Virus record (IMG/VR): IMGVR_UViG_3300017963_000189
Length of the DNA: 64,000 nt
Direction: 5' to 3' (one strand)
DNA from: a virus
Taxonomy: Duplodnaviria > Caudoviricetes
How positions within the stretch are numbered: position 1 is the stretch's first letter; every line of letters starts with the position of its first letter. The position numbers and the translations under genes were made by a program. The notes under the pieces were generated by a model. That model was not told where the DNA came from and made no database searches. It saw only the letters and a list, made by a program, of their open reading frames with translations. Shown piece after piece: positions 1 to 64,000 of this stretch.

Positions 1-16
1 TTTTTAAACTCTACAA

Positions 17-319
17 TCATACTTTCAACTCATTTATTCTTTTACCAATACGTGTAGATGATTCATACACTACTTGTTGTTTACCGGTTTCGGTGTTAAT
101 CACTTTGATGAATCCCCAATCTTTTTGATTCGCCCAACGATTGATAGTTTCAATAGCTTCCGTCATAGAAACAACATTATTGTGTCCACTGGCCCACTGT
201 AATCTGTAGATTCTTGGATTATCTTCTTTGTTTTCATTTGTTTCGTCGATAATCTTTTGGACGATGTTTTCATAATCACTCATTTTAATCTCTCCTATAT
301 TATGTTGGTATCTTGTCAA
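17..319 (-). CDS. hypothetical protein (100 aa)
   Basis: ORF track; overlaps the neighbouring gene in a coupled minus-strand run. Confidence 0.6.
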   Translation of the reverse strand: MTRYQHNIGEIKMSDYENIVQKIIDETNENKEDNPRIYRLQWASGHNNVVSMTEAIETINRWANQKDWGFIKVINTETGKQQVVYESSTRIGKRINELKV

Positions 320-899
320 ATTCTAAACCATACTTTTCACACAACTTTATACAATTTCTGTACGCTGAAAAGGCTTCATGTTCATTATCACTTTTTGACA
401 ATCTTTTTAATTTTTTTACTTTTTTAAATTCTTCATGAGTCATATTCCCATAAATAAAATTTTCCACCGTAGGAACATTATCTCGTTCTATTTCTTCATG
501 TAACAAACGACCGACTTTCCTATCATGTTCTTTCGTCGCAGTTAACGAATTTCCAAACATCATATTCGAAATGTTTTCATTACGTTGTGCGTCTTCATCT
601 TTATATTCATACATCAAAAAATAAAGAAAATTCAATATTGGTGTATGTACCGTAGGAATAAACCCATGTTCCTTTACAACATCGGCTTCCGATTTTCCTC
701 GTCTTTTACCATCTTCAAGTAAAAGTTGTTGTTTTCGTGTTCCTTCCTCAATCCTTTTTTGGTATCGCTCATTATAATTATTAGCGACCTCATTCAAACC
801 CTCTTTTGATTTTTTGACCTTTTTGACCTGATCCACTATTCTATTACTCAAAATTGGATCATCTTTTAATATCGCCATGAGCGATGTACTCTTATTCAT
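300..899 (-). CDS. hypothetical protein (199 aa)
   Basis: ORF track; SD-like AAAGGTG and ATATTTATAT motif upstream. Confidence 0.7.
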   Translation of the reverse strand: MNKSTSLMAILKDDPILSNRIVDQVKKVKKSKEGLNEVANNYNERYQKRIEEGTRKQQLLLEDGKRRGKSEADVVKEHGFIPTVHTPILNFLYFLMYEYKDEDAQRNENISNMMFGNSLTATKEHDRKVGRLLHEEIERDNVPTVENFIYGNMTHEEFKKVKKLKRLSKSDNEHEAFSAYRNCIKLCEKYGLEFDKIPT

Positions 900-924
900 A
901 CGTCACCTTTCTATTATACACTAC

Positions 925-934
925 ATATAAATAT
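925..934 (-). promoter_or_regulatory. putative late-promoter motif ATATTTATAT
   Basis: Same 10-mer recurs in nine intergenic gaps (see findings). Confidence 0.55.
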
Positions 935-959
935 ATCTTTATTTTATTTACCCTCTTTT

Positions 960-3758
960 TTACCCAAATTTAATAGAACCAAGTATTTGATTTATAGGGG
1001 CAAACGTTCCGGTCAACTTATAAAGTTTATCCTTATACATAAATGTAATTCCTTCAGTTGGCACTATAGCATCAAATCCACCGATTGCATTCAATCTATC
1101 AAGTTGTACTTTCAACTTTTCCATCTTCTTTACATCATTCGCCGTTTCAAGTTCCTTTATCGTAGAGTCCAATTCTTTCTTCATTCGTTGTTGTGACGAT
1201 TCTGGGGCGACCGCAAGAAATTCATTCAAATTCTTTAACACCTGAGCACCTAACTCCAAAAATAATAATTCAAATGGTTGTAAATTCTTCTTAACTTGAA
1301 CAGCATGTTTCGTCTTGTCATACTTTAACGCCCAATCCAAAAACTTCTTGTCGTCTATTTCCTTTTTCATATCGTTGACCTTGTATGACTTGTCATTGTA
1401 CGCCCAACGTTTTATCAAATTCGTCAATACACTGTTTGGAAGTTTATATTTCTTCTTTTTCGCCTCTTTTGTAATAAAATCTTCCCACCATTTTTGATGA
1501 TACATAATGATTAAATCACTATCTTTTAATCCATATTTACTTTTTAACTTATTTAACCTATTATTGAACTTCGATTTTTGTTTTGAAAAATCTTGTGACT
1601 TTGGTAATGTGATAATTGGATTTTTTGAAAGTTTGAAATTCTCTTGAACCTCTTGATTTATTTGACGTATCATTCCATCTAACATTCTCGCTGATTCAGT
1701 ACTTCCGCCCACAGGATTTCCATCTTCATCATATTCAATCGATCCGTGAAAGATTAAAATAGGAAAATCATAAGGTACTACATTCGTTGTTGCTGGATAA
1801 ACTACTTCAATGTTCATGAAATTTTTACCTTCATCAAATACTTTTCTTCGTTGTTTTTCACTCAACTTTGATATAGCATTTTCCATATCTTTCATAGCAA
1901 ATGTAAACGCATCATGAATCGCACCACGTCCGGCAAACATATCACTTATTTGTTGTGTCGTAAGGGCTTCCGCTCCAAAATTTTTGATGTGTCCTTTGTT
2001 TCTTGCAGCGATTAATTTTCCATCTTTCCACGAAACCATAATGTTTTGACCATCTATTTTTTCTTGTACATTTTCAAGGCTTCCCTCAAGAGCCGTATCA
2101 ATCATTGTTTTTAAGTCGCCAAAAGTTAAATCCCAATCATCAAATGGATGGGCAAGATGTCCAAACGCACCGCCTTCATTCAATACTTGTTTGTCGGTCA
2201 TTACATTGTTTGTCCACCATTCTTTTGAAAAAATACTTTCCTCTAATGGTTGTGATGCGTCACTCGTATCTTGTACTAATGGTTCATGAGTCGCCATTTC
2301 TTTCTTTGGATCATCGATGATATTATCTTTCTTCTTATCACCTAATAACCAATCAACTACCTCATATCCCAAACGATTGGCGATGTGATCCATGTGTGAT
2401 TTGTATTTCGCTATTGGATCAGGATAAGTTGTGTCTCTTACTCCCACGTCACCAAATGAAACATCACTTACATGATCATATTTATATCTTTGATCAGCAT
2501 ATTCCTCTTTATCACCAGCTAAATAATCTACAATCTGCCATCCTAACTTGCCAGTTATTTCGTCCACGTCTCTATGATAATTGTTTGGATGTTTATAGAA
2601 TGTGGCTGGCCCGTCGTCAACGGAAGCATCATCCGCTTGAGTTACCTCAAGTAATAGTTGTTTTACATTTACTTCACTTAAAAAATCCTCTATTACGCTT
2701 GTCGCCAAGATTACACTCTCACTAAGTTTATTCGTGATCAAATCAAATGTTTTTTGATCAAATTTTCCATAAAGTTTTTTGTATAAAGCTTTCTTTCCCT
2801 TTTCACTTAATTGATCACTACCAAATAAATTTCTTAGTTGTGTTCCACTTATATTCTTTCCTGCTACATCTATCTTGAGTATAGGAGCAGTAATGTAATA
2901 ACCCTCTTGATCAAATCCTTTTACATTTTTTCCGGTCCACGGTTTAAAATATTTTCCACCAAGGCGACCAGCATCTTTTTCACTAAATACCGTCACATAA
3001 GCAGTTTTACTTGGATCATATTTCTTTTTAATTTCTACAGGATTAAATGGATTTTTTACTTTAACTATATTACCCTTTGGTATATCAAAGTTTTTAGAAA
3101 TTATTTGTTTCTTTTCCATAAAGTTAAAAGGCGATCTTCCTGGCTCAACTTTATCAGATGTACCGATAAAAGTATTCTTCTTTCCAAACTTTTTCGCTAA
3201 TAAATCATACATAGAATAATGACCTTTATGAAATGGTTGAAATCGACCTGCAGTTACAGCAACTACGTCCTTTACTTCGTTTTCTTCCTCTTTCACTACC
3301 ATTTTCTTCGGATTCGCCAACCATGAATCATTACCAAATCTACCCTCTCCAAGTTGTGAAGCACTATCATCAAAAGTCGTTAACGCTTGTTCTAATGGTA
3401 AATCTACTTTCGTTACTGGAATGGTGTAATCGTCGCCATGTACTTCTTTATAGGCTAACCATCTATGATGTCCATCAAGTATCTTTCCCTCTTTTGATAC
3501 AAATAAAGGATGTGTTACCCAATCAGTTTCCTGTATTTTCTTTTTTAAACTCTCAAGTTTCTCCGGTATATAATCTTCTTGAGTCGGTTTTAAATCACTA
3601 CATTTAGCATTTCCTTGTTCATATCCAATATCATTTTCATCAAAGATTTTCAATACCTCGTCCACATCCTTGCCCTTGACCTGAGGCATATCTTTCCTCT
3701 CGATCTCTTGTATCATTTCTAAAATTATCGTTTCACTAAACTTCTTTATGTTATCCAT
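960..3758 (-). CDS. multidomain protein: ParB/Srx-like + HIGH-type nucleotidyltransferase + unknown domain + ATP-dependent ligase-like domain
   Basis: DLKPTQ...ILDGHHRW (ParB-like); GRFQPFHKGH...ISGTQLR (cytidylyltransferase-like); EKIDG...EGITF..LYKLT (ligase motifs I, IV, V). Confidence 0.75.
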   Translation of the reverse strand: MDNIKKFSETIILEMIQEIERKDMPQVKGKDVDEVLKIFDENDIGYEQGNAKCSDLKPTQEDYIPEKLESLKKKIQETDWVTHPLFVSKEGKILDGHHRWLAYKEVHGDDYTIPVTKVDLPLEQALTTFDDSASQLGEGRFGNDSWLANPKKMVVKEEENEVKDVVAVTAGRFQPFHKGHYSMYDLLAKKFGKKNTFIGTSDKVEPGRSPFNFMEKKQIISKNFDIPKGNIVKVKNPFNPVEIKKKYDPSKTAYVTVFSEKDAGRLGGKYFKPWTGKNVKGFDQEGYYITAPILKIDVAGKNISGTQLRNLFGSDQLSEKGKKALYKKLYGKFDQKTFDLITNKLSESVILATSVIEDFLSEVNVKQLLLEVTQADDASVDDGPATFYKHPNNYHRDVDEITGKLGWQIVDYLAGDKEEYADQRYKYDHVSDVSFGDVGVRDTTYPDPIAKYKSHMDHIANRLGYEVVDWLLGDKKKDNIIDDPKKEMATHEPLVQDTSDASQPLEESIFSKEWWTNNVMTDKQVLNEGGAFGHLAHPFDDWDLTFGDLKTMIDTALEGSLENVQEKIDGQNIMVSWKDGKLIAARNKGHIKNFGAEALTTQQISDMFAGRGAIHDAFTFAMKDMENAISKLSEKQRRKVFDEGKNFMNIEVVYPATTNVVPYDFPILIFHGSIEYDEDGNPVGGSTESARMLDGMIRQINQEVQENFKLSKNPIITLPKSQDFSKQKSKFNNRLNKLKSKYGLKDSDLIIMYHQKWWEDFITKEAKKKKYKLPNSVLTNLIKRWAYNDKSYKVNDMKKEIDDKKFLDWALKYDKTKHAVQVKKNLQPFELLFLELGAQVLKNLNEFLAVAPESSQQRMKKELDSTIKELETANDVKKMEKLKVQLDRLNAIGGFDAIVPTEGITFMYKDKLYKLTGTFAPINQILGSIKFG

Positions 3759-3759
3759 A

Positions 3760-4314
3760 TTATTTTCCTACTTTTTGATACAACTTATCTTTTATCTTTG
3801 GATTTATTTCTATCTTTTTCGCCTCTAAATAATCCAAGGCTTTCTTGTATTTTAATTGTTGTTTTGGTGAAGGCTTATCACTCAAGTTGTCCTCTAAATC
3901 TAATAACTTTATATCAAACGCGGTTGGCGACATCTTAGCCAATTTGTAAAGATATGTAGAATAATCTATACCTTTATCATGTGACATAATCGTTACTAAC
4001 TTAGCAATCGTTCCACCAAATAACTCTTTTATCCTCTTTAGAGTCCTTTGTGGATTTTTAGAATCTTCATACGTATCATGTAATATAGCAAGAATTTGAT
4101 GTTTCTTTGATAACCCTCTCTTTTTTGCGCGGTGATACACCCGCATTGGATGTACCATATAGGGCAACGGAGATTTCTTTCTCCATTGACCGGAATGAAC
4201 GTCACGAGCTAAATCAATAGCTTGTGTGACTTGATCTATTTCTACTAACGCAATATTGAAACGAAAGTCGTCATATTCTTCGCTTATTAATTGACGTATC
4301 GATTCTCTTAACAA
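3760..4314 (-). CDS. RelA/SpoT-type HD hydrolase (Mesh1/small alarmone hydrolase-like)
   Basis: HSGQWRK..PYMVHP..V, AILHDTYED, IKLLDLEDN. Confidence 0.8.
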   Translation of the reverse strand: MLRESIRQLISEEYDDFRFNIALVEIDQVTQAIDLARDVHSGQWRKKSPLPYMVHPMRVYHRAKKRGLSKKHQILAILHDTYEDSKNPQRTLKRIKELFGGTIAKLVTIMSHDKGIDYSTYLYKLAKMSPTAFDIKLLDLEDNLSDKPSPKQQLKYKKALDYLEAKKIEINPKIKDKLYQKVGK

Positions 4315-4326
4315 GAGTATTCTCCG

Positions 4327-4872
4327 TTATTGTAATATATTCTCCACTTGATACATGACCATTTTGGCTTGTATTGTATCTAAATCGTGAAATCTCTTTT
4401 TCGCCCAAGCTTTGACTTTTGCACTCGGCTTGTAATCAAACTCAACATATTCCTTCAAAGTCTTTTTGTGTTTCTTTGGAAGTTTGTTGAATTTCTCAAT
4501 CAAGTTTTTGACCATCTTTTTGTCAGGTATTGAAATGTTCTCCGTAAATAATTGTTGTTTTGACTTCTCAACAACTTTTACTTCATTCACTAACACTTGA
4601 CGTTTTTCAATCAAATATTCTTCTCTCAAAGGCTCAAATACTACATCCTTTACCTTTACTTCCATTGACGCCTTTCCCTTTGGATTTTTGAAATTGTCCA
4701 TCGGTGGTAATTGGATTTTACAATTACCTAATACGTCAATCGTTCCTTCGAATACTCGATTTACATCCTCGTCTTGTAATACCAATCGCGCGGTCGCATC
4801 CTTTAATTCTGCTCCCTCAATCTTGATTTTACATTCCAAAACTTGTTTACGATCACTATGAAATCTTAACAT
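4327..4872 (-). CDS. hypothetical protein (181 aa)
   Basis: ORF track; GGAGA SD upstream. Confidence 0.7.
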   Translation of the reverse strand: MLRFHSDRKQVLECKIKIEGAELKDATARLVLQDEDVNRVFEGTIDVLGNCKIQLPPMDNFKNPKGKASMEVKVKDVVFEPLREEYLIEKRQVLVNEVKVVEKSKQQLFTENISIPDKKMVKNLIEKFNKLPKKHKKTLKEYVEFDYKPSAKVKAWAKKRFHDLDTIQAKMVMYQVENILQ

Positions 4873-4884
4873 TATTTATCTCCA

Positions 4885-7743
4885 TTAAAATTGATGTCCA
4901 CCTTCACACCATTTTGTATATCTCGCAGTTAAATTTATAATAGCAACATTACCATCATACGGATCACCTACTGGACGTTCTATTGATACCCACAACATAT
5001 CACCAAATGAACCGCTTCCTCGACGAGAAACCATATCATCAACTGTCAAGTCAACATCATATGTTTTTTGTACATTGAGAGCAGATGGCGGAGGCACACT
5101 AATAGACATTGATTGTTGTGATCCATTTCCGGCATATGTTGGAGCATCACCCGTACCAGTATAAACACCATCACCATCACCAGAATATCCCCAACGAATA
5201 TTCCAAGATATATTATTTGCTTCGGTTGTTGTTCCAATAACAGACCACCTTATTTGAATTGGACAACTTGTATCCAAATCTTCAGGTAAATAGGCATTCA
5301 AACCAATCCTATCTGTTGCCCCATTGGCGAATAAGTTTTCAAGACGACCAACATCTAATGTGTCGCTCAAATAAACGTCTTGATTACCTGGTGAAGCTGC
5401 AGCAGCTTGAACCAAGTTTTGATCCCACGGTAATGTTCCCCACGGTCTTGCACGACCAAAATATTCCATAAATCCATCTTCATTTATTTCCATTCTATTT
5501 GAATGTACCTTTACTTGATCTAACTTTACTGACCTTGATATAGGAGATGTTATTCTCCAGCGTGTCCAATATAAGTCAGTTCCATATCCAACCGGATCAT
5601 TCTTTTCCCAATCTTGACCCATTCTCCAATCAAATCTATATTGAAATGAACCAGTACGACCAGTTTGTGATAAACCTAATGGAAGATATTCGGCGGATGC
5701 TTCAGTTACCATATGATTATATTTCTTCCATCCACCTGCAGTATAATATTCACCAATAACAAGTCCACTACCAGTTTCTAATGCTTCTATTGAAGTCATT
5801 TTTTGACCAAATACTTTTTTGTAACCAACAGAATCCCGCATAGTAGAAGCAAAATAAAGCATATTGTCACTACCAGTATTAGTAAACTCAACATATAAAC
5901 CATCATCTATTGTACTTCCCGACACAGTTACATCTTTATATGTCAATGTTCCAGTATCAAAAGTATAAATCAACATTCCACGAGTATACGAATCACCTTC
6001 ACCAAGACAAGTTTCAGATGGAAATTCTGGTGAACCAACATGAAGTTCTCCAATAACATTTAATCCTTCATCACCTGTTACATCAGATAAAAATGATGTA
6101 TATATGCCAGCACTTTGTGTTACGTCAAGTTTTGTACTATCAAACTCATTTCCATTACCAAAGAATTCGCCGGTCGGCGACAAAACTTGTAAATCATATT
6201 CGACAGAGTTTTGAGCGGAAATACTATTACCAACTAATTTAGAATTTGATCCGCTATTTCCTACTTGAGCTGAAATAAGCGCATATTCTACATCACAAGC
6301 CGTTATATGCATTTCTCCACCATCGTTTACAGAAAATGGGCGGTTCACATGATGAAATGACAAAGCAACTCCATCTACTTTTGATGCTGTACCATTATAT
6401 GAACCTTCACATAATATACCAAAACTATTTGTACCAGTATTTGTAGCCGGAACAATATGAAAAGTAGAAACATCCGCATGACTTCCACTTGTTACCCATA
6501 AACCTTTATTTATATTTTTACTTCTTGTTGATAAACCCGATACAATAAGATCTGATGCCGTACCTTCAGAAATAATAGCTGCCGTATCAATGGGCGTTTG
6601 AAGTAATATTTCAAATCCAGTAACCCTAACCGTTCCATTTTTTAAGTGTAAAAATCTATCAGTAGAACCTCCACTATAATTAACATACGTCTTATACATT
6701 GTAACACCGATATTTGGATTATCTACCTCAATACAATAACTACAACTATTGAATAATATATTTTCTATTGGAATACCACCCGCTTCATTAAGTAAAATTA
6801 CAGGTACAGTTCCATAATGTTCAAGTTGAAGATTCGCTATTGCTCCTCTATTACTGAATGTAAACAAATTTTCGCTATTATTATTAGCTCGTAAAACCGT
6901 CGAATACCAAGACCCTTGCCCCATTACAGATACATATGTTGGTATATGAATAGGATTATCTTCATAGTAAATACCAGGTCCTACGGAAACTACATATCTA
7001 TTTACATTTGAACTATCATTTATTGAAGCAACGGCACCACTAACATTTGTAAAATCGCCACCCGACGCTTCAACGCGAATGGTTTTTATATTATATTCTT
7101 TCACTTCCCCAACATCCAACAAAAGCCTTCCCGTAAACGGATCGGATTTTAAAACATGACCTACTTGAATTGCATAATTTGGAGGCGTAGGCTTATCTCC
7201 AGTTAATTCACCAGCAACAGTAGGTGAAAGATATGCCACTTCACCTTCACTAATACCACTCGTATCTATATCATTTACTATACCAAATGATGTTATATAT
7301 CCAATAGAACCGGTTTCTATATCATGTGTTGCAACACCAACTACATTTTCTGACGTTTGAAGTTTATCAGCTTGAGCAAGATACGCATTTGGAATAGAGT
7401 CACCACCGGTTGAACCACTAATATAAACTGCTGATCCATTTGTAAGAGGCACACCATTATCATTATATACCCTTACCCACATTTCTTGACCAACTTGTAA
7501 TGTTATGTCACTTTCATCATTGTATACTGCTAATGCTTTTGAACTACTATCGTAAAATATCAATCCCTCTTTCCATGATGGATTTGGCACATCAGTAGCA
7601 AGTTGTATCTCACTCGCGGTCAATTCAATCGGAATAGGATCACCACGACCATCTAATAACTTATTACTTCCCGATTCATATTGTACAACTCTATGATAAG
7701 TAGCACTTATTCTTTGTCCTCTTAAATCATATTGTCCTGGCAT
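4885..7743 (-). CDS. tail fibre/tailspike-like virion protein with putative beta-helix
   Basis: VVGVATHDI..G.ITSFG fibre-type segment; GGDFTNVSGAV...VSVGPGIYYED...VSVMGQG typical of pectin-lyase-like beta-helix starts. Confidence 0.6.
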   Translation of the reverse strand: MPGQYDLRGQRISATYHRVVQYESGSNKLLDGRGDPIPIELTASEIQLATDVPNPSWKEGLIFYDSSSKALAVYNDESDITLQVGQEMWVRVYNDNGVPLTNGSAVYISGSTGGDSIPNAYLAQADKLQTSENVVGVATHDIETGSIGYITSFGIVNDIDTSGISEGEVAYLSPTVAGELTGDKPTPPNYAIQVGHVLKSDPFTGRLLLDVGEVKEYNIKTIRVEASGGDFTNVSGAVASINDSSNVNRYVVSVGPGIYYEDNPIHIPTYVSVMGQGSWYSTVLRANNNSENLFTFSNRGAIANLQLEHYGTVPVILLNEAGGIPIENILFNSCSYCIEVDNPNIGVTMYKTYVNYSGGSTDRFLHLKNGTVRVTGFEILLQTPIDTAAIISEGTASDLIVSGLSTRSKNINKGLWVTSGSHADVSTFHIVPATNTGTNSFGILCEGSYNGTASKVDGVALSFHHVNRPFSVNDGGEMHITACDVEYALISAQVGNSGSNSKLVGNSISAQNSVEYDLQVLSPTGEFFGNGNEFDSTKLDVTQSAGIYTSFLSDVTGDEGLNVIGELHVGSPEFPSETCLGEGDSYTRGMLIYTFDTGTLTYKDVTVSGSTIDDGLYVEFTNTGSDNMLYFASTMRDSVGYKKVFGQKMTSIEALETGSGLVIGEYYTAGGWKKYNHMVTEASAEYLPLGLSQTGRTGSFQYRFDWRMGQDWEKNDPVGYGTDLYWTRWRITSPISRSVKLDQVKVHSNRMEINEDGFMEYFGRARPWGTLPWDQNLVQAAAASPGNQDVYLSDTLDVGRLENLFANGATDRIGLNAYLPEDLDTSCPIQIRWSVIGTTTEANNISWNIRWGYSGDGDGVYTGTGDAPTYAGNGSQQSMSISVPPPSALNVQKTYDVDLTVDDMVSRRGSGSFGDMLWVSIERPVGDPYDGNVAIINLTARYTKWCEGGHQF

Positions 7744-7755
7744 AATTTATACCCC

Positions 7756-8160
7756 TCATATTATTTCAACGTTCTCTATCGTAACTTTATACTTTTCGTA
7801 TTCTTCTAAAACCAATTCCAAATCTTCTATCGTTACGTTGTATTCATTTATATCTTGTTCGGCAATATGGCGCACACCTTTAAGCGTCAAAATGACCTTG
7901 ACAACTTTTTTCTTATTTACATTGTCAATTTCATCCCACGCGTTCCAGGTATCTTGTTTCGTCCGGACGCCACCTCGGCTGCCACCATAGGCAACTTGTT
8001 TTAAAATCTCAACGACATCATCCGTCCACAAAGCAGCGGTTTCATTCCAAACTTCACCACTACTACCAGCTTGAACTTCTTTACCTTGATACCTTATTAC
8101 CGTTGTTTCAACTCCGTCCCACGTTAAAGGAGCATCAACCCATACATTTCTTTTCGCCAT
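7756..8160 (-). CDS. hypothetical protein (134 aa)
   Basis: ORF track; GAGG SD; ATATTTATAC motif at 8173-8182. Confidence 0.7.
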   Translation of the reverse strand: MAKRNVWVDAPLTWDGVETTVIRYQGKEVQAGSSGEVWNETAALWTDDVVEILKQVAYGGSRGGVRTKQDTWNAWDEIDNVNKKKVVKVILTLKGVRHIAEQDINEYNVTIEDLELVLEEYEKYKVTIENVEII

Positions 8161-8186
8161 ACTTTACCTCAAGTATAAATATATAT

Positions 8187-9056
8187 TTATTTTACTTTCA
8201 TCTTTTTTAGTCGCCTTTTTAAGGCAAATCTATAATCATCTTTCTTTACCCACGTTCCTTTGATTGGCGATTTTCCTGAAGGCTCCCATTTGAAGTATAA
8301 TAATCTATCAACTACTCCATCATCTTTTTGACCATCAGCAACATAATTGTGAAACGCATTACTCATTTCTTTAGCATAGTTTACTATAATAGGAACACCT
8401 ACGCTACGTCCTTCATGTTCCTTTCTCCATTGATCACGCTGTATCGCTAACTCCGGAGATATGTGTAAACAAATAATCGTATTATGAAACCCTTTCTCTT
8501 TTGTTTTTTCTAATCGGGCTAACATCTTGTCAGATTTAGCACCGACAGTATCAATGATTAAAATATTTCCTGCACTCACTATTTTTGTTTTGAATAAATC
8601 TTTTTCTTTAGATTTCGCCAAATCTCGTATGTCAAAATATGTGGCATAATACGGCCTATAAAATGACTTATAAAAATATCGTAATCCCTTTTTACCATTC
8701 ATTTGCCACCACTCAAATGTTAAAGGAAATACTACTTTTTTTCCATCATTATCTTTATATTGAGTTTGTTTTACAAAAAGATCAATGTCTTGTGGCGATC
8801 CTTTAGATTTTTCCAACCAATTAAAATGTTTCTTCGCCGTTTCATACTGGGCAGCTAAAACTTGTTTGTCCGAATTAGTCACCTTATATCCACTAAAACC
8901 GGGAATATATCTCGTTATCTCATTATTAATGAATGTAGATTTTCCGGCGCCAGGAAGCCCCATGAGAACAATACATTGTTTTCCAATGTCCTCTTTGAAC
9001 TCATTGAGAACTTCATTTATCAACTCTCGTATTAGTTCCCGCATATTATTCCCCAT
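8187..9056 (-). CDS. P-loop kinase (AAA_33/zeta-toxin/polynucleotide-kinase-like)
   Basis: IVLMGLPGAGKST, LIIDT, lid-like AIQRDQWR. Confidence 0.75.
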   Translation of the reverse strand: MGNNMRELIRELINEVLNEFKEDIGKQCIVLMGLPGAGKSTFINNEITRYIPGFSGYKVTNSDKQVLAAQYETAKKHFNWLEKSKGSPQDIDLFVKQTQYKDNDGKKVVFPLTFEWWQMNGKKGLRYFYKSFYRPYYATYFDIRDLAKSKEKDLFKTKIVSAGNILIIDTVGAKSDKMLARLEKTKEKGFHNTIICLHISPELAIQRDQWRKEHEGRSVGVPIIVNYAKEMSNAFHNYVADGQKDDGVVDRLLYFKWEPSGKSPIKGTWVKKDDYRFALKRRLKKMKVK

Positions 9057-9283
9057 TATCTATTATATTTTTCACGATATTTAGCATGTAAAAATGCTAT
9101 ATACATTGATCCACTACCACCAGTATTACTTACCGTCATTCCATCAAGAATATACCCACCAGAAATTAAATCAGTTAATTCCTCAGAAAAACTTCCTGCT
9201 CCATTCAAAGTAGCATTGGATATTGTTGCGGTTGTGAAGTCACTTGCAGCATCATATGATCCTGTTTGAAAAGTTATCGACAT
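9056..9283 (-). CDS. hypothetical protein (75 aa)
   Basis: ORF track; coupled by TAATG overlap to the next gene. Confidence 0.6.
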   Translation of the reverse strand: MSITFQTGSYDAASDFTTATISNATLNGAGSFSEELTDLISGGYILDGMTVSNTGGSGSMYIAFLHAKYREKYNR

Positions 9284-9285
9284 TA

Positions 9286-10734
9286 TTATTCTCCTATTGT
9301 TTTATACATTCTATCTGTTATAGCAAAAGCTTGTTTTTTCGTCAATCCGGGATTTCCTAACAACTCACTATCTATTGCTTTTAATAATTGTCCTATTATC
9401 ATCCCGTGTGTTTTATTATTTATTTTATATCGTTTCATTATATCATTTCCATCTATCGGGCGTTTCAGCACATCTGGCTCACTTTCAAGGGCTTTCAATC
9501 TATCCTTCAACTTTGGGATTTGTAACGGCATATTATAATCATCCGCATGACTTATATTGTCAGCATGAATTAAATCCAATGTTGTTTGTAAGTGATCTTT
9601 CATATCATTTTTTAACTTCCTCAAAGTCTTATCAGTTACTCCCTCACTCTCTCCACCATATTGTTTTGTCCTCATATGATTTTGTATAGCTTTTTTAACC
9701 TTAATGACAACTTCTTTTGGATATTTTAATCGTCGTAAAATAGCTTCCGCCATTTCCGCACTCACATCTTCGTGTTCGTAAAAATGAACTTCGTTATCAA
9801 CTACCTTTTTGGTTGTCGCCTTTCCAATGTCGTGAAATAGGGCGGCGAGGCGAGTCTCTAACTCAGGTGGAGTATTCTTCAATACTTCCAATGTGTGCTT
9901 CATTGCGTCAAATTTGTGATACTTATTTTGTTCTAATCCCTTCAACTCGTCTAACTCATGAGCAACATACTTATTCAAGTTAGTCATTTGTAATAAACGA
10001 ACCGCTTTGTCAGGAGCTTTACTTATCATCATTTTACTTAACTCACTCATTACCCTCTCAGCACTTATCGTCTTTAACATATGTGAGTTACGCTTTAACG
10101 CTTTGATCATGAACATAGGTAAATCCCAACCATACTTTACGGTAAACCGGATCGCTCTTAACATCCTCAATGGATCATCTTTGAAGATGACATCAGGATC
10201 TAATGGAGTTTGGACAACACCTTTCTTTAGATCAGTTTTACCCATTCCTGTAAGATCAAGGATTTCGCCAGTCGTTAAATCTTTCAGGAGTGAGTTTACT
10301 GTAAAGTCTCGGCGTTCAACGTCATCCTTCAGGGATCCTGGAGAAACCTTTGGTTTTCTATCTCCAAGTTTATATTGTTCCTTACGAGTCATTACGGCTT
10401 CAATCTCAATCTTACTCAAATCATATCCTTTATGATTCACTCCATATAAACGAAACGCAGCAGTACCGAATTTAGGATATACAACAGGATTCGAACCTTT
10501 CTTGTATATCTTTAGTTCCTTTGTAATCCACTCGGCAAACTTTATTCCACCTTGCGGAAACTCGATAACAATGTCTATGTCCTTTGGATTAAGACCGAGT
10601 AACTCGTCTCTTACATATCCACCTGCAAGAAATACTTTTCCTTTCCACTTTGATTTCTTTACCATTTTAGAAAGAAAATCTACCGCAGCTCGATCTATCG
10701 CTCCCTCTTGTAATAAGTTTTTTAGTTTAATCAT
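9286..10734 (-). CDS. cca: class II CCA-adding enzyme (tRNA nucleotidyltransferase) with HD domain
   Basis: GGYVRD.LLG..PKDIDI, DDVERRDFTVN, DDPLRMLRAIRF, ALFHDIGK; N-terminal MIKLKNLLQE leader. Confidence 0.9.
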   Translation of the reverse strand: MIKLKNLLQEGAIDRAAVDFLSKMVKKSKWKGKVFLAGGYVRDELLGLNPKDIDIVIEFPQGGIKFAEWITKELKIYKKGSNPVVYPKFGTAAFRLYGVNHKGYDLSKIEIEAVMTRKEQYKLGDRKPKVSPGSLKDDVERRDFTVNSLLKDLTTGEILDLTGMGKTDLKKGVVQTPLDPDVIFKDDPLRMLRAIRFTVKYGWDLPMFMIKALKRNSHMLKTISAERVMSELSKMMISKAPDKAVRLLQMTNLNKYVAHELDELKGLEQNKYHKFDAMKHTLEVLKNTPPELETRLAALFHDIGKATTKKVVDNEVHFYEHEDVSAEMAEAILRRLKYPKEVVIKVKKAIQNHMRTKQYGGESEGVTDKTLRKLKNDMKDHLQTTLDLIHADNISHADDYNMPLQIPKLKDRLKALESEPDVLKRPIDGNDIMKRYKINNKTHGMIIGQLLKAIDSELLGNPGLTKKQAFAITDRMYKTIGE

Positions 10735-11183
10735 TAAAATATTCTCTTTAATATAAATTTATATTGTGGATTTTTTTGTTGAACTTTCTTTACACTTTTT
10801 TTAAGATATTTCATTAATTGCATTTCTTTAAACCAATCAACATCAGGATAAGTTGATTCACTCAAATAAAATGTATTAGAATCACCTTTTCTTTGCCAGT
10901 AAATATATCCCTTTTTAATCATGTCGCCAAACGCTTTCGGCCAATTCCGTGTATCCCAATCAGCAGACTTATCCTTTGTATGACCCTTATTTTTTAACCA
11001 TCTTTCTAAATCCATATGAATAGCAAAATATTGATCGTCCATTACATATAAATTACCTTGTGGATCGCTCAATCCTCTCAATGCAGGCGCCATACGTTTT
11101 ATGGATTTGGGATTTTTGTATACTTCTATACTACCAAGATTACCAAGTAATTCTTCTTTTATTAATTTTTTTAGTTTAATCAT
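10734..11183 (-). CDS. leader-bearing paralog family protein, copy 1
   Basis: MIKLKKLIKE leader; YKNPKSIKRM...IH...GYIYWQR...FYLSES shared with 11188-11634 and 45533-45976. Confidence 0.8.
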   Translation of the reverse strand: MIKLKKLIKEELLGNLGSIEVYKNPKSIKRMAPALRGLSDPQGNLYVMDDQYFAIHMDLERWLKNKGHTKDKSADWDTRNWPKAFGDMIKKGYIYWQRKGDSNTFYLSESTYPDVDWFKEMQLMKYLKKSVKKVQQKNPQYKFILKRIF

Positions 11184-11187
11184 AATT

Positions 11188-11634
11188 TTACCAATATGGT
11201 GGCTCAGGTATAAACTTCAAGCCAGGATTTTTCGCCTTTATTTTCGGTATATGCTGTTTTATTATCTTTTGGTATTCCTTCCAATCATATCCGCCATCTT
11301 GCATTACCACATTGACAGATTCACTCAAATAAAACTTATTCGTATTTCCGTTACGTATCCAACCAATGTAACCTCTTTTCATTCCTTTCGCTATTTTATC
11401 CATGTAATAAAATATTTCAGATGGAATTTTTACTCCAAATGGTTTTAGGTATTTCTCTATATCTGCGTGAATTATATTGTAATAATCAACTACATAAAAA
11501 TCTCCACTTGGAACACTAACACCTTTTATATCATCATCCATTCGTTTTACACTTTTAGGATTTTTATATATCTCATATCCATCTTTAGTTGTTCCTACAA
11601 AATCCTCTTTTATTAATTTTTTTAGTTTAATCAT
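11188..11634 (-). CDS. leader-bearing paralog family protein, copy 2 (start corrected to 11634)
   Basis: ATG at 11634 gives MIKLKKLIKED, matching the paralogs, and overlaps the upstream stop. Confidence 0.8.
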   Translation of the reverse strand: MIKLKKLIKEDFVGTTKDGYEIYKNPKSVKRMDDDIKGVSVPSGDFYVVDYYNIIHADIEKYLKPFGVKIPSEIFYYMDKIAKGMKRGYIGWIRNGNTNKFYLSESVNVVMQDGGYDWKEYQKIIKQHIPKIKAKNPGLKFIPEPPYW

Positions 11635-13384
11635 CGCCAAACTCCTTCTTTCCATATCTCGCTGATTGTGGTTTTCTTATCATAAACTCACTCTTGTATA
11701 CTTTTATTGGACGTTTTTCAACAGACTCGGCGAAAATTACGATGTCGTCTAATAATTTCTTGTGTCGTTGTAATGATTTTTTGGTAGCAGTAAATCCTAT
11801 TTCCCCTTTTCTACCGGAAATTCTTACCCAACCGTCCTTCATCGCTTCGTTGATAACCGCTTCATATATTATAGACCACTCATTAGCATCAGCATGAGCT
11901 AATCGAGATTTGAATGGCTTAAACTTACCTACATTTTTTACTAACCAATCAACGTGTTCTAATTCCGGAACAGCATGAACTTGACCCTTTGGATCAACTA
12001 AACCATTTCTACCTTTAGCAATTTTTACCAACTCGTCCGATTGATCTTCATATAAAATAATTATTTCACGTATCAAATCTTTGAATCTAATTACTCCATC
12101 ACCTAAACCCTTACGCATTCTATGACGAGCTGCGGCAGGAAGTTCGCCTTTCTTGGCGCCCCGTACATCTTTCTTCGATCCCATTCCTTTAGGTACTTGC
12201 TTGTCCTTTTTAAGCATTGGTGAAACCGCATGAGATTTTCCCTTTCCAACTTGTTTTTCACTTCCTTGATAATCTTCTAACGGTATTAATTTTTGAGCCG
12301 TTCCTGCAGGAAAATCATCCCACGCGCCCCAGCGTTTATCTTTTGGATCATATATTTTTCCACCTTTATCTAAAATTTCTATCTTATATCCATTATTCCA
12401 AATCTTTATCGTTTTTCCATGTTCTTCTTTAAATGCATCTTCAATCTTAGATACAATAGATTTCATTTGGTTCTTTTTTGGAAATTCCCAGAATGTAATA
12501 ACTTTCTTTTTATACCAAAGGCGACCCGGAAATTTCAATGATTTTCGTGATAACCAACCATCTGGCGATTGCATGTCTCCGTGTGTATATCCTTCACTAC
12601 CGACATACATTTTATTTTTCCACATACCAAAAGGTACGGCATTTCTATGCCATTCTAAATTATATTTTCCTATACTTACTCCATCAGGATTTTCTAATAA
12701 TAATTCTCCAAGTTTTATTGTTCCATCACCTAAACCTTTACGAATACGATGTCTGGCAGCAGCAGGTGTCTCTCCCTTTCGTTGTCCTTTTACCTTTTTC
12801 TTTGATCCCATGCCCATAGGAACTTCGCGTCTACCTTTCTTGAGTAACGGAGATTTCATATGTGAGATTTCTTTACCACGTTGTTTTTGACTTCCCTCAT
12901 ACTTCTCTATTGGAATTAACATCAAATCACCTTGTACATCGTATGCATCCCATGAAGGCTCTCTCGGATCGTCTTCTCGTGAATCCGGACGATATATTTT
13001 TCCACCTTTATCTATTACCTCTACTTGCCATCCGTTATTCCAAATCTTTAACCCTGACCCACGTTCTAACTTAGATATAATACTCTTGATTTGATTTTGT
13101 TTTGGAAATTCCCAAAATGATATGACTTTATCCTCGGCCCATAACCTACCGGGATATTTGTAATCTCCCCGCAAATATGGGAAATCATCATAATCTTTTT
13201 CCTTTATTTCGCCACGATCTAATAAATGATCACGGATCGCGAAATGAACTCCACCAGGATCACTGAAATAGGCTTTACCTTTGTGTATTCCAAATGCGTG
13301 AGCGTCACCTTCAGTATAACTTAAACGTGTATTACCTACATATACACCATCAGGGTTCTCTCTCAACAATTTTTTTAGTTTCAT
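11627..13384 (-). CDS. three-unit protein with internal duplication, each unit starting with a leader-like motif
   Basis: aa 1-221 and 222-430 are homologous (ENPDGV...PGRLW...FWEFPK.NQ...GMGSKK...AARHR.RKGLGDG); third unit starts VIRFKDLIRE. Confidence 0.8.
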   Translation of the reverse strand: MKLKKLLRENPDGVYVGNTRLSYTEGDAHAFGIHKGKAYFSDPGGVHFAIRDHLLDRGEIKEKDYDDFPYLRGDYKYPGRLWAEDKVISFWEFPKQNQIKSIISKLERGSGLKIWNNGWQVEVIDKGGKIYRPDSREDDPREPSWDAYDVQGDLMLIPIEKYEGSQKQRGKEISHMKSPLLKKGRREVPMGMGSKKKVKGQRKGETPAAARHRIRKGLGDGTIKLGELLLENPDGVSIGKYNLEWHRNAVPFGMWKNKMYVGSEGYTHGDMQSPDGWLSRKSLKFPGRLWYKKKVITFWEFPKKNQMKSIVSKIEDAFKEEHGKTIKIWNNGYKIEILDKGGKIYDPKDKRWGAWDDFPAGTAQKLIPLEDYQGSEKQVGKGKSHAVSPMLKKDKQVPKGMGSKKDVRGAKKGELPAAARHRMRKGLGDGVIRFKDLIREIIILYEDQSDELVKIAKGRNGLVDPKGQVHAVPELEHVDWLVKNVGKFKPFKSRLAHADANEWSIIYEAVINEAMKDGWVRISGRKGEIGFTATKKSLQRHKKLLDDIVIFAESVEKRPIKVYKSEFMIRKPQSARYGKKEFGDD

Positions 13385-13581
13385 TACTTGATCTCTCTTG
13401 ATAGTTTAGCTATATCAATCATATATGGTTTTAACATTTCTAAAGCTTTCTTATATGTCTCAGGATCTTTATCCTTTAACGCTCTCTTAATAAGTGATAA
13501 AGATAATTCGGCTTTTTGATTTATCACTTTTATATGACCTTTCGCCTTTCCACTTACCAAATCTTTTAATTTAGGTATCAT
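13384..13581 (-). CDS. small hypothetical protein (start corrected to 13581, MIPKLKDLV)
   Basis: ATGA overlap with the upstream stop; GGAG SD. Confidence 0.6.
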   Translation of the reverse strand: MIPKLKDLVSGKAKGHIKVINQKAELSLSLIKRALKDKDPETYKKALEMLKPYMIDIAKLSREIK

Positions 13582-14096
13582 AGTCCTAACTCCTTGAGTT
13601 TCTTTATCGTTGATGAGGCAGACTTGTGTAAAATCCCAATTCCACCACGTGCCTTCCATTGTTTTATATTTTCATCCATATCGTCAATCAATATAGCATC
13701 TTTCTTAGCAAAATCTTGTTTATCTCTCGCCCGTCGAAGTATCAACTCAACATTACCAAGATTACCCTTGACCCACATATGCTTGCCACGTGGGCTCTCA
13801 GGTATTGTCCTTGCAGGAGCGGATAAAATTTTTACATTCTTGTTCTTGATGTAATCCCATAATTTTTTACCGTCCTTCATCCAAGGCATTTCACTCCAAT
13901 ACTTGAGTCCACCTTTACCGATTTCGCTCCAAAAGGCTTCCGTTCCCTCTTTCTTCTCATATTTTCGACCATCTTTTATTCCAGTAAAATTCTCAAGTTG
14001 TTTGTCGAAATCAGTAAGTACGCCATCCATATCACAATAAACGGTATACTTATATTGATAAATATATTCTTTTATTAGTTTCGATAATTTAAGCAT
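13578..14096 (-). CDS. HAD-family 5'(3')-nucleotidase (NT5C-like)
   Basis: YCDMDGVLTDF, ILSAP, LIDDMDEN; MLKLSKLIKE leader. Confidence 0.8.
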   Translation of the reverse strand: MLKLSKLIKEYIYQYKYTVYCDMDGVLTDFDKQLENFTGIKDGRKYEKKEGTEAFWSEIGKGGLKYWSEMPWMKDGKKLWDYIKNKNVKILSAPARTIPESPRGKHMWVKGNLGNVELILRRARDKQDFAKKDAILIDDMDENIKQWKARGGIGILHKSASSTIKKLKELGL

Positions 14097-14622
14097 AGTC
14101 TAACCCTTCCATTACTTGCTCTTTTTTGTAATGTGTATAAACAGTTTTATTATTTTCATTCTTTTTCGCCAATGTATTCTTTCTTCTATTCGTTCCTACC
14201 CTTTTATGTGATATATGAATCCATCGACCAAACTCCCAAATGATCTGATCATAGGGCAAGCCCGAGTCGAGCACAACCCATTCGAAAATTTCCTGAATCG
14301 TGTTGGGCGGTATCTTGATGTCCGCAGCTTGACCAAACCTGTGTTGTGATCGAGTCGATCCACCAACGGCTGTGTTGAGTTTTTTATTCCGGAATCCTGA
14401 ATGAATCTCTACGTATGTTCCGTAATGAGTCCGTATTGGTTCTAAAATGATGCTGCATAACGCCTCAAGGTTTCTCATTTCATCTTCATTTGGTTGATTA
14501 TTTATATTCTTACGAATAGCTGTTTGACTTATCGTAAATTCGCCATATGTAAAATGTGGCGATAACCTATATGAATCCTTATACCCTATTACTTCAATGG
14601 GCTCTATATGTTCATTACTCAT
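14089..14622 (-). CDS. peptidase M15A (Zn D-Ala-D-Ala carboxypeptidase family), candidate endolysin
   Basis: LSPHFTYGEF, SGFR...N.AVGG...SQH..GQAADI, WIHIS. Confidence 0.85.
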   Translation of the reverse strand: MSNEHIEPIEVIGYKDSYRLSPHFTYGEFTISQTAIRKNINNQPNEDEMRNLEALCSIILEPIRTHYGTYVEIHSGFRNKKLNTAVGGSTRSQHRFGQAADIKIPPNTIQEIFEWVVLDSGLPYDQIIWEFGRWIHISHKRVGTNRRKNTLAKKNENNKTVYTHYKKEQVMEGLDYA

Positions 14623-15109
14623 TTTCTCTCTCCCTAATATTCAATTTTTGTGACCAAATACTACCACTTTGTATAATTTCAACATAATAATGATCTTCAG
14701 CTTCTAATTTATCTTTATCTTTTTTACACTTTATTGCTTTATCTCTAAATCTTTTATCCGATGATAATATATACTCTATATCAAAACTTGGAGTGGTAAA
14801 TCCATCAGGATAATGATAAACAAAACCCCAATTACCAGGCCCATATATTTCATCACCTTTTTGTTCTAAATAAGGAAGCATTTCAAAATAATATCTATCA
14901 GCATATCCATCTACAACTATTCCATGACCACTTGCTTCAGTTGTAGCTTTTGTTAGATCGGTTTTAGTAAAACAACCTATAATTAAATCTTTATTATTTT
15001 TACCTTTCCAATTAAGAACGATTGAGCCGTTACTACCTGTTGGGCTTCCATAAATCCACTCGTTTATTTTACTTGCTTTTAATTCACATAATGGACAATC
15101 TTTAGCCAT
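14615..15109 (-). CDS. hypothetical protein (164 aa)
   Basis: ORF track; GGAG SD. Confidence 0.7.
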   Translation of the reverse strand: MAKDCPLCELKASKINEWIYGSPTGSNGSIVLNWKGKNNKDLIIGCFTKTDLTKATTEASGHGIVVDGYADRYYFEMLPYLEQKGDEIYGPGNWGFVYHYPDGFTTPSFDIEYILSSDKRFRDKAIKCKKDKDKLEAEDHYYVEIIQSGSIWSQKLNIRERENE

Positions 15110-15125
15110 TTTTTACTCCTATCTA

Positions 15126-16052
15126 TTATGGTTCTTCATTCTTTTCTGCATTTTTCGCCCATATTCCATTGGCAAAATATGCATCTATATCCTCAACATC
15201 TAAACATATTGTATTTACTTTCTCATTATGAAATGTTATACTTTGTATTTCCCATTCCGTTTCATCTTCTTTAAATAATTTGTCGCCAACTCTAAGATTT
15301 ATTACCCTTATCCACGACCATTTATTATCTCTTTTTGTAAATATTCTATGTTCAAATGTTACCTTTAACTCATTTAATGACCCAGAATTTATTGTAAAAT
15401 ATCCTTGCCAAATACTTGGCTTAACTTGTCTAACTTCAGAATAATCTATATGCCCATCAAAACTTTCCGTTGACCAAGTATTTAAAAATTCTCTCCCTTC
15501 AGGATGTTTATCAGCTGGAGTTGGTATTCCGGCATTATAAGTTTTTATCCAATCTCCAACTTTTACATCTTCCATATTTATTATTGAACCATCTTGTTTC
15601 TCAACTTTTGTTCCATACAAAAAACATCCACCACCTGCTGGTTGAACTGATACACCCAATGACAAATCAAATGTTGTATAATTACTCATATTACCGGCAT
15701 CAGTAACATAAACCGTATCCGCAAATTGATCATCCCAATTATATACTGCTTGATCACCTTGATTTAGTATTGTACAAGATGATTCTCCAATTTGATTTGT
15801 CCACGAATAATATTGTGTAGCATCAAAAACTCCAGACGCAATCCAACCGCCTTGTAGAGTCCACACTATAGCATATGTTGTATTTTGTAATTCCGTAGGA
15901 GTTGTGTCTCCTGTTATACTTCCTGCAGTCAAACCAAAATTACCTTCATTTAATTCAATTTCGCCGGAAATCCAACCGCCTTCTGTGGCGACACTTATAA
16001 AATCAGCCGCACTTTGTTGTAAATCTGCTAACTCGCTAAGACCGATCGCCAT
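15126..16052 (-). CDS. probable virion protein with C-terminal Hint (intein-like) domain
   Basis: CFLYGTKV...VKVGD, TFEH, LRVGD, LDVED...YFANGIWAKN. Confidence 0.8.
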   Translation of the reverse strand: MAIGLSELADLQQSAADFISVATEGGWISGEIELNEGNFGLTAGSITGDTTPTELQNTTYAIVWTLQGGWIASGVFDATQYYSWTNQIGESSCTILNQGDQAVYNWDDQFADTVYVTDAGNMSNYTTFDLSLGVSVQPAGGGCFLYGTKVEKQDGSIINMEDVKVGDWIKTYNAGIPTPADKHPEGREFLNTWSTESFDGHIDYSEVRQVKPSIWQGYFTINSGSLNELKVTFEHRIFTKRDNKWSWIRVINLRVGDKLFKEDETEWEIQSITFHNEKVNTICLDVEDIDAYFANGIWAKNAEKNEEP

Positions 16053-19000
16053 CTTCCAAGTCCTTTATTCGTTTTTCTAAATCACTTATCTTTTCATTTT
16101 GTTCCTTTATCGCTTCTACTAACAATGGAACAAGTTTTTCATAATGTATACCTTTATATCCATCGCCCATCTTTACAACGGCTTCAGGTATTACCTTTTC
16201 TACATCTTGTGCGATGAGTCCTACATCATGTTTTCCATCTTCATGCGGGATACCTGAATCCTTCTTATCCCAATCAAACTCAACTCCACGAAGTTGTATC
16301 ACTTTTTGTAGTGGATTTAATAGTTGTGATATATTCTTTTTAAGATTTATATCAGATGTCGTTAACGCTGTTATATTTCCACTCGCACCTATATTTCCAC
16401 CTACATAAAGTTTGAATGTTCCTGTCCATCCAGTATTAGCAAGAACTCCAATACCAACATCACCACCGTGATGTATATTCAATCTTGAATCGGCCCTCGT
16501 CACTTCACCTGCAGAACCACTTGAATTCAACGCAAAGTGTAATCTACCACGACCCCACGAATCTATATCTTGAAATAAAATCGCACCTTTATACGTATTT
16601 GCAGTAGTTCCGTTTTGGAAGATAAATCCACTTTGAACATTAGTACTGGTATTAGTATTGTTTAATCGTTGATATGTACCATCAGTTCCGTCAGTAGTTG
16701 CAACATTAAATTGTACCAATGGTTCAGCTTCAAAAGTAGCGACATTTTCAAAAGTAGATGTACCTGCAAAGTTAGCACTACTTGTTACTCCTAATTGAAT
16801 AGTATTAACCATACTACTTGATATTACTCCGCGAACATCTAATTTCGTTTGTGGCACCCAAACTCCAAGTCCTACTCTACCTGCTATATCATCATTCGCT
16901 ACGTTTTTATAACCTGCTGGTGCAGCACCCGCACCTTTTTTATAAGCTGAAAATTCAGGTGGATAAATAATCAATCCACAATGTTTATCTTCTATTGTTG
17001 TAACTGCATGAAAATTAGATCCAGGACTTGTCCACAAATCATTCAATGAACCGGTCCACGGATTACCAAATACTGACGGTCTAAAACGAGTCACAAAAGC
17101 CCAAGCAGAAGAACCTGGATTACCCGCACCACCACTAATATCTTTTACTACTCCATCTGCAAGAATACCACAAGAAAAATAATGATCATTACAACTACCC
17201 CAAATACCAGATTTTATTGAATCTCCACCACCACGACCTTGATACCCTTTTATTGCTGCGTTCACATTTGAACCTGTATAATCACCCCAACCTGCAGCAG
17301 ATTGTGTCGTTACCGGCCATATTTCTCCACTTAAATTATCGTTTTGAGCATATAACGTATATGAATGTTGATCAGGTTCCATTCCGGAAATATTTCCAGT
17401 ATTATTTTCTTTATAATAATTGTACGCTGTCCATCGTCCAACCGGAGATTCTCGTTGTTCTACATGGAATTGAACTTCGTCAAGTTTCATTCTATCACCA
17501 GTAACCACTGTATGTCCTATTATTTCCGTTGTTTCCGCATCAGCATCAACAGTTACAGCAGCAGTTGATGCGGAAATTCTAAGTATTTCAAAATCAGAAA
17601 CTAAATCTGCCGATCTTGAAACAAAAACAATAGAAGCTTCATCAGGATCAAATCTTATAGCCGTATTACGACCACCAGGACTTGTATAACTTCCAATTAA
17701 CGCATCTTCATCAATCGTAAAACCCGCAATTCGTCCTGCACTCGCACTTATTACTCCATTTGCACCTACTTGAAATTCCGATGAAGATATAAATAATGTT
17801 TCCTTCAACGTTCCACCGGTCACAGCTGCGCCACTAATAAAGAAATTAGGACAACATTGATCATCACCAGAATAAAGAGCATCAGGACTTAAATTAAATC
17901 CACCTATTTTACCATATGTAGCATCAACAGAACCTGTAATTTTCAATGTGGTACTATCCCACTCCATATTATTAGTAGAATTACCAACTTTGAAGTCGCC
18001 ATTGTCATACCAATAATTGTTGTTGTTGATAAAAATACCATGATTTGAACTACTAACATTTGATCCAATAAGTAAATTACCAGCATGAACTTTTCCGGTA
18101 AACGATCCCGTTGTAGCAGTAATTTTACCAGTCAAATAAACATTTTCAGTAAAGAGTCCAAATCCAGGTTGTGTATCACCATAAAGAAGTCCAGGAGATA
18201 ATCCACTCAAATCTCCAAGTCTTACTTTCAAATCTAAATCATATACTCCACTACCAGTTCTTTCTACTATATCTATATAAGGTGTATACGGATCGCGTGG
18301 ATTCGCATTCAATCTAATATATCCACTTTGACTTATACCAGTTGAAACAACTACTTGTCCAGGTTCATAACTAAACGCACCACTTCCGCTATCACCAATA
18401 ATTGAGTCGCCACTTGGATCGGCGAGCTGTCCAAAATTCCACGGTTCATCACTCTGCCAACTTCTCGTTACGTAAATGTAACCCCGAAAATCTGTTGAAC
18501 TCGCGGGATCAAGTCGAGACGAACTCGTTACTAAAACATATTCCGTTGTAAAACCGGTGTCGGTTACTTTCTTGACCTTCGCCACTTCACCATTCGTCCA
18601 ACCTGAAGCATTTTCTACAGGCCACTCATTATACGTTTGATCCGCAGGATTTGCGGACATCGTTACACTTCCACTTATCGTTGTCGAATTGGCGACCCAT
18701 AATTGACCACCAACCGCATTGACGGTCTCTTTCTCAAATACGGTCGTCCTCAACGTTCCACGAATACGTACATTCTCAAACTCACCATATCCATTAAACG
18801 CACTCGTTATTCTCCATCCCCGTTCGCCAGATACATAGTCAGCAGTTTGTAACGTTCCATTACTATCTATTATTATGTTACTCGCAGATAAGAAATAATG
18901 TCCTATCTTCCATCCACCTATTGAACCCGTACCAGCAACCAACGTTCCATAAATCGTTGCGTTTGACGCGGTCAAGGCTCCGGCTTCATTTACATAAAAA

Positions 19001-21309
19001 TTTGACGATGATATAATACCACTACCACTTAACATAAATGTTTGGTTGGGCGCCATTAACTTGCCTTCAGGTTGAATCTGCCATCCACCTATCGAACCAC
19101 TCATAAAATGAGCATATCCAACTTGTGTGATAGCAGCTCGATAATAGTTACCAGTGTCCGGATCATAATAAGCATGTGGATCAGGAGAAATACCACCAAG
19201 CGGTACTTTGATTTGATTAGCTTCAATCGATCCACTAAAGAAACCATCAGTAGCATAAATCGAACCGGTTACCTCAAGTCGTCCAGTATCCGTTCTAAAT
19301 CGAATAGCGTGTGGGCGATCAGACCCTGATGGTATTTTTTGACCACCATGTATTTCTAATCCCACTCCATCATAGCCACCAGGATTATCTACCGTTAAAA
19401 CTGATCCACTCCACAACATAAATCCACTTGGACCTGTACCATCAATAGCATGCGACCAACCACGATAACCTACGTTTCTCAAATAAGCAGACCTTACACC
19501 CGCCATTTCAATACCTTCGCCAATAGCATTTCCAATATATACCGATCCCGTAAGAACGTTATCAGTTCCCTCTATATAAATGTTACTTCCTCTAAAACTA
19601 AACTCAGATGAAGTAGCAAAAGTATCAGCTCTTTTACCCTCAAAATCATAAAACTCTGCTTTAAACTCTAACTTGTCGTCTCTTTGCCAGTCAAGTATTG
19701 GTATAGTAAGTATAGCATTATCGGGCGAAAATCCGGTCTCTTGTGATGGTTTTATAGACATTTGAGATATATACCAATCACCAGATGGAATAACAAATCG
19801 TATGTGTCCCGTTCCAGTATTATCAGCTATAAAGGATGCTTCTACTTCACCAAAATTTTTCTCGTCGCCAGATATGTTTTGTAAATCAACCTTCCCTACT
19901 AACTTTCCTAATCCACCAACTAAATCAGTCTCGGAATCATTGAAAGCAGAACCTGACATATAAATTTGAAATTCACCTTCACTTCCGGTAATCGTCTCGC
20001 CAACCATTTCAACTATCTTTGGTTTTCTAACACCAACAAGTCTCGCGGTAAAAGTGTATTCACTTCCTTCATTGAAATTTATATCTTGAACCGGGAATAC
20101 GGTATAAAAGAAATCTTTGGGGCGACCCGTTTGACTTCCACTAATATAAATAGCATCCCTTATCTTAGAACTATCCCTTGATAAACTTGGAAACGCATCA
20201 TTTGAACTAAATCTTGAAGATGTCCAAAATGAATCTATTATTGTTTCATTATATATCAATCCATAATGTATATCATAATTAACAGTATTTTCGTCAATCA
20301 TTAAATCTGGGCTCTCAAGAACAACGTCACCCATTAAATCAAAATCTCGATCACTACCTGCAGACTTCATAAAAAGTTTGAGAGCATAAACATCGCCAGA
20401 GAATGTTTCCATATCCGCAATGTTTACTTTAGCAAAAGATTTATAATTTTCAGTAGCTGAATAAGTTGGTTCTATCTCATATCGTAATGAATAAGGACTG
20501 TTTATAAAATCTTTTGTATTACCTTTTGTTCCTATCGCCAGTGTACGATCTATAAATGATTCAGGTAAATATGAACGTTGTGTATCCGGTGGGCTATATG
20601 GTTCACCTGCAATAGCAGAATTAACATTTACCACTTCCTTTATTGTCGTTTGATATTCATCATTGTCGCCTGCGATAACATATGGAGTTGGTACGGTTAA
20701 CGTTCCACCTTCCATCTGGCGTATAAATGCTCCACCGGAAATGGATAACATATAATCACTTCCTACCATTTGTCCCGCAACAGAACCACTCGTATAATCA
20801 ACCGATTCAGGACTTGAACTTGTAGTATATGACCTAACTAAATAAGGTGTATATAATTCCTGTGCGGATATAATAGGAGGCTTATAAAATTTTATCGGAG
20901 ATACATTTCTTAAGGCAGGATCAACGGTAATCGTCTTTTGCCATCTTACATTTAGATGATTTTCCCATTCAGGAGGAACATTCTTTGCTTCCCCTGCAAT
21001 GGTTAATGTCGCAGCACCATAAAGTTCATCGGAATACACATAAATAGAAACCACCCTGGATGAACCTTCAATATAATCAGGATACTCTGAATATATTACA
21101 TTCCCTTCAGCATTCAATACCTCAACTTTTACTTCACTATTCAGCTTGAGTAAATCAGAGCCATCGATGCGGAAAGCGGTCTTACCACCTGGGAAAACTT
21201 CAGGAATACCTGATACACGAAAATATTGAGAATTTGGGTCGGTATCTTCTATAAAAACATCGATAAGGTGTAACCCAATGTATTGATTACTCTTTCTTTT
21301 GATCGCCAT
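16036..21309 (-). CDS. large tail fibre-like protein with C-terminal peptidase S74 intramolecular chaperone
   Basis: TSDINLKKNI...LRGVEFDW...GLIAQDVEKVIPEAV...IHYEKLVPLLVEAIKE; GSIGGW/F repeats; start moved from 21321 to 21309 by GGAG spacing. Confidence 0.8.
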   Translation of the reverse strand: MAIKRKSNQYIGLHLIDVFIEDTDPNSQYFRVSGIPEVFPGGKTAFRIDGSDLLKLNSEVKVEVLNAEGNVIYSEYPDYIEGSSRVVSIYVYSDELYGAATLTIAGEAKNVPPEWENHLNVRWQKTITVDPALRNVSPIKFYKPPIISAQELYTPYLVRSYTTSSSPESVDYTSGSVAGQMVGSDYMLSISGGAFIRQMEGGTLTVPTPYVIAGDNDEYQTTIKEVVNVNSAIAGEPYSPPDTQRSYLPESFIDRTLAIGTKGNTKDFINSPYSLRYEIEPTYSATENYKSFAKVNIADMETFSGDVYALKLFMKSAGSDRDFDLMGDVVLESPDLMIDENTVNYDIHYGLIYNETIIDSFWTSSRFSSNDAFPSLSRDSSKIRDAIYISGSQTGRPKDFFYTVFPVQDINFNEGSEYTFTARLVGVRKPKIVEMVGETITGSEGEFQIYMSGSAFNDSETDLVGGLGKLVGKVDLQNISGDEKNFGEVEASFIADNTGTGHIRFVIPSGDWYISQMSIKPSQETGFSPDNAILTIPILDWQRDDKLEFKAEFYDFEGKRADTFATSSEFSFRGSNIYIEGTDNVLTGSVYIGNAIGEGIEMAGVRSAYLRNVGYRGWSHAIDGTGPSGFMLWSGSVLTVDNPGGYDGVGLEIHGGQKIPSGSDRPHAIRFRTDTGRLEVTGSIYATDGFFSGSIEANQIKVPLGGISPDPHAYYDPDTGNYYRAAITQVGYAHFMSGSIGGWQIQPEGKLMAPNQTFMLSGSGIISSSNFYVNEAGALTASNATIYGTLVAGTGSIGGWKIGHYFLSASNIIIDSNGTLQTADYVSGERGWRITSAFNGYGEFENVRIRGTLRTTVFEKETVNAVGGQLWVANSTTISGSVTMSANPADQTYNEWPVENASGWTNGEVAKVKKVTDTGFTTEYVLVTSSSRLDPASSTDFRGYIYVTRSWQSDEPWNFGQLADPSGDSIIGDSGSGAFSYEPGQVVVSTGISQSGYIRLNANPRDPYTPYIDIVERTGSGVYDLDLKVRLGDLSGLSPGLLYGDTQPGFGLFTENVYLTGKITATTGSFTGKVHAGNLLIGSNVSSSNHGIFINNNNYWYDNGDFKVGNSTNNMEWDSTTLKITGSVDATYGKIGGFNLSPDALYSGDDQCCPNFFISGAAVTGGTLKETLFISSSEFQVGANGVISASAGRIAGFTIDEDALIGSYTSPGGRNTAIRFDPDEASIVFVSRSADLVSDFEILRISASTAAVTVDADAETTEIIGHTVVTGDRMKLDEVQFHVEQRESPVGRWTAYNYYKENNTGNISGMEPDQHSYTLYAQNDNLSGEIWPVTTQSAAGWGDYTGSNVNAAIKGYQGRGGGDSIKSGIWGSCNDHYFSCGILADGVVKDISGGAGNPGSSAWAFVTRFRPSVFGNPWTGSLNDLWTSPGSNFHAVTTIEDKHCGLIIYPPEFSAYKKGAGAAPAGYKNVANDDIAGRVGLGVWVPQTKLDVRGVISSSMVNTIQLGVTSSANFAGTSTFENVATFEAEPLVQFNVATTDGTDGTYQRLNNTNTSTNVQSGFIFQNGTTANTYKGAILFQDIDSWGRGRLHFALNSSGSAGEVTRADSRLNIHHGGDVGIGVLANTGWTGTFKLYVGGNIGASGNITALTTSDINLKKNISQLLNPLQKVIQLRGVEFDWDKKDSGIPHEDGKHDVGLIAQDVEKVIPEAVVKMGDGYKGIHYEKLVPLLVEAIKEQNEKISDLEKRIKDLEDGDRS

Positions 21310-21368
21310 AAAAATCTCCATTACACATAGTTATTCACATATAAATATATGTAACGAAGATTATTACA

Positions 21369-24300
21369 TTAATTTACGATCTTACTAAAACCATTTTCTT
21401 TTTTGATTTCTAATGCGGAATCAACCATGTCTTTTACATAATCTAAGTGAGAAATGATCAAAACAAAATCAAATTGTGTCTTGAGATAATCAAATAACAT
21501 ATATAAATTATTGGCGTTGTCGGCATCCAAGCTTCCAAAACCTTCATCAATAACTAAAAAGTTTGGACGAGGCAAACTCGATACGCCGATAAGAGCAACC
21601 CGAATCGCTACGTTGACGATAAACCTTTCCATTCCACTTATCAACTCAATGGGCCAGACATCTTCCTCACTATATACTATCTTTCCATATATGTCTTTAT
21701 CGTCTACATCAACTCCGAGTATAATACCAAAATCAACCATTTGAGATAATATGTTGTTTACTTCACTCTCTACAACAGGTAAAATCCTCTCCATCAAATC
21801 AAGTGGAATACCATTCTTTTCTACAGCTTCCATGTAAAACCGGTACGCTGTACTTCTTTGTTCCAAATCTTTTACATAATCTATTTCTTTGTTTATCTTC
21901 TTTATTTGATCTTCATACACTTTTATTTTGGCATGGATGTCCATAATTTCTTGATTTATTTCACTAATACCATTTTCAACAACTACAAGTTTACTTTCCC
22001 AATCATCTATTTTGTCTTGTGTTTCTCGATTCTTCTTTATCGTCTTTTCATTTTTCTCATATGTCTTTATACTTTTTTCTACATCCTTTAATTCTATTTT
22101 CGCCTCTTTTAATGACGATTCTCTACTAAATTTTGACTTTTCTTCGTCACTCAATTCCATCGAGTAGGCATTTATGTTTCCATTGAGTTGGTTGTAATGA
22201 GTATATTTAGTTTCTACATAACTACCCTTTTCTAACATCTTATCAAACTCAGAGATTTTATCCTCAAAGGTTTTCATAATCATTCTATTTTCTTCAATAT
22301 CATCTTCCTCTAACTTTGAGTTGACAAAAACTTTATTGTCACCACAAACATTACATTCATCATTGTATTGTATCTTGGCGAAATCTCCTAACTCTTTTGT
22401 TTTTGATTCTACCTTTATCTTGTATTTGTCAAAATCATGTTTCGCCTCATGTCGATGTTTTTTTATCTCCATGATAAGTTCATACTTCTCTACAATATCA
22501 CTATCTATATCCTTGAGTAATGTTTTGTTCTCTTTTATTTCCTCTTTCAAATTATTTATCTTTTCCTTGATCTCAACTATTTCTTGTTCATATGTTTCTA
22601 TATCCGTTCCAAGATTTATTCGTTTTCGTCGTAAACCCTCTATATCGGATATACTATCAAATCGAACAAGTTTACTCGTAAGTTTCTTTATTTCATTATT
22701 AATTTGTTTGTATAACTTGTCATATTCTTTTTTACGAGCAGTTCTTTCTTTATATTCTTTATTATGTTTCTTCAATGATAATTCTGCACCAGACAACTCT
22801 TTACTAAACTCTCGTCTCTCAAAATCTTTCAAAACCGCATTTGTTTCTCTAACCGCTTCAAAGGCTAAATCATATAGTTGACCAAATACATTGAAATCTA
22901 AGAAGTTAGCCAGATGTTCCTTACGATCAGATTGTTTCATTGTTGTAAAGTTTTTGTGATTACTAATAAATTGTGGGATAAGAGCAGTTGTTTGAAAATC
23001 GTCATAATCTCCTAAATAACTTCTTATACTGGCGTTCGTTGAACTTCGTCTATCTCCATTCAATGATTTTCTCTCTCCATTTAACATTCGTACAGAAAAG
23101 TCAGTCTTTACATTTACCATTCCCCTTTTATTTGTAGTCGCCTTTCGTTTGATACGATATATCTTGTCGTCAATGTCAAACTCAAACTTCGAATCAAAAT
23201 TATCCCTCTTACTATTGAGTGCGTTCTTGGCCTTCCATGCACGCGCAGACTTGTCGAAAATAGTGAATGATAACGATTCTATAAAATTACTCTTTCCACT
23301 CGCATTCGGAGCAAATAAGCCGACAACACCTTTGAGATTTGTGAAATCTACTTTGTTGCCGTCTCCATATGAAAATAAGTTGGAAAATGTAAATGTCTGC
23401 GGTTTCCAAACTACATTCCGTGCAATGTCACGCGGTGGTAACTTTCCATTTAACTCGGTGTTGATTTCAAATATCTTTGTTATTGTCGATTCATCAAGAA
23501 AATGTTTCTTTTCTAAAAATTCTCGTATCAACTCATTTTGAAAATTTATATCCCTAACATCCCCAATATCTATTTTCTTCAATACCGATGATCCATTCTT
23601 ATTCAATAAATCATGAATCTTTACTTCAGATACTTCATGTATATGTGGATATTGTTTTCGAATCACCGTCATTATTTCCGTGATCCGTGATGGAAGTGTA
23701 TCTTTTATTTTTAATCGGAGGCGAGCTTTCTCAGGTAATCCTTGTATATCTGGTATCACACCTTTATCAATGAATAATGTTCTATATCCATAATCATTGT
23801 GTACCTTGATGAACTCCGCTTTCCTCTTTGACACATCCCATTTCAATATACCCTTGTTATCATCTTCGCCATGATTTTGTTGTATCAACGAGCCAGGGAA
23901 CGCCATTGTCTTTTGTTTATTCATATATTGATGTTTATGAATGTCACCTAATAATACAATGTCATATCCCTTGAATATGTCTTGTTTTACCTTGTCATTG
24001 TGTAACTTGAAGCCAGTGTCGGCGACCGCCTGGTGTATCGTGCCGTGATATAAAGCTATTTTCGTGCTGTCGCCCTCTACCTGATCCGCCGATATGAAGT
24101 TCTCCACTTTGTCAAATACGGACATTACAACAAATTTTGTGTTCGCTATGTCGTAGACGCCAGAATGTTTGAGATAAAATAGATTGTGACTGTCAAGATT
24201 TTTTACTATCGATGTCAATGTGTCCATTCTACTCATATTATTCAAATTACAATCATGATTACCTGCTATCACGATTGTAGGTATAATATTTGTCAATCTC

Positions 24301-24536
24301 TTGAATAACTCAAATGTCAAATCAACTAACTCAGGTGACATTTCTAACTTAGCATGTACGATGTCACCAGCTAAAACAACTACTGCATTCTCGGTGTCCT
24401 TTTGTACTTCATAATACAATCTTTCAAATACTTGTCGATATTCCTTGTGACGCCTGACATTACGTATATGAATGTCCGCCGTATGATAAATGGTTTTCAA
24501 CTCGTCGAAGTTTACCGGTATCTTGTCTTTCATCAT
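21369..24536 (-). CDS. fused SbcD/Mre11 nuclease - SbcC/Rad50 ATPase (gp47-gp46-like)
   Basis: ADIH, GDIVH, GNHD, LGDIHK; Walker A APNASGKS; CNVC hook; ISGMER signature; VIDEGFGSLD. Confidence 0.9.
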   Translation of the reverse strand: MMKDKIPVNFDELKTIYHTADIHIRNVRRHKEYRQVFERLYYEVQKDTENAVVVLAGDIVHAKLEMSPELVDLTFELFKRLTNIIPTIVIAGNHDCNLNNMSRMDTLTSIVKNLDSHNLFYLKHSGVYDIANTKFVVMSVFDKVENFISADQVEGDSTKIALYHGTIHQAVADTGFKLHNDKVKQDIFKGYDIVLLGDIHKHQYMNKQKTMAFPGSLIQQNHGEDDNKGILKWDVSKRKAEFIKVHNDYGYRTLFIDKGVIPDIQGLPEKARLRLKIKDTLPSRITEIMTVIRKQYPHIHEVSEVKIHDLLNKNGSSVLKKIDIGDVRDINFQNELIREFLEKKHFLDESTITKIFEINTELNGKLPPRDIARNVVWKPQTFTFSNLFSYGDGNKVDFTNLKGVVGLFAPNASGKSNFIESLSFTIFDKSARAWKAKNALNSKRDNFDSKFEFDIDDKIYRIKRKATTNKRGMVNVKTDFSVRMLNGERKSLNGDRRSSTNASIRSYLGDYDDFQTTALIPQFISNHKNFTTMKQSDRKEHLANFLDFNVFGQLYDLAFEAVRETNAVLKDFERREFSKELSGAELSLKKHNKEYKERTARKKEYDKLYKQINNEIKKLTSKLVRFDSISDIEGLRRKRINLGTDIETYEQEIVEIKEKINNLKEEIKENKTLLKDIDSDIVEKYELIMEIKKHRHEAKHDFDKYKIKVESKTKELGDFAKIQYNDECNVCGDNKVFVNSKLEEDDIEENRMIMKTFEDKISEFDKMLEKGSYVETKYTHYNQLNGNINAYSMELSDEEKSKFSRESSLKEAKIELKDVEKSIKTYEKNEKTIKKNRETQDKIDDWESKLVVVENGISEINQEIMDIHAKIKVYEDQIKKINKEIDYVKDLEQRSTAYRFYMEAVEKNGIPLDLMERILPVVESEVNNILSQMVDFGIILGVDVDDKDIYGKIVYSEEDVWPIELISGMERFIVNVAIRVALIGVSSLPRPNFLVIDEGFGSLDADNANNLYMLFDYLKTQFDFVLIISHLDYVKDMVDSALEIKKENGFSKIVN

Positions 24537-25419
24537 ATTCCTTTACCACTCCTATAATTATTCGTTCAAATGTATCTCCCATAATCTCTAATGATAAGTT
24601 TTCCTCTATCAATCGTTTATTTATTTTTCCTTGTCGCCAGTCATATTTTTGTATTAGATTTTGTAAACCATTCAAATCATATTTACATTGTGTATACCAA
24701 CCTGAACAATTACCCCTAAGAAATTCTTTGAAATTCCATTCATTTACCCAACCGTCACAACCATTCACACCATAAACCAATGATGGGCGACCACACGCCA
24801 TTCCCTCATATATTGATCGTCCATAACCTATTACAAAATCAACCATGTTGATCGCCTCACTTACATTGGGCATCAACCTACCATGATGTAACTCTATTCC
24901 CAAATTTTCACATACAATATTTAAAGCCGTTGGTACATCACCACGATAAAGATATAACGCAGAAAATGGTTTTACACTTATACTTGTGTTTGAATAAAAT
25001 TCATTTATGTTTACTCCATTATAAACAACTTTGTCACAACCTAAATCCTCTTTTACTCTATCACTTATTCCAACATGACATTCATGTTTGTATTTTGGAA
25101 AATACCATTCTTCCATTGATCCATGACTTACAAATATAACAGGTACATTTACATTCTTTATCATATCTTCATGAATACTATAATTCAATATAATTACATC
25201 ATAATCACCAAACCATGTTCCTTTATCATCAAACATATTATTGATTATTTTTTCATAAAAGACAGTATATCCTGGCACATAATTTATTTCATTATCTTTA
25301 TCAGGTGAAATGTGAAAATGAACTTGATGTCCTTTCTTTATCAACTCATTTGATAAATCGTTAGCCCATAAATTAACACCGGTTAACCTATTATGTCCTA
25401 ATATAATCAATATTCTCAA
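24460..25419 (-). CDS. GT-B glycosyltransferase (GT4-like)
   Basis: N-terminal MRILII...G...W...L..EL...GHQV; HVGISD...YNGVNINEF; GRSIYEGMACGRP. Confidence 0.7.
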   Translation of the reverse strand: MRILIILGHNRLTGVNLWANDLSNELIKKGHQVHFHISPDKDNEINYVPGYTVFYEKIINNMFDDKGTWFGDYDVIILNYSIHEDMIKNVNVPVIFVSHGSMEEWYFPKYKHECHVGISDRVKEDLGCDKVVYNGVNINEFYSNTSISVKPFSALYLYRGDVPTALNIVCENLGIELHHGRLMPNVSEAINMVDFVIGYGRSIYEGMACGRPSLVYGVNGCDGWVNEWNFKEFLRGNCSGWYTQCKYDLNGLQNLIQKYDWRQGKINKRLIEENLSLEIMGDTFERIIIGVVKEYDERQDTGKLRRVENHLSYGGHSYT

Positions 25420-26378
25420 ACTAATCCTACCTTATATTTCATTAATTCAGGAAAATCCATTCTCGTAGTTTGTTGTTTTATGACCCTAACCATTTCCATA
25501 AATCCTAAATCCGCCGGGTCTTTCGCTCCAAGATTTACAACGTGTGTTTCTATTCCCTCTTTTAAAAATGTCTCAACTATTATAGCTATATTTTTCTTAG
25601 CATCTTCGTCTAAAGATATATAAATTTTTGGTGGGCGATTTGTAAGTATTTTATCGTGTAGTTTCTCCATAATCGTTTTACCAAATAACGGTATCGCGTT
25701 CCGGCGAATGGCAATCGCATCGAACACTCCCTCAACTAAAACTATTGGTATGTTCCAATTTATCATATTCTCAAACCCTATTATGTCCTTTGTTATTTCA
25801 GGATTTTTATACTTGATATATGCGTCCTCATAATAACTACGAGCAGAAAAGAAATTCAATCTATTATCTTCATCATATGATGGAATGATTATTCTATTTT
25901 TATATTCGCCTTCTTTACAAAATCCTATTTGATACTTTATTATATCTCCCCAACTTATCTTCCTCTTATTCAAATAGACGGCAGCGCGGCGAAACTCTAA
26001 ATCGTCAGGTGTCCCTGGGTAGCCCCAAATAGGTAAAAATTCTTGTGGTAAAGATAAAACTTTCTTCGTCTCGTCTTTCTTCTCAATACTATAATGTCTC
26101 TCACCTAAAATGTCGCTGAGTTCCTCAAGCTGAACCGGAGTCGCTTTGAACCTCTTGAATAACGTCCAAAGATTTTTTCCTTTCGTGTTGTCATAATCTT
26201 GACAGACCCAACACGCCCATTTGCCGAACTTCGGCGATGATCTATTTATATTGATTGACAATTTCCTCTTGTAATGATTACAAGACGGACAAAAATATAA
26301 ATAGTCGCCTTTTGATCCTTGTTTCTTGTTCGAACCTAAAAGGGATTCTAATAATTGTAATAACTTTATTTCACTCAT
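25416..26378 (-). CDS. DNA primase (Zn-binding domain + TOPRIM)
   Basis: CPSC...CWVC; RIIIP; KYKNP; LVEGVFD; SLDED. Confidence 0.9.
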   Translation of the reverse strand: MSEIKLLQLLESLLGSNKKQGSKGDYLYFCPSCNHYKRKLSININRSSPKFGKWACWVCQDYDNTKGKNLWTLFKRFKATPVQLEELSDILGERHYSIEKKDETKKVLSLPQEFLPIWGYPGTPDDLEFRRAAVYLNKRKISWGDIIKYQIGFCKEGEYKNRIIIPSYDEDNRLNFFSARSYYEDAYIKYKNPEITKDIIGFENMINWNIPIVLVEGVFDAIAIRRNAIPLFGKTIMEKLHDKILTNRPPKIYISLDEDAKKNIAIIVETFLKEGIETHVVNLGAKDPADLGFMEMVRVIKQQTTRMDFPELMKYKVGLV

Positions 26379-26389
26379 ATATTTTATAC

Positions 26390-26731
26390 TTATTTCTTGT
26401 TTAGTAGTTCCAATAACTTTTCAAATTCCAATACAGCATATGTCTTTGACCTATTCCGCTTAAATACTAATAATGGAATTCGACCTTCTTTTTGATTTGA
26501 TTCCGCTTGTTCTAAAGCAGACCATATAGATAATTTTTCTTGATTTTTGGCTTCAATGTCAAATGGTATCTCGTCTTCCGCTGCCGGAGATAAAATTATA
26601 TCTCTACCAGATTCGCCCATTACCGCGGTTTTTATGTCACCTTCTCGTAATGATGTGTAAGTTTCCATTAATAATTTCTTGACGGCGTCTTGTAACCGAC
26701 GACCTTTAGCTTTCGCTGAACGTGTTTTCAT
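26390..26731 (-). CDS. PD-(D/E)xK nuclease, Holliday junction resolvase-like
   Basis: SAKAKGRRLQ, GRDI, DIEAKNQE, PLLVFKRNR. Confidence 0.65.
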   Translation of the reverse strand: MKTRSAKAKGRRLQDAVKKLLMETYTSLREGDIKTAVMGESGRDIILSPAAEDEIPFDIEAKNQEKLSIWSALEQAESNQKEGRIPLLVFKRNRSKTYAVLEFEKLLELLNKK

Positions 26732-26751
26732 TCGTAAACTCCTTTGTCTTT

Positions 26752-26780
26752 ATTATACTATTTTATGTTAGAAAAGTTCC
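26752..26780 (-). promoter_or_regulatory. putative middle promoter GGAACT-N17-TATAAT
   Basis: Same architecture at 47965-47993; directly upstream of the resolvase/primase operon. Confidence 0.55.
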
Positions 26781-26781
26781 A

Positions 26782-28152
26782 TTAAATGATGTATAACTCC
26801 ATTGGTGAAATCTTTAATCCAATGTTATTCCTTATACGAAAATAACCGGTTGATGAACCAGGTGGTATTCTAAAACTCATATGTCTACGATCATATATTT
26901 CTACTTGTCTCATATTTAATTCCGATCCCGTATCATTGATGTAACCACCAATCGTACCAAGAAATTGGCTTCCGGTTACATATATCCTATCTCCTGCAGA
27001 ACCGGTTTTTGGATTGAAATCATTTATAGTCGCTTTCTTTGATGATACACCTGGCATCCAAATAAAATCTTCACCCGATGACGCTACCAAACTTTGACTA
27101 TTTTGTACTCTTATTCTATGTGGGCTCGCATTTTCAGGTAATGTAAATCGTATATGATTATCATTTACAATCGTAAATGATCCTGTTGTTTGGTGTACCG
27201 CAACAGCAGTAACTCCAAGAAATCTACTTCCCCAAATATGAAGTATGTCGCCATATGGGGCGTATGTTGGATAAAATGTTTGGATGTTTGTATCGGCTTC
27301 CGGTTCAACATAAACTTCCTCAGGTGTTACAAATACATTATTATCAAAATCAACTAATCTTACCGGATTTGTTTGAGCACCAGCAGGAATATAAAAAGTT
27401 ATTTCGTGATTGTTATTCAATACCCATTGATTACGATTAACTATAACATTTCCTACTCTCAACCTTTTTGTATATTGAAGATTGTCGCCAAAAAGTGTTA
27501 TTGGTGTGTAATATGATCCGGTTCGAGGCACAAATCGACCAAATGTTGGCGATTGTATCTGTGTGCCAGAAATCTGCATCCAACCATCAGCTTTATCAAA
27601 CTCTTGATTGTAGTTGTATACCGTTAAAAACCCAGTCTCACTTCCACTTGGAACGCGAACCCGTATATTGTTGTTATCTAAAATTCTCAACTCTTTCGTT
27701 TTACGCCAACTAAATCCTACCTTAGCAGTTCCAAGAAAATCACTACCACTTATCCTAACTATTTGACCCTCGGAAGCAGTTAATGGGGCGAAACTATGTA
27801 TAATAGGATTTGTTTTTCTCCACCTACTTACATTCTTGGCGTCCTTTAATTCCTCTTTAGATGGAAATGGATATGAACCACTTATTTCTTCCATCAATCC
27901 ATATACTCTCGGTGTTCCTGTATAAACTCCCCATCCTTGATAATCTTCGTAATCATCCCTTTCAAGTTGATCTATATCATAATACCCTTCCTCATGATCA
28001 TCGGATATATCATCACTTCCACTATATGACCCACTTGTTATACGCCAAACATAAATGTCTCGGCGAGCCCAGTCAGGATCGCCAGGTTGTCCGTTTGGAA
28101 TAAACTGCTTTATTACCCGAAACGCCATATCGTAACTCCCCTTACCAATCAA
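26782..28152 (-). CDS. IPT/TIG (Ig-like) repeat virion protein
   Basis: Repeated I.SF.P..A..G..V.I.GS.FLGT...I.VRVPSG.ETG units. Confidence 0.75.
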   Translation of the reverse strand: MIGKGSYDMAFRVIKQFIPNGQPGDPDWARRDIYVWRITSGSYSGSDDISDDHEEGYYDIDQLERDDYEDYQGWGVYTGTPRVYGLMEEISGSYPFPSKEELKDAKNVSRWRKTNPIIHSFAPLTASEGQIVRISGSDFLGTAKVGFSWRKTKELRILDNNNIRVRVPSGSETGFLTVYNYNQEFDKADGWMQISGTQIQSPTFGRFVPRTGSYYTPITLFGDNLQYTKRLRVGNVIVNRNQWVLNNNHEITFYIPAGAQTNPVRLVDFDNNVFVTPEEVYVEPEADTNIQTFYPTYAPYGDILHIWGSRFLGVTAVAVHQTTGSFTIVNDNHIRFTLPENASPHRIRVQNSQSLVASSGEDFIWMPGVSSKKATINDFNPKTGSAGDRIYVTGSQFLGTIGGYINDTGSELNMRQVEIYDRRHMSFRIPPGSSTGYFRIRNNIGLKISPMELYII

Positions 28153-29119
28153 GTCTCACTACAAATGTTATCGCTAAATCAGGATCATTTTTTATCGGTT
28201 GAGCGGTCTTTCCAACCGCCATAAGATTTAAGTTGTCGTCATATAACCCTATTGTCGTTACATAAGAAGAAAAGTCAGAACTCGTCACATAACCTAACGG
28301 TTCTGCTAACATCAATGACCTACTTACTCTCGCACTTGGATTCATCGGCATATTAAACTCACCCGCTTTCGCTGTACAATACGCTTCTAACTCATATATC
28401 CTTTGAATCGATTTAAACTTTACGGTGTATACACTTGAGCCAGTTCCAAAATACTGATACTGGGAACCTGTACTCGTTATGACCATATTACCATGTTCGT
28501 AAAATACATTTCCTACCGTCCACGCTGATGCTGTTGCGGAAAAACTTGCTGAATTCGCATTGTCGTAAAGATTTCCCTTTCCATCGTCATATAATGTAAA
28601 TGATTGTGAAACACCAGCATATGAAGCAGAAACTTGTTCAATGTGTATCGTTCCCGGTTTCATACCATCACCAAAGCGTTCCTGTGGCACGGACACAACA
28701 ACCGCACGATCACCTAACATTTTATATACATTGAGACTGTTTGGCCCGAAGTTTTTGAATGGTTCAAAATATTTCACTACAACAGCAGAACCGGTCGTAA
28801 AATCTTGACTTCCTATTTGATGTAGTTTATCTTTTACTTGTAAACTCGTGTCAGGACGATATACAGATGAGCCAGTAAAACTTACTATACTTGTCTCATT
28901 ATAGTACATATGTTTTATACTATCGTAAAGTGTCCTTGTAGGAATAACAGAACCACTTACCACTCCATCAACCGAAGGCGTATACCAACTTCCGGTACGC
29001 TGGAACGCACTTCTTACTTGTACTATATCCGTATCATCTTGAGTGAATGTCCATAATTTATTCGCCTCAAACTCACGAAAACTAACATTATCAGGTGGTA
29101 ATTCTTTATACGCGCTCAT
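28142..29119 (-). CDS. putative baseplate/tail structural protein (paralog of 30020-31312)
   Basis: C-terminal YVTTIGLYDD..NLMAVGK..QPI.......FVVRLDW matches the paralog. Confidence 0.6.
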   Translation of the reverse strand: MSAYKELPPDNVSFREFEANKLWTFTQDDTDIVQVRSAFQRTGSWYTPSVDGVVSGSVIPTRTLYDSIKHMYYNETSIVSFTGSSVYRPDTSLQVKDKLHQIGSQDFTTGSAVVVKYFEPFKNFGPNSLNVYKMLGDRAVVVSVPQERFGDGMKPGTIHIEQVSASYAGVSQSFTLYDDGKGNLYDNANSASFSATASAWTVGNVFYEHGNMVITSTGSQYQYFGTGSSVYTVKFKSIQRIYELEAYCTAKAGEFNMPMNPSARVSRSLMLAEPLGYVTSSDFSSYVTTIGLYDDNLNLMAVGKTAQPIKNDPDLAITFVVRLDW

Positions 29120-29915
29120 TTATTCTCTCTATAATTAAATTAGGATTTTTCTTAACTTCACTTTCCCATATTCGTATAACTTCAAATCCGTTTTCCATCG
29201 CAAGTTGTTCCTTAAACTTATCATTTTCTTTAACTTCATTTACCCCTTTAAAATAATCATGTTTATGTCCAGGACCACCATGCCAATAATCTCCATCTAC
29301 TTCTATAAATAGTTTCTTATTTTTTATTTTGAAATCAAATGACTTACAAATACCGCCCCTCGTTAAAAAATATTGAAAATGATACTCTATACTATTTTTC
29401 GCCAATTCGTCGGCAACCATTTTTTCAACACTATTCATTTCTTTATGAGAAAATATTTTTTTAATAACTTCAGGTGAATGTGTTTTTCCTTGCATTGGAT
29501 TTATGTAATCCGGTTGTTGAGCTCGTTTTAATGCGGATTTACTCATATTATTACGTGCGTTTATTGTATTTTTCAAACCGATTCGCCAATGTCCTTCTTT
29601 TTCTATTTTATCTTTATGTGTTTTACTTATTTTTTCTTTTGATTTTTTTGATAATTTAGCTCCATATCGAGGCGCCTTTTCACCAACTAAAATTGTTTTT
29701 CTATATTCATTACTACACTTCATCGAACAAGTTTTATGACCTTTTACTATCGTCTCACAAATTCTACATCTATACCAATTATTAAAATCATTTGGAAATT
29801 GATCTATAAACTTTTCTACATATTGAATATATAACATTTGATGTTGTGATTTTATATGCCATCCAATAGCCTTGTTACCAATTTCTTTCCCACATATTCT
29901 ACATATTCTTTTCAT
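29106..29915 (-). mobile_element. free-standing homing endonuclease-like gene (Zn finger + NUMOD3-like repeats + Vsr/DUF559 nuclease)
   Basis: C..C...H...H; LSKKSKEKISKTH, GKTHSPEVIKK; FIEVDGDYWH...IRIWESE; sits between two paralogous structural genes. Confidence 0.75.
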
Positions 29916-29918
29916 AAT

Positions 29919-29957
29919 AAAAAACCGCCTTTCTATATATAAATATAAAAAAGCGGA
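29919..29957 (-). terminator. terminator/RBS-sequestering hairpin enclosing the late motif
   Basis: CCGCTTTTTT pairs with AGAAAGGCGG, followed by T6; ATATTTATAT lies in the loop. Confidence 0.6.
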
Positions 29958-30019
29958 ATTTTTAATATATTCTATCTTTATTTTTAATAAAACAACACAA
30001 CTACAATAAAAACAATGTG

Positions 30020-31312
30020 CTAATAGTCAAGCTTCACCTTGATTAGCGCCTCGCGATCAAATGACTTCAATAATGGAACACTTACTTTAGCGACCGCAAG
30101 AAGTTCATTAGATTCATTATAAAGACCAACCGTAGTAATATATGAATGTGGATCACCAATAAATGTAGGTACTTTTAATGTACCATCAGATGATGTATAA
30201 TAAGTTGGATTATTACTTAAATTATAGTCTTTATTCTTTATTCTTACAAAATAATTCGTTGATGTTATTACTTCCTCGTTTCTCGCCGTAAAATATGAAG
30301 CAGATTTGATCATTTCATATAACTTGAAATGATTGTCGGCTAATGTAGTTGACGCAGAACCGGTCGAAACAAACGATCCCATATGTGCTTCTAATGCGTT
30401 TGGATTGAGAATAATAAGTCCACGATCAGGATAAAATAATCCATATCCACCGGACGCTTCACTTGCAGCATCCTTGTAAACAGTCGCTGTAGCACCAACA
30501 TTCAAACTACCACTAACTACATTAAAAAGTCGTCCACCTTGAGATACCGCTTGATCAAATTTTTGAGCACTATCATCAATCAAACGAATCACAGTACTAT
30601 TATTCGCTAAACTGGCTTGCAATCTCAATTCCCAATTACCCGCATCCATTTTTTGTTTCAAACGAGCACGTTGTAAATTAATTACAAAAATTTGATCACT
30701 ATCCCAACTATTGGCGAAAGTAAAAGTTTCATCTTCAGGATCAAGTAACATATTTCTATATTGAGAATAAATAGCTTTTGTTGGTTCTTTTGATGTGTCC
30801 AATACACTTATTCTTGGAGCACCACCACCATTTTGATGTCCATACGCAACAGCAAATTGAACTTCAGCACTCGCAGATATATTTGGATCAAGATTATAAA
30901 TATCATAATACCAATCACCAGTACTTGAAGATTGAGCAGTAGAACGATAAAATTGAATCAAACTACCAGTATCACCGGTCCACATACCGGTTGTTGTTCG
31001 ACGGCTCATATTCTCAACAATATCTTCGCCACCAAAATCGGTATACACTTTCAACGTTGTTGTTGGACGCACTTCTCTCGGAGGAGTAGTTATCGGTCTT
31101 GCTTCCATTGCCCTATTTATAATTTCAGTCCAATATTGTTCAGGAACACCTGCTCCATCCAACACACTTCGTGCTTCCGACGAATCAGTTATATTATTAG
31201 CTTGTAAAATACTTACTGCCGAATCTACTTTTTGCGCGGGTGATATGGGCGCTCTACGCCACATCATACCTATTTGTCTTTCCGCACTTCTTCTTTGCGT
31301 TGCTGTTGCCAT
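30020..31312 (-). CDS. putative baseplate/tail structural protein
   Basis: YITTVGLYNE.NELLAVAK.S.PL.K.FD.EALIKVKLDY; located in the structural block. Confidence 0.6.
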   Translation of the reverse strand: MATATQRRSAERQIGMMWRRAPISPAQKVDSAVSILQANNITDSSEARSVLDGAGVPEQYWTEIINRAMEARPITTPPREVRPTTTLKVYTDFGGEDIVENMSRRTTTGMWTGDTGSLIQFYRSTAQSSSTGDWYYDIYNLDPNISASAEVQFAVAYGHQNGGGAPRISVLDTSKEPTKAIYSQYRNMLLDPEDETFTFANSWDSDQIFVINLQRARLKQKMDAGNWELRLQASLANNSTVIRLIDDSAQKFDQAVSQGGRLFNVVSGSLNVGATATVYKDAASEASGGYGLFYPDRGLIILNPNALEAHMGSFVSTGSASTTLADNHFKLYEMIKSASYFTARNEEVITSTNYFVRIKNKDYNLSNNPTYYTSSDGTLKVPTFIGDPHSYITTVGLYNESNELLAVAKVSVPLLKSFDREALIKVKLDY

Positions 31313-31351
31313 TTTATTATTCTCCTATATATTTCTTTTTACGAATAACTA

Positions 31352-32005
31352 TTAACTTTTACCGTATATTCTATCACGATAAATAGTAATAGGAATAGTT
31401 CTCGTCGCACCCGTATCATTACCAATTATCGTTACGTTTGTTTTTACAAATGTACTTGTATACGCAGTAACGTCTTTACTAATAAGAGTAAATGACTTAC
31501 CAACTTTTACAAGAGATTGATTCAATTCATCGTCACGTAGAAATGATGGAATTGCAGGTACAACAGATTGATCTACCGTAGATTTCACTTGTAAGTCAAG
31601 ATAATTTGAATTTTCCACAATAGCAGTATATCCAAAAGTATCTGCTTCATAAAATCTCGTTTTAGGTTGAATAAGAACTTCGTCACCTTCCTTACCAAGT
31701 TGAATAGTAGAAAATCCAACAGTAAGAAGCGGCATTTTCGTAGTTGTCTTTGGTAGAGTTACAAGTTTGTATCTCATGATTTGTGTTTCGTCAGGTGTCG
31801 CCTCAATCACTGGCATATTTTCAATGATCGTTCCATAATAATTCGTTCCCAATGGATGATCGGCTTGCCATAAACCATAATCAACTTCATCATCAGCAAG
31901 AGCAAACTTTGAAATGTTAATAGTTCCACCTTTTGATAAAATTTCTCTACCTTTTTTAGTTAAGATAGCTTCAACCGTTACAGTTGTATTATCTAAATAT
32001 CCCAT
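31352..32005 (-). CDS. putative virion structural protein
   Basis: MGYLDNTTVTVEAILTKKGRE...FALADDEVDY; motif I associate with jumbo-phage structural blocks. Confidence 0.55.
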   Translation of the reverse strand: MGYLDNTTVTVEAILTKKGREILSKGGTINISKFALADDEVDYGLWQADHPLGTNYYGTIIENMPVIEATPDETQIMRYKLVTLPKTTTKMPLLTVGFSTIQLGKEGDEVLIQPKTRFYEADTFGYTAIVENSNYLDLQVKSTVDQSVVPAIPSFLRDDELNQSLVKVGKSFTLISKDVTAYTSTFVKTNVTIIGNDTGATRTIPITIYRDRIYGKS

Positions 32006-32074
32006 TTTATTGTTCTCCTATTATTACATACATTTCTATTCATATATAAATATAAGTAATGAAAATATTTACTT

Positions 32075-35000
32075 TTATTCTACAGTTATTTTTGACGGCC
32101 CTTGATCAGTGGCTTTCAATTTGTTTGGATTAGTAAAGGTAATCTCAACAGGATCTTTTCCATCAATAGTTGTATCTTTTGTATTCAATGTTCCTTTATA
32201 CCAAACTTCACTTTGTATTTCTCTATATTGTATCAACCAATTTCCTTGATGTAAATCATACACATAATGATAAGGGCTTATCACTACTTTACCATCCGAA
32301 CCAGTATAATATTGTAATCGAGTATATGTTTTTTCGCCATTACTTCCAATAGATTCACTAATATGATCAAATACTTGTCGTTTCGTTTGAAATCTACTCC
32401 AATTATAATTAGGATTATCTTGTACCGGCCATACCATATCAACTGTTTGTTGATCATCCCTTTCACCAGGTACAAAAAGTGATCCAGTACCAGCATAAAT
32501 ACCAGGACTAAATCCTTGTTGAGCTTGTTTCGAACCTGCTCCGGCTAACGATTCATCAGTAACAACGACCGGTGTTTGTTGAAAATATGTTGATTTTTCA
32601 CCCATACCCAAATCTAACTCAGTAACATGAGTCAAATATTCAGATTCAGACATATGAGTCATTTGAAGTGTAGTTTCATAATGAATATAATCATTACTAA
32701 ATGTTGGATGTGTCGCCCGATCTAAATTGGCTTGATAATCCTTTCTATCTTCCTCAAGTGGTTGCCATTTGACTTTATACCTCTCAAGTATATGTGGTTC
32801 AATCAATGTTCCAACTACTGGCTTAGCACGTGCAGGAATTAATGATTTCAAATGATCAAAAAATGATTGATCGTAATTCTTTATCACTCGTATAAAATCA
32901 TTGTGATCCGGTCTACTTGTGTACTTTTCCCAATAAAATTTATTCAATTCATCTAAATCACTATATGTACTTTTAAACTTATCTCTTGGATCACCGATAT
33001 ATCCTAATAAATCTAATCCAGCATATGTTCCAACTATGTCTTTATTTATCGCGTCTTGTGGAGTAAAATATATTCCAAGTTTTGGCGAATCATTTGGTGC
33101 TCTATCAAATTGAGCTTTCTCAACTCTCTTTCCAACACTTAGTTGACCATACGCAATCTCGTTGTCCTCAAGTCGTATTTTGTTGTTGATAAAACGACCA
33201 GCACCAATCAACGGTGTAATAGCAGCATATTCTTCCGTTATTGAATGATAATTTATTTCACTATCGAAATTGTTCGCTGTTCCAGGTAAAACGCCAGGAC
33301 CTGGACTTGAACCTTGATTTGCTTTTATATCAGTTACGGTCGTCGATAACGCATGATTTACAGGATCGTCAAATGAATATCTCAATGTCAAATCCCAATA
33401 TGTTCTTCTTGGATCGTTTGAGTTGTATGACTTCGGCCATCTTACATGATTATTAAAAGTTGATTCCGATAACGCTGTTTGATATAATTTAAATTCTTGT
33501 ACCGATCCAGTGAATTGTTGTCCAAATGTAGCACTACTATCTCCACCAATGTAAAATGTTCCTGCTGATTGATAATCAGAAGTATAATTAATGCTAGCAG
33601 AAGATTCCCAAATAACGTGATCCCCTTCGGCTTTTTTAGTTATAAGTTGAAGTGAATCATTTGACCCACTAACTCTTAACATTACAGTGTTAAACTCACC
33701 ATCATAATATTGATATTCTTCCGTATTAGCACTATTATTAGAACTATCCACGATTTGAAGGCTACCATATTGACTTTTCGAACCTTTGACAAGATTTATA
33801 CCAAAATACCCATTTACATGAAATAATGATTGTGTTAGTTTTGTGTCAGTCGGCGCGGCAGCGAACCTGAACTCAATCGTTTGTGGATATATACTTTGTG
33901 TGTACGCACTCCAAGCACGTGAAACACTTTGACTGCCTTCCATATCTAACGCATATACAAAATCGTCAAATATCCAAGCTGACTTTTGTTCAAAATTTTC
34001 ATAATCTCTTGGATCAGGACCACCGTATTCCCTTATCGTCAATAATGATGTTGGAATACCATAACACGCTAATAACGCCTTGATCGATCTCGACGTTCCT
34101 TTTGTTTTCAACATATAAGGTAAATTATTAAGTATTCTTCTCCATATTTCTTTTGACGCATCTTCGCTACTCATATGTGTTTCATTCGAACCACTTACAC
34201 TAACCGCAGACCCGCTTGAATATGAACTATAACTACCGGTATTAGCAAATCCTAATGTATACTTCCACAACTCAGTATTATCTTGACCACCTTTCATGTC
34301 AAATCCCATTGACTTAGCAACATTATATGTTAAGTCTTTCGCCAGACCCTCATATAACGATTCATCACGATTGGCGACCATCGTAAGATGTCTTACATAT
34401 GTGTACAAAATGTCAAAATGTTGTCCTATCATATACATGAATGTCAAATAATCCTCGTTATCTTCCTCTACACTCAGGTACGCAGGTATGTTGTTTATAA
34501 AACTATGTATGTTGTCACGATCAAATCTCTGAGCAATCGTTAGTTGATCGTTATACCAATCTGTCGCTTGGGATGAAGTCAATGTATATAATTCATATGG
34601 TTCAGTTGTATTTTGTTTCGGCCATTCATGTATTGGATTTGTAAGATATTCGCCACTTAAAAGCGATCCAGAATAAGATGAACCGGATGTGTAATATAAA
34701 TGTTTTTCATATGAATCAAATGTATTTATCGTTTGACGAATCTTTGACCTAAATCCACTAATACTTTGTGACACATATAACGAATCGGCTACACTCGCGG
34801 AATATAGTGTCGTTTTCTTTATATTTTCGTTGTATTCGTCTATAACTTCCATTTTATATTTGAAATTTTTCAATCTTTCTTCGGCTGAACCAAAATGTAT
34901 AAAGTTATAATAACTACTCCAATCAATATTCAATGAAACGTCACCAACATCTGACGCACTAAAATAATGATCTATAAGTTGTTGTGATGTCGAAGCTTCA

Positions 35001-36166
35001 GTAGAAACTAAACTATTCCACGTCTCAAATCCAGTCCCACGACCCGTCATTCCTGCAACTTCTACATCCCAATTCGCTGGACGTAGTAATCTACCTTCCT
35101 CTTGTATATCTTCACTACCAAGTAAGAAAACTTTTTCAATGACTGATGGAGTTATTTGACGTGAAACCCATAATTGATCTTTTACCTTTACTTCTCTTGG
35201 AAGTGGCTCATATAATTTGAATACGATTGAATTTGGCGCTTCAGGATATTTTACATTGTCATTTACCCAATTAGTAACCAAATAATGTTTACCATCACCA
35301 AAATTCAAATAAAAATCACCATTCTTGGCATCAGCATCTTGAAATGTAAATCCATTTACTAATTGAGTCAAATCCTGGAACGCTTGAAGCATCACTTCTT
35401 GTTGATCCCAACCATCACCAAAAACTTCAGTCCAAACACTTTCATGTACACTATTTATTATTTCTTGTTGTTCTTCTCTTGAAAGAATATCTTGTGGATT
35501 GTTTTGATATGCATCTATTGCAGCAGCAACTTTCTCAATCGTTGTATCTCGTAAAGTAATTCTTTGACCACTAACTTGTCTCAATAATTTTCTATCATAT
35601 CCAAAAGCGGAAGCAAATTGGCGAGCCCCAATTCGTTTCATTCTCGCATTGAAACGACGATTGAATTCTTCCTTCCCAACTCCAGGATTAGAAAAATTAA
35701 GAAATTCACTTGCAAATATAGCATCTATTCCGGCAACATCTTTCTTTACCGGTAAAACTCTTATTTCCTTTCTTGATGGTGAAATTTCATCAATGAATAC
35801 TTTCCCACGATCACGTAAACCAACCGTACCACTACCTAACTCGTCACGATAAAAATCATAAACAATACGATATTGACCACGATTAAAACCACTACCTCTT
35901 AAATCGTCGCCAGGACGTAAGATTAATCTCGTTGGCGAAAACTGATCGTATAATTCGTACGGTGGTTCTTTGATTGTCCATAAAATTTGATTATCTTCCA
36001 TGTCATACACAGAAAATTCAATCGTATCTCGACCACTCAAATTATAGTTTTCTTCAAGAAATTTATCAAAAAAGATTAATGTCAAATCCTTTTCAGCTAT
36101 CTTTTCGCCACGAACCCGACCAGTTTGGTTCTTTATTTCTTCATAATTTTTAAAATCTTTGATCAT
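32075..36166 (-). CDS. large virion/baseplate protein with LamG/ConA-like domain
   Basis: TIEFRF...FTGSVQEFKLY...L.LRYSFD; ILNNLPYMLKTKGT.RSI baseplate-like segment. Confidence 0.6.
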   Translation of the reverse strand: MIKDFKNYEEIKNQTGRVRGEKIAEKDLTLIFFDKFLEENYNLSGRDTIEFSVYDMEDNQILWTIKEPPYELYDQFSPTRLILRPGDDLRGSGFNRGQYRIVYDFYRDELGSGTVGLRDRGKVFIDEISPSRKEIRVLPVKKDVAGIDAIFASEFLNFSNPGVGKEEFNRRFNARMKRIGARQFASAFGYDRKLLRQVSGQRITLRDTTIEKVAAAIDAYQNNPQDILSREEQQEIINSVHESVWTEVFGDGWDQQEVMLQAFQDLTQLVNGFTFQDADAKNGDFYLNFGDGKHYLVTNWVNDNVKYPEAPNSIVFKLYEPLPREVKVKDQLWVSRQITPSVIEKVFLLGSEDIQEEGRLLRPANWDVEVAGMTGRGTGFETWNSLVSTEASTSQQLIDHYFSASDVGDVSLNIDWSSYYNFIHFGSAEERLKNFKYKMEVIDEYNENIKKTTLYSASVADSLYVSQSISGFRSKIRQTINTFDSYEKHLYYTSGSSYSGSLLSGEYLTNPIHEWPKQNTTEPYELYTLTSSQATDWYNDQLTIAQRFDRDNIHSFINNIPAYLSVEEDNEDYLTFMYMIGQHFDILYTYVRHLTMVANRDESLYEGLAKDLTYNVAKSMGFDMKGGQDNTELWKYTLGFANTGSYSSYSSGSAVSVSGSNETHMSSEDASKEIWRRILNNLPYMLKTKGTSRSIKALLACYGIPTSLLTIREYGGPDPRDYENFEQKSAWIFDDFVYALDMEGSQSVSRAWSAYTQSIYPQTIEFRFAAAPTDTKLTQSLFHVNGYFGINLVKGSKSQYGSLQIVDSSNNSANTEEYQYYDGEFNTVMLRVSGSNDSLQLITKKAEGDHVIWESSASINYTSDYQSAGTFYIGGDSSATFGQQFTGSVQEFKLYQTALSESTFNNHVRWPKSYNSNDPRRTYWDLTLRYSFDDPVNHALSTTVTDIKANQGSSPGPGVLPGTANNFDSEINYHSITEEYAAITPLIGAGRFINNKIRLEDNEIAYGQLSVGKRVEKAQFDRAPNDSPKLGIYFTPQDAINKDIVGTYAGLDLLGYIGDPRDKFKSTYSDLDELNKFYWEKYTSRPDHNDFIRVIKNYDQSFFDHLKSLIPARAKPVVGTLIEPHILERYKVKWQPLEEDRKDYQANLDRATHPTFSNDYIHYETTLQMTHMSESEYLTHVTELDLGMGEKSTYFQQTPVVVTDESLAGAGSKQAQQGFSPGIYAGTGSLFVPGERDDQQTVDMVWPVQDNPNYNWSRFQTKRQVFDHISESIGSNGEKTYTRLQYYTGSDGKVVISPYHYVYDLHQGNWLIQYREIQSEVWYKGTLNTKDTTIDGKDPVEITFTNPNKLKATDQGPSKITVE

Positions 36167-36178
36167 TATTAATTCCCA

Positions 36179-37435
36179 TTAAAGTCTGTTTCGATTTCCG
36201 TCGCCTTCCGATTGTTCACTATATCCATTATATGAAAGTATTAATTGTTTAATATCATCCGGTATTGTAAAAGTTACAACATTTCCCGATCTACCACTAA
36301 CATTATCTTGTTTCTTCCAAGTATTATTATCAGTAACTGTATACCAATGACCTAAACTTATCACTCCATCCGTACCCTCAACATCTATCATTGATACTCT
36401 CAACGTTTGTCCTGGAATTACATTTATATCAAATGGATTGTTAACAGGAGCTCCGCTTTGATCTACTACATTCCCTTCACTATCCGACAATCTCCAAGTA
36501 AATCTTCCCTCAACATCGTCTCTCGCCCCAACAAGTTGTCCACTAATAAGTTCTATCATTTGAAAAGTCAATCTATCAGTCGTTACAACTGGTGGCGCTT
36601 CATCTTTATACGCGACCGCAAAAGTGAATTTATTTTCATCACCTTGATTTGCTTCACGTTCATCCGTAAGATTCATTGAAATGATATTTTTTTGACCACC
36701 ATATGCTATATAATCTTGTGTATTTCCTAAATTCTCTGAATCAAAATACCATCCTTGAAAATATTCCGGATTAGCAATTCCACTTGTAAATCTTGCTGTT
36801 ATTTGTCCGGTCTCATTATTTCTTGATATTTCATAGTTAATTCTTTGAGAAGGCACATTAAGTTGATTAGGCTCTATTCGTTGAGTGTCCGTATTCCATA
36901 TAGCAGTTTGAACATTTATTGTAAAACCTTCAACCTCTAATGTATATGGAGCTAATCTATCTCCACTTAACAAGACTTCAGTTCCGGTTGGAGACGTTCC
37001 ATCTCCATCTCCGTCGCCCGTTCCATCACCATCAGAAACAACTTCCTGAACGATTATGTCGGCTTCAGCTTCTGCAAGAAGTCGTCTCATTCTTTCTATT
37101 TCTTCTCTCAATTCATCAGCAGTTTTCGTCTTTGGTGACTTGAATAACTCATTTATCTCCGTATCAAACACCTTTTGTATTTCGCCGTCATTATAATCTC
37201 GTCTCTCAACCATTACTGACATATATTGGTTTACAAGTTGTTTATTACTACCAAGATTATTCGGATCTTCATGTAATAAAATGTTACCCATATCATCACG
37301 TTCAGTAGAAATTAAACCACCTGATACCGTAAGTGCGTTTAAGGTTTTCGCCCTTAACTCTTGTTCAGTTAAAGCTTTCCCCTCAGCACCAATAGAATCT
37401 TGTTGACGTTTTGCTTCTTTTGTTGGTTGTGCCAT
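36179..37435 (-). CDS. putative virion protein (418 aa)
   Basis: ORF track; GDGTGDGDGDG linker; structural block. Confidence 0.6.
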   Translation of the reverse strand: MAQPTKEAKRQQDSIGAEGKALTEQELRAKTLNALTVSGGLISTERDDMGNILLHEDPNNLGSNKQLVNQYMSVMVERRDYNDGEIQKVFDTEINELFKSPKTKTADELREEIERMRRLLAEAEADIIVQEVVSDGDGTGDGDGDGTSPTGTEVLLSGDRLAPYTLEVEGFTINVQTAIWNTDTQRIEPNQLNVPSQRINYEISRNNETGQITARFTSGIANPEYFQGWYFDSENLGNTQDYIAYGGQKNIISMNLTDEREANQGDENKFTFAVAYKDEAPPVVTTDRLTFQMIELISGQLVGARDDVEGRFTWRLSDSEGNVVDQSGAPVNNPFDINVIPGQTLRVSMIDVEGTDGVISLGHWYTVTDNNTWKKQDNVSGRSGNVVTFTIPDDIKQLILSYNGYSEQSEGDGNRNRL

Positions 37436-37441
37436 ACCTTA

Positions 37442-39103
37442 TTACCTTATTACTCTAAATGTATAATTTTTGTCATATACAGTTTCTATATTTCCTTTTA
37501 CTACTTTAAATAATATTCTATACAATCTTTCTGGCTCAAGTCCATTCAAGAATAAATCAAAATAACTTCCAGTCGCATCCACAGAAATTTGAGTATATGT
37601 TGACCACGGCATAACTTCGTCCTCACTCCACGCGTCACGTATAGCATAATAAGACGAAGATAAGAAATAAGTGTCTCGTGTGTACGCCCAACTTTGTGTT
37701 ACAAATGTCTTTCTTGGATAACGTTCTCTAGCATTTACTCTAAACTTTATCTTAGAATCTTGTACATATTCATCTTGTAAATTGTCAAGATAAATAACGA
37801 AATCCTCTCCAGGTACAACATCCATTAGTTGTGTTGTCGTTGTTGATTGTGATATTGAACTCGATAAACTTGAACTTGTCCACGTATATGATGTCGTTAC
37901 CGCATCAAAACTTTGACTTGTATAATATCCCGCTACAGGATTATACGTCCACATAGCATCACTGGATGTTAATGAAGCTGAACTAAAATATACACTCGCA
38001 CTTTCAAACTCCGATCCAAGACTTGCTGTATAAAAATTAACAATAGTAAAACTCGATGTCAAACTACTACTAATCCATGTATTACTTTGACTTATACTTT
38101 CACTTATACTTGAACTTGTATATGTATCAAATGAAGCGGTTGTAAATGTATAATCTAAACTTGAACTACGATATAAACCAAGGCTGCTCGTGTAAGAATA
38201 AATAGATTGTGTCACCCACGAATAACTTTCACTATACCATGTGTTCGCATCATCACTTTGAGTAAAATATCCACTTCCAGTTCCTACCCCACTTCCAGTA
38301 AAAAAACTTGAAGTATTATAATATATTATAGGATTTGTTGTTTCATTCGTCACCGTTGCAGAACTCGACACACTTTGACTTATACTTGACGTTGTATATG
38401 GCGACCAAGCATAATCTTTCCAAACCACTTCTAATCTTGGACGATAAATTGTGTGTGTTTCTTTTGAAAAGAATTGAAGATTTCCTTGATTCAAAATACT
38501 TTGTTCAGCAGCATTATCTCTCTTTATCAAAAATCCATAATTATCTATTGACCCACTCAACCAACCTTCAACAATATTTGTTACATCAACGTGTAAATCC
38601 GTTGTTTGATAATTAAATGATTGTGATGCTTCATATTTTGTTGGATTTGCTAACGTTCCACTAAAATATGCTCCACCAGGACCACCAGCCGAACCGGACG
38701 ACCACGCACTACCAGTCACACCAGATATAGTTACACCATCACGAAGATTCCAACTTACACCGGTTGTTGTAATCGGGCTATCAGCTCTCTTACCATTACC
38801 CATTTGCCAGGATTGTGATACCGGATAAACATATACACTATATGTTACAGGAATTTCTACAGCTTCATCAGTGTAAAGATTCAAGTAGTATTTCATATCA
38901 CTACCACTTGTTTCGCCGGACGCTAACGAGGCAGAAAAGTCGTCCAAATCAAATTGTACCAAAATACGTGAATTGAATGGAGCGTCACCGAGCGCGTGTA
39001 CAAGTTGTTTCTCTAACTCCAATATTTGATCCATTCCAGTATTTTGATGTATACTGTCCTCATAAATCGTGGCGTCTTTCGAAGGAAAGATAAAATAATG
39101 CAT
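37442..39103 (-). CDS. putative virion protein with Ser/Thr-rich insertion
   Basis: KDATIYE...NTG.D.ILE, NYGFLIK, FFSKETHTIY.P.L (DNRLRE-like); S/T-rich aa ~235-425. Confidence 0.65.
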   Translation of the reverse strand: MHYFIFPSKDATIYEDSIHQNTGMDQILELEKQLVHALGDAPFNSRILVQFDLDDFSASLASGETSGSDMKYYLNLYTDEAVEIPVTYSVYVYPVSQSWQMGNGKRADSPITTTGVSWNLRDGVTISGVTGSAWSSGSAGGPGGAYFSGTLANPTKYEASQSFNYQTTDLHVDVTNIVEGWLSGSIDNYGFLIKRDNAAEQSILNQGNLQFFSKETHTIYRPRLEVVWKDYAWSPYTTSSISQSVSSSATVTNETTNPIIYYNTSSFFTGSGVGTGSGYFTQSDDANTWYSESYSWVTQSIYSYTSSLGLYRSSSLDYTFTTASFDTYTSSSISESISQSNTWISSSLTSSFTIVNFYTASLGSEFESASVYFSSASLTSSDAMWTYNPVAGYYTSQSFDAVTTSYTWTSSSLSSSISQSTTTTQLMDVVPGEDFVIYLDNLQDEYVQDSKIKFRVNARERYPRKTFVTQSWAYTRDTYFLSSSYYAIRDAWSEDEVMPWSTYTQISVDATGSYFDLFLNGLEPERLYRILFKVVKGNIETVYDKNYTFRVIR

Positions 39104-39603
39104 TATTTATTCTCCAAATATTTTTCAACAGCGTCTTTAACAACCTCTGTCCATTGTTTTAAGCTTGAAGTTCCCAATTTGAGATTCCAACCTTTATCTT
39201 TAGCAAGTTTGTCAATCTCTTTTTTATACCCTTTTTTATCAGTATCACCGTATGTAGAAAGAGCATCCTCTTTAAATTTATCGATTTCTCTTTTAGCAAA
39301 AATAGGATAATCATAGTTTAAATCTTTATATGAACCGGGCACCGCTCCACGATCATCTTTTGAAAGTTGAAACCAAGGCACTCCAGTCGAATAAATATGT
39401 CTAAGCCATACATACCCACCCGGTACTTTGATTGAATATAATTGTCCACGACCATGATATTTAATTGAATCACTACCCAATTCTTTCGCCACTATTTTGG
39501 CTACGTGTTTACCATATTTTCTCATTATCCAACGGCTAACATGAGTGTCTACATAATCTTTCATTGGTGCCGTACCTTCTACTAAACTTGTTAATTTTAT
39601 CAT
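39103..39603 (-). CDS. leader-bearing hypothetical protein
   Basis: MIKLTSLVE N-terminus. Confidence 0.7.
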   Translation of the reverse strand: MIKLTSLVEGTAPMKDYVDTHVSRWIMRKYGKHVAKIVAKELGSDSIKYHGRGQLYSIKVPGGYVWLRHIYSTGVPWFQLSKDDRGAVPGSYKDLNYDYPIFAKREIDKFKEDALSTYGDTDKKGYKKEIDKLAKDKGWNLKLGTSSLKQWTEVVKDAVEKYLENK

Positions 39604-41504
39604 TATAATGCTCTCCCCTCAATGTCCGTATTTGGATATTTTAATTCAAATATACTTGGATCAAGACTTGGATATATGATTCCATCTTTTGTTGCTTCTT
39701 CAATATTATACACATTTCCAGAATATCCTTCAGATGATTTCCATTTATTTTCTACTTCAGCGCTCACAACAGCTTGAACACCTTCAACCTTAAATAGTTC
39801 AGTTTGAATATCTGCAATAATAATAGGTTGATTAAACTGCCATTTTTCAACATCAAAAAAGGCTTTGATTCTATCAATACACCTTAATAATACTTCTCGT
39901 TTATTGAAATTTTTAAAGGCGACAATCGAAAATTTTACACCAACATTTATTACAAATCCATCTTTTATATTGATCGCATCAGTTAATATTCTATATTGTC
40001 CAAGATAAACTTTCAAGTTTTCTTTTATCGCATCATTCAACGATGTAAGTTTTTTATCCTTATCAAATCCTAATAAATACATATTCAATGCTAATGGATT
40101 CGGTACTCGTGTCCTATCTATTCCCTCTACTTGAGCGGTGTCAGGTGATTCACTTAGTTGATCATCTTGTATTATATAGGCTTTCGCCACTCGTCCAAAT
40201 CGGGCGGGCATTGAGTACGCCCGTGTGATGTAATCCTCTTTCGTTACTGCTCTCAACTGAGTTGGAAAATTCGCTAACGCGTTTTGTCGTATTTCCTCTA
40301 CACTCTCTCCATCACGACCACCTGTCGCTGCGTCAGGATTGTTACACGCAATCGAGTTTTTAACTTGTGCTAATGTAGATGAATCTAATACATCGTCGTC
40401 GATTGTAAATGTCGCGTCTTTTATTTCAGTTAAATCGTCTTGATTTACATTTGATGTTATTCCACCACCAACTACATATCTCACGGTTATCGTCGTGTCC
40501 GTTGGAGCTTGACCATACGTTTTCGTGTGTAAAAAGTTTGCTGGATCAATAGGTGTGTCAGTAAATGTTACTGATCCAAATAAAGTTGATCCTACATTTG
40601 TTGGATTTGGTATAAGTAATTCATCAGGATTATCAGATACACCCGCACCAAATTGTATTTCCGTCTTTTTATCTCCACGTATTCTTGATGTAAATCTACG
40701 AGCAGATTTCTTGAGTTTCAATAAGTAAGGAGCTGTATCATTATATTGTGCCAAATCTTTATCAAACGCTTCCACGTTACGAAGTTCAGTGTAAACGGTG
40801 TCCTGAGCAAGAAATGGTACGTGATACCATGTATTACCATCCGCGTCAGTAGCATCCAAAATTTGTACCACGTTCGTTTCTGAGACCACTTTTTTCTCAA
40901 ATCGTTTTGGATCACTAAAAGAAAAGTCGGCAGTCAAAATTTCTCCGGCAGCGGCTTGAGTTGATTTTTTCAATACAAAAAATGTTGGATTTCCTTGATC
41001 GTCCGTTTCCCAAACTGTAGCAGTTGTTGGATCATCACTTGACGAGTGAGCAAAATTTACATCCTCTAATGTCCTAAATACTACACTTGAATCCGCTTTA
41101 CTTGCGATCTGCATTCCTGAATTTACGATTAAGGCGTATCTCCAATCAGGAACTACATTTGCACCACTTCCCAACGCTGGTACAATATGATACACATCAA
41201 CATTAGTTGTACCAGGTACAGATAATGCAGGTGTATATCCAAGTGTTTGAGCAAGAGCATAAATGTTTTGCTCTTCTTCGGCGTACAATAATAAACTTTC
41301 TTTCAATGAGTTATCGATATAATAACTTAGTGAGTCGCCAACGTAAGACGCCATTTCAATAAACATCATTCCTACACTCGTCTCATTGAAGTTTTTATAC
41401 ACCGTAGGAAAATACACTTTGGCGAAATTTATTAGATTAGTCCTATAATCATTGAAATCTCGACCAAGATAACGTACTTCCTTTACTATGTTTTCATTCG
41501 CCAT
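39603..41504 (-). CDS. baseplate wedge protein (T4 gp6/baseplate J-like)
   Basis: YL.RDF...R..L, GMMFIEMASYVGD.LSYY, ATGGRDGES.EEIR, RAVT..DY. Confidence 0.85.
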   Translation of the reverse strand: MANENIVKEVRYLGRDFNDYRTNLINFAKVYFPTVYKNFNETSVGMMFIEMASYVGDSLSYYIDNSLKESLLLYAEEEQNIYALAQTLGYTPALSVPGTTNVDVYHIVPALGSGANVVPDWRYALIVNSGMQIASKADSSVVFRTLEDVNFAHSSSDDPTTATVWETDDQGNPTFFVLKKSTQAAAGEILTADFSFSDPKRFEKKVVSETNVVQILDATDADGNTWYHVPFLAQDTVYTELRNVEAFDKDLAQYNDTAPYLLKLKKSARRFTSRIRGDKKTEIQFGAGVSDNPDELLIPNPTNVGSTLFGSVTFTDTPIDPANFLHTKTYGQAPTDTTITVRYVVGGGITSNVNQDDLTEIKDATFTIDDDVLDSSTLAQVKNSIACNNPDAATGGRDGESVEEIRQNALANFPTQLRAVTKEDYITRAYSMPARFGRVAKAYIIQDDQLSESPDTAQVEGIDRTRVPNPLALNMYLLGFDKDKKLTSLNDAIKENLKVYLGQYRILTDAINIKDGFVINVGVKFSIVAFKNFNKREVLLRCIDRIKAFFDVEKWQFNQPIIIADIQTELFKVEGVQAVVSAEVENKWKSSEGYSGNVYNIEEATKDGIIYPSLDPSIFELKYPNTDIEGRAL

Positions 41505-41517
41505 CTATTTTCTCCAA

Positions 41518-41790
41518 TTATCCTCGCATTTTTGATAATTTTAATAAAGTTTTCATTTCATCTTTAGTAACATTGACAGGTTTATTTGTATTCCTTACCA
41601 TTTCGTTACCAACACATCTATAAATTAATTCTTTCTCTTTATCAGATAATTTATTGAGTAAAGTTTTCTTTATTGTAATACTTTTTCCTGTCGGGCTTGT
41701 AATTTTAACATAAGATGATTCTAAACTTCGCATCCAACTTGAATTATCACACTTTACGGTTACTTCCAAAAGATTTTTTAACTTTACCAT
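41518..41790 (-). CDS. leader-bearing hypothetical protein
   Basis: MVKLKNLLE N-terminus. Confidence 0.7.
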   Translation of the reverse strand: MVKLKNLLEVTVKCDNSSWMRSLESSYVKITSPTGKSITIKKTLLNKLSDKEKELIYRCVGNEMVRNTNKPVNVTKDEMKTLLKLSKMRG

Positions 41791-41802
41791 CTATTTTCTC
41801 CA

Positions 41803-42189
41803 TTACACTACAAAAGTAATTACTATTTCATCATGTTCTTTTATATTCCTCTTTAATCCAAATGCGATCCTAACGTCAATCTTGTTTTGATCCATGTTCG
41901 TCGGGCCAGCGTCTACGGTGACCTCGGTTAACTCAACATAAGGCAACCACGTCTCTACCGCAGTTGTTATCTCATTTTGTATCTTACTCGATAAATCACC
42001 CGTCATTTGATCAAATAAATAATTGTATATGTTTGTCCCGAGTTCAGGGTGCATCATTCTCTCGCCTTTTCTCGTCAAAAGAAGATTGATCATGTTTGAC
42101 TTCGCTTCCTCTATCGAAGAAAACGTTTGATCAAAAAATCCAGTATTACCCATTCTAATAGGAACTTTTACTCCTATCGGTTCTGCCAT
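41803..42189 (-). CDS. baseplate wedge protein (gp25-like)
   Basis: NLLLTRKGER.M.P.LGT....LFD...I..A...WLPYV. Confidence 0.85.
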   Translation of the reverse strand: MAEPIGVKVPIRMGNTGFFDQTFSSIEEAKSNMINLLLTRKGERMMHPELGTNIYNYLFDQMTGDLSSKIQNEITTAVETWLPYVELTEVTVDAGPTNMDQNKIDVRIAFGLKRNIKEHDEIVITFVV

Positions 42190-42200
42190 TTATCTTCCCC

Positions 42201-42974
42201 TTATACAGGTCTATTTACTTTTTGTTCCGTCTTTTTCATCAATCCACGATAATCTTTCATCATGTTTTGAACTAAATCCATTGGAACTTTTGAATAATTT
42301 ATTGGTTGTCCATCAGGATTTTGTGTTGGAAGTTCTACTTCAGTTAATGGTTCACTTGAAGCTGGAATCGGGTCTTCCGCAATAATCCTTTTCGCTGTAC
42401 TCTTTGGTTTTATTTCCATTCCAGGTATACCCTCTCCACCACCTATTTTTTCCATGTCGCCATATCCCATCTTAGCAGCCATAGCTTCTTTTGATGGAGG
42501 CGGCTTTGACGATGGTACATAATCTTCCGTTGGTTGTACATTCTCAACGACAGGTTGTCCTGAAGCTAAATTAACCTTCACTTGATCACTACCACCGGTG
42601 GCAGCCATCTTGTGCGGATTCGAATATATACCCTCTCGATTTGTTACTTCCTTCGCCGTTTGATTCAATACGTTGGCGAAAGGATTCTTTTCGTCCTCAA
42701 ATGGTTTCTTCCCAGCAAAAATCTTCTCGTTTACTCCAGCTCTTACTGGATCACTCTCTTTATCTTCGTCAATTAAATTCATTAATGATGTCTCGGATGA
42801 AACTTCCTCAGTCATCATTTTTCTCGGTTTCGCTTCCGTTTTTGGAGCGGATTCCGCTTCACTCAAAATCTTGTGAAACTCTTTTCGTATCGTTGTCTCA
42901 ATTAAAGGTTTCATTTCCTTTATCGCAGCTTTCACTGAGACATTGATTAACTTTTGTAAATCTTGTTTTGTCAT
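42201..42974 (-). CDS. hypothetical protein (start corrected to 42974)
   Basis: AAGGAG SD before MTKQDLQKLI. Confidence 0.65.
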   Translation of the reverse strand: MTKQDLQKLINVSVKAAIKEMKPLIETTIRKEFHKILSEAESAPKTEAKPRKMMTEEVSSETSLMNLIDEDKESDPVRAGVNEKIFAGKKPFEDEKNPFANVLNQTAKEVTNREGIYSNPHKMAATGGSDQVKVNLASGQPVVENVQPTEDYVPSSKPPPSKEAMAAKMGYGDMEKIGGGEGIPGMEIKPKSTAKRIIAEDPIPASSEPLTEVELPTQNPDGQPINYSKVPMDLVQNMMKDYRGLMKKTEQKVNRPV

Positions 42975-42991
42975 ATCTAACTCCTTACTTT

Positions 42992-43531
42992 TTACCCGTA
43001 ACCAACCCACGGAAATGGCGTGGGCACAGGACCACTTGGCGTTGTAACCAACGCAGTTGTAACTCCACTCAAACTTTGTAGATGTTGAGTAAAAAAATCT
43101 ATCAAATTATCTATAAATTCATCTTCATTCTCTGTCGCACTTACCTCTAATCTTGGAACTGGCGTTCCGGGTACACTAACTACATTCGTCACCACCGCAG
43201 TTGAACCGGGTGGCGGAATCACTGGAGCTAATGTAGCACCAGACCAAAATCCTATCAACCCTTGTGAAATCGTCGTTCCAAAAAAATTAGGTACAACACT
43301 TTCATTCATAGCAGGATTGTTCGCTTGTGTGAACGCATTCCCAATCGCTGCGGATAATGTAGGCTTAGTGTAAGTTAATACTACATTATTATATGTCAAA
43401 TCTCCACCGGTCAATATCGCTATTTCATATTGATCAGCGATAAAATTTGCTGCTTGTTGTTCAGTTTTCGCCGTGTAACTGACAAAATAATTTTTTGTCG
43501 TTTGTTTAAATGTCGTCCAATCTATCGGCAT
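42992..43531 (-). CDS. putative baseplate-associated protein
   Basis: Next to the spike gene; ends PVPTPFPWVGYG. Confidence 0.55.
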   Translation of the reverse strand: MPIDWTTFKQTTKNYFVSYTAKTEQQAANFIADQYEIAILTGGDLTYNNVVLTYTKPTLSAAIGNAFTQANNPAMNESVVPNFFGTTISQGLIGFWSGATLAPVIPPPGSTAVVTNVVSVPGTPVPRLEVSATENEDEFIDNLIDFFTQHLQSLSGVTTALVTTPSGPVPTPFPWVGYG

Positions 43532-43536
43532 CTTTA

Positions 43537-43863
43537 TTATCCAATATATTCTATTTTATCATCACTCAATGTATAATAGTCGCCATTTTTATCTAAAACA
43601 GAAACTTCATCATAAAACATCCCACCTCTTACGTCTACTCTTTTTATTTTCTCAATAGTATGATATTCCCAATCATGACGACCCGTACCAGCTTTAGATG
43701 CTTTTGCTCTTATAGTTTTTCCCAATAACAATTTATCAAGAAAATCTTCATACATTTTTTGATGTTTATTTAACCAATTATCAATAGTCTTGTTCAAATC
43801 AAATTTTTTTCCTTCATTTAATTTGTTTCCGCGAAATATTTTGTTCCAAAGTTGTTTATCCAT
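43537..43863 (-). CDS. hypothetical protein with MDKQLW...KLNE leader
   Basis: Leader resembles that of 61763-62266. Confidence 0.65.
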   Translation of the reverse strand: MDKQLWNKIFRGNKLNEGKKFDLNKTIDNWLNKHQKMYEDFLDKLLLGKTIRAKASKAGTGRHDWEYHTIEKIKRVDVRGGMFYDEVSVLDKNGDYYTLSDDKIEYIG

Positions 43864-43875
43864 CCTTTATCTCCA

Positions 43876-45093
43876 TTATAAACTATAATTTCGTTGTGAT
43901 AACGCACTCTCTAACTTACTCTTGAGTTGATTTAGTTGTGGATTCTCCGGTGGCATTGGCGGCCCACTTGGACCTGTGCCAGTAGGATGTGTATGACTTA
44001 TCAATAAATCCACTAACTCATTCAATAAATCAACTAATGTATTTCCTAATACAACCGCTTCCTGAGCATCCTCTCCACCTAAATATATCTCAGGTGAGTT
44101 TAGTATCGTTCGTGATGTCGTATTCGTTATTATATCATCTACAGCATCAACAGTAAAAATACCCTCAGTCACAAGATTCATCGCTTTCTTGGAAAATCCC
44201 ATAATCTCTTGTGTTTTAGCATTCAATATGAGTCTATCACTATTTATAAATATTTGATTTCCAAGAAATTCATTTGGTTTATCTTCATAAAATTGTAAAT
44301 GTACTTCACTCTCCGCAGTTGAGGCGATAAATGGTACATCTTCATCATTTACAATCCATATCGAACTTGGATCATCATTTATGTTTTCATCTATTGGTTG
44401 TATCGATGTCTCAGGTACTTCGTCAGGTTGTCCTACCTTTATCTTTATTGTTGGTAATCCATTCTCTTGATTTGACCCAAACCTTATTGAATGTCCAAAC
44501 CTACCTTCATATATTATGTCGCCTTCATATGGTTGTAATGGTTTTATGTCTATGTTGTCCTTGAATACCTTTCCCAACTTTATATCGTCTTGATCACTCT
44601 GGCGATTTGGGGCGCCTGATGTGGACACCGATTCATATGATTGTGCGTCCGCTTTTGACGAAGTTTCTTCCTTCGATGATACGGTCGGTAAACTTATACC
44701 AGGTACAGCATTTTGATTTGGAGCATTGTAAACATTCATTCGCTGTGTGTAATATAACTCGTTTAAATGTTGCGCGACAATTACTACCTCGTGAAGTAAT
44801 GGAAATGACTTTATGTTTGAGTCTAACGGTTTCGCCCAAGATAAAGTCGATCTCTCCTTACCATTTTCACTTATCACCATTCGAACTTTGGCTTTACCTA
44901 TATCACTATATTCTACAAACTCAGGATGTGTATCGTCTAATATAATGTCAATAACCTCAGCAGCTTCTAACTCATAAAATTCATAATGAGGCGAACCGAT
45001 CCCACGACCCGGACTTGATTCTACAGTCGTCAAACCAAATCGTTGATTTGTAAGTTGAACTGAACCTTTATTTTTATCTCGTTCCCACGCCAT
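43876..45093 (-). CDS. baseplate hub/central spike (gp5-like)
   Basis: OB-fold-like N-terminus, GDIIYEGRFGHSIRFGS, C-terminal SHTHPTGTGPSGPP metal-binding tip. Confidence 0.8.
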   Translation of the reverse strand: MAWERDKNKGSVQLTNQRFGLTTVESSPGRGIGSPHYEFYELEAAEVIDIILDDTHPEFVEYSDIGKAKVRMVISENGKERSTLSWAKPLDSNIKSFPLLHEVVIVAQHLNELYYTQRMNVYNAPNQNAVPGISLPTVSSKEETSSKADAQSYESVSTSGAPNRQSDQDDIKLGKVFKDNIDIKPLQPYEGDIIYEGRFGHSIRFGSNQENGLPTIKIKVGQPDEVPETSIQPIDENINDDPSSIWIVNDEDVPFIASTAESEVHLQFYEDKPNEFLGNQIFINSDRLILNAKTQEIMGFSKKAMNLVTEGIFTVDAVDDIITNTTSRTILNSPEIYLGGEDAQEAVVLGNTLVDLLNELVDLLISHTHPTGTGPSGPPMPPENPQLNQLKSKLESALSQRNYSL

Positions 45094-45521
45094 TACTTTT
45101 CTTCCTCACTAAGTTTTTCCTTTATTTCCTCAACTCTTTGATCTAATGATTTTTGGTTTTCTTTTTCCTCTTTTACATATTCCTCATATTCATCAACGTC
45201 ACCTAATAGTTGTTTCTTTTCATCCTCAGATAAAAATCCTGGCCCTTCAGTACTCGCAATCTTACCTTCCTTGATAAGCCGTATCGCTGAGTCGCTCAAC
45301 TTGATAAGTTGTTCATCACTTCGTAAAATAATCTCCATGTATTCACGAATTAAAGGTGCTATTATCGTAGCAGATTCCAATGAGTTTACATACTTTTTCA
45401 TTTGATCTATCATACCTTTAGCATTACTTCTCGTATTAGCAGCATTTTTATGTATCTCTTTGAATACATCACTTATTGATTTGTCCTCAAATAACTCATA
45501 AAATTTTCTATCTTCTGACAT
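45093..45521 (-). CDS. hypothetical protein (142 aa)
   Basis: ORF track; TAATG coupling. Confidence 0.7.
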   Translation of the reverse strand: MSEDRKFYELFEDKSISDVFKEIHKNAANTRSNAKGMIDQMKKYVNSLESATIIAPLIREYMEIILRSDEQLIKLSDSAIRLIKEGKIASTEGPGFLSEDEKKQLLGDVDEYEEYVKEEKENQKSLDQRVEEIKEKLSEEEK

Positions 45522-45532
45522 ATTAACCTCTC

Positions 45533-45976
45533 TTAAACTATTGTTTCTAATACAAACTTGTATTTTGGATTTTTTGATTTAACTTTTTTAGCATACTTTT
45601 TCAAATAAGGCATAAGTTCATGTTCATCAAAATACATTGTGTCACTGAAATCGGTTGATTCACTCAACCAAAATTCATCGGTTGACCCTTTCCTTTGCCA
45701 ATTTATATACCCATTTTTCATACCATCAACTATTCTTGTTTTTAAATTCATATTAGGTACTTTATATCCATTTTTATTTAACCACTCAGCAAATGCAGAA
45801 TGAATAACATTCCAATTATCATCAATAACAAATAAATCTCCATTTGGAAAACTTATCGCCCTTAATTCTTTCGCCATACGTTTGATTGATTTGGGATTCT
45901 TGTACACTTCGTAACCTTGATGTGTAGTTCCAACAAAATCTTCTTTCAATAAATCCTTCAATTTTATATTCGCCAT
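45533..45976 (-). CDS. leader-bearing paralog family protein, copy 3
   Basis: MANIKLKDLLKEDFVGTT...YKNPKSIKRM...IH...GYINWQR...FWLSES. Confidence 0.8.
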   Translation of the reverse strand: MANIKLKDLLKEDFVGTTHQGYEVYKNPKSIKRMAKELRAISFPNGDLFVIDDNWNVIHSAFAEWLNKNGYKVPNMNLKTRIVDGMKNGYINWQRKGSTDEFWLSESTDFSDTMYFDEHELMPYLKKYAKKVKSKNPKYKFVLETIV

Positions 45977-46006
45977 AGACTATCTCCATAAAATACAATA
46001 TCTCAC

Positions 46007-46016
46007 ATATAAATAT
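46007..46016 (-). promoter_or_regulatory. putative late promoter at the head of the virion block
   Basis: ATATTTATAT immediately downstream of the terminator at 46022-46058. Confidence 0.55.
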
Positions 46017-46021
46017 ACACA

Positions 46022-46058
46022 AACAAAAAAAGGTTGATCTAATTAAAGACCAACCTTT
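46022..46058 (-). terminator. Rho-independent terminator
   Basis: AAAGGTTGGTCT-TTAATT-AGATCAACCTTT followed by a T run. Confidence 0.75.
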
Positions 46059-46131
46059 AAACTTACGCCCAAGTGAACCACTTGGCTGCACTACCACTTA
46101 TTATAACCTTTGGTGTGTTTACTTCCGATTC

Positions 46132-46839
46132 TCAAAGAAAATCATCTAAACACATTTCCGTATCAAAATACCCAATAGCATTGTATTCCTCTATAAGAAT
46201 ATTATTATGTTCTCTCATTTTGTTTACGACGGCAGTAATATATTGTGTTCTCAATCCGGTCATTTCACGGATCATTAAGTAGAGTGCTTTTTTATTGAAG
46301 TTTTCTATATTGATGGAACGTCTGAATAATGTGAGTACGGCGTCCGCAATCATCATTTCTTGACGTTTAGTAAAAATCGTTGTGAGATTGTTTTCCCAAT
46401 ATTCCACCATCATTTTTATAAACTCAGGTGTATCGTCATTTTGTTTCTTATTTTGAGCTTCATCTATAATATCAAATGCGTATTCTGTCGCATTCGTATC
46501 TATACGTTGTGAAATTTTCTTGAATTTCCAATGTTCATTGTTACCAAGAATAAGATAGTTTTTCGCCAAGATAGAAAAATAAGAAAAGGCGCGACCTTTC
46601 TCTTGTTGATACTTGTGCATCTGCATCACAAGAAATGACACCGTATCGGCATGTAAATCTATTGAAGCATCCTGAAAGTGCGGAAACTTAAATCTATTTA
46701 TTATGTTTTCTACCAGTTTGTTTAAAGGTTTTTCTATCTTGTCTCTGTATATCTTCGATTTGAACGTCTGATCGTCGGACTCGTTGTATTCGACGATTGC
46801 GTTCTCTGTCTCTTTCGTAAAGTAAATCCTCCGCCTCAT
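46132..46839 (-). CDS. sigma-factor-like protein (possible phage late sigma, gp55-like)
   Basis: YFTKETENAIVEYN...KLVENII...KY..EKG.AFSYFS..AKNY resembles sigma region 2; distant similarity only. Confidence 0.5.
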   Translation of the reverse strand: MRRRIYFTKETENAIVEYNESDDQTFKSKIYRDKIEKPLNKLVENIINRFKFPHFQDASIDLHADTVSFLVMQMHKYQQEKGRAFSYFSILAKNYLILGNNEHWKFKKISQRIDTNATEYAFDIIDEAQNKKQNDDTPEFIKMMVEYWENNLTTIFTKRQEMMIADAVLTLFRRSINIENFNKKALYLMIREMTGLRTQYITAVVNKMREHNNILIEEYNAIGYFDTEMCLDDFL

Positions 46840-47128
46840 TAATTTCCTCTCCTGGTTCTACAAGTTTAAATTCTTCTAATCGTTTTAGTATTGAGTACAT
46901 TCCTTGATAAAAATATCCGACTTCGTCGTCGGCACGAAATGTAGCTTCGGCGTCAAGGTCATTCAAATCAGAATCAATCTTTTCAACAGTTATGGCAAAG
47001 TTTTCTATCCAACCCTCATATAACGCGAGTGTTTCTTCAAACGCTCCATTTTTACGAGACAAATTCCATACCACATAGCTCATAGTTAATATTATCAGTA
47101 TTAAAATTATTATTATAATTGTTATCAT
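46694..47128 (-). CDS. N-terminally membrane-anchored hypothetical protein
   Basis: MITIIIIILILIILTMSYVVW transmembrane segment; overlaps the next gene by 146 nt. Confidence 0.6.
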   Translation of the reverse strand: MITIIIIILILIILTMSYVVWNLSRKNGAFEETLALYEGWIENFAITVEKIDSDLNDLDAEATFRADDEVGYFYQGMYSILKRLEEFKLVEPGEEINEAEDLLYERDRERNRRIQRVRRSDVQIEDIQRQDRKTFKQTGRKHNK

Positions 47129-47922
47129 TTTTCATTGTCCTTAAATGCGTTACCAAATAAATCTTCAAACTTCTCTATCTTTATATCAGCGTTTTCTAAT
47201 TTTTTGGGATTAAATGCTTTTTTAACTGTGGTTTTAGTCTTTTTACTTATAGGTTTACCTGATCCATTTCCTTCTAAATGTGGACGCGCTTCAGGTGTCT
47301 TAGCCCATTCTTCCCACTCCAACTTAGATGCCAACATATCTGCCGTATGTATTACGTGAACAAATCTATCTACTTCTTTTGCGCCCCATTGAATGTAATA
47401 TGGTTTATTCGGGTCTTGATACAATCCATCATGGGCACGAATGGCGATAAACTCTCGTTTACTCATTTTGATTCCATAATGTTGTAACCAAAATAAACTA
47501 CGATCTTCTATTTGCATGTATTCTATTTTTGGATTTGATTCAAATTCCATTCCTCTCTTTTTCTTCCAATCTTCGTCAGTAGGAATGTAATTATCATTCT
47601 CTATGTCGCCAACCTTTCCTAAATCGTGATTCATGGCGACAAAAAATAATTCTTCGTCCGTCCACGTCTTTTCGCCACCTATCGATTCCCATAAAGATGA
47701 AACCTTTGGTGCTATCTTCATCACATTTAGTACGTGATGGACATAACCACCAACAAACGCTGAGTGAAAATAAACCCTACTCGATGCTGGTGCTTGAGCG
47801 ATACGGTTATCATGATCGTTGTATAACTTCAATAACCTTTCTCTCCGTTCGCCATCAAAACCATCTTCAATAAAACGTATTAACTTATTCCAATTACTTT
47901 CAATCTGTTCTGCCGTTAACAT
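47125..47922 (-). CDS. HD-domain phosphohydrolase (YhaM-like)
   Basis: HSAFVGGYVHH, NHDLGK, IRAHDG, HTAD. Confidence 0.8.
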   Translation of the reverse strand: MLTAEQIESNWNKLIRFIEDGFDGERRERLLKLYNDHDNRIAQAPASSRVYFHSAFVGGYVHHVLNVMKIAPKVSSLWESIGGEKTWTDEELFFVAMNHDLGKVGDIENDNYIPTDEDWKKKRGMEFESNPKIEYMQIEDRSLFWLQHYGIKMSKREFIAIRAHDGLYQDPNKPYYIQWGAKEVDRFVHVIHTADMLASKLEWEEWAKTPEARPHLEGNGSGKPISKKTKTTVKKAFNPKKLENADIKIEKFEDLFGNAFKDNEK

Positions 47923-47964
47923 AGTTCTCCCTTAAATATATTCTTTATTTCCTTTAACATACTT

Positions 47965-47993
47965 ATTATACTTACTTTATTTAATAAAGTTCC
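47965..47993 (-). promoter_or_regulatory. putative middle promoter GGAACT-N17-TATAAT
   Basis: Matches 26752-26780; follows a terminator. Confidence 0.55.
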
Positions 47994-48004
47994 ATTTTCG
48001 GTAT

Positions 48005-48030
48005 AAAAAAACCCGATTCAATGAATCGGG
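48005..48030 (-). terminator. Rho-independent terminator
   Basis: CCCGATTCA-T-TGAATCGGG perfect inverted repeat followed by T7. Confidence 0.8.
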
Positions 48031-48039
48031 CTTTATTTT

Positions 48040-48858
48040 TTAGTAAGGAATGTTACTTGTATCAAGTTCTTTCCTTTTAGTAACACTCTCAGCTTCCTTT
48101 TTCTTTTTAGTATAACGAACATGAACTTTATTCAATGCTTCCCTTTGTTTAGGTGAAAGGAAGTTTCTTGTAGTCGCACTTTCAAGAACATCAGTTACAA
48201 AATCATACGCAGACCATTTTGGAATGTCGTAATACGCAGTATCATTAGTAATACCATCAACCTCTTTTACGAGATTCAACAAAGTTTTGATCTTTGGAAT
48301 GGTTACATTTCTATGATGATCAAGTTTGTCGCCATATTCCTTGGCAGTGATTTGAATCTTCGCCATCTTGGAACGAATTGCTTTCTCCATCTTTGGAGTA
48401 AACACACGGCGACCCGTTGTCAAAATGGAAAACATATCACTAAGAAATTTGTTTGTCTTGATATACTCAGGATGTAATCCATCAAACCAAGCAATCATAT
48501 CTTTATACTGAGTCGCATATTTTTCAGCCCTTTTCTTCTGGGCTGCTTCTTTTTTCAACTTAGCAATTTCACGTTTCGCTTGACGAAAATATACCCATTC
48601 TTCACCTAAAACGAGCTGTAAACAATCCAAACCAACATCATATACTTTTGATGTAGTCTTGTGGGCAGTGTTTCCCTCAAGTAAAGAGTCGCCAGTAATC
48701 GTTGCGACATACACAAGTTTATTACCACAAAAATTACACTTTCCACCATTACCATGTACATGATGTAACTTGAAATTATAGTTGTTGACCGTTTCTTTTA
48801 TATCAACTTTCCATCTACGAGAAACAAGTGACATTCCTTTAGATTCTTTTGTTGACAT
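48040..48858 (-). CDS. hypothetical early protein with possible Zn site
   Basis: CNFCG...GLDCL; directly behind a sigma70 promoter. Confidence 0.7.
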   Translation of the reverse strand: MSTKESKGMSLVSRRWKVDIKETVNNYNFKLHHVHGNGGKCNFCGNKLVYVATITGDSLLEGNTAHKTTSKVYDVGLDCLQLVLGEEWVYFRQAKREIAKLKKEAAQKKRAEKYATQYKDMIAWFDGLHPEYIKTNKFLSDMFSILTTGRRVFTPKMEKAIRSKMAKIQITAKEYGDKLDHHRNVTIPKIKTLLNLVKEVDGITNDTAYYDIPKWSAYDFVTDVLESATTRNFLSPKQREALNKVHVRYTKKKKEAESVTKRKELDTSNIPY

Positions 48859-48889
48859 TATTTTTACCCTTTCTTAATTTGTATACCTA

Positions 48890-48918
48890 AATATACAAAA
48901 TTTCAGGGTATTTGTCAA
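48890..48918 (-). promoter_or_regulatory. sigma70-type early promoter TTGACA-N17-TATATT
   Basis: Exact -35, 17-nt spacer; upstream ATCAGAAAACAG shared with the 62297-62325 promoter. Confidence 0.75.
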
Positions 48919-48935
48919 CTGTTTTCTGATATTTT

Positions 48936-49679
48936 TTATACTTCCGGTTCAACCATTGCTAAAGGTTGTGGATTTTCCTCAAAGTCGTGATATATTTCAT
49001 TCAATATACGAACAAACTCAGGATTCTCAACTTTATACATCAATACATTTTTGTAATAAAATGACCTCTCACCAGGAGTCAAAAGAATATCAATCCATTG
49101 AGTATGACGTTTATTCATCGTATCTCTAACTTGATATATCCCATCTTGTGCTCCATCAGGAGTTCCCTTGATGAAAATGTAGTCGCCAAAGTTTATGTCG
49201 GCGCCACGTCGATTGAAATGTGTAAGTAAATCCCTACTCAATGCTACATATTTGTATTCACCTGCTCTATCAATGTCAAACTTTGTTCCATCTGCCGTGA
49301 TGTCGGGTGTTGAGTCCGTTTGCTCAGGGACTGGATGGTATCCGGTCAAACTTGTTCTATAATACCTCTGTGAAAACATTTCCTTGACAAATTCTTTTAC
49401 AAGTCGATCCTTTTCTTTGTGAGCAGCAATCAACTCGTCTTTCTTACCATTTTCATATTGTAATTCAGTAACTTGTCCTTTCAAGTTCTCAATATATTTG
49501 TTTTGTTTATAAATGTCAATATTTAGAAACGATGCGTGAAACCACATCGCGAAAAACATAACTATTAAAGCTCCAATACTAAACTTCATTATGTCAACAT
49601 TTGTCAAGTTCTTGTACCACGTCTCAACCATTGAACAACCTTTTAAGACTGAATACTTAAATTTGGCGATTGTTTTCAT
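48936..49679 (-). CDS. membrane-anchored 3D-domain (MltA/RlpA-like) cell-wall hydrolase
   Basis: N-terminal TM + coiled coil; TGY.P...QTD.TP.ITADG, VALSRD, VRDTMN.R....IDIL. Confidence 0.75.
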   Translation of the reverse strand: MKTIAKFKYSVLKGCSMVETWYKNLTNVDIMKFSIGALIVMFFAMWFHASFLNIDIYKQNKYIENLKGQVTELQYENGKKDELIAAHKEKDRLVKEFVKEMFSQRYYRTSLTGYHPVPEQTDSTPDITADGTKFDIDRAGEYKYVALSRDLLTHFNRRGADINFGDYIFIKGTPDGAQDGIYQVRDTMNKRHTQWIDILLTPGERSFYYKNVLMYKVENPEFVRILNEIYHDFEENPQPLAMVEPEV

Positions 49680-49728
49680 AATTTAAATCTCCCATTCATT
49701 TAACTTACCAACTATTATAAATAAAAAG

Positions 49729-49802
49729 AGCGGAATAACGGATTCGAACCGATACTTCCACGTTGGCAACGTGGCGTGCTAACCGTTGAACACCAATCCC
49801 GC
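49729..49802 (-). tRNA. tRNA-Gly(GCC), no encoded CCA
   Basis: GCGGGAT/ATTCCGC acceptor, CCACG-TTGCCAA-CGTGG anticodon arm, TTCGAAT T-loop, U73 followed by CT. Confidence 0.9.
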
Positions 49803-49827
49803 TTTTTATAAACCTACTATGTAAAAC

Positions 49828-50133
49828 TTAATCTAATTCGTTTTGACCTATAATAACTTTCATCAACTCACGTACTTTTTTTCGTTCCTTTAGACGTTTA
49901 CTTTTGTTCTCTTTACGGCGAATAATTGTCCTGTCTCGACACATACCACAACCGCAATTCATTGAATGATGATTTCTTAGATAACCCATTCCACCACCAT
50001 CACTTTCATTACAAGTGTAATCGGTAACATACTCACCACCATCATTACGCTTGTACGCCCAAAACCAACCGAAAATAGACCATAATCTTCTGCGAGATAA
50101 CAATTTTTCTTTTTCTTTACGTTTAAATCTCAA
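49828..50133 (-). CDS. basic hypothetical protein (101 aa)
   Basis: ORF track; GGGAGA SD; CGCGMC motif. Confidence 0.6.
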   Translation of the reverse strand: MRFKRKEKEKLLSRRRLWSIFGWFWAYKRNDGGEYVTDYTCNESDGGGMGYLRNHHSMNCGCGMCRDRTIIRRKENKSKRLKERKKVRELMKVIIGQNELD

Positions 50134-50155
50134 GAAATGTTCTCCCTATGTGTTG

Positions 50156-50484
50156 TGGAGTCGGCGGGAATTGAACCCGCGTCCAAAATATTTCAAAATC
50201 CAACTTCTACGATTATAGTTTGATTTTGTTATTTTACGTCACGAAAAAACCAAACAAAAGTTGTGACAACGAGTTTTGATTTACTTTGAGTTGTCGCCCT
50301 CAAAGGTTCTACCGATTATGACATCACTTTACCCAATATCGGTGTCTTGGAGTGACGGCTTAATTCGTTGTGATTAAGCAGCTAATTGTAATTCGTTGCC
50401 AGTTATTTTAGGCTTTTGGATTTCCCACTTCCCAGTGAATCGCTATTAAATCTCTCAGTTATCCTGTCGAATCCGATCGACCCC
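50156..50484 (-). ncRNA. ssrA: tmRNA, tag (A)GNELQLAA, no encoded CCA
   Basis: 5' GGGGTCG...GGATTCGAC; 3' GGACGCGGGTTCAATTCCCGCCGACTCCA; G3.U70 pair; ATAACT then GGC AAC GAA TTA CAA TTA GCT GCT TAA (50374-50400). Confidence 0.92.
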
Positions 50485-50514
50485 ATATTATATCGTGTAT
50501 AAATATATACAAAT

Positions 50515-50859
50515 TTAGTTTTCATCACCAGAATCATTGTCCGGTGGTACACTTTCATCGTCCTGAATAAACTTATCTATCTTTTTTTCATCATGCATCA
50601 AGTCAAATATATGTTTTCTTATCTCAATATCATCCTCAAACTTAAAATATGGTGTATCAACAGGACCAAAAGCATCCATTATATTTTCTTCGCCAAAACC
50701 CATGGCTTGAGCCATTCTAATACACATTATTCTATATTCATAAATATTCAAGTCCTTTGGAACATTAAAAACAATCTTTTTGGGCTCCCTTGTCTTTACC
50801 CCTTGATTTTTTAGTTCATTATCGAAATCCCTTTCCAATGTGAATTTGTCCATATTCAC
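50515..50859 (-). CDS. hypothetical protein (114 aa)
   Basis: ORF track; coupled run. Confidence 0.7.
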   Translation of the reverse strand: MNMDKFTLERDFDNELKNQGVKTREPKKIVFNVPKDLNIYEYRIMCIRMAQAMGFGEENIMDAFGPVDTPYFKFEDDIEIRKHIFDLMHDEKKIDKFIQDDESVPPDNDSGDEN

Positions 50860-51257
50860 CCCTTTCCTTCATAATGTTCTAACCTCTTTTTTAATCTTTG
50901 TATTTCATCATACGATTTTAATGATTCATCTACGTGTAACTTCTTAATGTTTTCATTCCATTCACGTATTGATTTATTTTCTTCTAATATCCTAATCATT
51001 TCTTCTTTGTCTTGGCGAAACCAACCAATATCATTCATTTCTTTTTCACTTACCTTACCAAATCTCATATCTTCAGGTAAAACCATAACACTTACATCAA
51101 TATTCTTGTATATTTTTAGTCGCCGTACAATAACTCTCAATACATCAATCCATTTACGAAATCCTTTATTCGTTCGTAATACAATAACGTCGCCTTGTTC
51201 TAATGATAATTTACTTATCGCCTTTTCTAATCTTTTCTTACCAAACATATCAAACAT
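50856..51257 (-). CDS. hypothetical protein (133 aa)
   Basis: ORF track; GAGGT SD. Confidence 0.7.
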   Translation of the reverse strand: MFDMFGKKRLEKAISKLSLEQGDVIVLRTNKGFRKWIDVLRVIVRRLKIYKNIDVSVMVLPEDMRFGKVSEKEMNDIGWFRQDKEEMIRILEENKSIREWNENIKKLHVDESLKSYDEIQRLKKRLEHYEGKG

Positions 51258-51266
51258 TTTGTACCT

Positions 51267-52433
51267 CTATTTTTTTAATAAATGTGGTTGAGCTTCAAGT
51301 TGTCCTGCTCTTGTTACTCTCACAAATTCAGCATTCTTTCTAAATTCTTCTATATTTTCAGCACCTACATAACTCATAGATGATTTTATTCCATCAGTTA
51401 TAGATTCTATTATTCGTTTTACTTTCCCTTTATACGGGATAAGTTTTGAGTTACCCTCTATGTTATTATCGTTTTCGCCACGATCTAACTTACTCGATTG
51501 ACTGGCCGACCCGCGATATTGTTTGAATAATTGTTCGTCAGGAAAATTTCCTACTCGTATCAATCTACCTGGCGTTTCCTTAGTTCCGGCAAAAAGTGAT
51601 CCCATCATAACCATGTCTGCTCCAAGAGCAATCGCTTTTGCAGCGTCACCGGGTGTCCGTATACCACCATCTGCTATGATAGAAATTCCACTTCCCTTGA
51701 GCACTCGATATACCTCAGCTATCGCTGATGCTTGTGGAATACCTACTCCGGTTCTTATTCTTGTCTCACATAATGACCCATTTCCTATACCAACTCTAAC
51801 ACTATCTAATCTCCATTTAACTAAATCTTTAGCTGCATCAGCAGTAGCAATACTCCCACCTATAAGTGTTACGTTGTCGCCGTACTTCTTTCGTATCTTC
51901 GTGACGGCCCTCTTGAGTAAAATGTGATGTCCATGAGCTACATCAAATAAAAATGTCTTGACACCTCTGTTGTGTAACTCTAAAAATCTTTCATAATAAT
52001 CACCGGTTACTCCAATCGCACAAGCAATCATTTGTTGAAAAGCAAACCCGTCTGCAGGTTCAAGTTGAGTTGTCGCAAATCCTGTATTTGATTCTACATA
52101 ATTATTATTTTCATACATACAACGATTATGCGGTTGATATTTATACCATTCCCTAAACTTTTCTCTCAAATACATTACTTGTTCGGCTTGTTCCTCTATC
52201 GTCATAAAACGATGTATGAAACCAACTCCGCCGAGCTCCCATAACTGGTACGCCATTTCATGTTCCGTTACAGTATCCATTGGTGAAGATACTATTGGAA
52301 TACGAATCTTGAACATCCCATTATGAGAAAATCCGGTTGTAAGATCACAATCAACCCTTGATAAAACTTTACTATATTTCGGGCGTAATTGTAAATCATC
52401 AAATGTATATGTATCTGGAACAATATGCGTCAT
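51267..52433 (-). CDS. IMP dehydrogenase/GMP reductase family protein lacking the CBS subdomain
   Basis: SSPMDTVTE, GFIHR, DVAHG, GIGNGSLCETR, ADGGIR..GD, MGSLFAG, YRGSAS. Confidence 0.9.
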   Translation of the reverse strand: MTHIVPDTYTFDDLQLRPKYSKVLSRVDCDLTTGFSHNGMFKIRIPIVSSPMDTVTEHEMAYQLWELGGVGFIHRFMTIEEQAEQVMYLREKFREWYKYQPHNRCMYENNNYVESNTGFATTQLEPADGFAFQQMIACAIGVTGDYYERFLELHNRGVKTFLFDVAHGHHILLKRAVTKIRKKYGDNVTLIGGSIATADAAKDLVKWRLDSVRVGIGNGSLCETRIRTGVGIPQASAIAEVYRVLKGSGISIIADGGIRTPGDAAKAIALGADMVMMGSLFAGTKETPGRLIRVGNFPDEQLFKQYRGSASQSSKLDRGENDNNIEGNSKLIPYKGKVKRIIESITDGIKSSMSYVGAENIEEFRKNAEFVRVTRAGQLEAQPHLLKK

Positions 52434-52495
52434 AACCTTTCCCCTATTTATAAAACCTCTTTTCTCTTATACTACCGAAAACCTATTTTTGTTCC

Positions 52496-53140
52496 CTAAA
52501 CCTTTCCACAACACTTCTTATATTTTTTTTGGCTACCACATGGGCAAGGCTCGTTACGACCTACTTTTTTCTCATTCTTGATGGGCTCAAGTTTCCATTC
52601 CCTATCAAACATCAATACACCATTCAAATGATCAACCTCATGTTGAACGGCGACACTCTCTAATAAACTCGTATCATTTTCCATATCATCACGATCTTCG
52701 GCAGCAAAATATAATGTTTGATCCTTTTCCCATACTATACTTACACCATTATATATTCCTACCCAATCAACCTTGACTACTATATTTTTCTTTCTTTTCG
52801 TCCTTACACTGGCTCCAGGAAATGAAACACAACCCTCTTGATACCACGTTTCGCCATCACTCTCGATGATTGTTGGATTGACTAATACTATTGGTTCTTT
52901 CGCCCGAATTACACAAATCTTCTTTCGAATACCAATCTGGGGCGCTGATAGACCAACATCATTTTCATTACGTGCCGATAAAGTAGCCCATAGTTGTTCG
53001 GCTATATCTCCTGCTTCAGTTGTGTCCTTTACTTTAGAACTACGTTTTCGTAATACCGTTTCGTCCGTTATAATAGGGAGAGCACGAGACTTCGCGCTCT
53101 CCTTGAGTGTTTCTTTTAATTCATCTAATGCTTTGCTCAT
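52496..53140 (-). CDS. def: peptide deformylase with C-terminal SEC-C motif
   Basis: [25 protein letters not shown]; [19 protein letters not shown]. Confidence 0.9.
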
Positions 53141-53592
53141 TTCTTTTTCCTACCACGTTTTTTCTTTTTATCCTTACCATTCTTTTTATTATACTTAGCA
53201 GCAAGTTTTTGTTGTTTCTTTATACGTTCTTGTTCCTTTTCAAAAGAAGATTTCTTAGCTTTTGGTTCAATTACGGTTGGTTTCTTTGTTCCCTTGAGTT
53301 TAGGTTGTTCCACACCCTTGAAGAAAACATTTCCTTCTGAATCAACAAACTCTTTGTAAAATCTCCAACCACGCGGACGACGAACTTTGTTCTCGTCGGC
53401 TTCGGCTTTCTTTTTCGCCCGTACTAAAGCTTCCGGCGGCCCGGCCATCTTTTGAGTACAACGCCAACATATCCCACCTTTACTGTCACCATCAATTTCA
53501 AGTTCCTCGCCACACCCTTTCATACAAAGTACCCACTTTGTCTCTGCACGTTTAGGTAATGAAAATCTGTTAACTTTTTTTCTGCGAGCCAT
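53137..53592 (-). CDS. basic hypothetical protein with Zn ribbon
   Basis: CMKGC...CWRC; [24 protein letters not shown]. Confidence 0.7.
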
Positions 53593-53605
53593 TTTTTACT
53601 CCTTT

Positions 53606-53779
53606 TTAAGTATACATTTCGTCTACTTGTTCTGTTTTTCTTTTTATTGGTTCTTTATTAAATACTTCATTGTTTAATATTACAAATCTCAATACAAGAT
53701 AACCTACTAATATTGACAATAATATTATAATTATTGATTTTCTAATTTTTGTCCACTCGATATTTGTTGTAAATCTCAT
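53606..53779 (-). CDS. small membrane protein (57 aa), not in ORF track
   Basis: AAAGGA SD; MRFTTNIEWTKIRKSIIIILLSILVGYLVLRFVIL... read by hand. Confidence 0.6.
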   Translation of the reverse strand: MRFTTNIEWTKIRKSIIIILLSILVGYLVLRFVILNNEVFNKEPIKRKTEQVDEMYT

Positions 53780-54248
53780 TTAATTCCTTTGCCTTTTCTT
53801 GTGTAAATGTTCCGGGATCGTCACAAAAATTCGCATATATTCCTTGCACTCTCTGTTTATTTACTTGAAAAGCATTTTCTTCAAGTTCCGGAATATCTAT
53901 CTCAGAAAGCAATTCTACAACCATTCTAATCTTGAGTTTTATAGCACTTACTTTCTTCGTGTCGTATTTTGGTTCTACAGGTTGAGGCGATTGTACCGGT
54001 TGTGGTTGATAAGTTGTATTACCAGGATCGTTCCCAAACACATAACCTTTATTCTCTTTTTTTGTTTGAATGTTATACCATTCGCCCATTGAATACTCTT
54101 TTGTTCCCAATGGATTTTTACCTATACTACCCCACTCAACCAAAAACTTACCATTTCCAAGTTCTATCATACGATAAAACTTACTATGATGTTTTCCCGT
54201 GTTATGGTTTAAAGTTGTATTCTCAAAATAATAAACTCGATTTGACAC
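53742..54248 (-). CDS. stand-alone WGR-domain protein
   Basis: HSKFYRM...FLVEWGSIG...KKENKGY; GTG start. Confidence 0.7.
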   Translation of the reverse strand: MSNRVYYFENTTLNHNTGKHHSKFYRMIELGNGKFLVEWGSIGKNPLGTKEYSMGEWYNIQTKKENKGYVFGNDPGNTTYQPQPVQSPQPVEPKYDTKKVSAIKLKIRMVVELLSEIDIPELEENAFQVNKQRVQGIYANFCDDPGTFTQEKAKELNEIYNKYRVDKN

Positions 54249-54279
54249 TTTCTAAAACCTTTCATTTTTTCAGTATACC

Positions 54280-54359
54280 AATATACAAAATAAAAACATC
54301 TTTGTCAAATGTTTTTTTACTTGATATATAAATATACGAAAAAATAGCTTCATTGTCAA
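54280..54359 (-). promoter_or_regulatory. tandem sigma70-type promoters TTGACA-N17-TATATT
   Basis: 54331-54359 and 54280-54308, both with 17-nt spacers. Confidence 0.75.
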
Positions 54360-54362
54360 CCG

Positions 54363-54632
54363 TTATTTTCGTTTTTTTGTGGCTATTGTTATCCTTTCTT
54401 TCTTTTTATTACTTATCCACTTGACATATTTTTGTATTTTTGGATTCGCCAATAATTTCTCCAATGTGTCATAATTCCTATCTAACTCTTTGTTTGGTAT
54501 AAGTTGATGAACCATGTCCTTACACGAAAGGCATACTTTTATCGTGTCGCCCTTTGAGCCTCCTCGTGCTTTTGGCGTCAGGTGATGTCGAGTAAGTGTT
54601 TCTACATCCCTATTACATAAATTACATATCAT
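54363..54632 (-). CDS. small HNH endonuclease (YisB-like)
   Basis: C.LC....TRHHLTPK.RGG......VC.SC...VH. Confidence 0.75.
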   Translation of the reverse strand: MICNLCNRDVETLTRHHLTPKARGGSKGDTIKVCLSCKDMVHQLIPNKELDRNYDTLEKLLANPKIQKYVKWISNKKKERITIATKKRK

Positions 54633-55117
54633 ATCAAATAAGCTTTTTCAAGTTTATATTTCGTTTTCAAATAATTCTTTCTAAACTTTGTTCGTTCTTT
54701 TCTCAAATCTTCAAGTTCAAGTTTCAATTTGATTATCTTAGCATCAAGACCGTCGTTGTGATTCACAGCTTCCAGGAGCGCTGCAGGTTCTACATTTACA
54801 AACTTCATTATACCCTTTTTATCAAAATGTATTTCGCCTTCATAATGATGTATGGGAAATGGATAAAGATACATATCTTTTCGATACGCAATATTCAAAT
54901 ATTTTTGTGGCTCAAAATATGATCTTTCTTTGTCTTTCCACGTTACTTGAAAAGAAAAATATTTCTTATTCTCTTTGTGTTCCCGTATTTTCTTTTCAAG
55001 ATTTGTGATCTTGTGTTCATATTCCCTATCAATCATATCAGGATTTTCTAACGCAGTTTTGTGAGAATACTTTACAATTTCACCATATAACTTTTCTTTT
55101 CTTCTAAATAACTTCAT
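54629..55117 (-). CDS. hypothetical protein (162 aa)
   Basis: ORF track; ATGA coupling. Confidence 0.7.
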   Translation of the reverse strand: MKLFRRKEKLYGEIVKYSHKTALENPDMIDREYEHKITNLEKKIREHKENKKYFSFQVTWKDKERSYFEPQKYLNIAYRKDMYLYPFPIHHYEGEIHFDKKGIMKFVNVEPAALLEAVNHNDGLDAKIIKLKLELEDLRKERTKFRKNYLKTKYKLEKAYLI

Positions 55118-55512
55118 TTGATGTTTCCTTTCCTCAAAATTTCACCTAAATGTATTTTATATAATCCTTCGTCACGATCCTTTACAATCCCTAACATTTT
55201 TACATCCATCCAAGGCTTGTCGGCTCCATAACCATTTACAAAATGTATGTAATCATATTTCTTGTCCTCTAACCTCTTTGACCAATAACCCTTGATTTCC
55301 CTATTCTCTACTTTCTTTTCGCCACATAAAATGGCGTCAAAATACTCTTTCATCAATGTCAAATGTAATACTTTATCCACTTTATTCTCCCTTTCCTTTT
55401 TTCCCTTTAACCAACTCTTATATAATAATGATCCTTTTGGAGCATAACCGGGTGCGGGTAACCCATCTAAACCTCTCTGGTATGCTGATCCCATATTTCC
55501 TAATGTTTTCAT
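55114..55512 (-). CDS. ASCH-domain protein
   Basis: LHLTLMKEYFDAILCGEKKVENRE...YW.KRL...F.NGY. Confidence 0.75.
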   Translation of the reverse strand: MKTLGNMGSAYQRGLDGLPAPGYAPKGSLLYKSWLKGKKERENKVDKVLHLTLMKEYFDAILCGEKKVENREIKGYWSKRLEDKKYDYIHFVNGYGADKPWMDVKMLGIVKDRDEGLYKIHLGEILRKGNIK

Positions 55513-55886
55513 CTATTATACCATACTATTGTGTCAAAATCTTTCCTAACCATATTGTGTTTTACATCACTTGGATATATCTCGATGTCGGTTTCTTGAC
55601 CATCTTTTACATAATGACCAAATCCGTCATAATCAATAAATCCACCACACTTTACACATTCAACAAAATGTTCTATTGACATAACATCACCGTAATCCGG
55701 AAGCTCACTCAATTTGTAAGATTTTATCAACCTATATTTTCTACTCAACTCATTTAATTTTTTCCGTTCAGGTAATGTATATTCTTGATATAATTCAAAT
55801 GGTTTACTATAATCCCATTCCTGCTCTTTTTTCTCAAGTTCTTTTTCAACTTTTTTTGCTTCTTCTAATAGTTGTTTTTCATCCAT
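55509..55886 (-). CDS. hypothetical protein (125 aa)
   Basis: ORF track; coupled run. Confidence 0.7.
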   Translation of the reverse strand: MDEKQLLEEAKKVEKELEKKEQEWDYSKPFELYQEYTLPERKKLNELSRKYRLIKSYKLSELPDYGDVMSIEHFVECVKCGGFIDYDGFGHYVKDGQETDIEIYPSDVKHNMVRKDFDTIVWYNR

Positions 55887-55887
55887 C

Positions 55888-56883
55888 TTAATACCCCAAA
55901 ATTTCGCTTATATGTTTTTTAGCTTGTTCTATACGATCATTATAATCGTCGCCATGAATTATCTTATATTCCCAATTACGATTGTCTAACTCTTTCCTAA
56001 TCATTCCATAATGTTCAACCCTACGATTTGAAAATGTCCTTGTTCCATCGTCAACCCAAGGCACTTCAGGTGTCAAAAGTAAATGTAAATGATACTTACT
56101 ATTCCACGACTGTGTCGCTATCCACGCTGGACACGGAACGTTATATAACTCCGCCCACGTCTGTGTCGTCATTAAATCCGTATCACAAATCAATAACCGG
56201 TTCGCGTGTCTCGCAACTTCATCTTCCCATTGTAATTGACCAGCAGCTATCCGTGAAAAATCCATTGAATTTATCTGAGCGTTCCTTTTCATATTGTCAG
56301 TATATACCCTACCATATTCAGGTACAAAAGCTGTCTTGTAATGTACGGCTAATTCGTGTGCCATTGTTGTCTTTCCAACAGATTCAGGTCCAACTAATAC
56401 CACTTTCTTGGCGAAAAAATGACGAGCTTCCTTTGGTATCATTTCCCAGTTCGTCATTGGATTTCCACGAATATCCGTCCCTGATATTGGAAATGTAACT
56501 CTCAACTTGTCCACACATTCATGTTTGATACCAAAAATCTCAGATATTTGATTACCATATTCCTCAGATGTAAATACCACATCTAAATTGCTTGGTGTAT
56601 TATCCTTGATTATTTGTGTCCACACTTCCCAAAATTTTACCGGACCTTGATCATAAGTTTCAGGATAATCAGGTACATTTGTCAAGTGAATGACATTTGC
56701 TTTTGGGAACTTTTCTTTGATCCAATTATAACGAAGATAACCGGGTATAAATTCCGACTCCAAACTACATATTAATATTGTTAAGTTTTTCGCCCGTTTG
56801 AGCCCTTCCTCAATCAAATATGAATGTCCATTGTGTAAAGGATAAAACTTACCTAATATCAACCCATGTTTATACATGACCAT
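55888..56883 (-). CDS. nadR: NadR-type NMN adenylyltransferase / nicotinamide riboside kinase (no HTH repressor domain)
   Basis: GKFYPLHNGH (HxGH), ISGT.IR, GPESVGKTT, PEYGR, CDTD. Confidence 0.9.
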   Translation of the reverse strand: MVMYKHGLILGKFYPLHNGHSYLIEEGLKRAKNLTILICSLESEFIPGYLRYNWIKEKFPKANVIHLTNVPDYPETYDQGPVKFWEVWTQIIKDNTPSNLDVVFTSEEYGNQISEIFGIKHECVDKLRVTFPISGTDIRGNPMTNWEMIPKEARHFFAKKVVLVGPESVGKTTMAHELAVHYKTAFVPEYGRVYTDNMKRNAQINSMDFSRIAAGQLQWEDEVARHANRLLICDTDLMTTQTWAELYNVPCPAWIATQSWNSKYHLHLLLTPEVPWVDDGTRTFSNRRVEHYGMIRKELDNRNWEYKIIHGDDYNDRIEQAKKHISEILGY

Positions 56884-58192
56884 TTCCCTCTATTATTTCT
56901 TCCCATGTTATTTTCTTACCACTACTATTGTTTGACATCGTTAAAAATTCGATGGCTCTCGAGGCAGCTGTGTAAAGCCAGCGGGGATTGTCGCCCCAAT
57001 AATCGTTGTGAATGTATACATTATCCCACTGTGAGCCTTGTGACTTGTGAGCCGTTATCGCATATCCATATGTTGTTATCAAAACGCTTCTACTCAATAT
57101 AGGTTTCTTGTAAAACTTTCTATCAATCAAATGTTCCAAATCAAAAGGTAATGTGGTTATATCTATCTCAGGATGATAGATTGATGGGCGTACCGTATTC
57201 GGGAATAAAAACATATCATACTCTCCATCACGACCCATTATTTCTACTTTACAATAATAACAATCTCCAAAACTATCGCCATCTTTGGAATAGATTTCTA
57301 ATGGGCGAATGTCGATTACTTTGTTTACCCGGAATGTCTCCGAATTCTTGTAAGTAGGTGAATTAGCAATCACGATTATTTGATCAGTCTTCCGGAGCGC
57401 ACTTGGTTCTTCACCAAACTTGTGTGTTCTGGCCAACTTGTTCAACAATACTCGTGTCTTGTTTTTCGCCACAATGAAAACACTATCATCATAGTTTTTT
57501 AAGCCGTCAAGCCATTTCTTTCCAACTTCCTCAATGTCTAAAACATCCACTTCATCTTTTGACTTTGTTGGAACACAGGACTTCTTTATTTCTCTCAACT
57601 TTGTAACATAGTCAAGGATAACTCCATCATGACGTTGAACATTTTTTAACTCGTAATGTGGATTCCTCAATACTTTTGGATCATCACCGACTGGCTCAAG
57701 TTGAAATCCATCACCTATCTTTATTACTTTCGCCCCATGTTTGGCGATGTGTTTGTTGATGTCGTTGTTTACAAATGTGTCTATCATACTCGATTCATCT
57801 ATGATAACAAGTTGTCCTTGTGTAAAACTACACTTGGCATTCCAGTTTCCATCGTCGTCGGGCTCGCCATAGAGCAAACTGTGTAACGTCCTAAACTTTT
57901 CCTTGTAATCAATTAACCCGGCTAACCAATCTGCTGACTTGTGTCTCAATACCTTGACCGCAGCATTTGTTGGTGCTGATACATAAACATCATAATGTAA
58001 AATGTCACGAGCATATGAAAATATGTTTTCTATGATTGTGGTTTTACCTGTTCCAGCATATCCTGCTAACTTGAAAGTATTCAAGTTTTGATCATACGTT
58101 TTTGGTTTCTTTAGAAATTTCTCAACTTCCAGTAACGCTTCCTTTTGATCCTTTGTATAACTAATCTTTTCACTACGTTGTTTGAGTATCAT
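56870..58192 (-). CDS. SF1B DNA helicase (Dda/RecD-like)
   Basis: GYAGTGKTT, APTN.A, IIDESSM, GD.FQLEPV, YAITAHKSQGSQW. Confidence 0.9.
   Translation of the reverse strand: MILKQRSEKISYTKDQKEALLEVEKFLKKPKTYDQNLNTFKLAGYAGTGKTTIIENIFSYARDILHYDVYVSAPTNAAVKVLRHKSADWLAGLIDYKEKFRTLHSLLYGEPDDDGNWNAKCSFTQGQLVIIDESSMIDTFVNNDINKHIAKHGAKVIKIGDGFQLEPVGDDPKVLRNPHYELKNVQRHDGVILDYVTKLREIKKSCVPTKSKDEVDVLDIEEVGKKWLDGLKNYDDSVFIVAKNKTRVLLNKLARTHKFGEEPSALRKTDQIIVIANSPTYKNSETFRVNKVIDIRPLEIYSKDGDSFGDCYYCKVEIMGRDGEYDMFLFPNTVRPSIYHPEIDITTLPFDLEHLIDRKFYKKPILSRSVLITTYGYAITAHKSQGSQWDNVYIHNDYWGDNPRWLYTAASRAIEFLTMSNNSSGKKITWEEIIEGNGHV

Positions 58193-64000: not shown

Follow-up and report, generated by a model that had tools for sequence, protein, structure and literature searches.

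Why should proteins of different families begin with the same short peptide? This question was raised by a 64,000-nucleotide stretch of DNA (here called the window) from a T4-related, uncultured marine jumbo phage, for which a preliminary description had proposed a shared leader as a capsid-targeting signal. The N-termini listed in that description were all present at their starts on the minus strand. Expressed as a pattern, the leader (class A tag) reads M-[ILV]-K-L-x-x-L-[ILV]-(x)-E; eight proteins encoded in the window's late (virion) half begin with it, and it spans 9-12 residues and finishes with [LI]-x-E in all eight. Its core, K-L-x-x-L-[ILV]-(x)-E, was matched nine times within the first six residues of 70 proteins (0.013 expected from composition) and three times in the remaining 20,240 positions (Fisher P = 1e-13), two of these three being junction copies inside a 585-aa protein. 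The N-terminal matches fell in 9 of 41 late-region genes and in 0 of 29 early-region genes; the ninth, on a DnaG-type primase (MSEIKLLQLLE at 26378), is probably no member. Literature searches by tag sequence and by Mel-JY01, a phage that carries it, found no published description of the tag.

The bearers had been taken for eight unrelated proteins, which held true in part. The 149-aa protein at 10734..11183(−) (minus strand), its 148-aa neighbour at 11188..11634(−), both with the tag MIKLKKLIKE, and the 147-aa protein with the tag MANIKLKDLLKE at 45533..45976(−) are mutually paralogous, so that the window holds six cargo families. For the 148-aa protein, the ATG at 11634 was preferred over that at 11655 because AAGGAG lies 8 nt upstream of the former. 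The tag is kept throughout the 33 members of the 149-aa family, with E10 invariant; L4 and L7 are conserved in at least 90%, in this family as in tagged open reading frames (ORFs) from IMG/VR. An AF2 model of the 149-aa protein (pLDDT 91.5 overall) averaged 64 over residues 1-10 and reached 96 from residue 11, where the fold starts. Foldseek returned no match for this model, and a VIA fold search gave a best Z of 3.6 to NFACT-type domains, too weak to use. Profile comparison of the family with the module of the 585-aa protein gave a 42% probability that was partly driven by the tag itself, and a tblastn search with the 147-aa protein gave no match among cultured phages.

The remaining bearers include a predicted NT5C/HAD-type 5'(3')-deoxyribonucleotidase of 172 aa with the tag MLKLSKLIKE (13578..14096(−)), assigned by NT5C (PF06941; 2e-5, just over the cut-off) and PHROG 2643 (5e-25), in which the tag lies ahead of HAD motif I (DxDxV; DMDGV at residues 22-26). 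Its orthologue in Flavobacterium phage immuto has another leader, ending DLLLE at the same place. Beside it, the 65-aa ORF at 13384..13581(−) starts MIPKLKDLVSG and had been counted as a looser form of the tag; it lacks the Glu, so its membership is doubtful. Two bearers of no assigned family lie among baseplate genes: a 166-aa protein (MIKLTSLVE; 39103..39603(−)) directly after a gp6-like baseplate wedge gene, and a 90-aa protein (MVKLKNLLE; 41518..41790(−)) between gp25-like and gp6-like genes, which are adjacent in immuto. The class A genes of the window belong to its tail-fibre and baseplate modules, not to the head module. A 430-aa protein at 30020-31312, considered as a capsid protein, was rejected as such, synteny with immuto marking it as a baseplate or tail-fibre-module protein.

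The 585-aa protein (11627..13384(−)) consists of two tandem modules of about 215 aa, 49% identical to each other, and a C-terminal domain, and each of the three parts opens with a class A motif: MKLKKLLRE at the N-terminus (13358-13384(−)), IKLGELLLE in the second part (12692-12718(−)) and IRFKDLIRE in the third (12065-12091(−)). The internal copies stand at the domain junctions. Internal translation starts at these copies were ruled out, the preceding residue being V, I or T with no conserved start. AF2 modelling of the first module gave pLDDT below 50 at residues 1-11. Homologues of the protein retain 'RKGLGDG-[VI]IKLKDLIKE' followed by differing C-terminal domains, and in one of them, P0058, the domain after this junction is the CCA enzyme. 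The 585-aa protein is probably a polyprotein.

That enzyme, a class II tRNA nucleotidyltransferase (CCA-adding type) with an HD domain (482 aa; 9286..10734(−)), carries the tag MIKLKNLLQE as residues 1-10 (bases 10705-10734(−)). It matched PolyA_pol (PF01743; 1e-19), PolyA_pol_RNAbd (PF12627; 2e-10), HD (1e-9) and PHROG 2244 'tRNA nucleotidyltransferase' (1e-54), and contains GGYVRD (the GGxVRD of the PolyA_pol head domain), the DxD metal site as DIDIV and an RNA-binding neck; close homologues have PF13735 in addition. CCA addition, as opposed to poly(A), CC only or A only, is the activity predicted from this family-level assignment. PDB alignments begin at residues 14-18, past the tag, which together with the jump in model confidence at residue 11 of the 149-aa protein bears out the proposal that the tag is no part of the catalytic folds; nor do solved cellular CCA enzymes align with the tag. 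The phage has a tRNA-Gly gene without an encoded CCA, and the enzyme therefore has an obvious cytoplasmic job that needs no packaging.

Close homologues of the CCA enzyme allowed the leader to be compared across one enzyme family. In 107 of 111, hydrophobic-x-Glu occurs at a fixed point, 26-27 residues before GGxVRD; in 100 of the 107, G, S or A comes next. Ahead of this junction stands a class A leader in 54 homologues, M(T)IGLRYLLKE in 14, a short leader in 12, one from another family of 10-45 aa in 25, and in the last 2 a long N-terminal domain. Judged from these alignments, the leaders stem from at least four unrelated families while the junction stays in place, and a single enzyme family with a fixed junction and swappable leaders offers unusually clean comparative evidence. 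The tag was absent from the CCA homologues of a 735-kb megaphage and of Lak phages, and a protease family search of five short fragments bearing CCA homologues gave no match, within what these fragments cover.

A second leader family, class B, was recognized on two enzymes whose N-termini had been described as looser forms of the class A motif: a P-loop kinase of the Zeta-toxin/AAA_33 type (289 aa; 8187..9056(−); leader MGNNMRELIRELINEVLNE) and an HD_4-domain protein (184 aa; 3760..4314(−); leader MLRESIRQLISEE). The kinase leader MGNNMRELIRELINE was assigned to class B, not class A. This family (MKKSELRQIIREE) stands on at least 13 ORFs of the head module in the relative G007, and also on ORFs between portal and protease in the genome of the present phage. 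In IMG/VR cluster 1, the head-module protein that follows the protease bears a class A leader; its counterpart in Microcystis phage Mel-JY01 has one that is class-B-like. On the sequences of this protein, the two kinds of leader are taken to be equivalent.

Contigs bearing genes of the window were then followed to 18 kb beyond the window start, a stretch that includes the portal and the protease. The T4-type portal (PF07230) lies outside the window, as does a gp21-type protease (Peptidase_S77, PF03420; L034:16500-17108, about 15 kb away), with both families (Portal_T4 and Peptidase_S77) matched at full score. The protease retains ELDHP and SSRGLG with the catalytic His and Ser, matched the T4 gp21 structure 5JBL at E 1e-17, and has counterparts in G007, Mel-JY01 and immuto. 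When the tag was encoded as a degenerate DNA pattern and run on IMG/VR, at least 120 stretches were fetched, in line with the earlier suggestion that similar leaders are common in related phages. Among the matches listed, 133 of 134 coincide with the start of an ORF that either has 50 or more codons or runs off the end of its locus. Genes for T4-type terminase, portal, protease, scaffold or capsid occurred in 47 of the 120 listed loci (mean 8.4 kb); in all 26 listed loci with the protease a tagged ORF lay between the portal and capsid genes, downstream of the protease in 24 of them and as a rule directly behind it. The 114 complete tagged ORFs of the listed loci formed 66 BLAST clusters, mostly without a Pfam match, and included NUDIX hydrolases and a lysozyme. 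BLAST of the window cargo against these 114 proteins linked only a 932-aa protein. A complete 207-kb contig with two tag matches had no match to a T4-type protease or portal.

The T4 late-promoter word TATAAATA was not enriched before genes of the window. Ahead of the tight gene run containing 8187-14096 we found a promoter-like motif, TATATTTATATGT, without a -35 box (21337..21349(−)). Motifs of this type were matched seven times (1.55 expected), always on the coding strand and in intergenic DNA, and five of the seven precede virion-module genes; the 147-aa paralogue has a copy of its own (46005-46017(−)). Terminator-like sites showed no excess between 22000 and 3000.

Taken together, these data make it probable that the class A tag serves as a portable address to the capsid that is later clipped off, a peptide of the kind known in T4 as the capsid-targeting sequence (CTS). 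The tagged proteins would be made late, and the short amphipathic tag would dock them onto the scaffolding core, so that they become enclosed as the shell assembles. The gp21-type head protease would then cut after the Glu (hydrophobic-x-Glu, then a small residue), leaving the mature protein in the head beside the DNA, from where it would probably enter the next host cell. Copies of the tag within the 585-aa protein, and within fusion proteins encoded by relatives, may serve as cut sites that split polyproteins inside the head. Core binding, cleavage, presence in the virion and ejection of the tagged proteins are what we infer by analogy with T4.

The T4 CTS comprises the first 10 residues, MKTYQEFIAE (PMC8442874), in which residues 4 and 7 serve targeting and residues 8 and 10 processing, gp21 cutting after L/I-X-E (PMC9026906). 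The class A tag likewise has hydrophobic residues at 4 (L4; Y4 in T4) and 7 (L7; F7 in T4), [LI] at 8, E10 and an L/I-x-E end, and is an N-terminal peptide of about ten residues on unrelated, fast-changing proteins. Common to both systems are also a gp21-family protease and a T4-type portal, here in the same genome, with scaffold or capsid genes in the loci of tagged relatives. T4 tolerates large enzymes as CTS cargo (PMC9026906, PMC8442874, PMC3012670). MIKLKxLLxE and MKTYQEFIAE are alike in pattern only, with no residue similarity, and by this comparison the tag is an analogue of the CTS, not a copy. It further differs in its far larger number of bearers per genome, with hundreds across relatives and several leader classes in one genome, in the internal copies at polyprotein junctions and in a cargo that includes nucleotide and tRNA enzymes. 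Hydrophobic-x-Glu is in itself a short motif, a counterpoint to the CTS reading; others are the tail-fibre and baseplate setting of the window's class A genes, the 207-kb contig with tag matches and no T4-type protease or portal match, and the cytoplasmic job open to the CCA enzyme.

A shared N-terminus might also reflect translation starts or the mRNA (a downstream box, or early codons rich in A and T), biased composition or a scar left by recombination. The tag codons are indeed A/T-rich (ATG ATT AAA CTA AAA ...), and genomes rich in A/T often show AAA-rich starts. Such an origin is nevertheless very improbable: the hydrophobic pattern and the Glu persist although synonymous codons change, the junction copies are conserved in frame without a start codon, the tag is missing from most highly expressed structural genes, and composition alone predicts the 0.013 matches given above. 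The DNA upstream of the tagged genes is not conserved, and a DNA repeat or cassette border as the source of the tag was ruled out because no upstream DNA is common to the bearers. Variable codons and unconserved upstream DNA place the conservation at the peptide level, and the sequence comparisons identify the tag as a modular peptide signal under selection, not a DNA repeat. A secretion signal was also ruled out, the tag being too short and too charged.

Two further explanations accept a peptide signal and give it another role. The tag could be a propeptide processed by the head protease on proteins that are parts of the prohead core during assembly and are not delivered to the host; they would be cut up and expelled or kept in the head, with the enzymes acting inside the head or before assembly. 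In relatives, tagged genes do lie between the protease and scaffold genes, the position of the T4 core proteins, which gp21 degrades (PMC9026906), and many tagged proteins are small and of no assigned function. We consider this unlikely, since a 482-aa CCA enzyme, a nucleotidase, NUDIX hydrolases and a lysozyme have no evident core-building role, and the T4 proteins that receive a single N-terminal cut (IPI-III, Alt) are retained and ejected (PMC8442874, PMC9026906). A similarly small chance, if anything slightly smaller, is given to a docking or regulatory peptide unrelated to the capsid, one that a phage chaperone grasps, for instance, or that marks proteins for degradation or directs them to some other assembly in the cell; its final Glu would then be no cut site. 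That the class A genes of the window lie in its tail and baseplate modules, and that the 207-kb contig gave no T4-type head gene match, would suit such a peptide. It leaves unexplained, however, that leaders of unrelated origin all end in hydrophobic-x-Glu plus a small residue at one junction, that tagged genes gather next to the head protease and that internal copies coincide exactly with domain junctions.

If the tag is a capsid address, it has partial parallels elsewhere. Encapsulin cargo-loading peptides illustrate that a short terminal peptide suffices to bring diverse enzymes into an HK97-fold shell; these peptides are usually C-terminal, remain uncleaved and attach to the shell protein, not to a scaffold, and the compartment is cellular, with no virion. 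The class A tag is N-terminal and is proposed to be cleaved and docked on the scaffold of a virion. With respect to cargo, the phage-encoded T4 enzymes Pnk and Rnl1 work on tRNA ends and are able to reverse the damage of host tRNA-cutting defences; both are synthesized within the infected cell, and neither has a CTS. In contrast, the present CCA enzyme, and perhaps the kinase and the HD protein, are late-encoded and tagged, which suggests that they are carried in ready-made. The cleavage motif of phiKZ-like phages is usually written S/A/G-X-E. In these giant phages a diverged gp21-type protease (gp175 in phiKZ, gp245 in SPN3US) cuts many internal head proteins after the Glu of a short motif, and the proteins that they package and eject make up a large mass (PMC9026906, PMC10052503, PMC7411985). 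As these papers describe them, the cut sites share a short motif ending in Glu, with no common ten-residue N-terminal tag, whereas the present phage is of the T4 type.

A broader reading, which we offer tentatively, joins a modular address code in marine and freshwater T4-type phages to an injected tRNA kit in this jumbo phage. Dozens of lineage-specific proteins would enter the capsid by way of interchangeable clip-off leaders (classes A, B, C and others) and of carrier modules that internal leader copies connect to the cargo, and the injected protein set of an uncultured phage could then be read from sequence. The kit would comprise the CCA enzyme, the P-loop kinase, the HD hydrolase, the nucleotidase and perhaps the ligase-like 932-aa protein, carried in to serve the phage's own CCA-less tRNAs at once or to undo host tRNA-cutting damage before phage expression. 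Two cultured phages, Mel-JY01 and immuto, carry the tag, and the capsid-address idea can be tested in them directly. Were the capsid-address role to hold, the rule of a leader, hydrophobic-x-Glu and a small residue would list the carried-in proteins of thousands of uncultured T4-type phages, a class otherwise invisible without virion proteomics, which in T4 includes counter-defence factors. It would also provide natural short tags with which foreign proteins could be loaded into non-T4 phage capsids, and would extend the injected proteins of phages from small inhibitors and ADP-ribosyltransferases to enzymes of tRNA ends and nucleotides.

The window is A/T-rich (~35% G+C) and carries every gene on the minus strand, with a virion and late module extending from ~46 kb down to position 1 (gp25-like and gp6-like genes for the baseplate, long fibre-like proteins, a recombination block and a series of small genes) and early and metabolic genes from 46 to 64 kb. 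The N-termini named in the preliminary description as sharing a leader were all found in the sequence at the starts it had assigned. The core of the ten-residue leader MIKLKxLLxE (class A tag), K-L-x-x-L-[ILV]-(x)-E, was matched nine times within the first six residues of the 70 window proteins, where composition predicted 0.013 matches, and three times in the other 20,240 positions of these proteins (Fisher p = 1e-13). All nine N-terminal matches lie in the late half, including one on a DnaG-type primase at 26378 that is probably coincidental. Two of the three internal matches fall within a 585-aa protein (11627-13384, minus strand), which consists of a module of ~215 aa in tandem duplicate (49% identity) and a third domain; the motif opens each of these three parts. 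As the proteins starting at 11183, 11634 and 45976 are paralogues, the tagged cargo of the window comprises six families: the 482-aa class II CCA-adding enzyme (9286-10734, minus strand), the 149-aa family (10734-11183, minus strand), the 585-aa protein, an NT5C nucleotidase, a 166-aa protein and a 90-aa protein. Elsewhere in the late module, a 308-aa protein of the tail-fibre region (15126-16052) carries a Hint/PT-HINT (intein-like) domain.

We rejected a DNA repeat, a translation-start feature and composition bias as the main explanation of the tag, because the DNA upstream of the tagged window genes differs from gene to gene, the codons that write the tag vary among them, the in-frame internal copies have no preceding start codon (the residue before is V, I or T) and particular residues are kept: across 33 members of the 149-aa family (38-66% identity), E10 is invariant and M1, L4 and L7 are retained. 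A translation or composition effect is very improbable. The proposal that the tag stands outside the catalytic fold was borne out for the CCA enzyme, in which the earliest alignment of solved CCA-adding enzymes begins at residue 14-18 and the Pfam head domain at residue 35. Furthermore, the AlphaFold model of the 149-aa protein (mean pLDDT 91.5) averages 64 over residues 1-10 and reaches 96 in the first strand, from residue 11, and residues 1-11 score <50 in the predicted model of the first module of the 585-aa protein. The confidently modelled fold of the 149-aa family matched no solved structure clearly; the strongest of the weak hits (Z 2.3-3.6) were all to NFACT-type domains, which contact tRNA or nucleic acid, of the ribosome quality-control proteins Rqc2/NEMF, RqcH and CCDC25.

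Among the 120 nearest homologues of the CCA enzyme examined here (55-94% identity), 111 have at least 30 residues before the GGxVRD motif. A hydrophobic-x-Glu occurs at the same point, 26-27 residues ahead of GGxVRD, in 107 of the 111, followed directly by G in 77, S in 16 and A in 7. The leader ahead of this junction was class A in 54 homologues, M(T)IGLRYLLKE in 14, very short in 12 (for example MDLLLE), a member of other families of 10-45 residues in 25 and a long N-terminal domain in 2. Were the leader an integral part of the enzyme, it would not be swapped in this way, and with a random extension the junction would not persist; the simplest reading is that the junction would be a conserved processing site and the leader an exchangeable address. 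In P0058, one of the long forms, the module of the 585-aa protein is joined to the CCA enzyme by an internal GVVKLKDLLTE, and RKGLGDG-[VI]IKLKDLIKE is conserved in other homologues of that module, where it precedes differing C-terminal domains. The CCA domain was also observed as the C-terminal portion of far longer ORFs, with 320 residues upstream in L004:10001-11392 and 773 in L011:17682-21395, from a 735-kb phage (LR756501.1) whose junction, NMLNE-AITPEKV, is again hydrophobic-x-Glu.

The genome was extended past the window start using contigs encoding proteins identical to those of the window. These contigs encode a large terminase and a T4-type portal (PF07230), together with a series of small ORFs bearing other shared leaders and a 202-aa Peptidase_S77 protein (L034:16500-17108) with ELDHP and SSRGLG intact, which aligns to the structure of the T4 head protease gp21 (5JBL, E 1e-17). 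With these genes, the phage belongs to the T4 type and encodes the expected gp21-type protease; since the longest contig carrying a window protein is 309 kb, it is a jumbo phage. In T4, residues 1-10, MKTYQEFIAE (PMC8442874), make up the capsid-targeting sequence (CTS), the only feature common to otherwise diverse internal proteins (PMC3012670); residues 4 and 7 are important for targeting and residues 8 and 10 for processing, gp21 cleaves after L/I-X-E, and packaging can accommodate large foreign enzymes (PMC9026906). The class A tag agrees with the CTS in L4, L7, [LI]8 and E10, with equal length and register.

A scan of IMG/VR with a degenerate DNA pattern of class A returned at least 120 stretches; 133 of the 134 listed matches begin an ORF that is 50 codons or longer or runs off the locus end. 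The 114 complete tagged ORFs among the listed matches formed 66 BLAST clusters, most without a Pfam match, the few exceptions including NUDIX, lysozyme, P-loop kinase and metallopeptidases. T4-type head genes were present on 47 of the 120 listed loci, whose mean length is only 8.4 kb. In the listed loci with a protease, a tagged ORF lay between the portal and capsid genes in 26 of 26 and downstream of the protease in 24 of 26, often beginning a few bases from its stop. Five long tag-bearing contigs encoded a T4-type portal in four cases and the protease in three; with the reversed pattern as control, no matches were obtained. The relative G007 (IMGVR_UViG_3300024336_000041, 27.8 kb) combines a class A-tagged CCA enzyme and three more class A proteins with genes for a gp21-type protease (E 4e-29), a scaffold and a T4-like capsid protein. 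Its scaffold protein (1280-2431) begins MEVKDDLLKE-AIA, which is similar to the tag's second half followed by a Glu-Ala cut site; the scaffold of Microcystis phage Mel-JY01 has DDLLKN at the matching position, without the Glu. Mel-JY01, which is cultured and the most accessible case for virion proteomics, encodes three class A-tagged paralogues with IISDRVWHLT in common after the tag (60276-60926, 60923-61105 and 62056-62718 of PP395634.1; L031:10277-12719). Flavobacterium phage immuto, likewise cultured, carries a tagged ORF at 24977 of MW353176.1. In addition, residues 19-137 of a 932-aa multi-domain window protein (960-3758; cytidylyltransferase-like HIGH domain) share homology with the C-terminal region of two 342-aa class A-tagged IMG/VR proteins (L055, L109).

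At least 13 small ORFs between the protease and scaffold genes of G007 all begin MKKSELRQIIREE, the class B leader found on the window's kinase (8187-9056) and HD protein (3760-4314) and also between the portal and protease of the window's own genome. The head-module protein in the slot after the protease bears the class A tag in one contig set and a class B-like leader in Mel-JY01. A third shared leader, class C, occurs in the window as MDKQLWNKIFRGNKLNE and MDSKQWKEVLEKGKLNE (43537-43863 and 61763-62266) and, as MDKKTWNKILNENTLNE, on three small ORFs between the portal and protease of the same genome (L034:14392-15435); all three forms terminate in L-N-E.

Taken together, sequence and the analogy with T4 suggest that the class A tag is probably a CTS-like, clip-off capsid address: tagged proteins would bind the core, be cleaved, be present in the virion and be ejected. 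This reading is weakened by the shortness of the motif, by the location of the class A genes of the window within its tail and baseplate modules and by a complete 207-kb contig with tag matches, in which a search for T4-type head genes gave no match. It is also weakened because the phage tRNA-Gly(GCC) gene (49728-49802) does not encode its 3' CCA, which gives the CCA enzyme a cytoplasmic job regardless. That the tagged proteins are processed core components that go undelivered appears unlikely, and we consider it rather improbable that the tag is a docking or regulatory peptide unconnected with the capsid.

The principle of such an address is already known from T4. Our literature search found no published description of the class A tag or its very wide use, of its presence on tRNA and nucleotide enzymes, of several coexisting leader classes or of junction copies in polyproteins.

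With respect to timing, the 13-nt motif TATATTTATATRT has seven copies in the window (1.55 expected), all intergenic and on the coding strand (923-935, 21337-21349, 29935-29947, 32042-32054, 46005-46017, 54324-54336 and 62290-62302), and is probably the -10 element of phage promoters. The two early-region copies have TTGACA at the right distance (~17 nt); the five ahead of virion-module genes lack a -35 box and would represent late-type promoters. One copy precedes the tagged gene at 45976 and another the packed gene run containing 8187-14096. The phage also encodes a tmRNA (50155-50484; tag peptide GNELQLAA). Late synthesis and a tag would be sensible if the CCA enzyme were delivered to the next cell, in which it may serve the phage tRNAs from the start.
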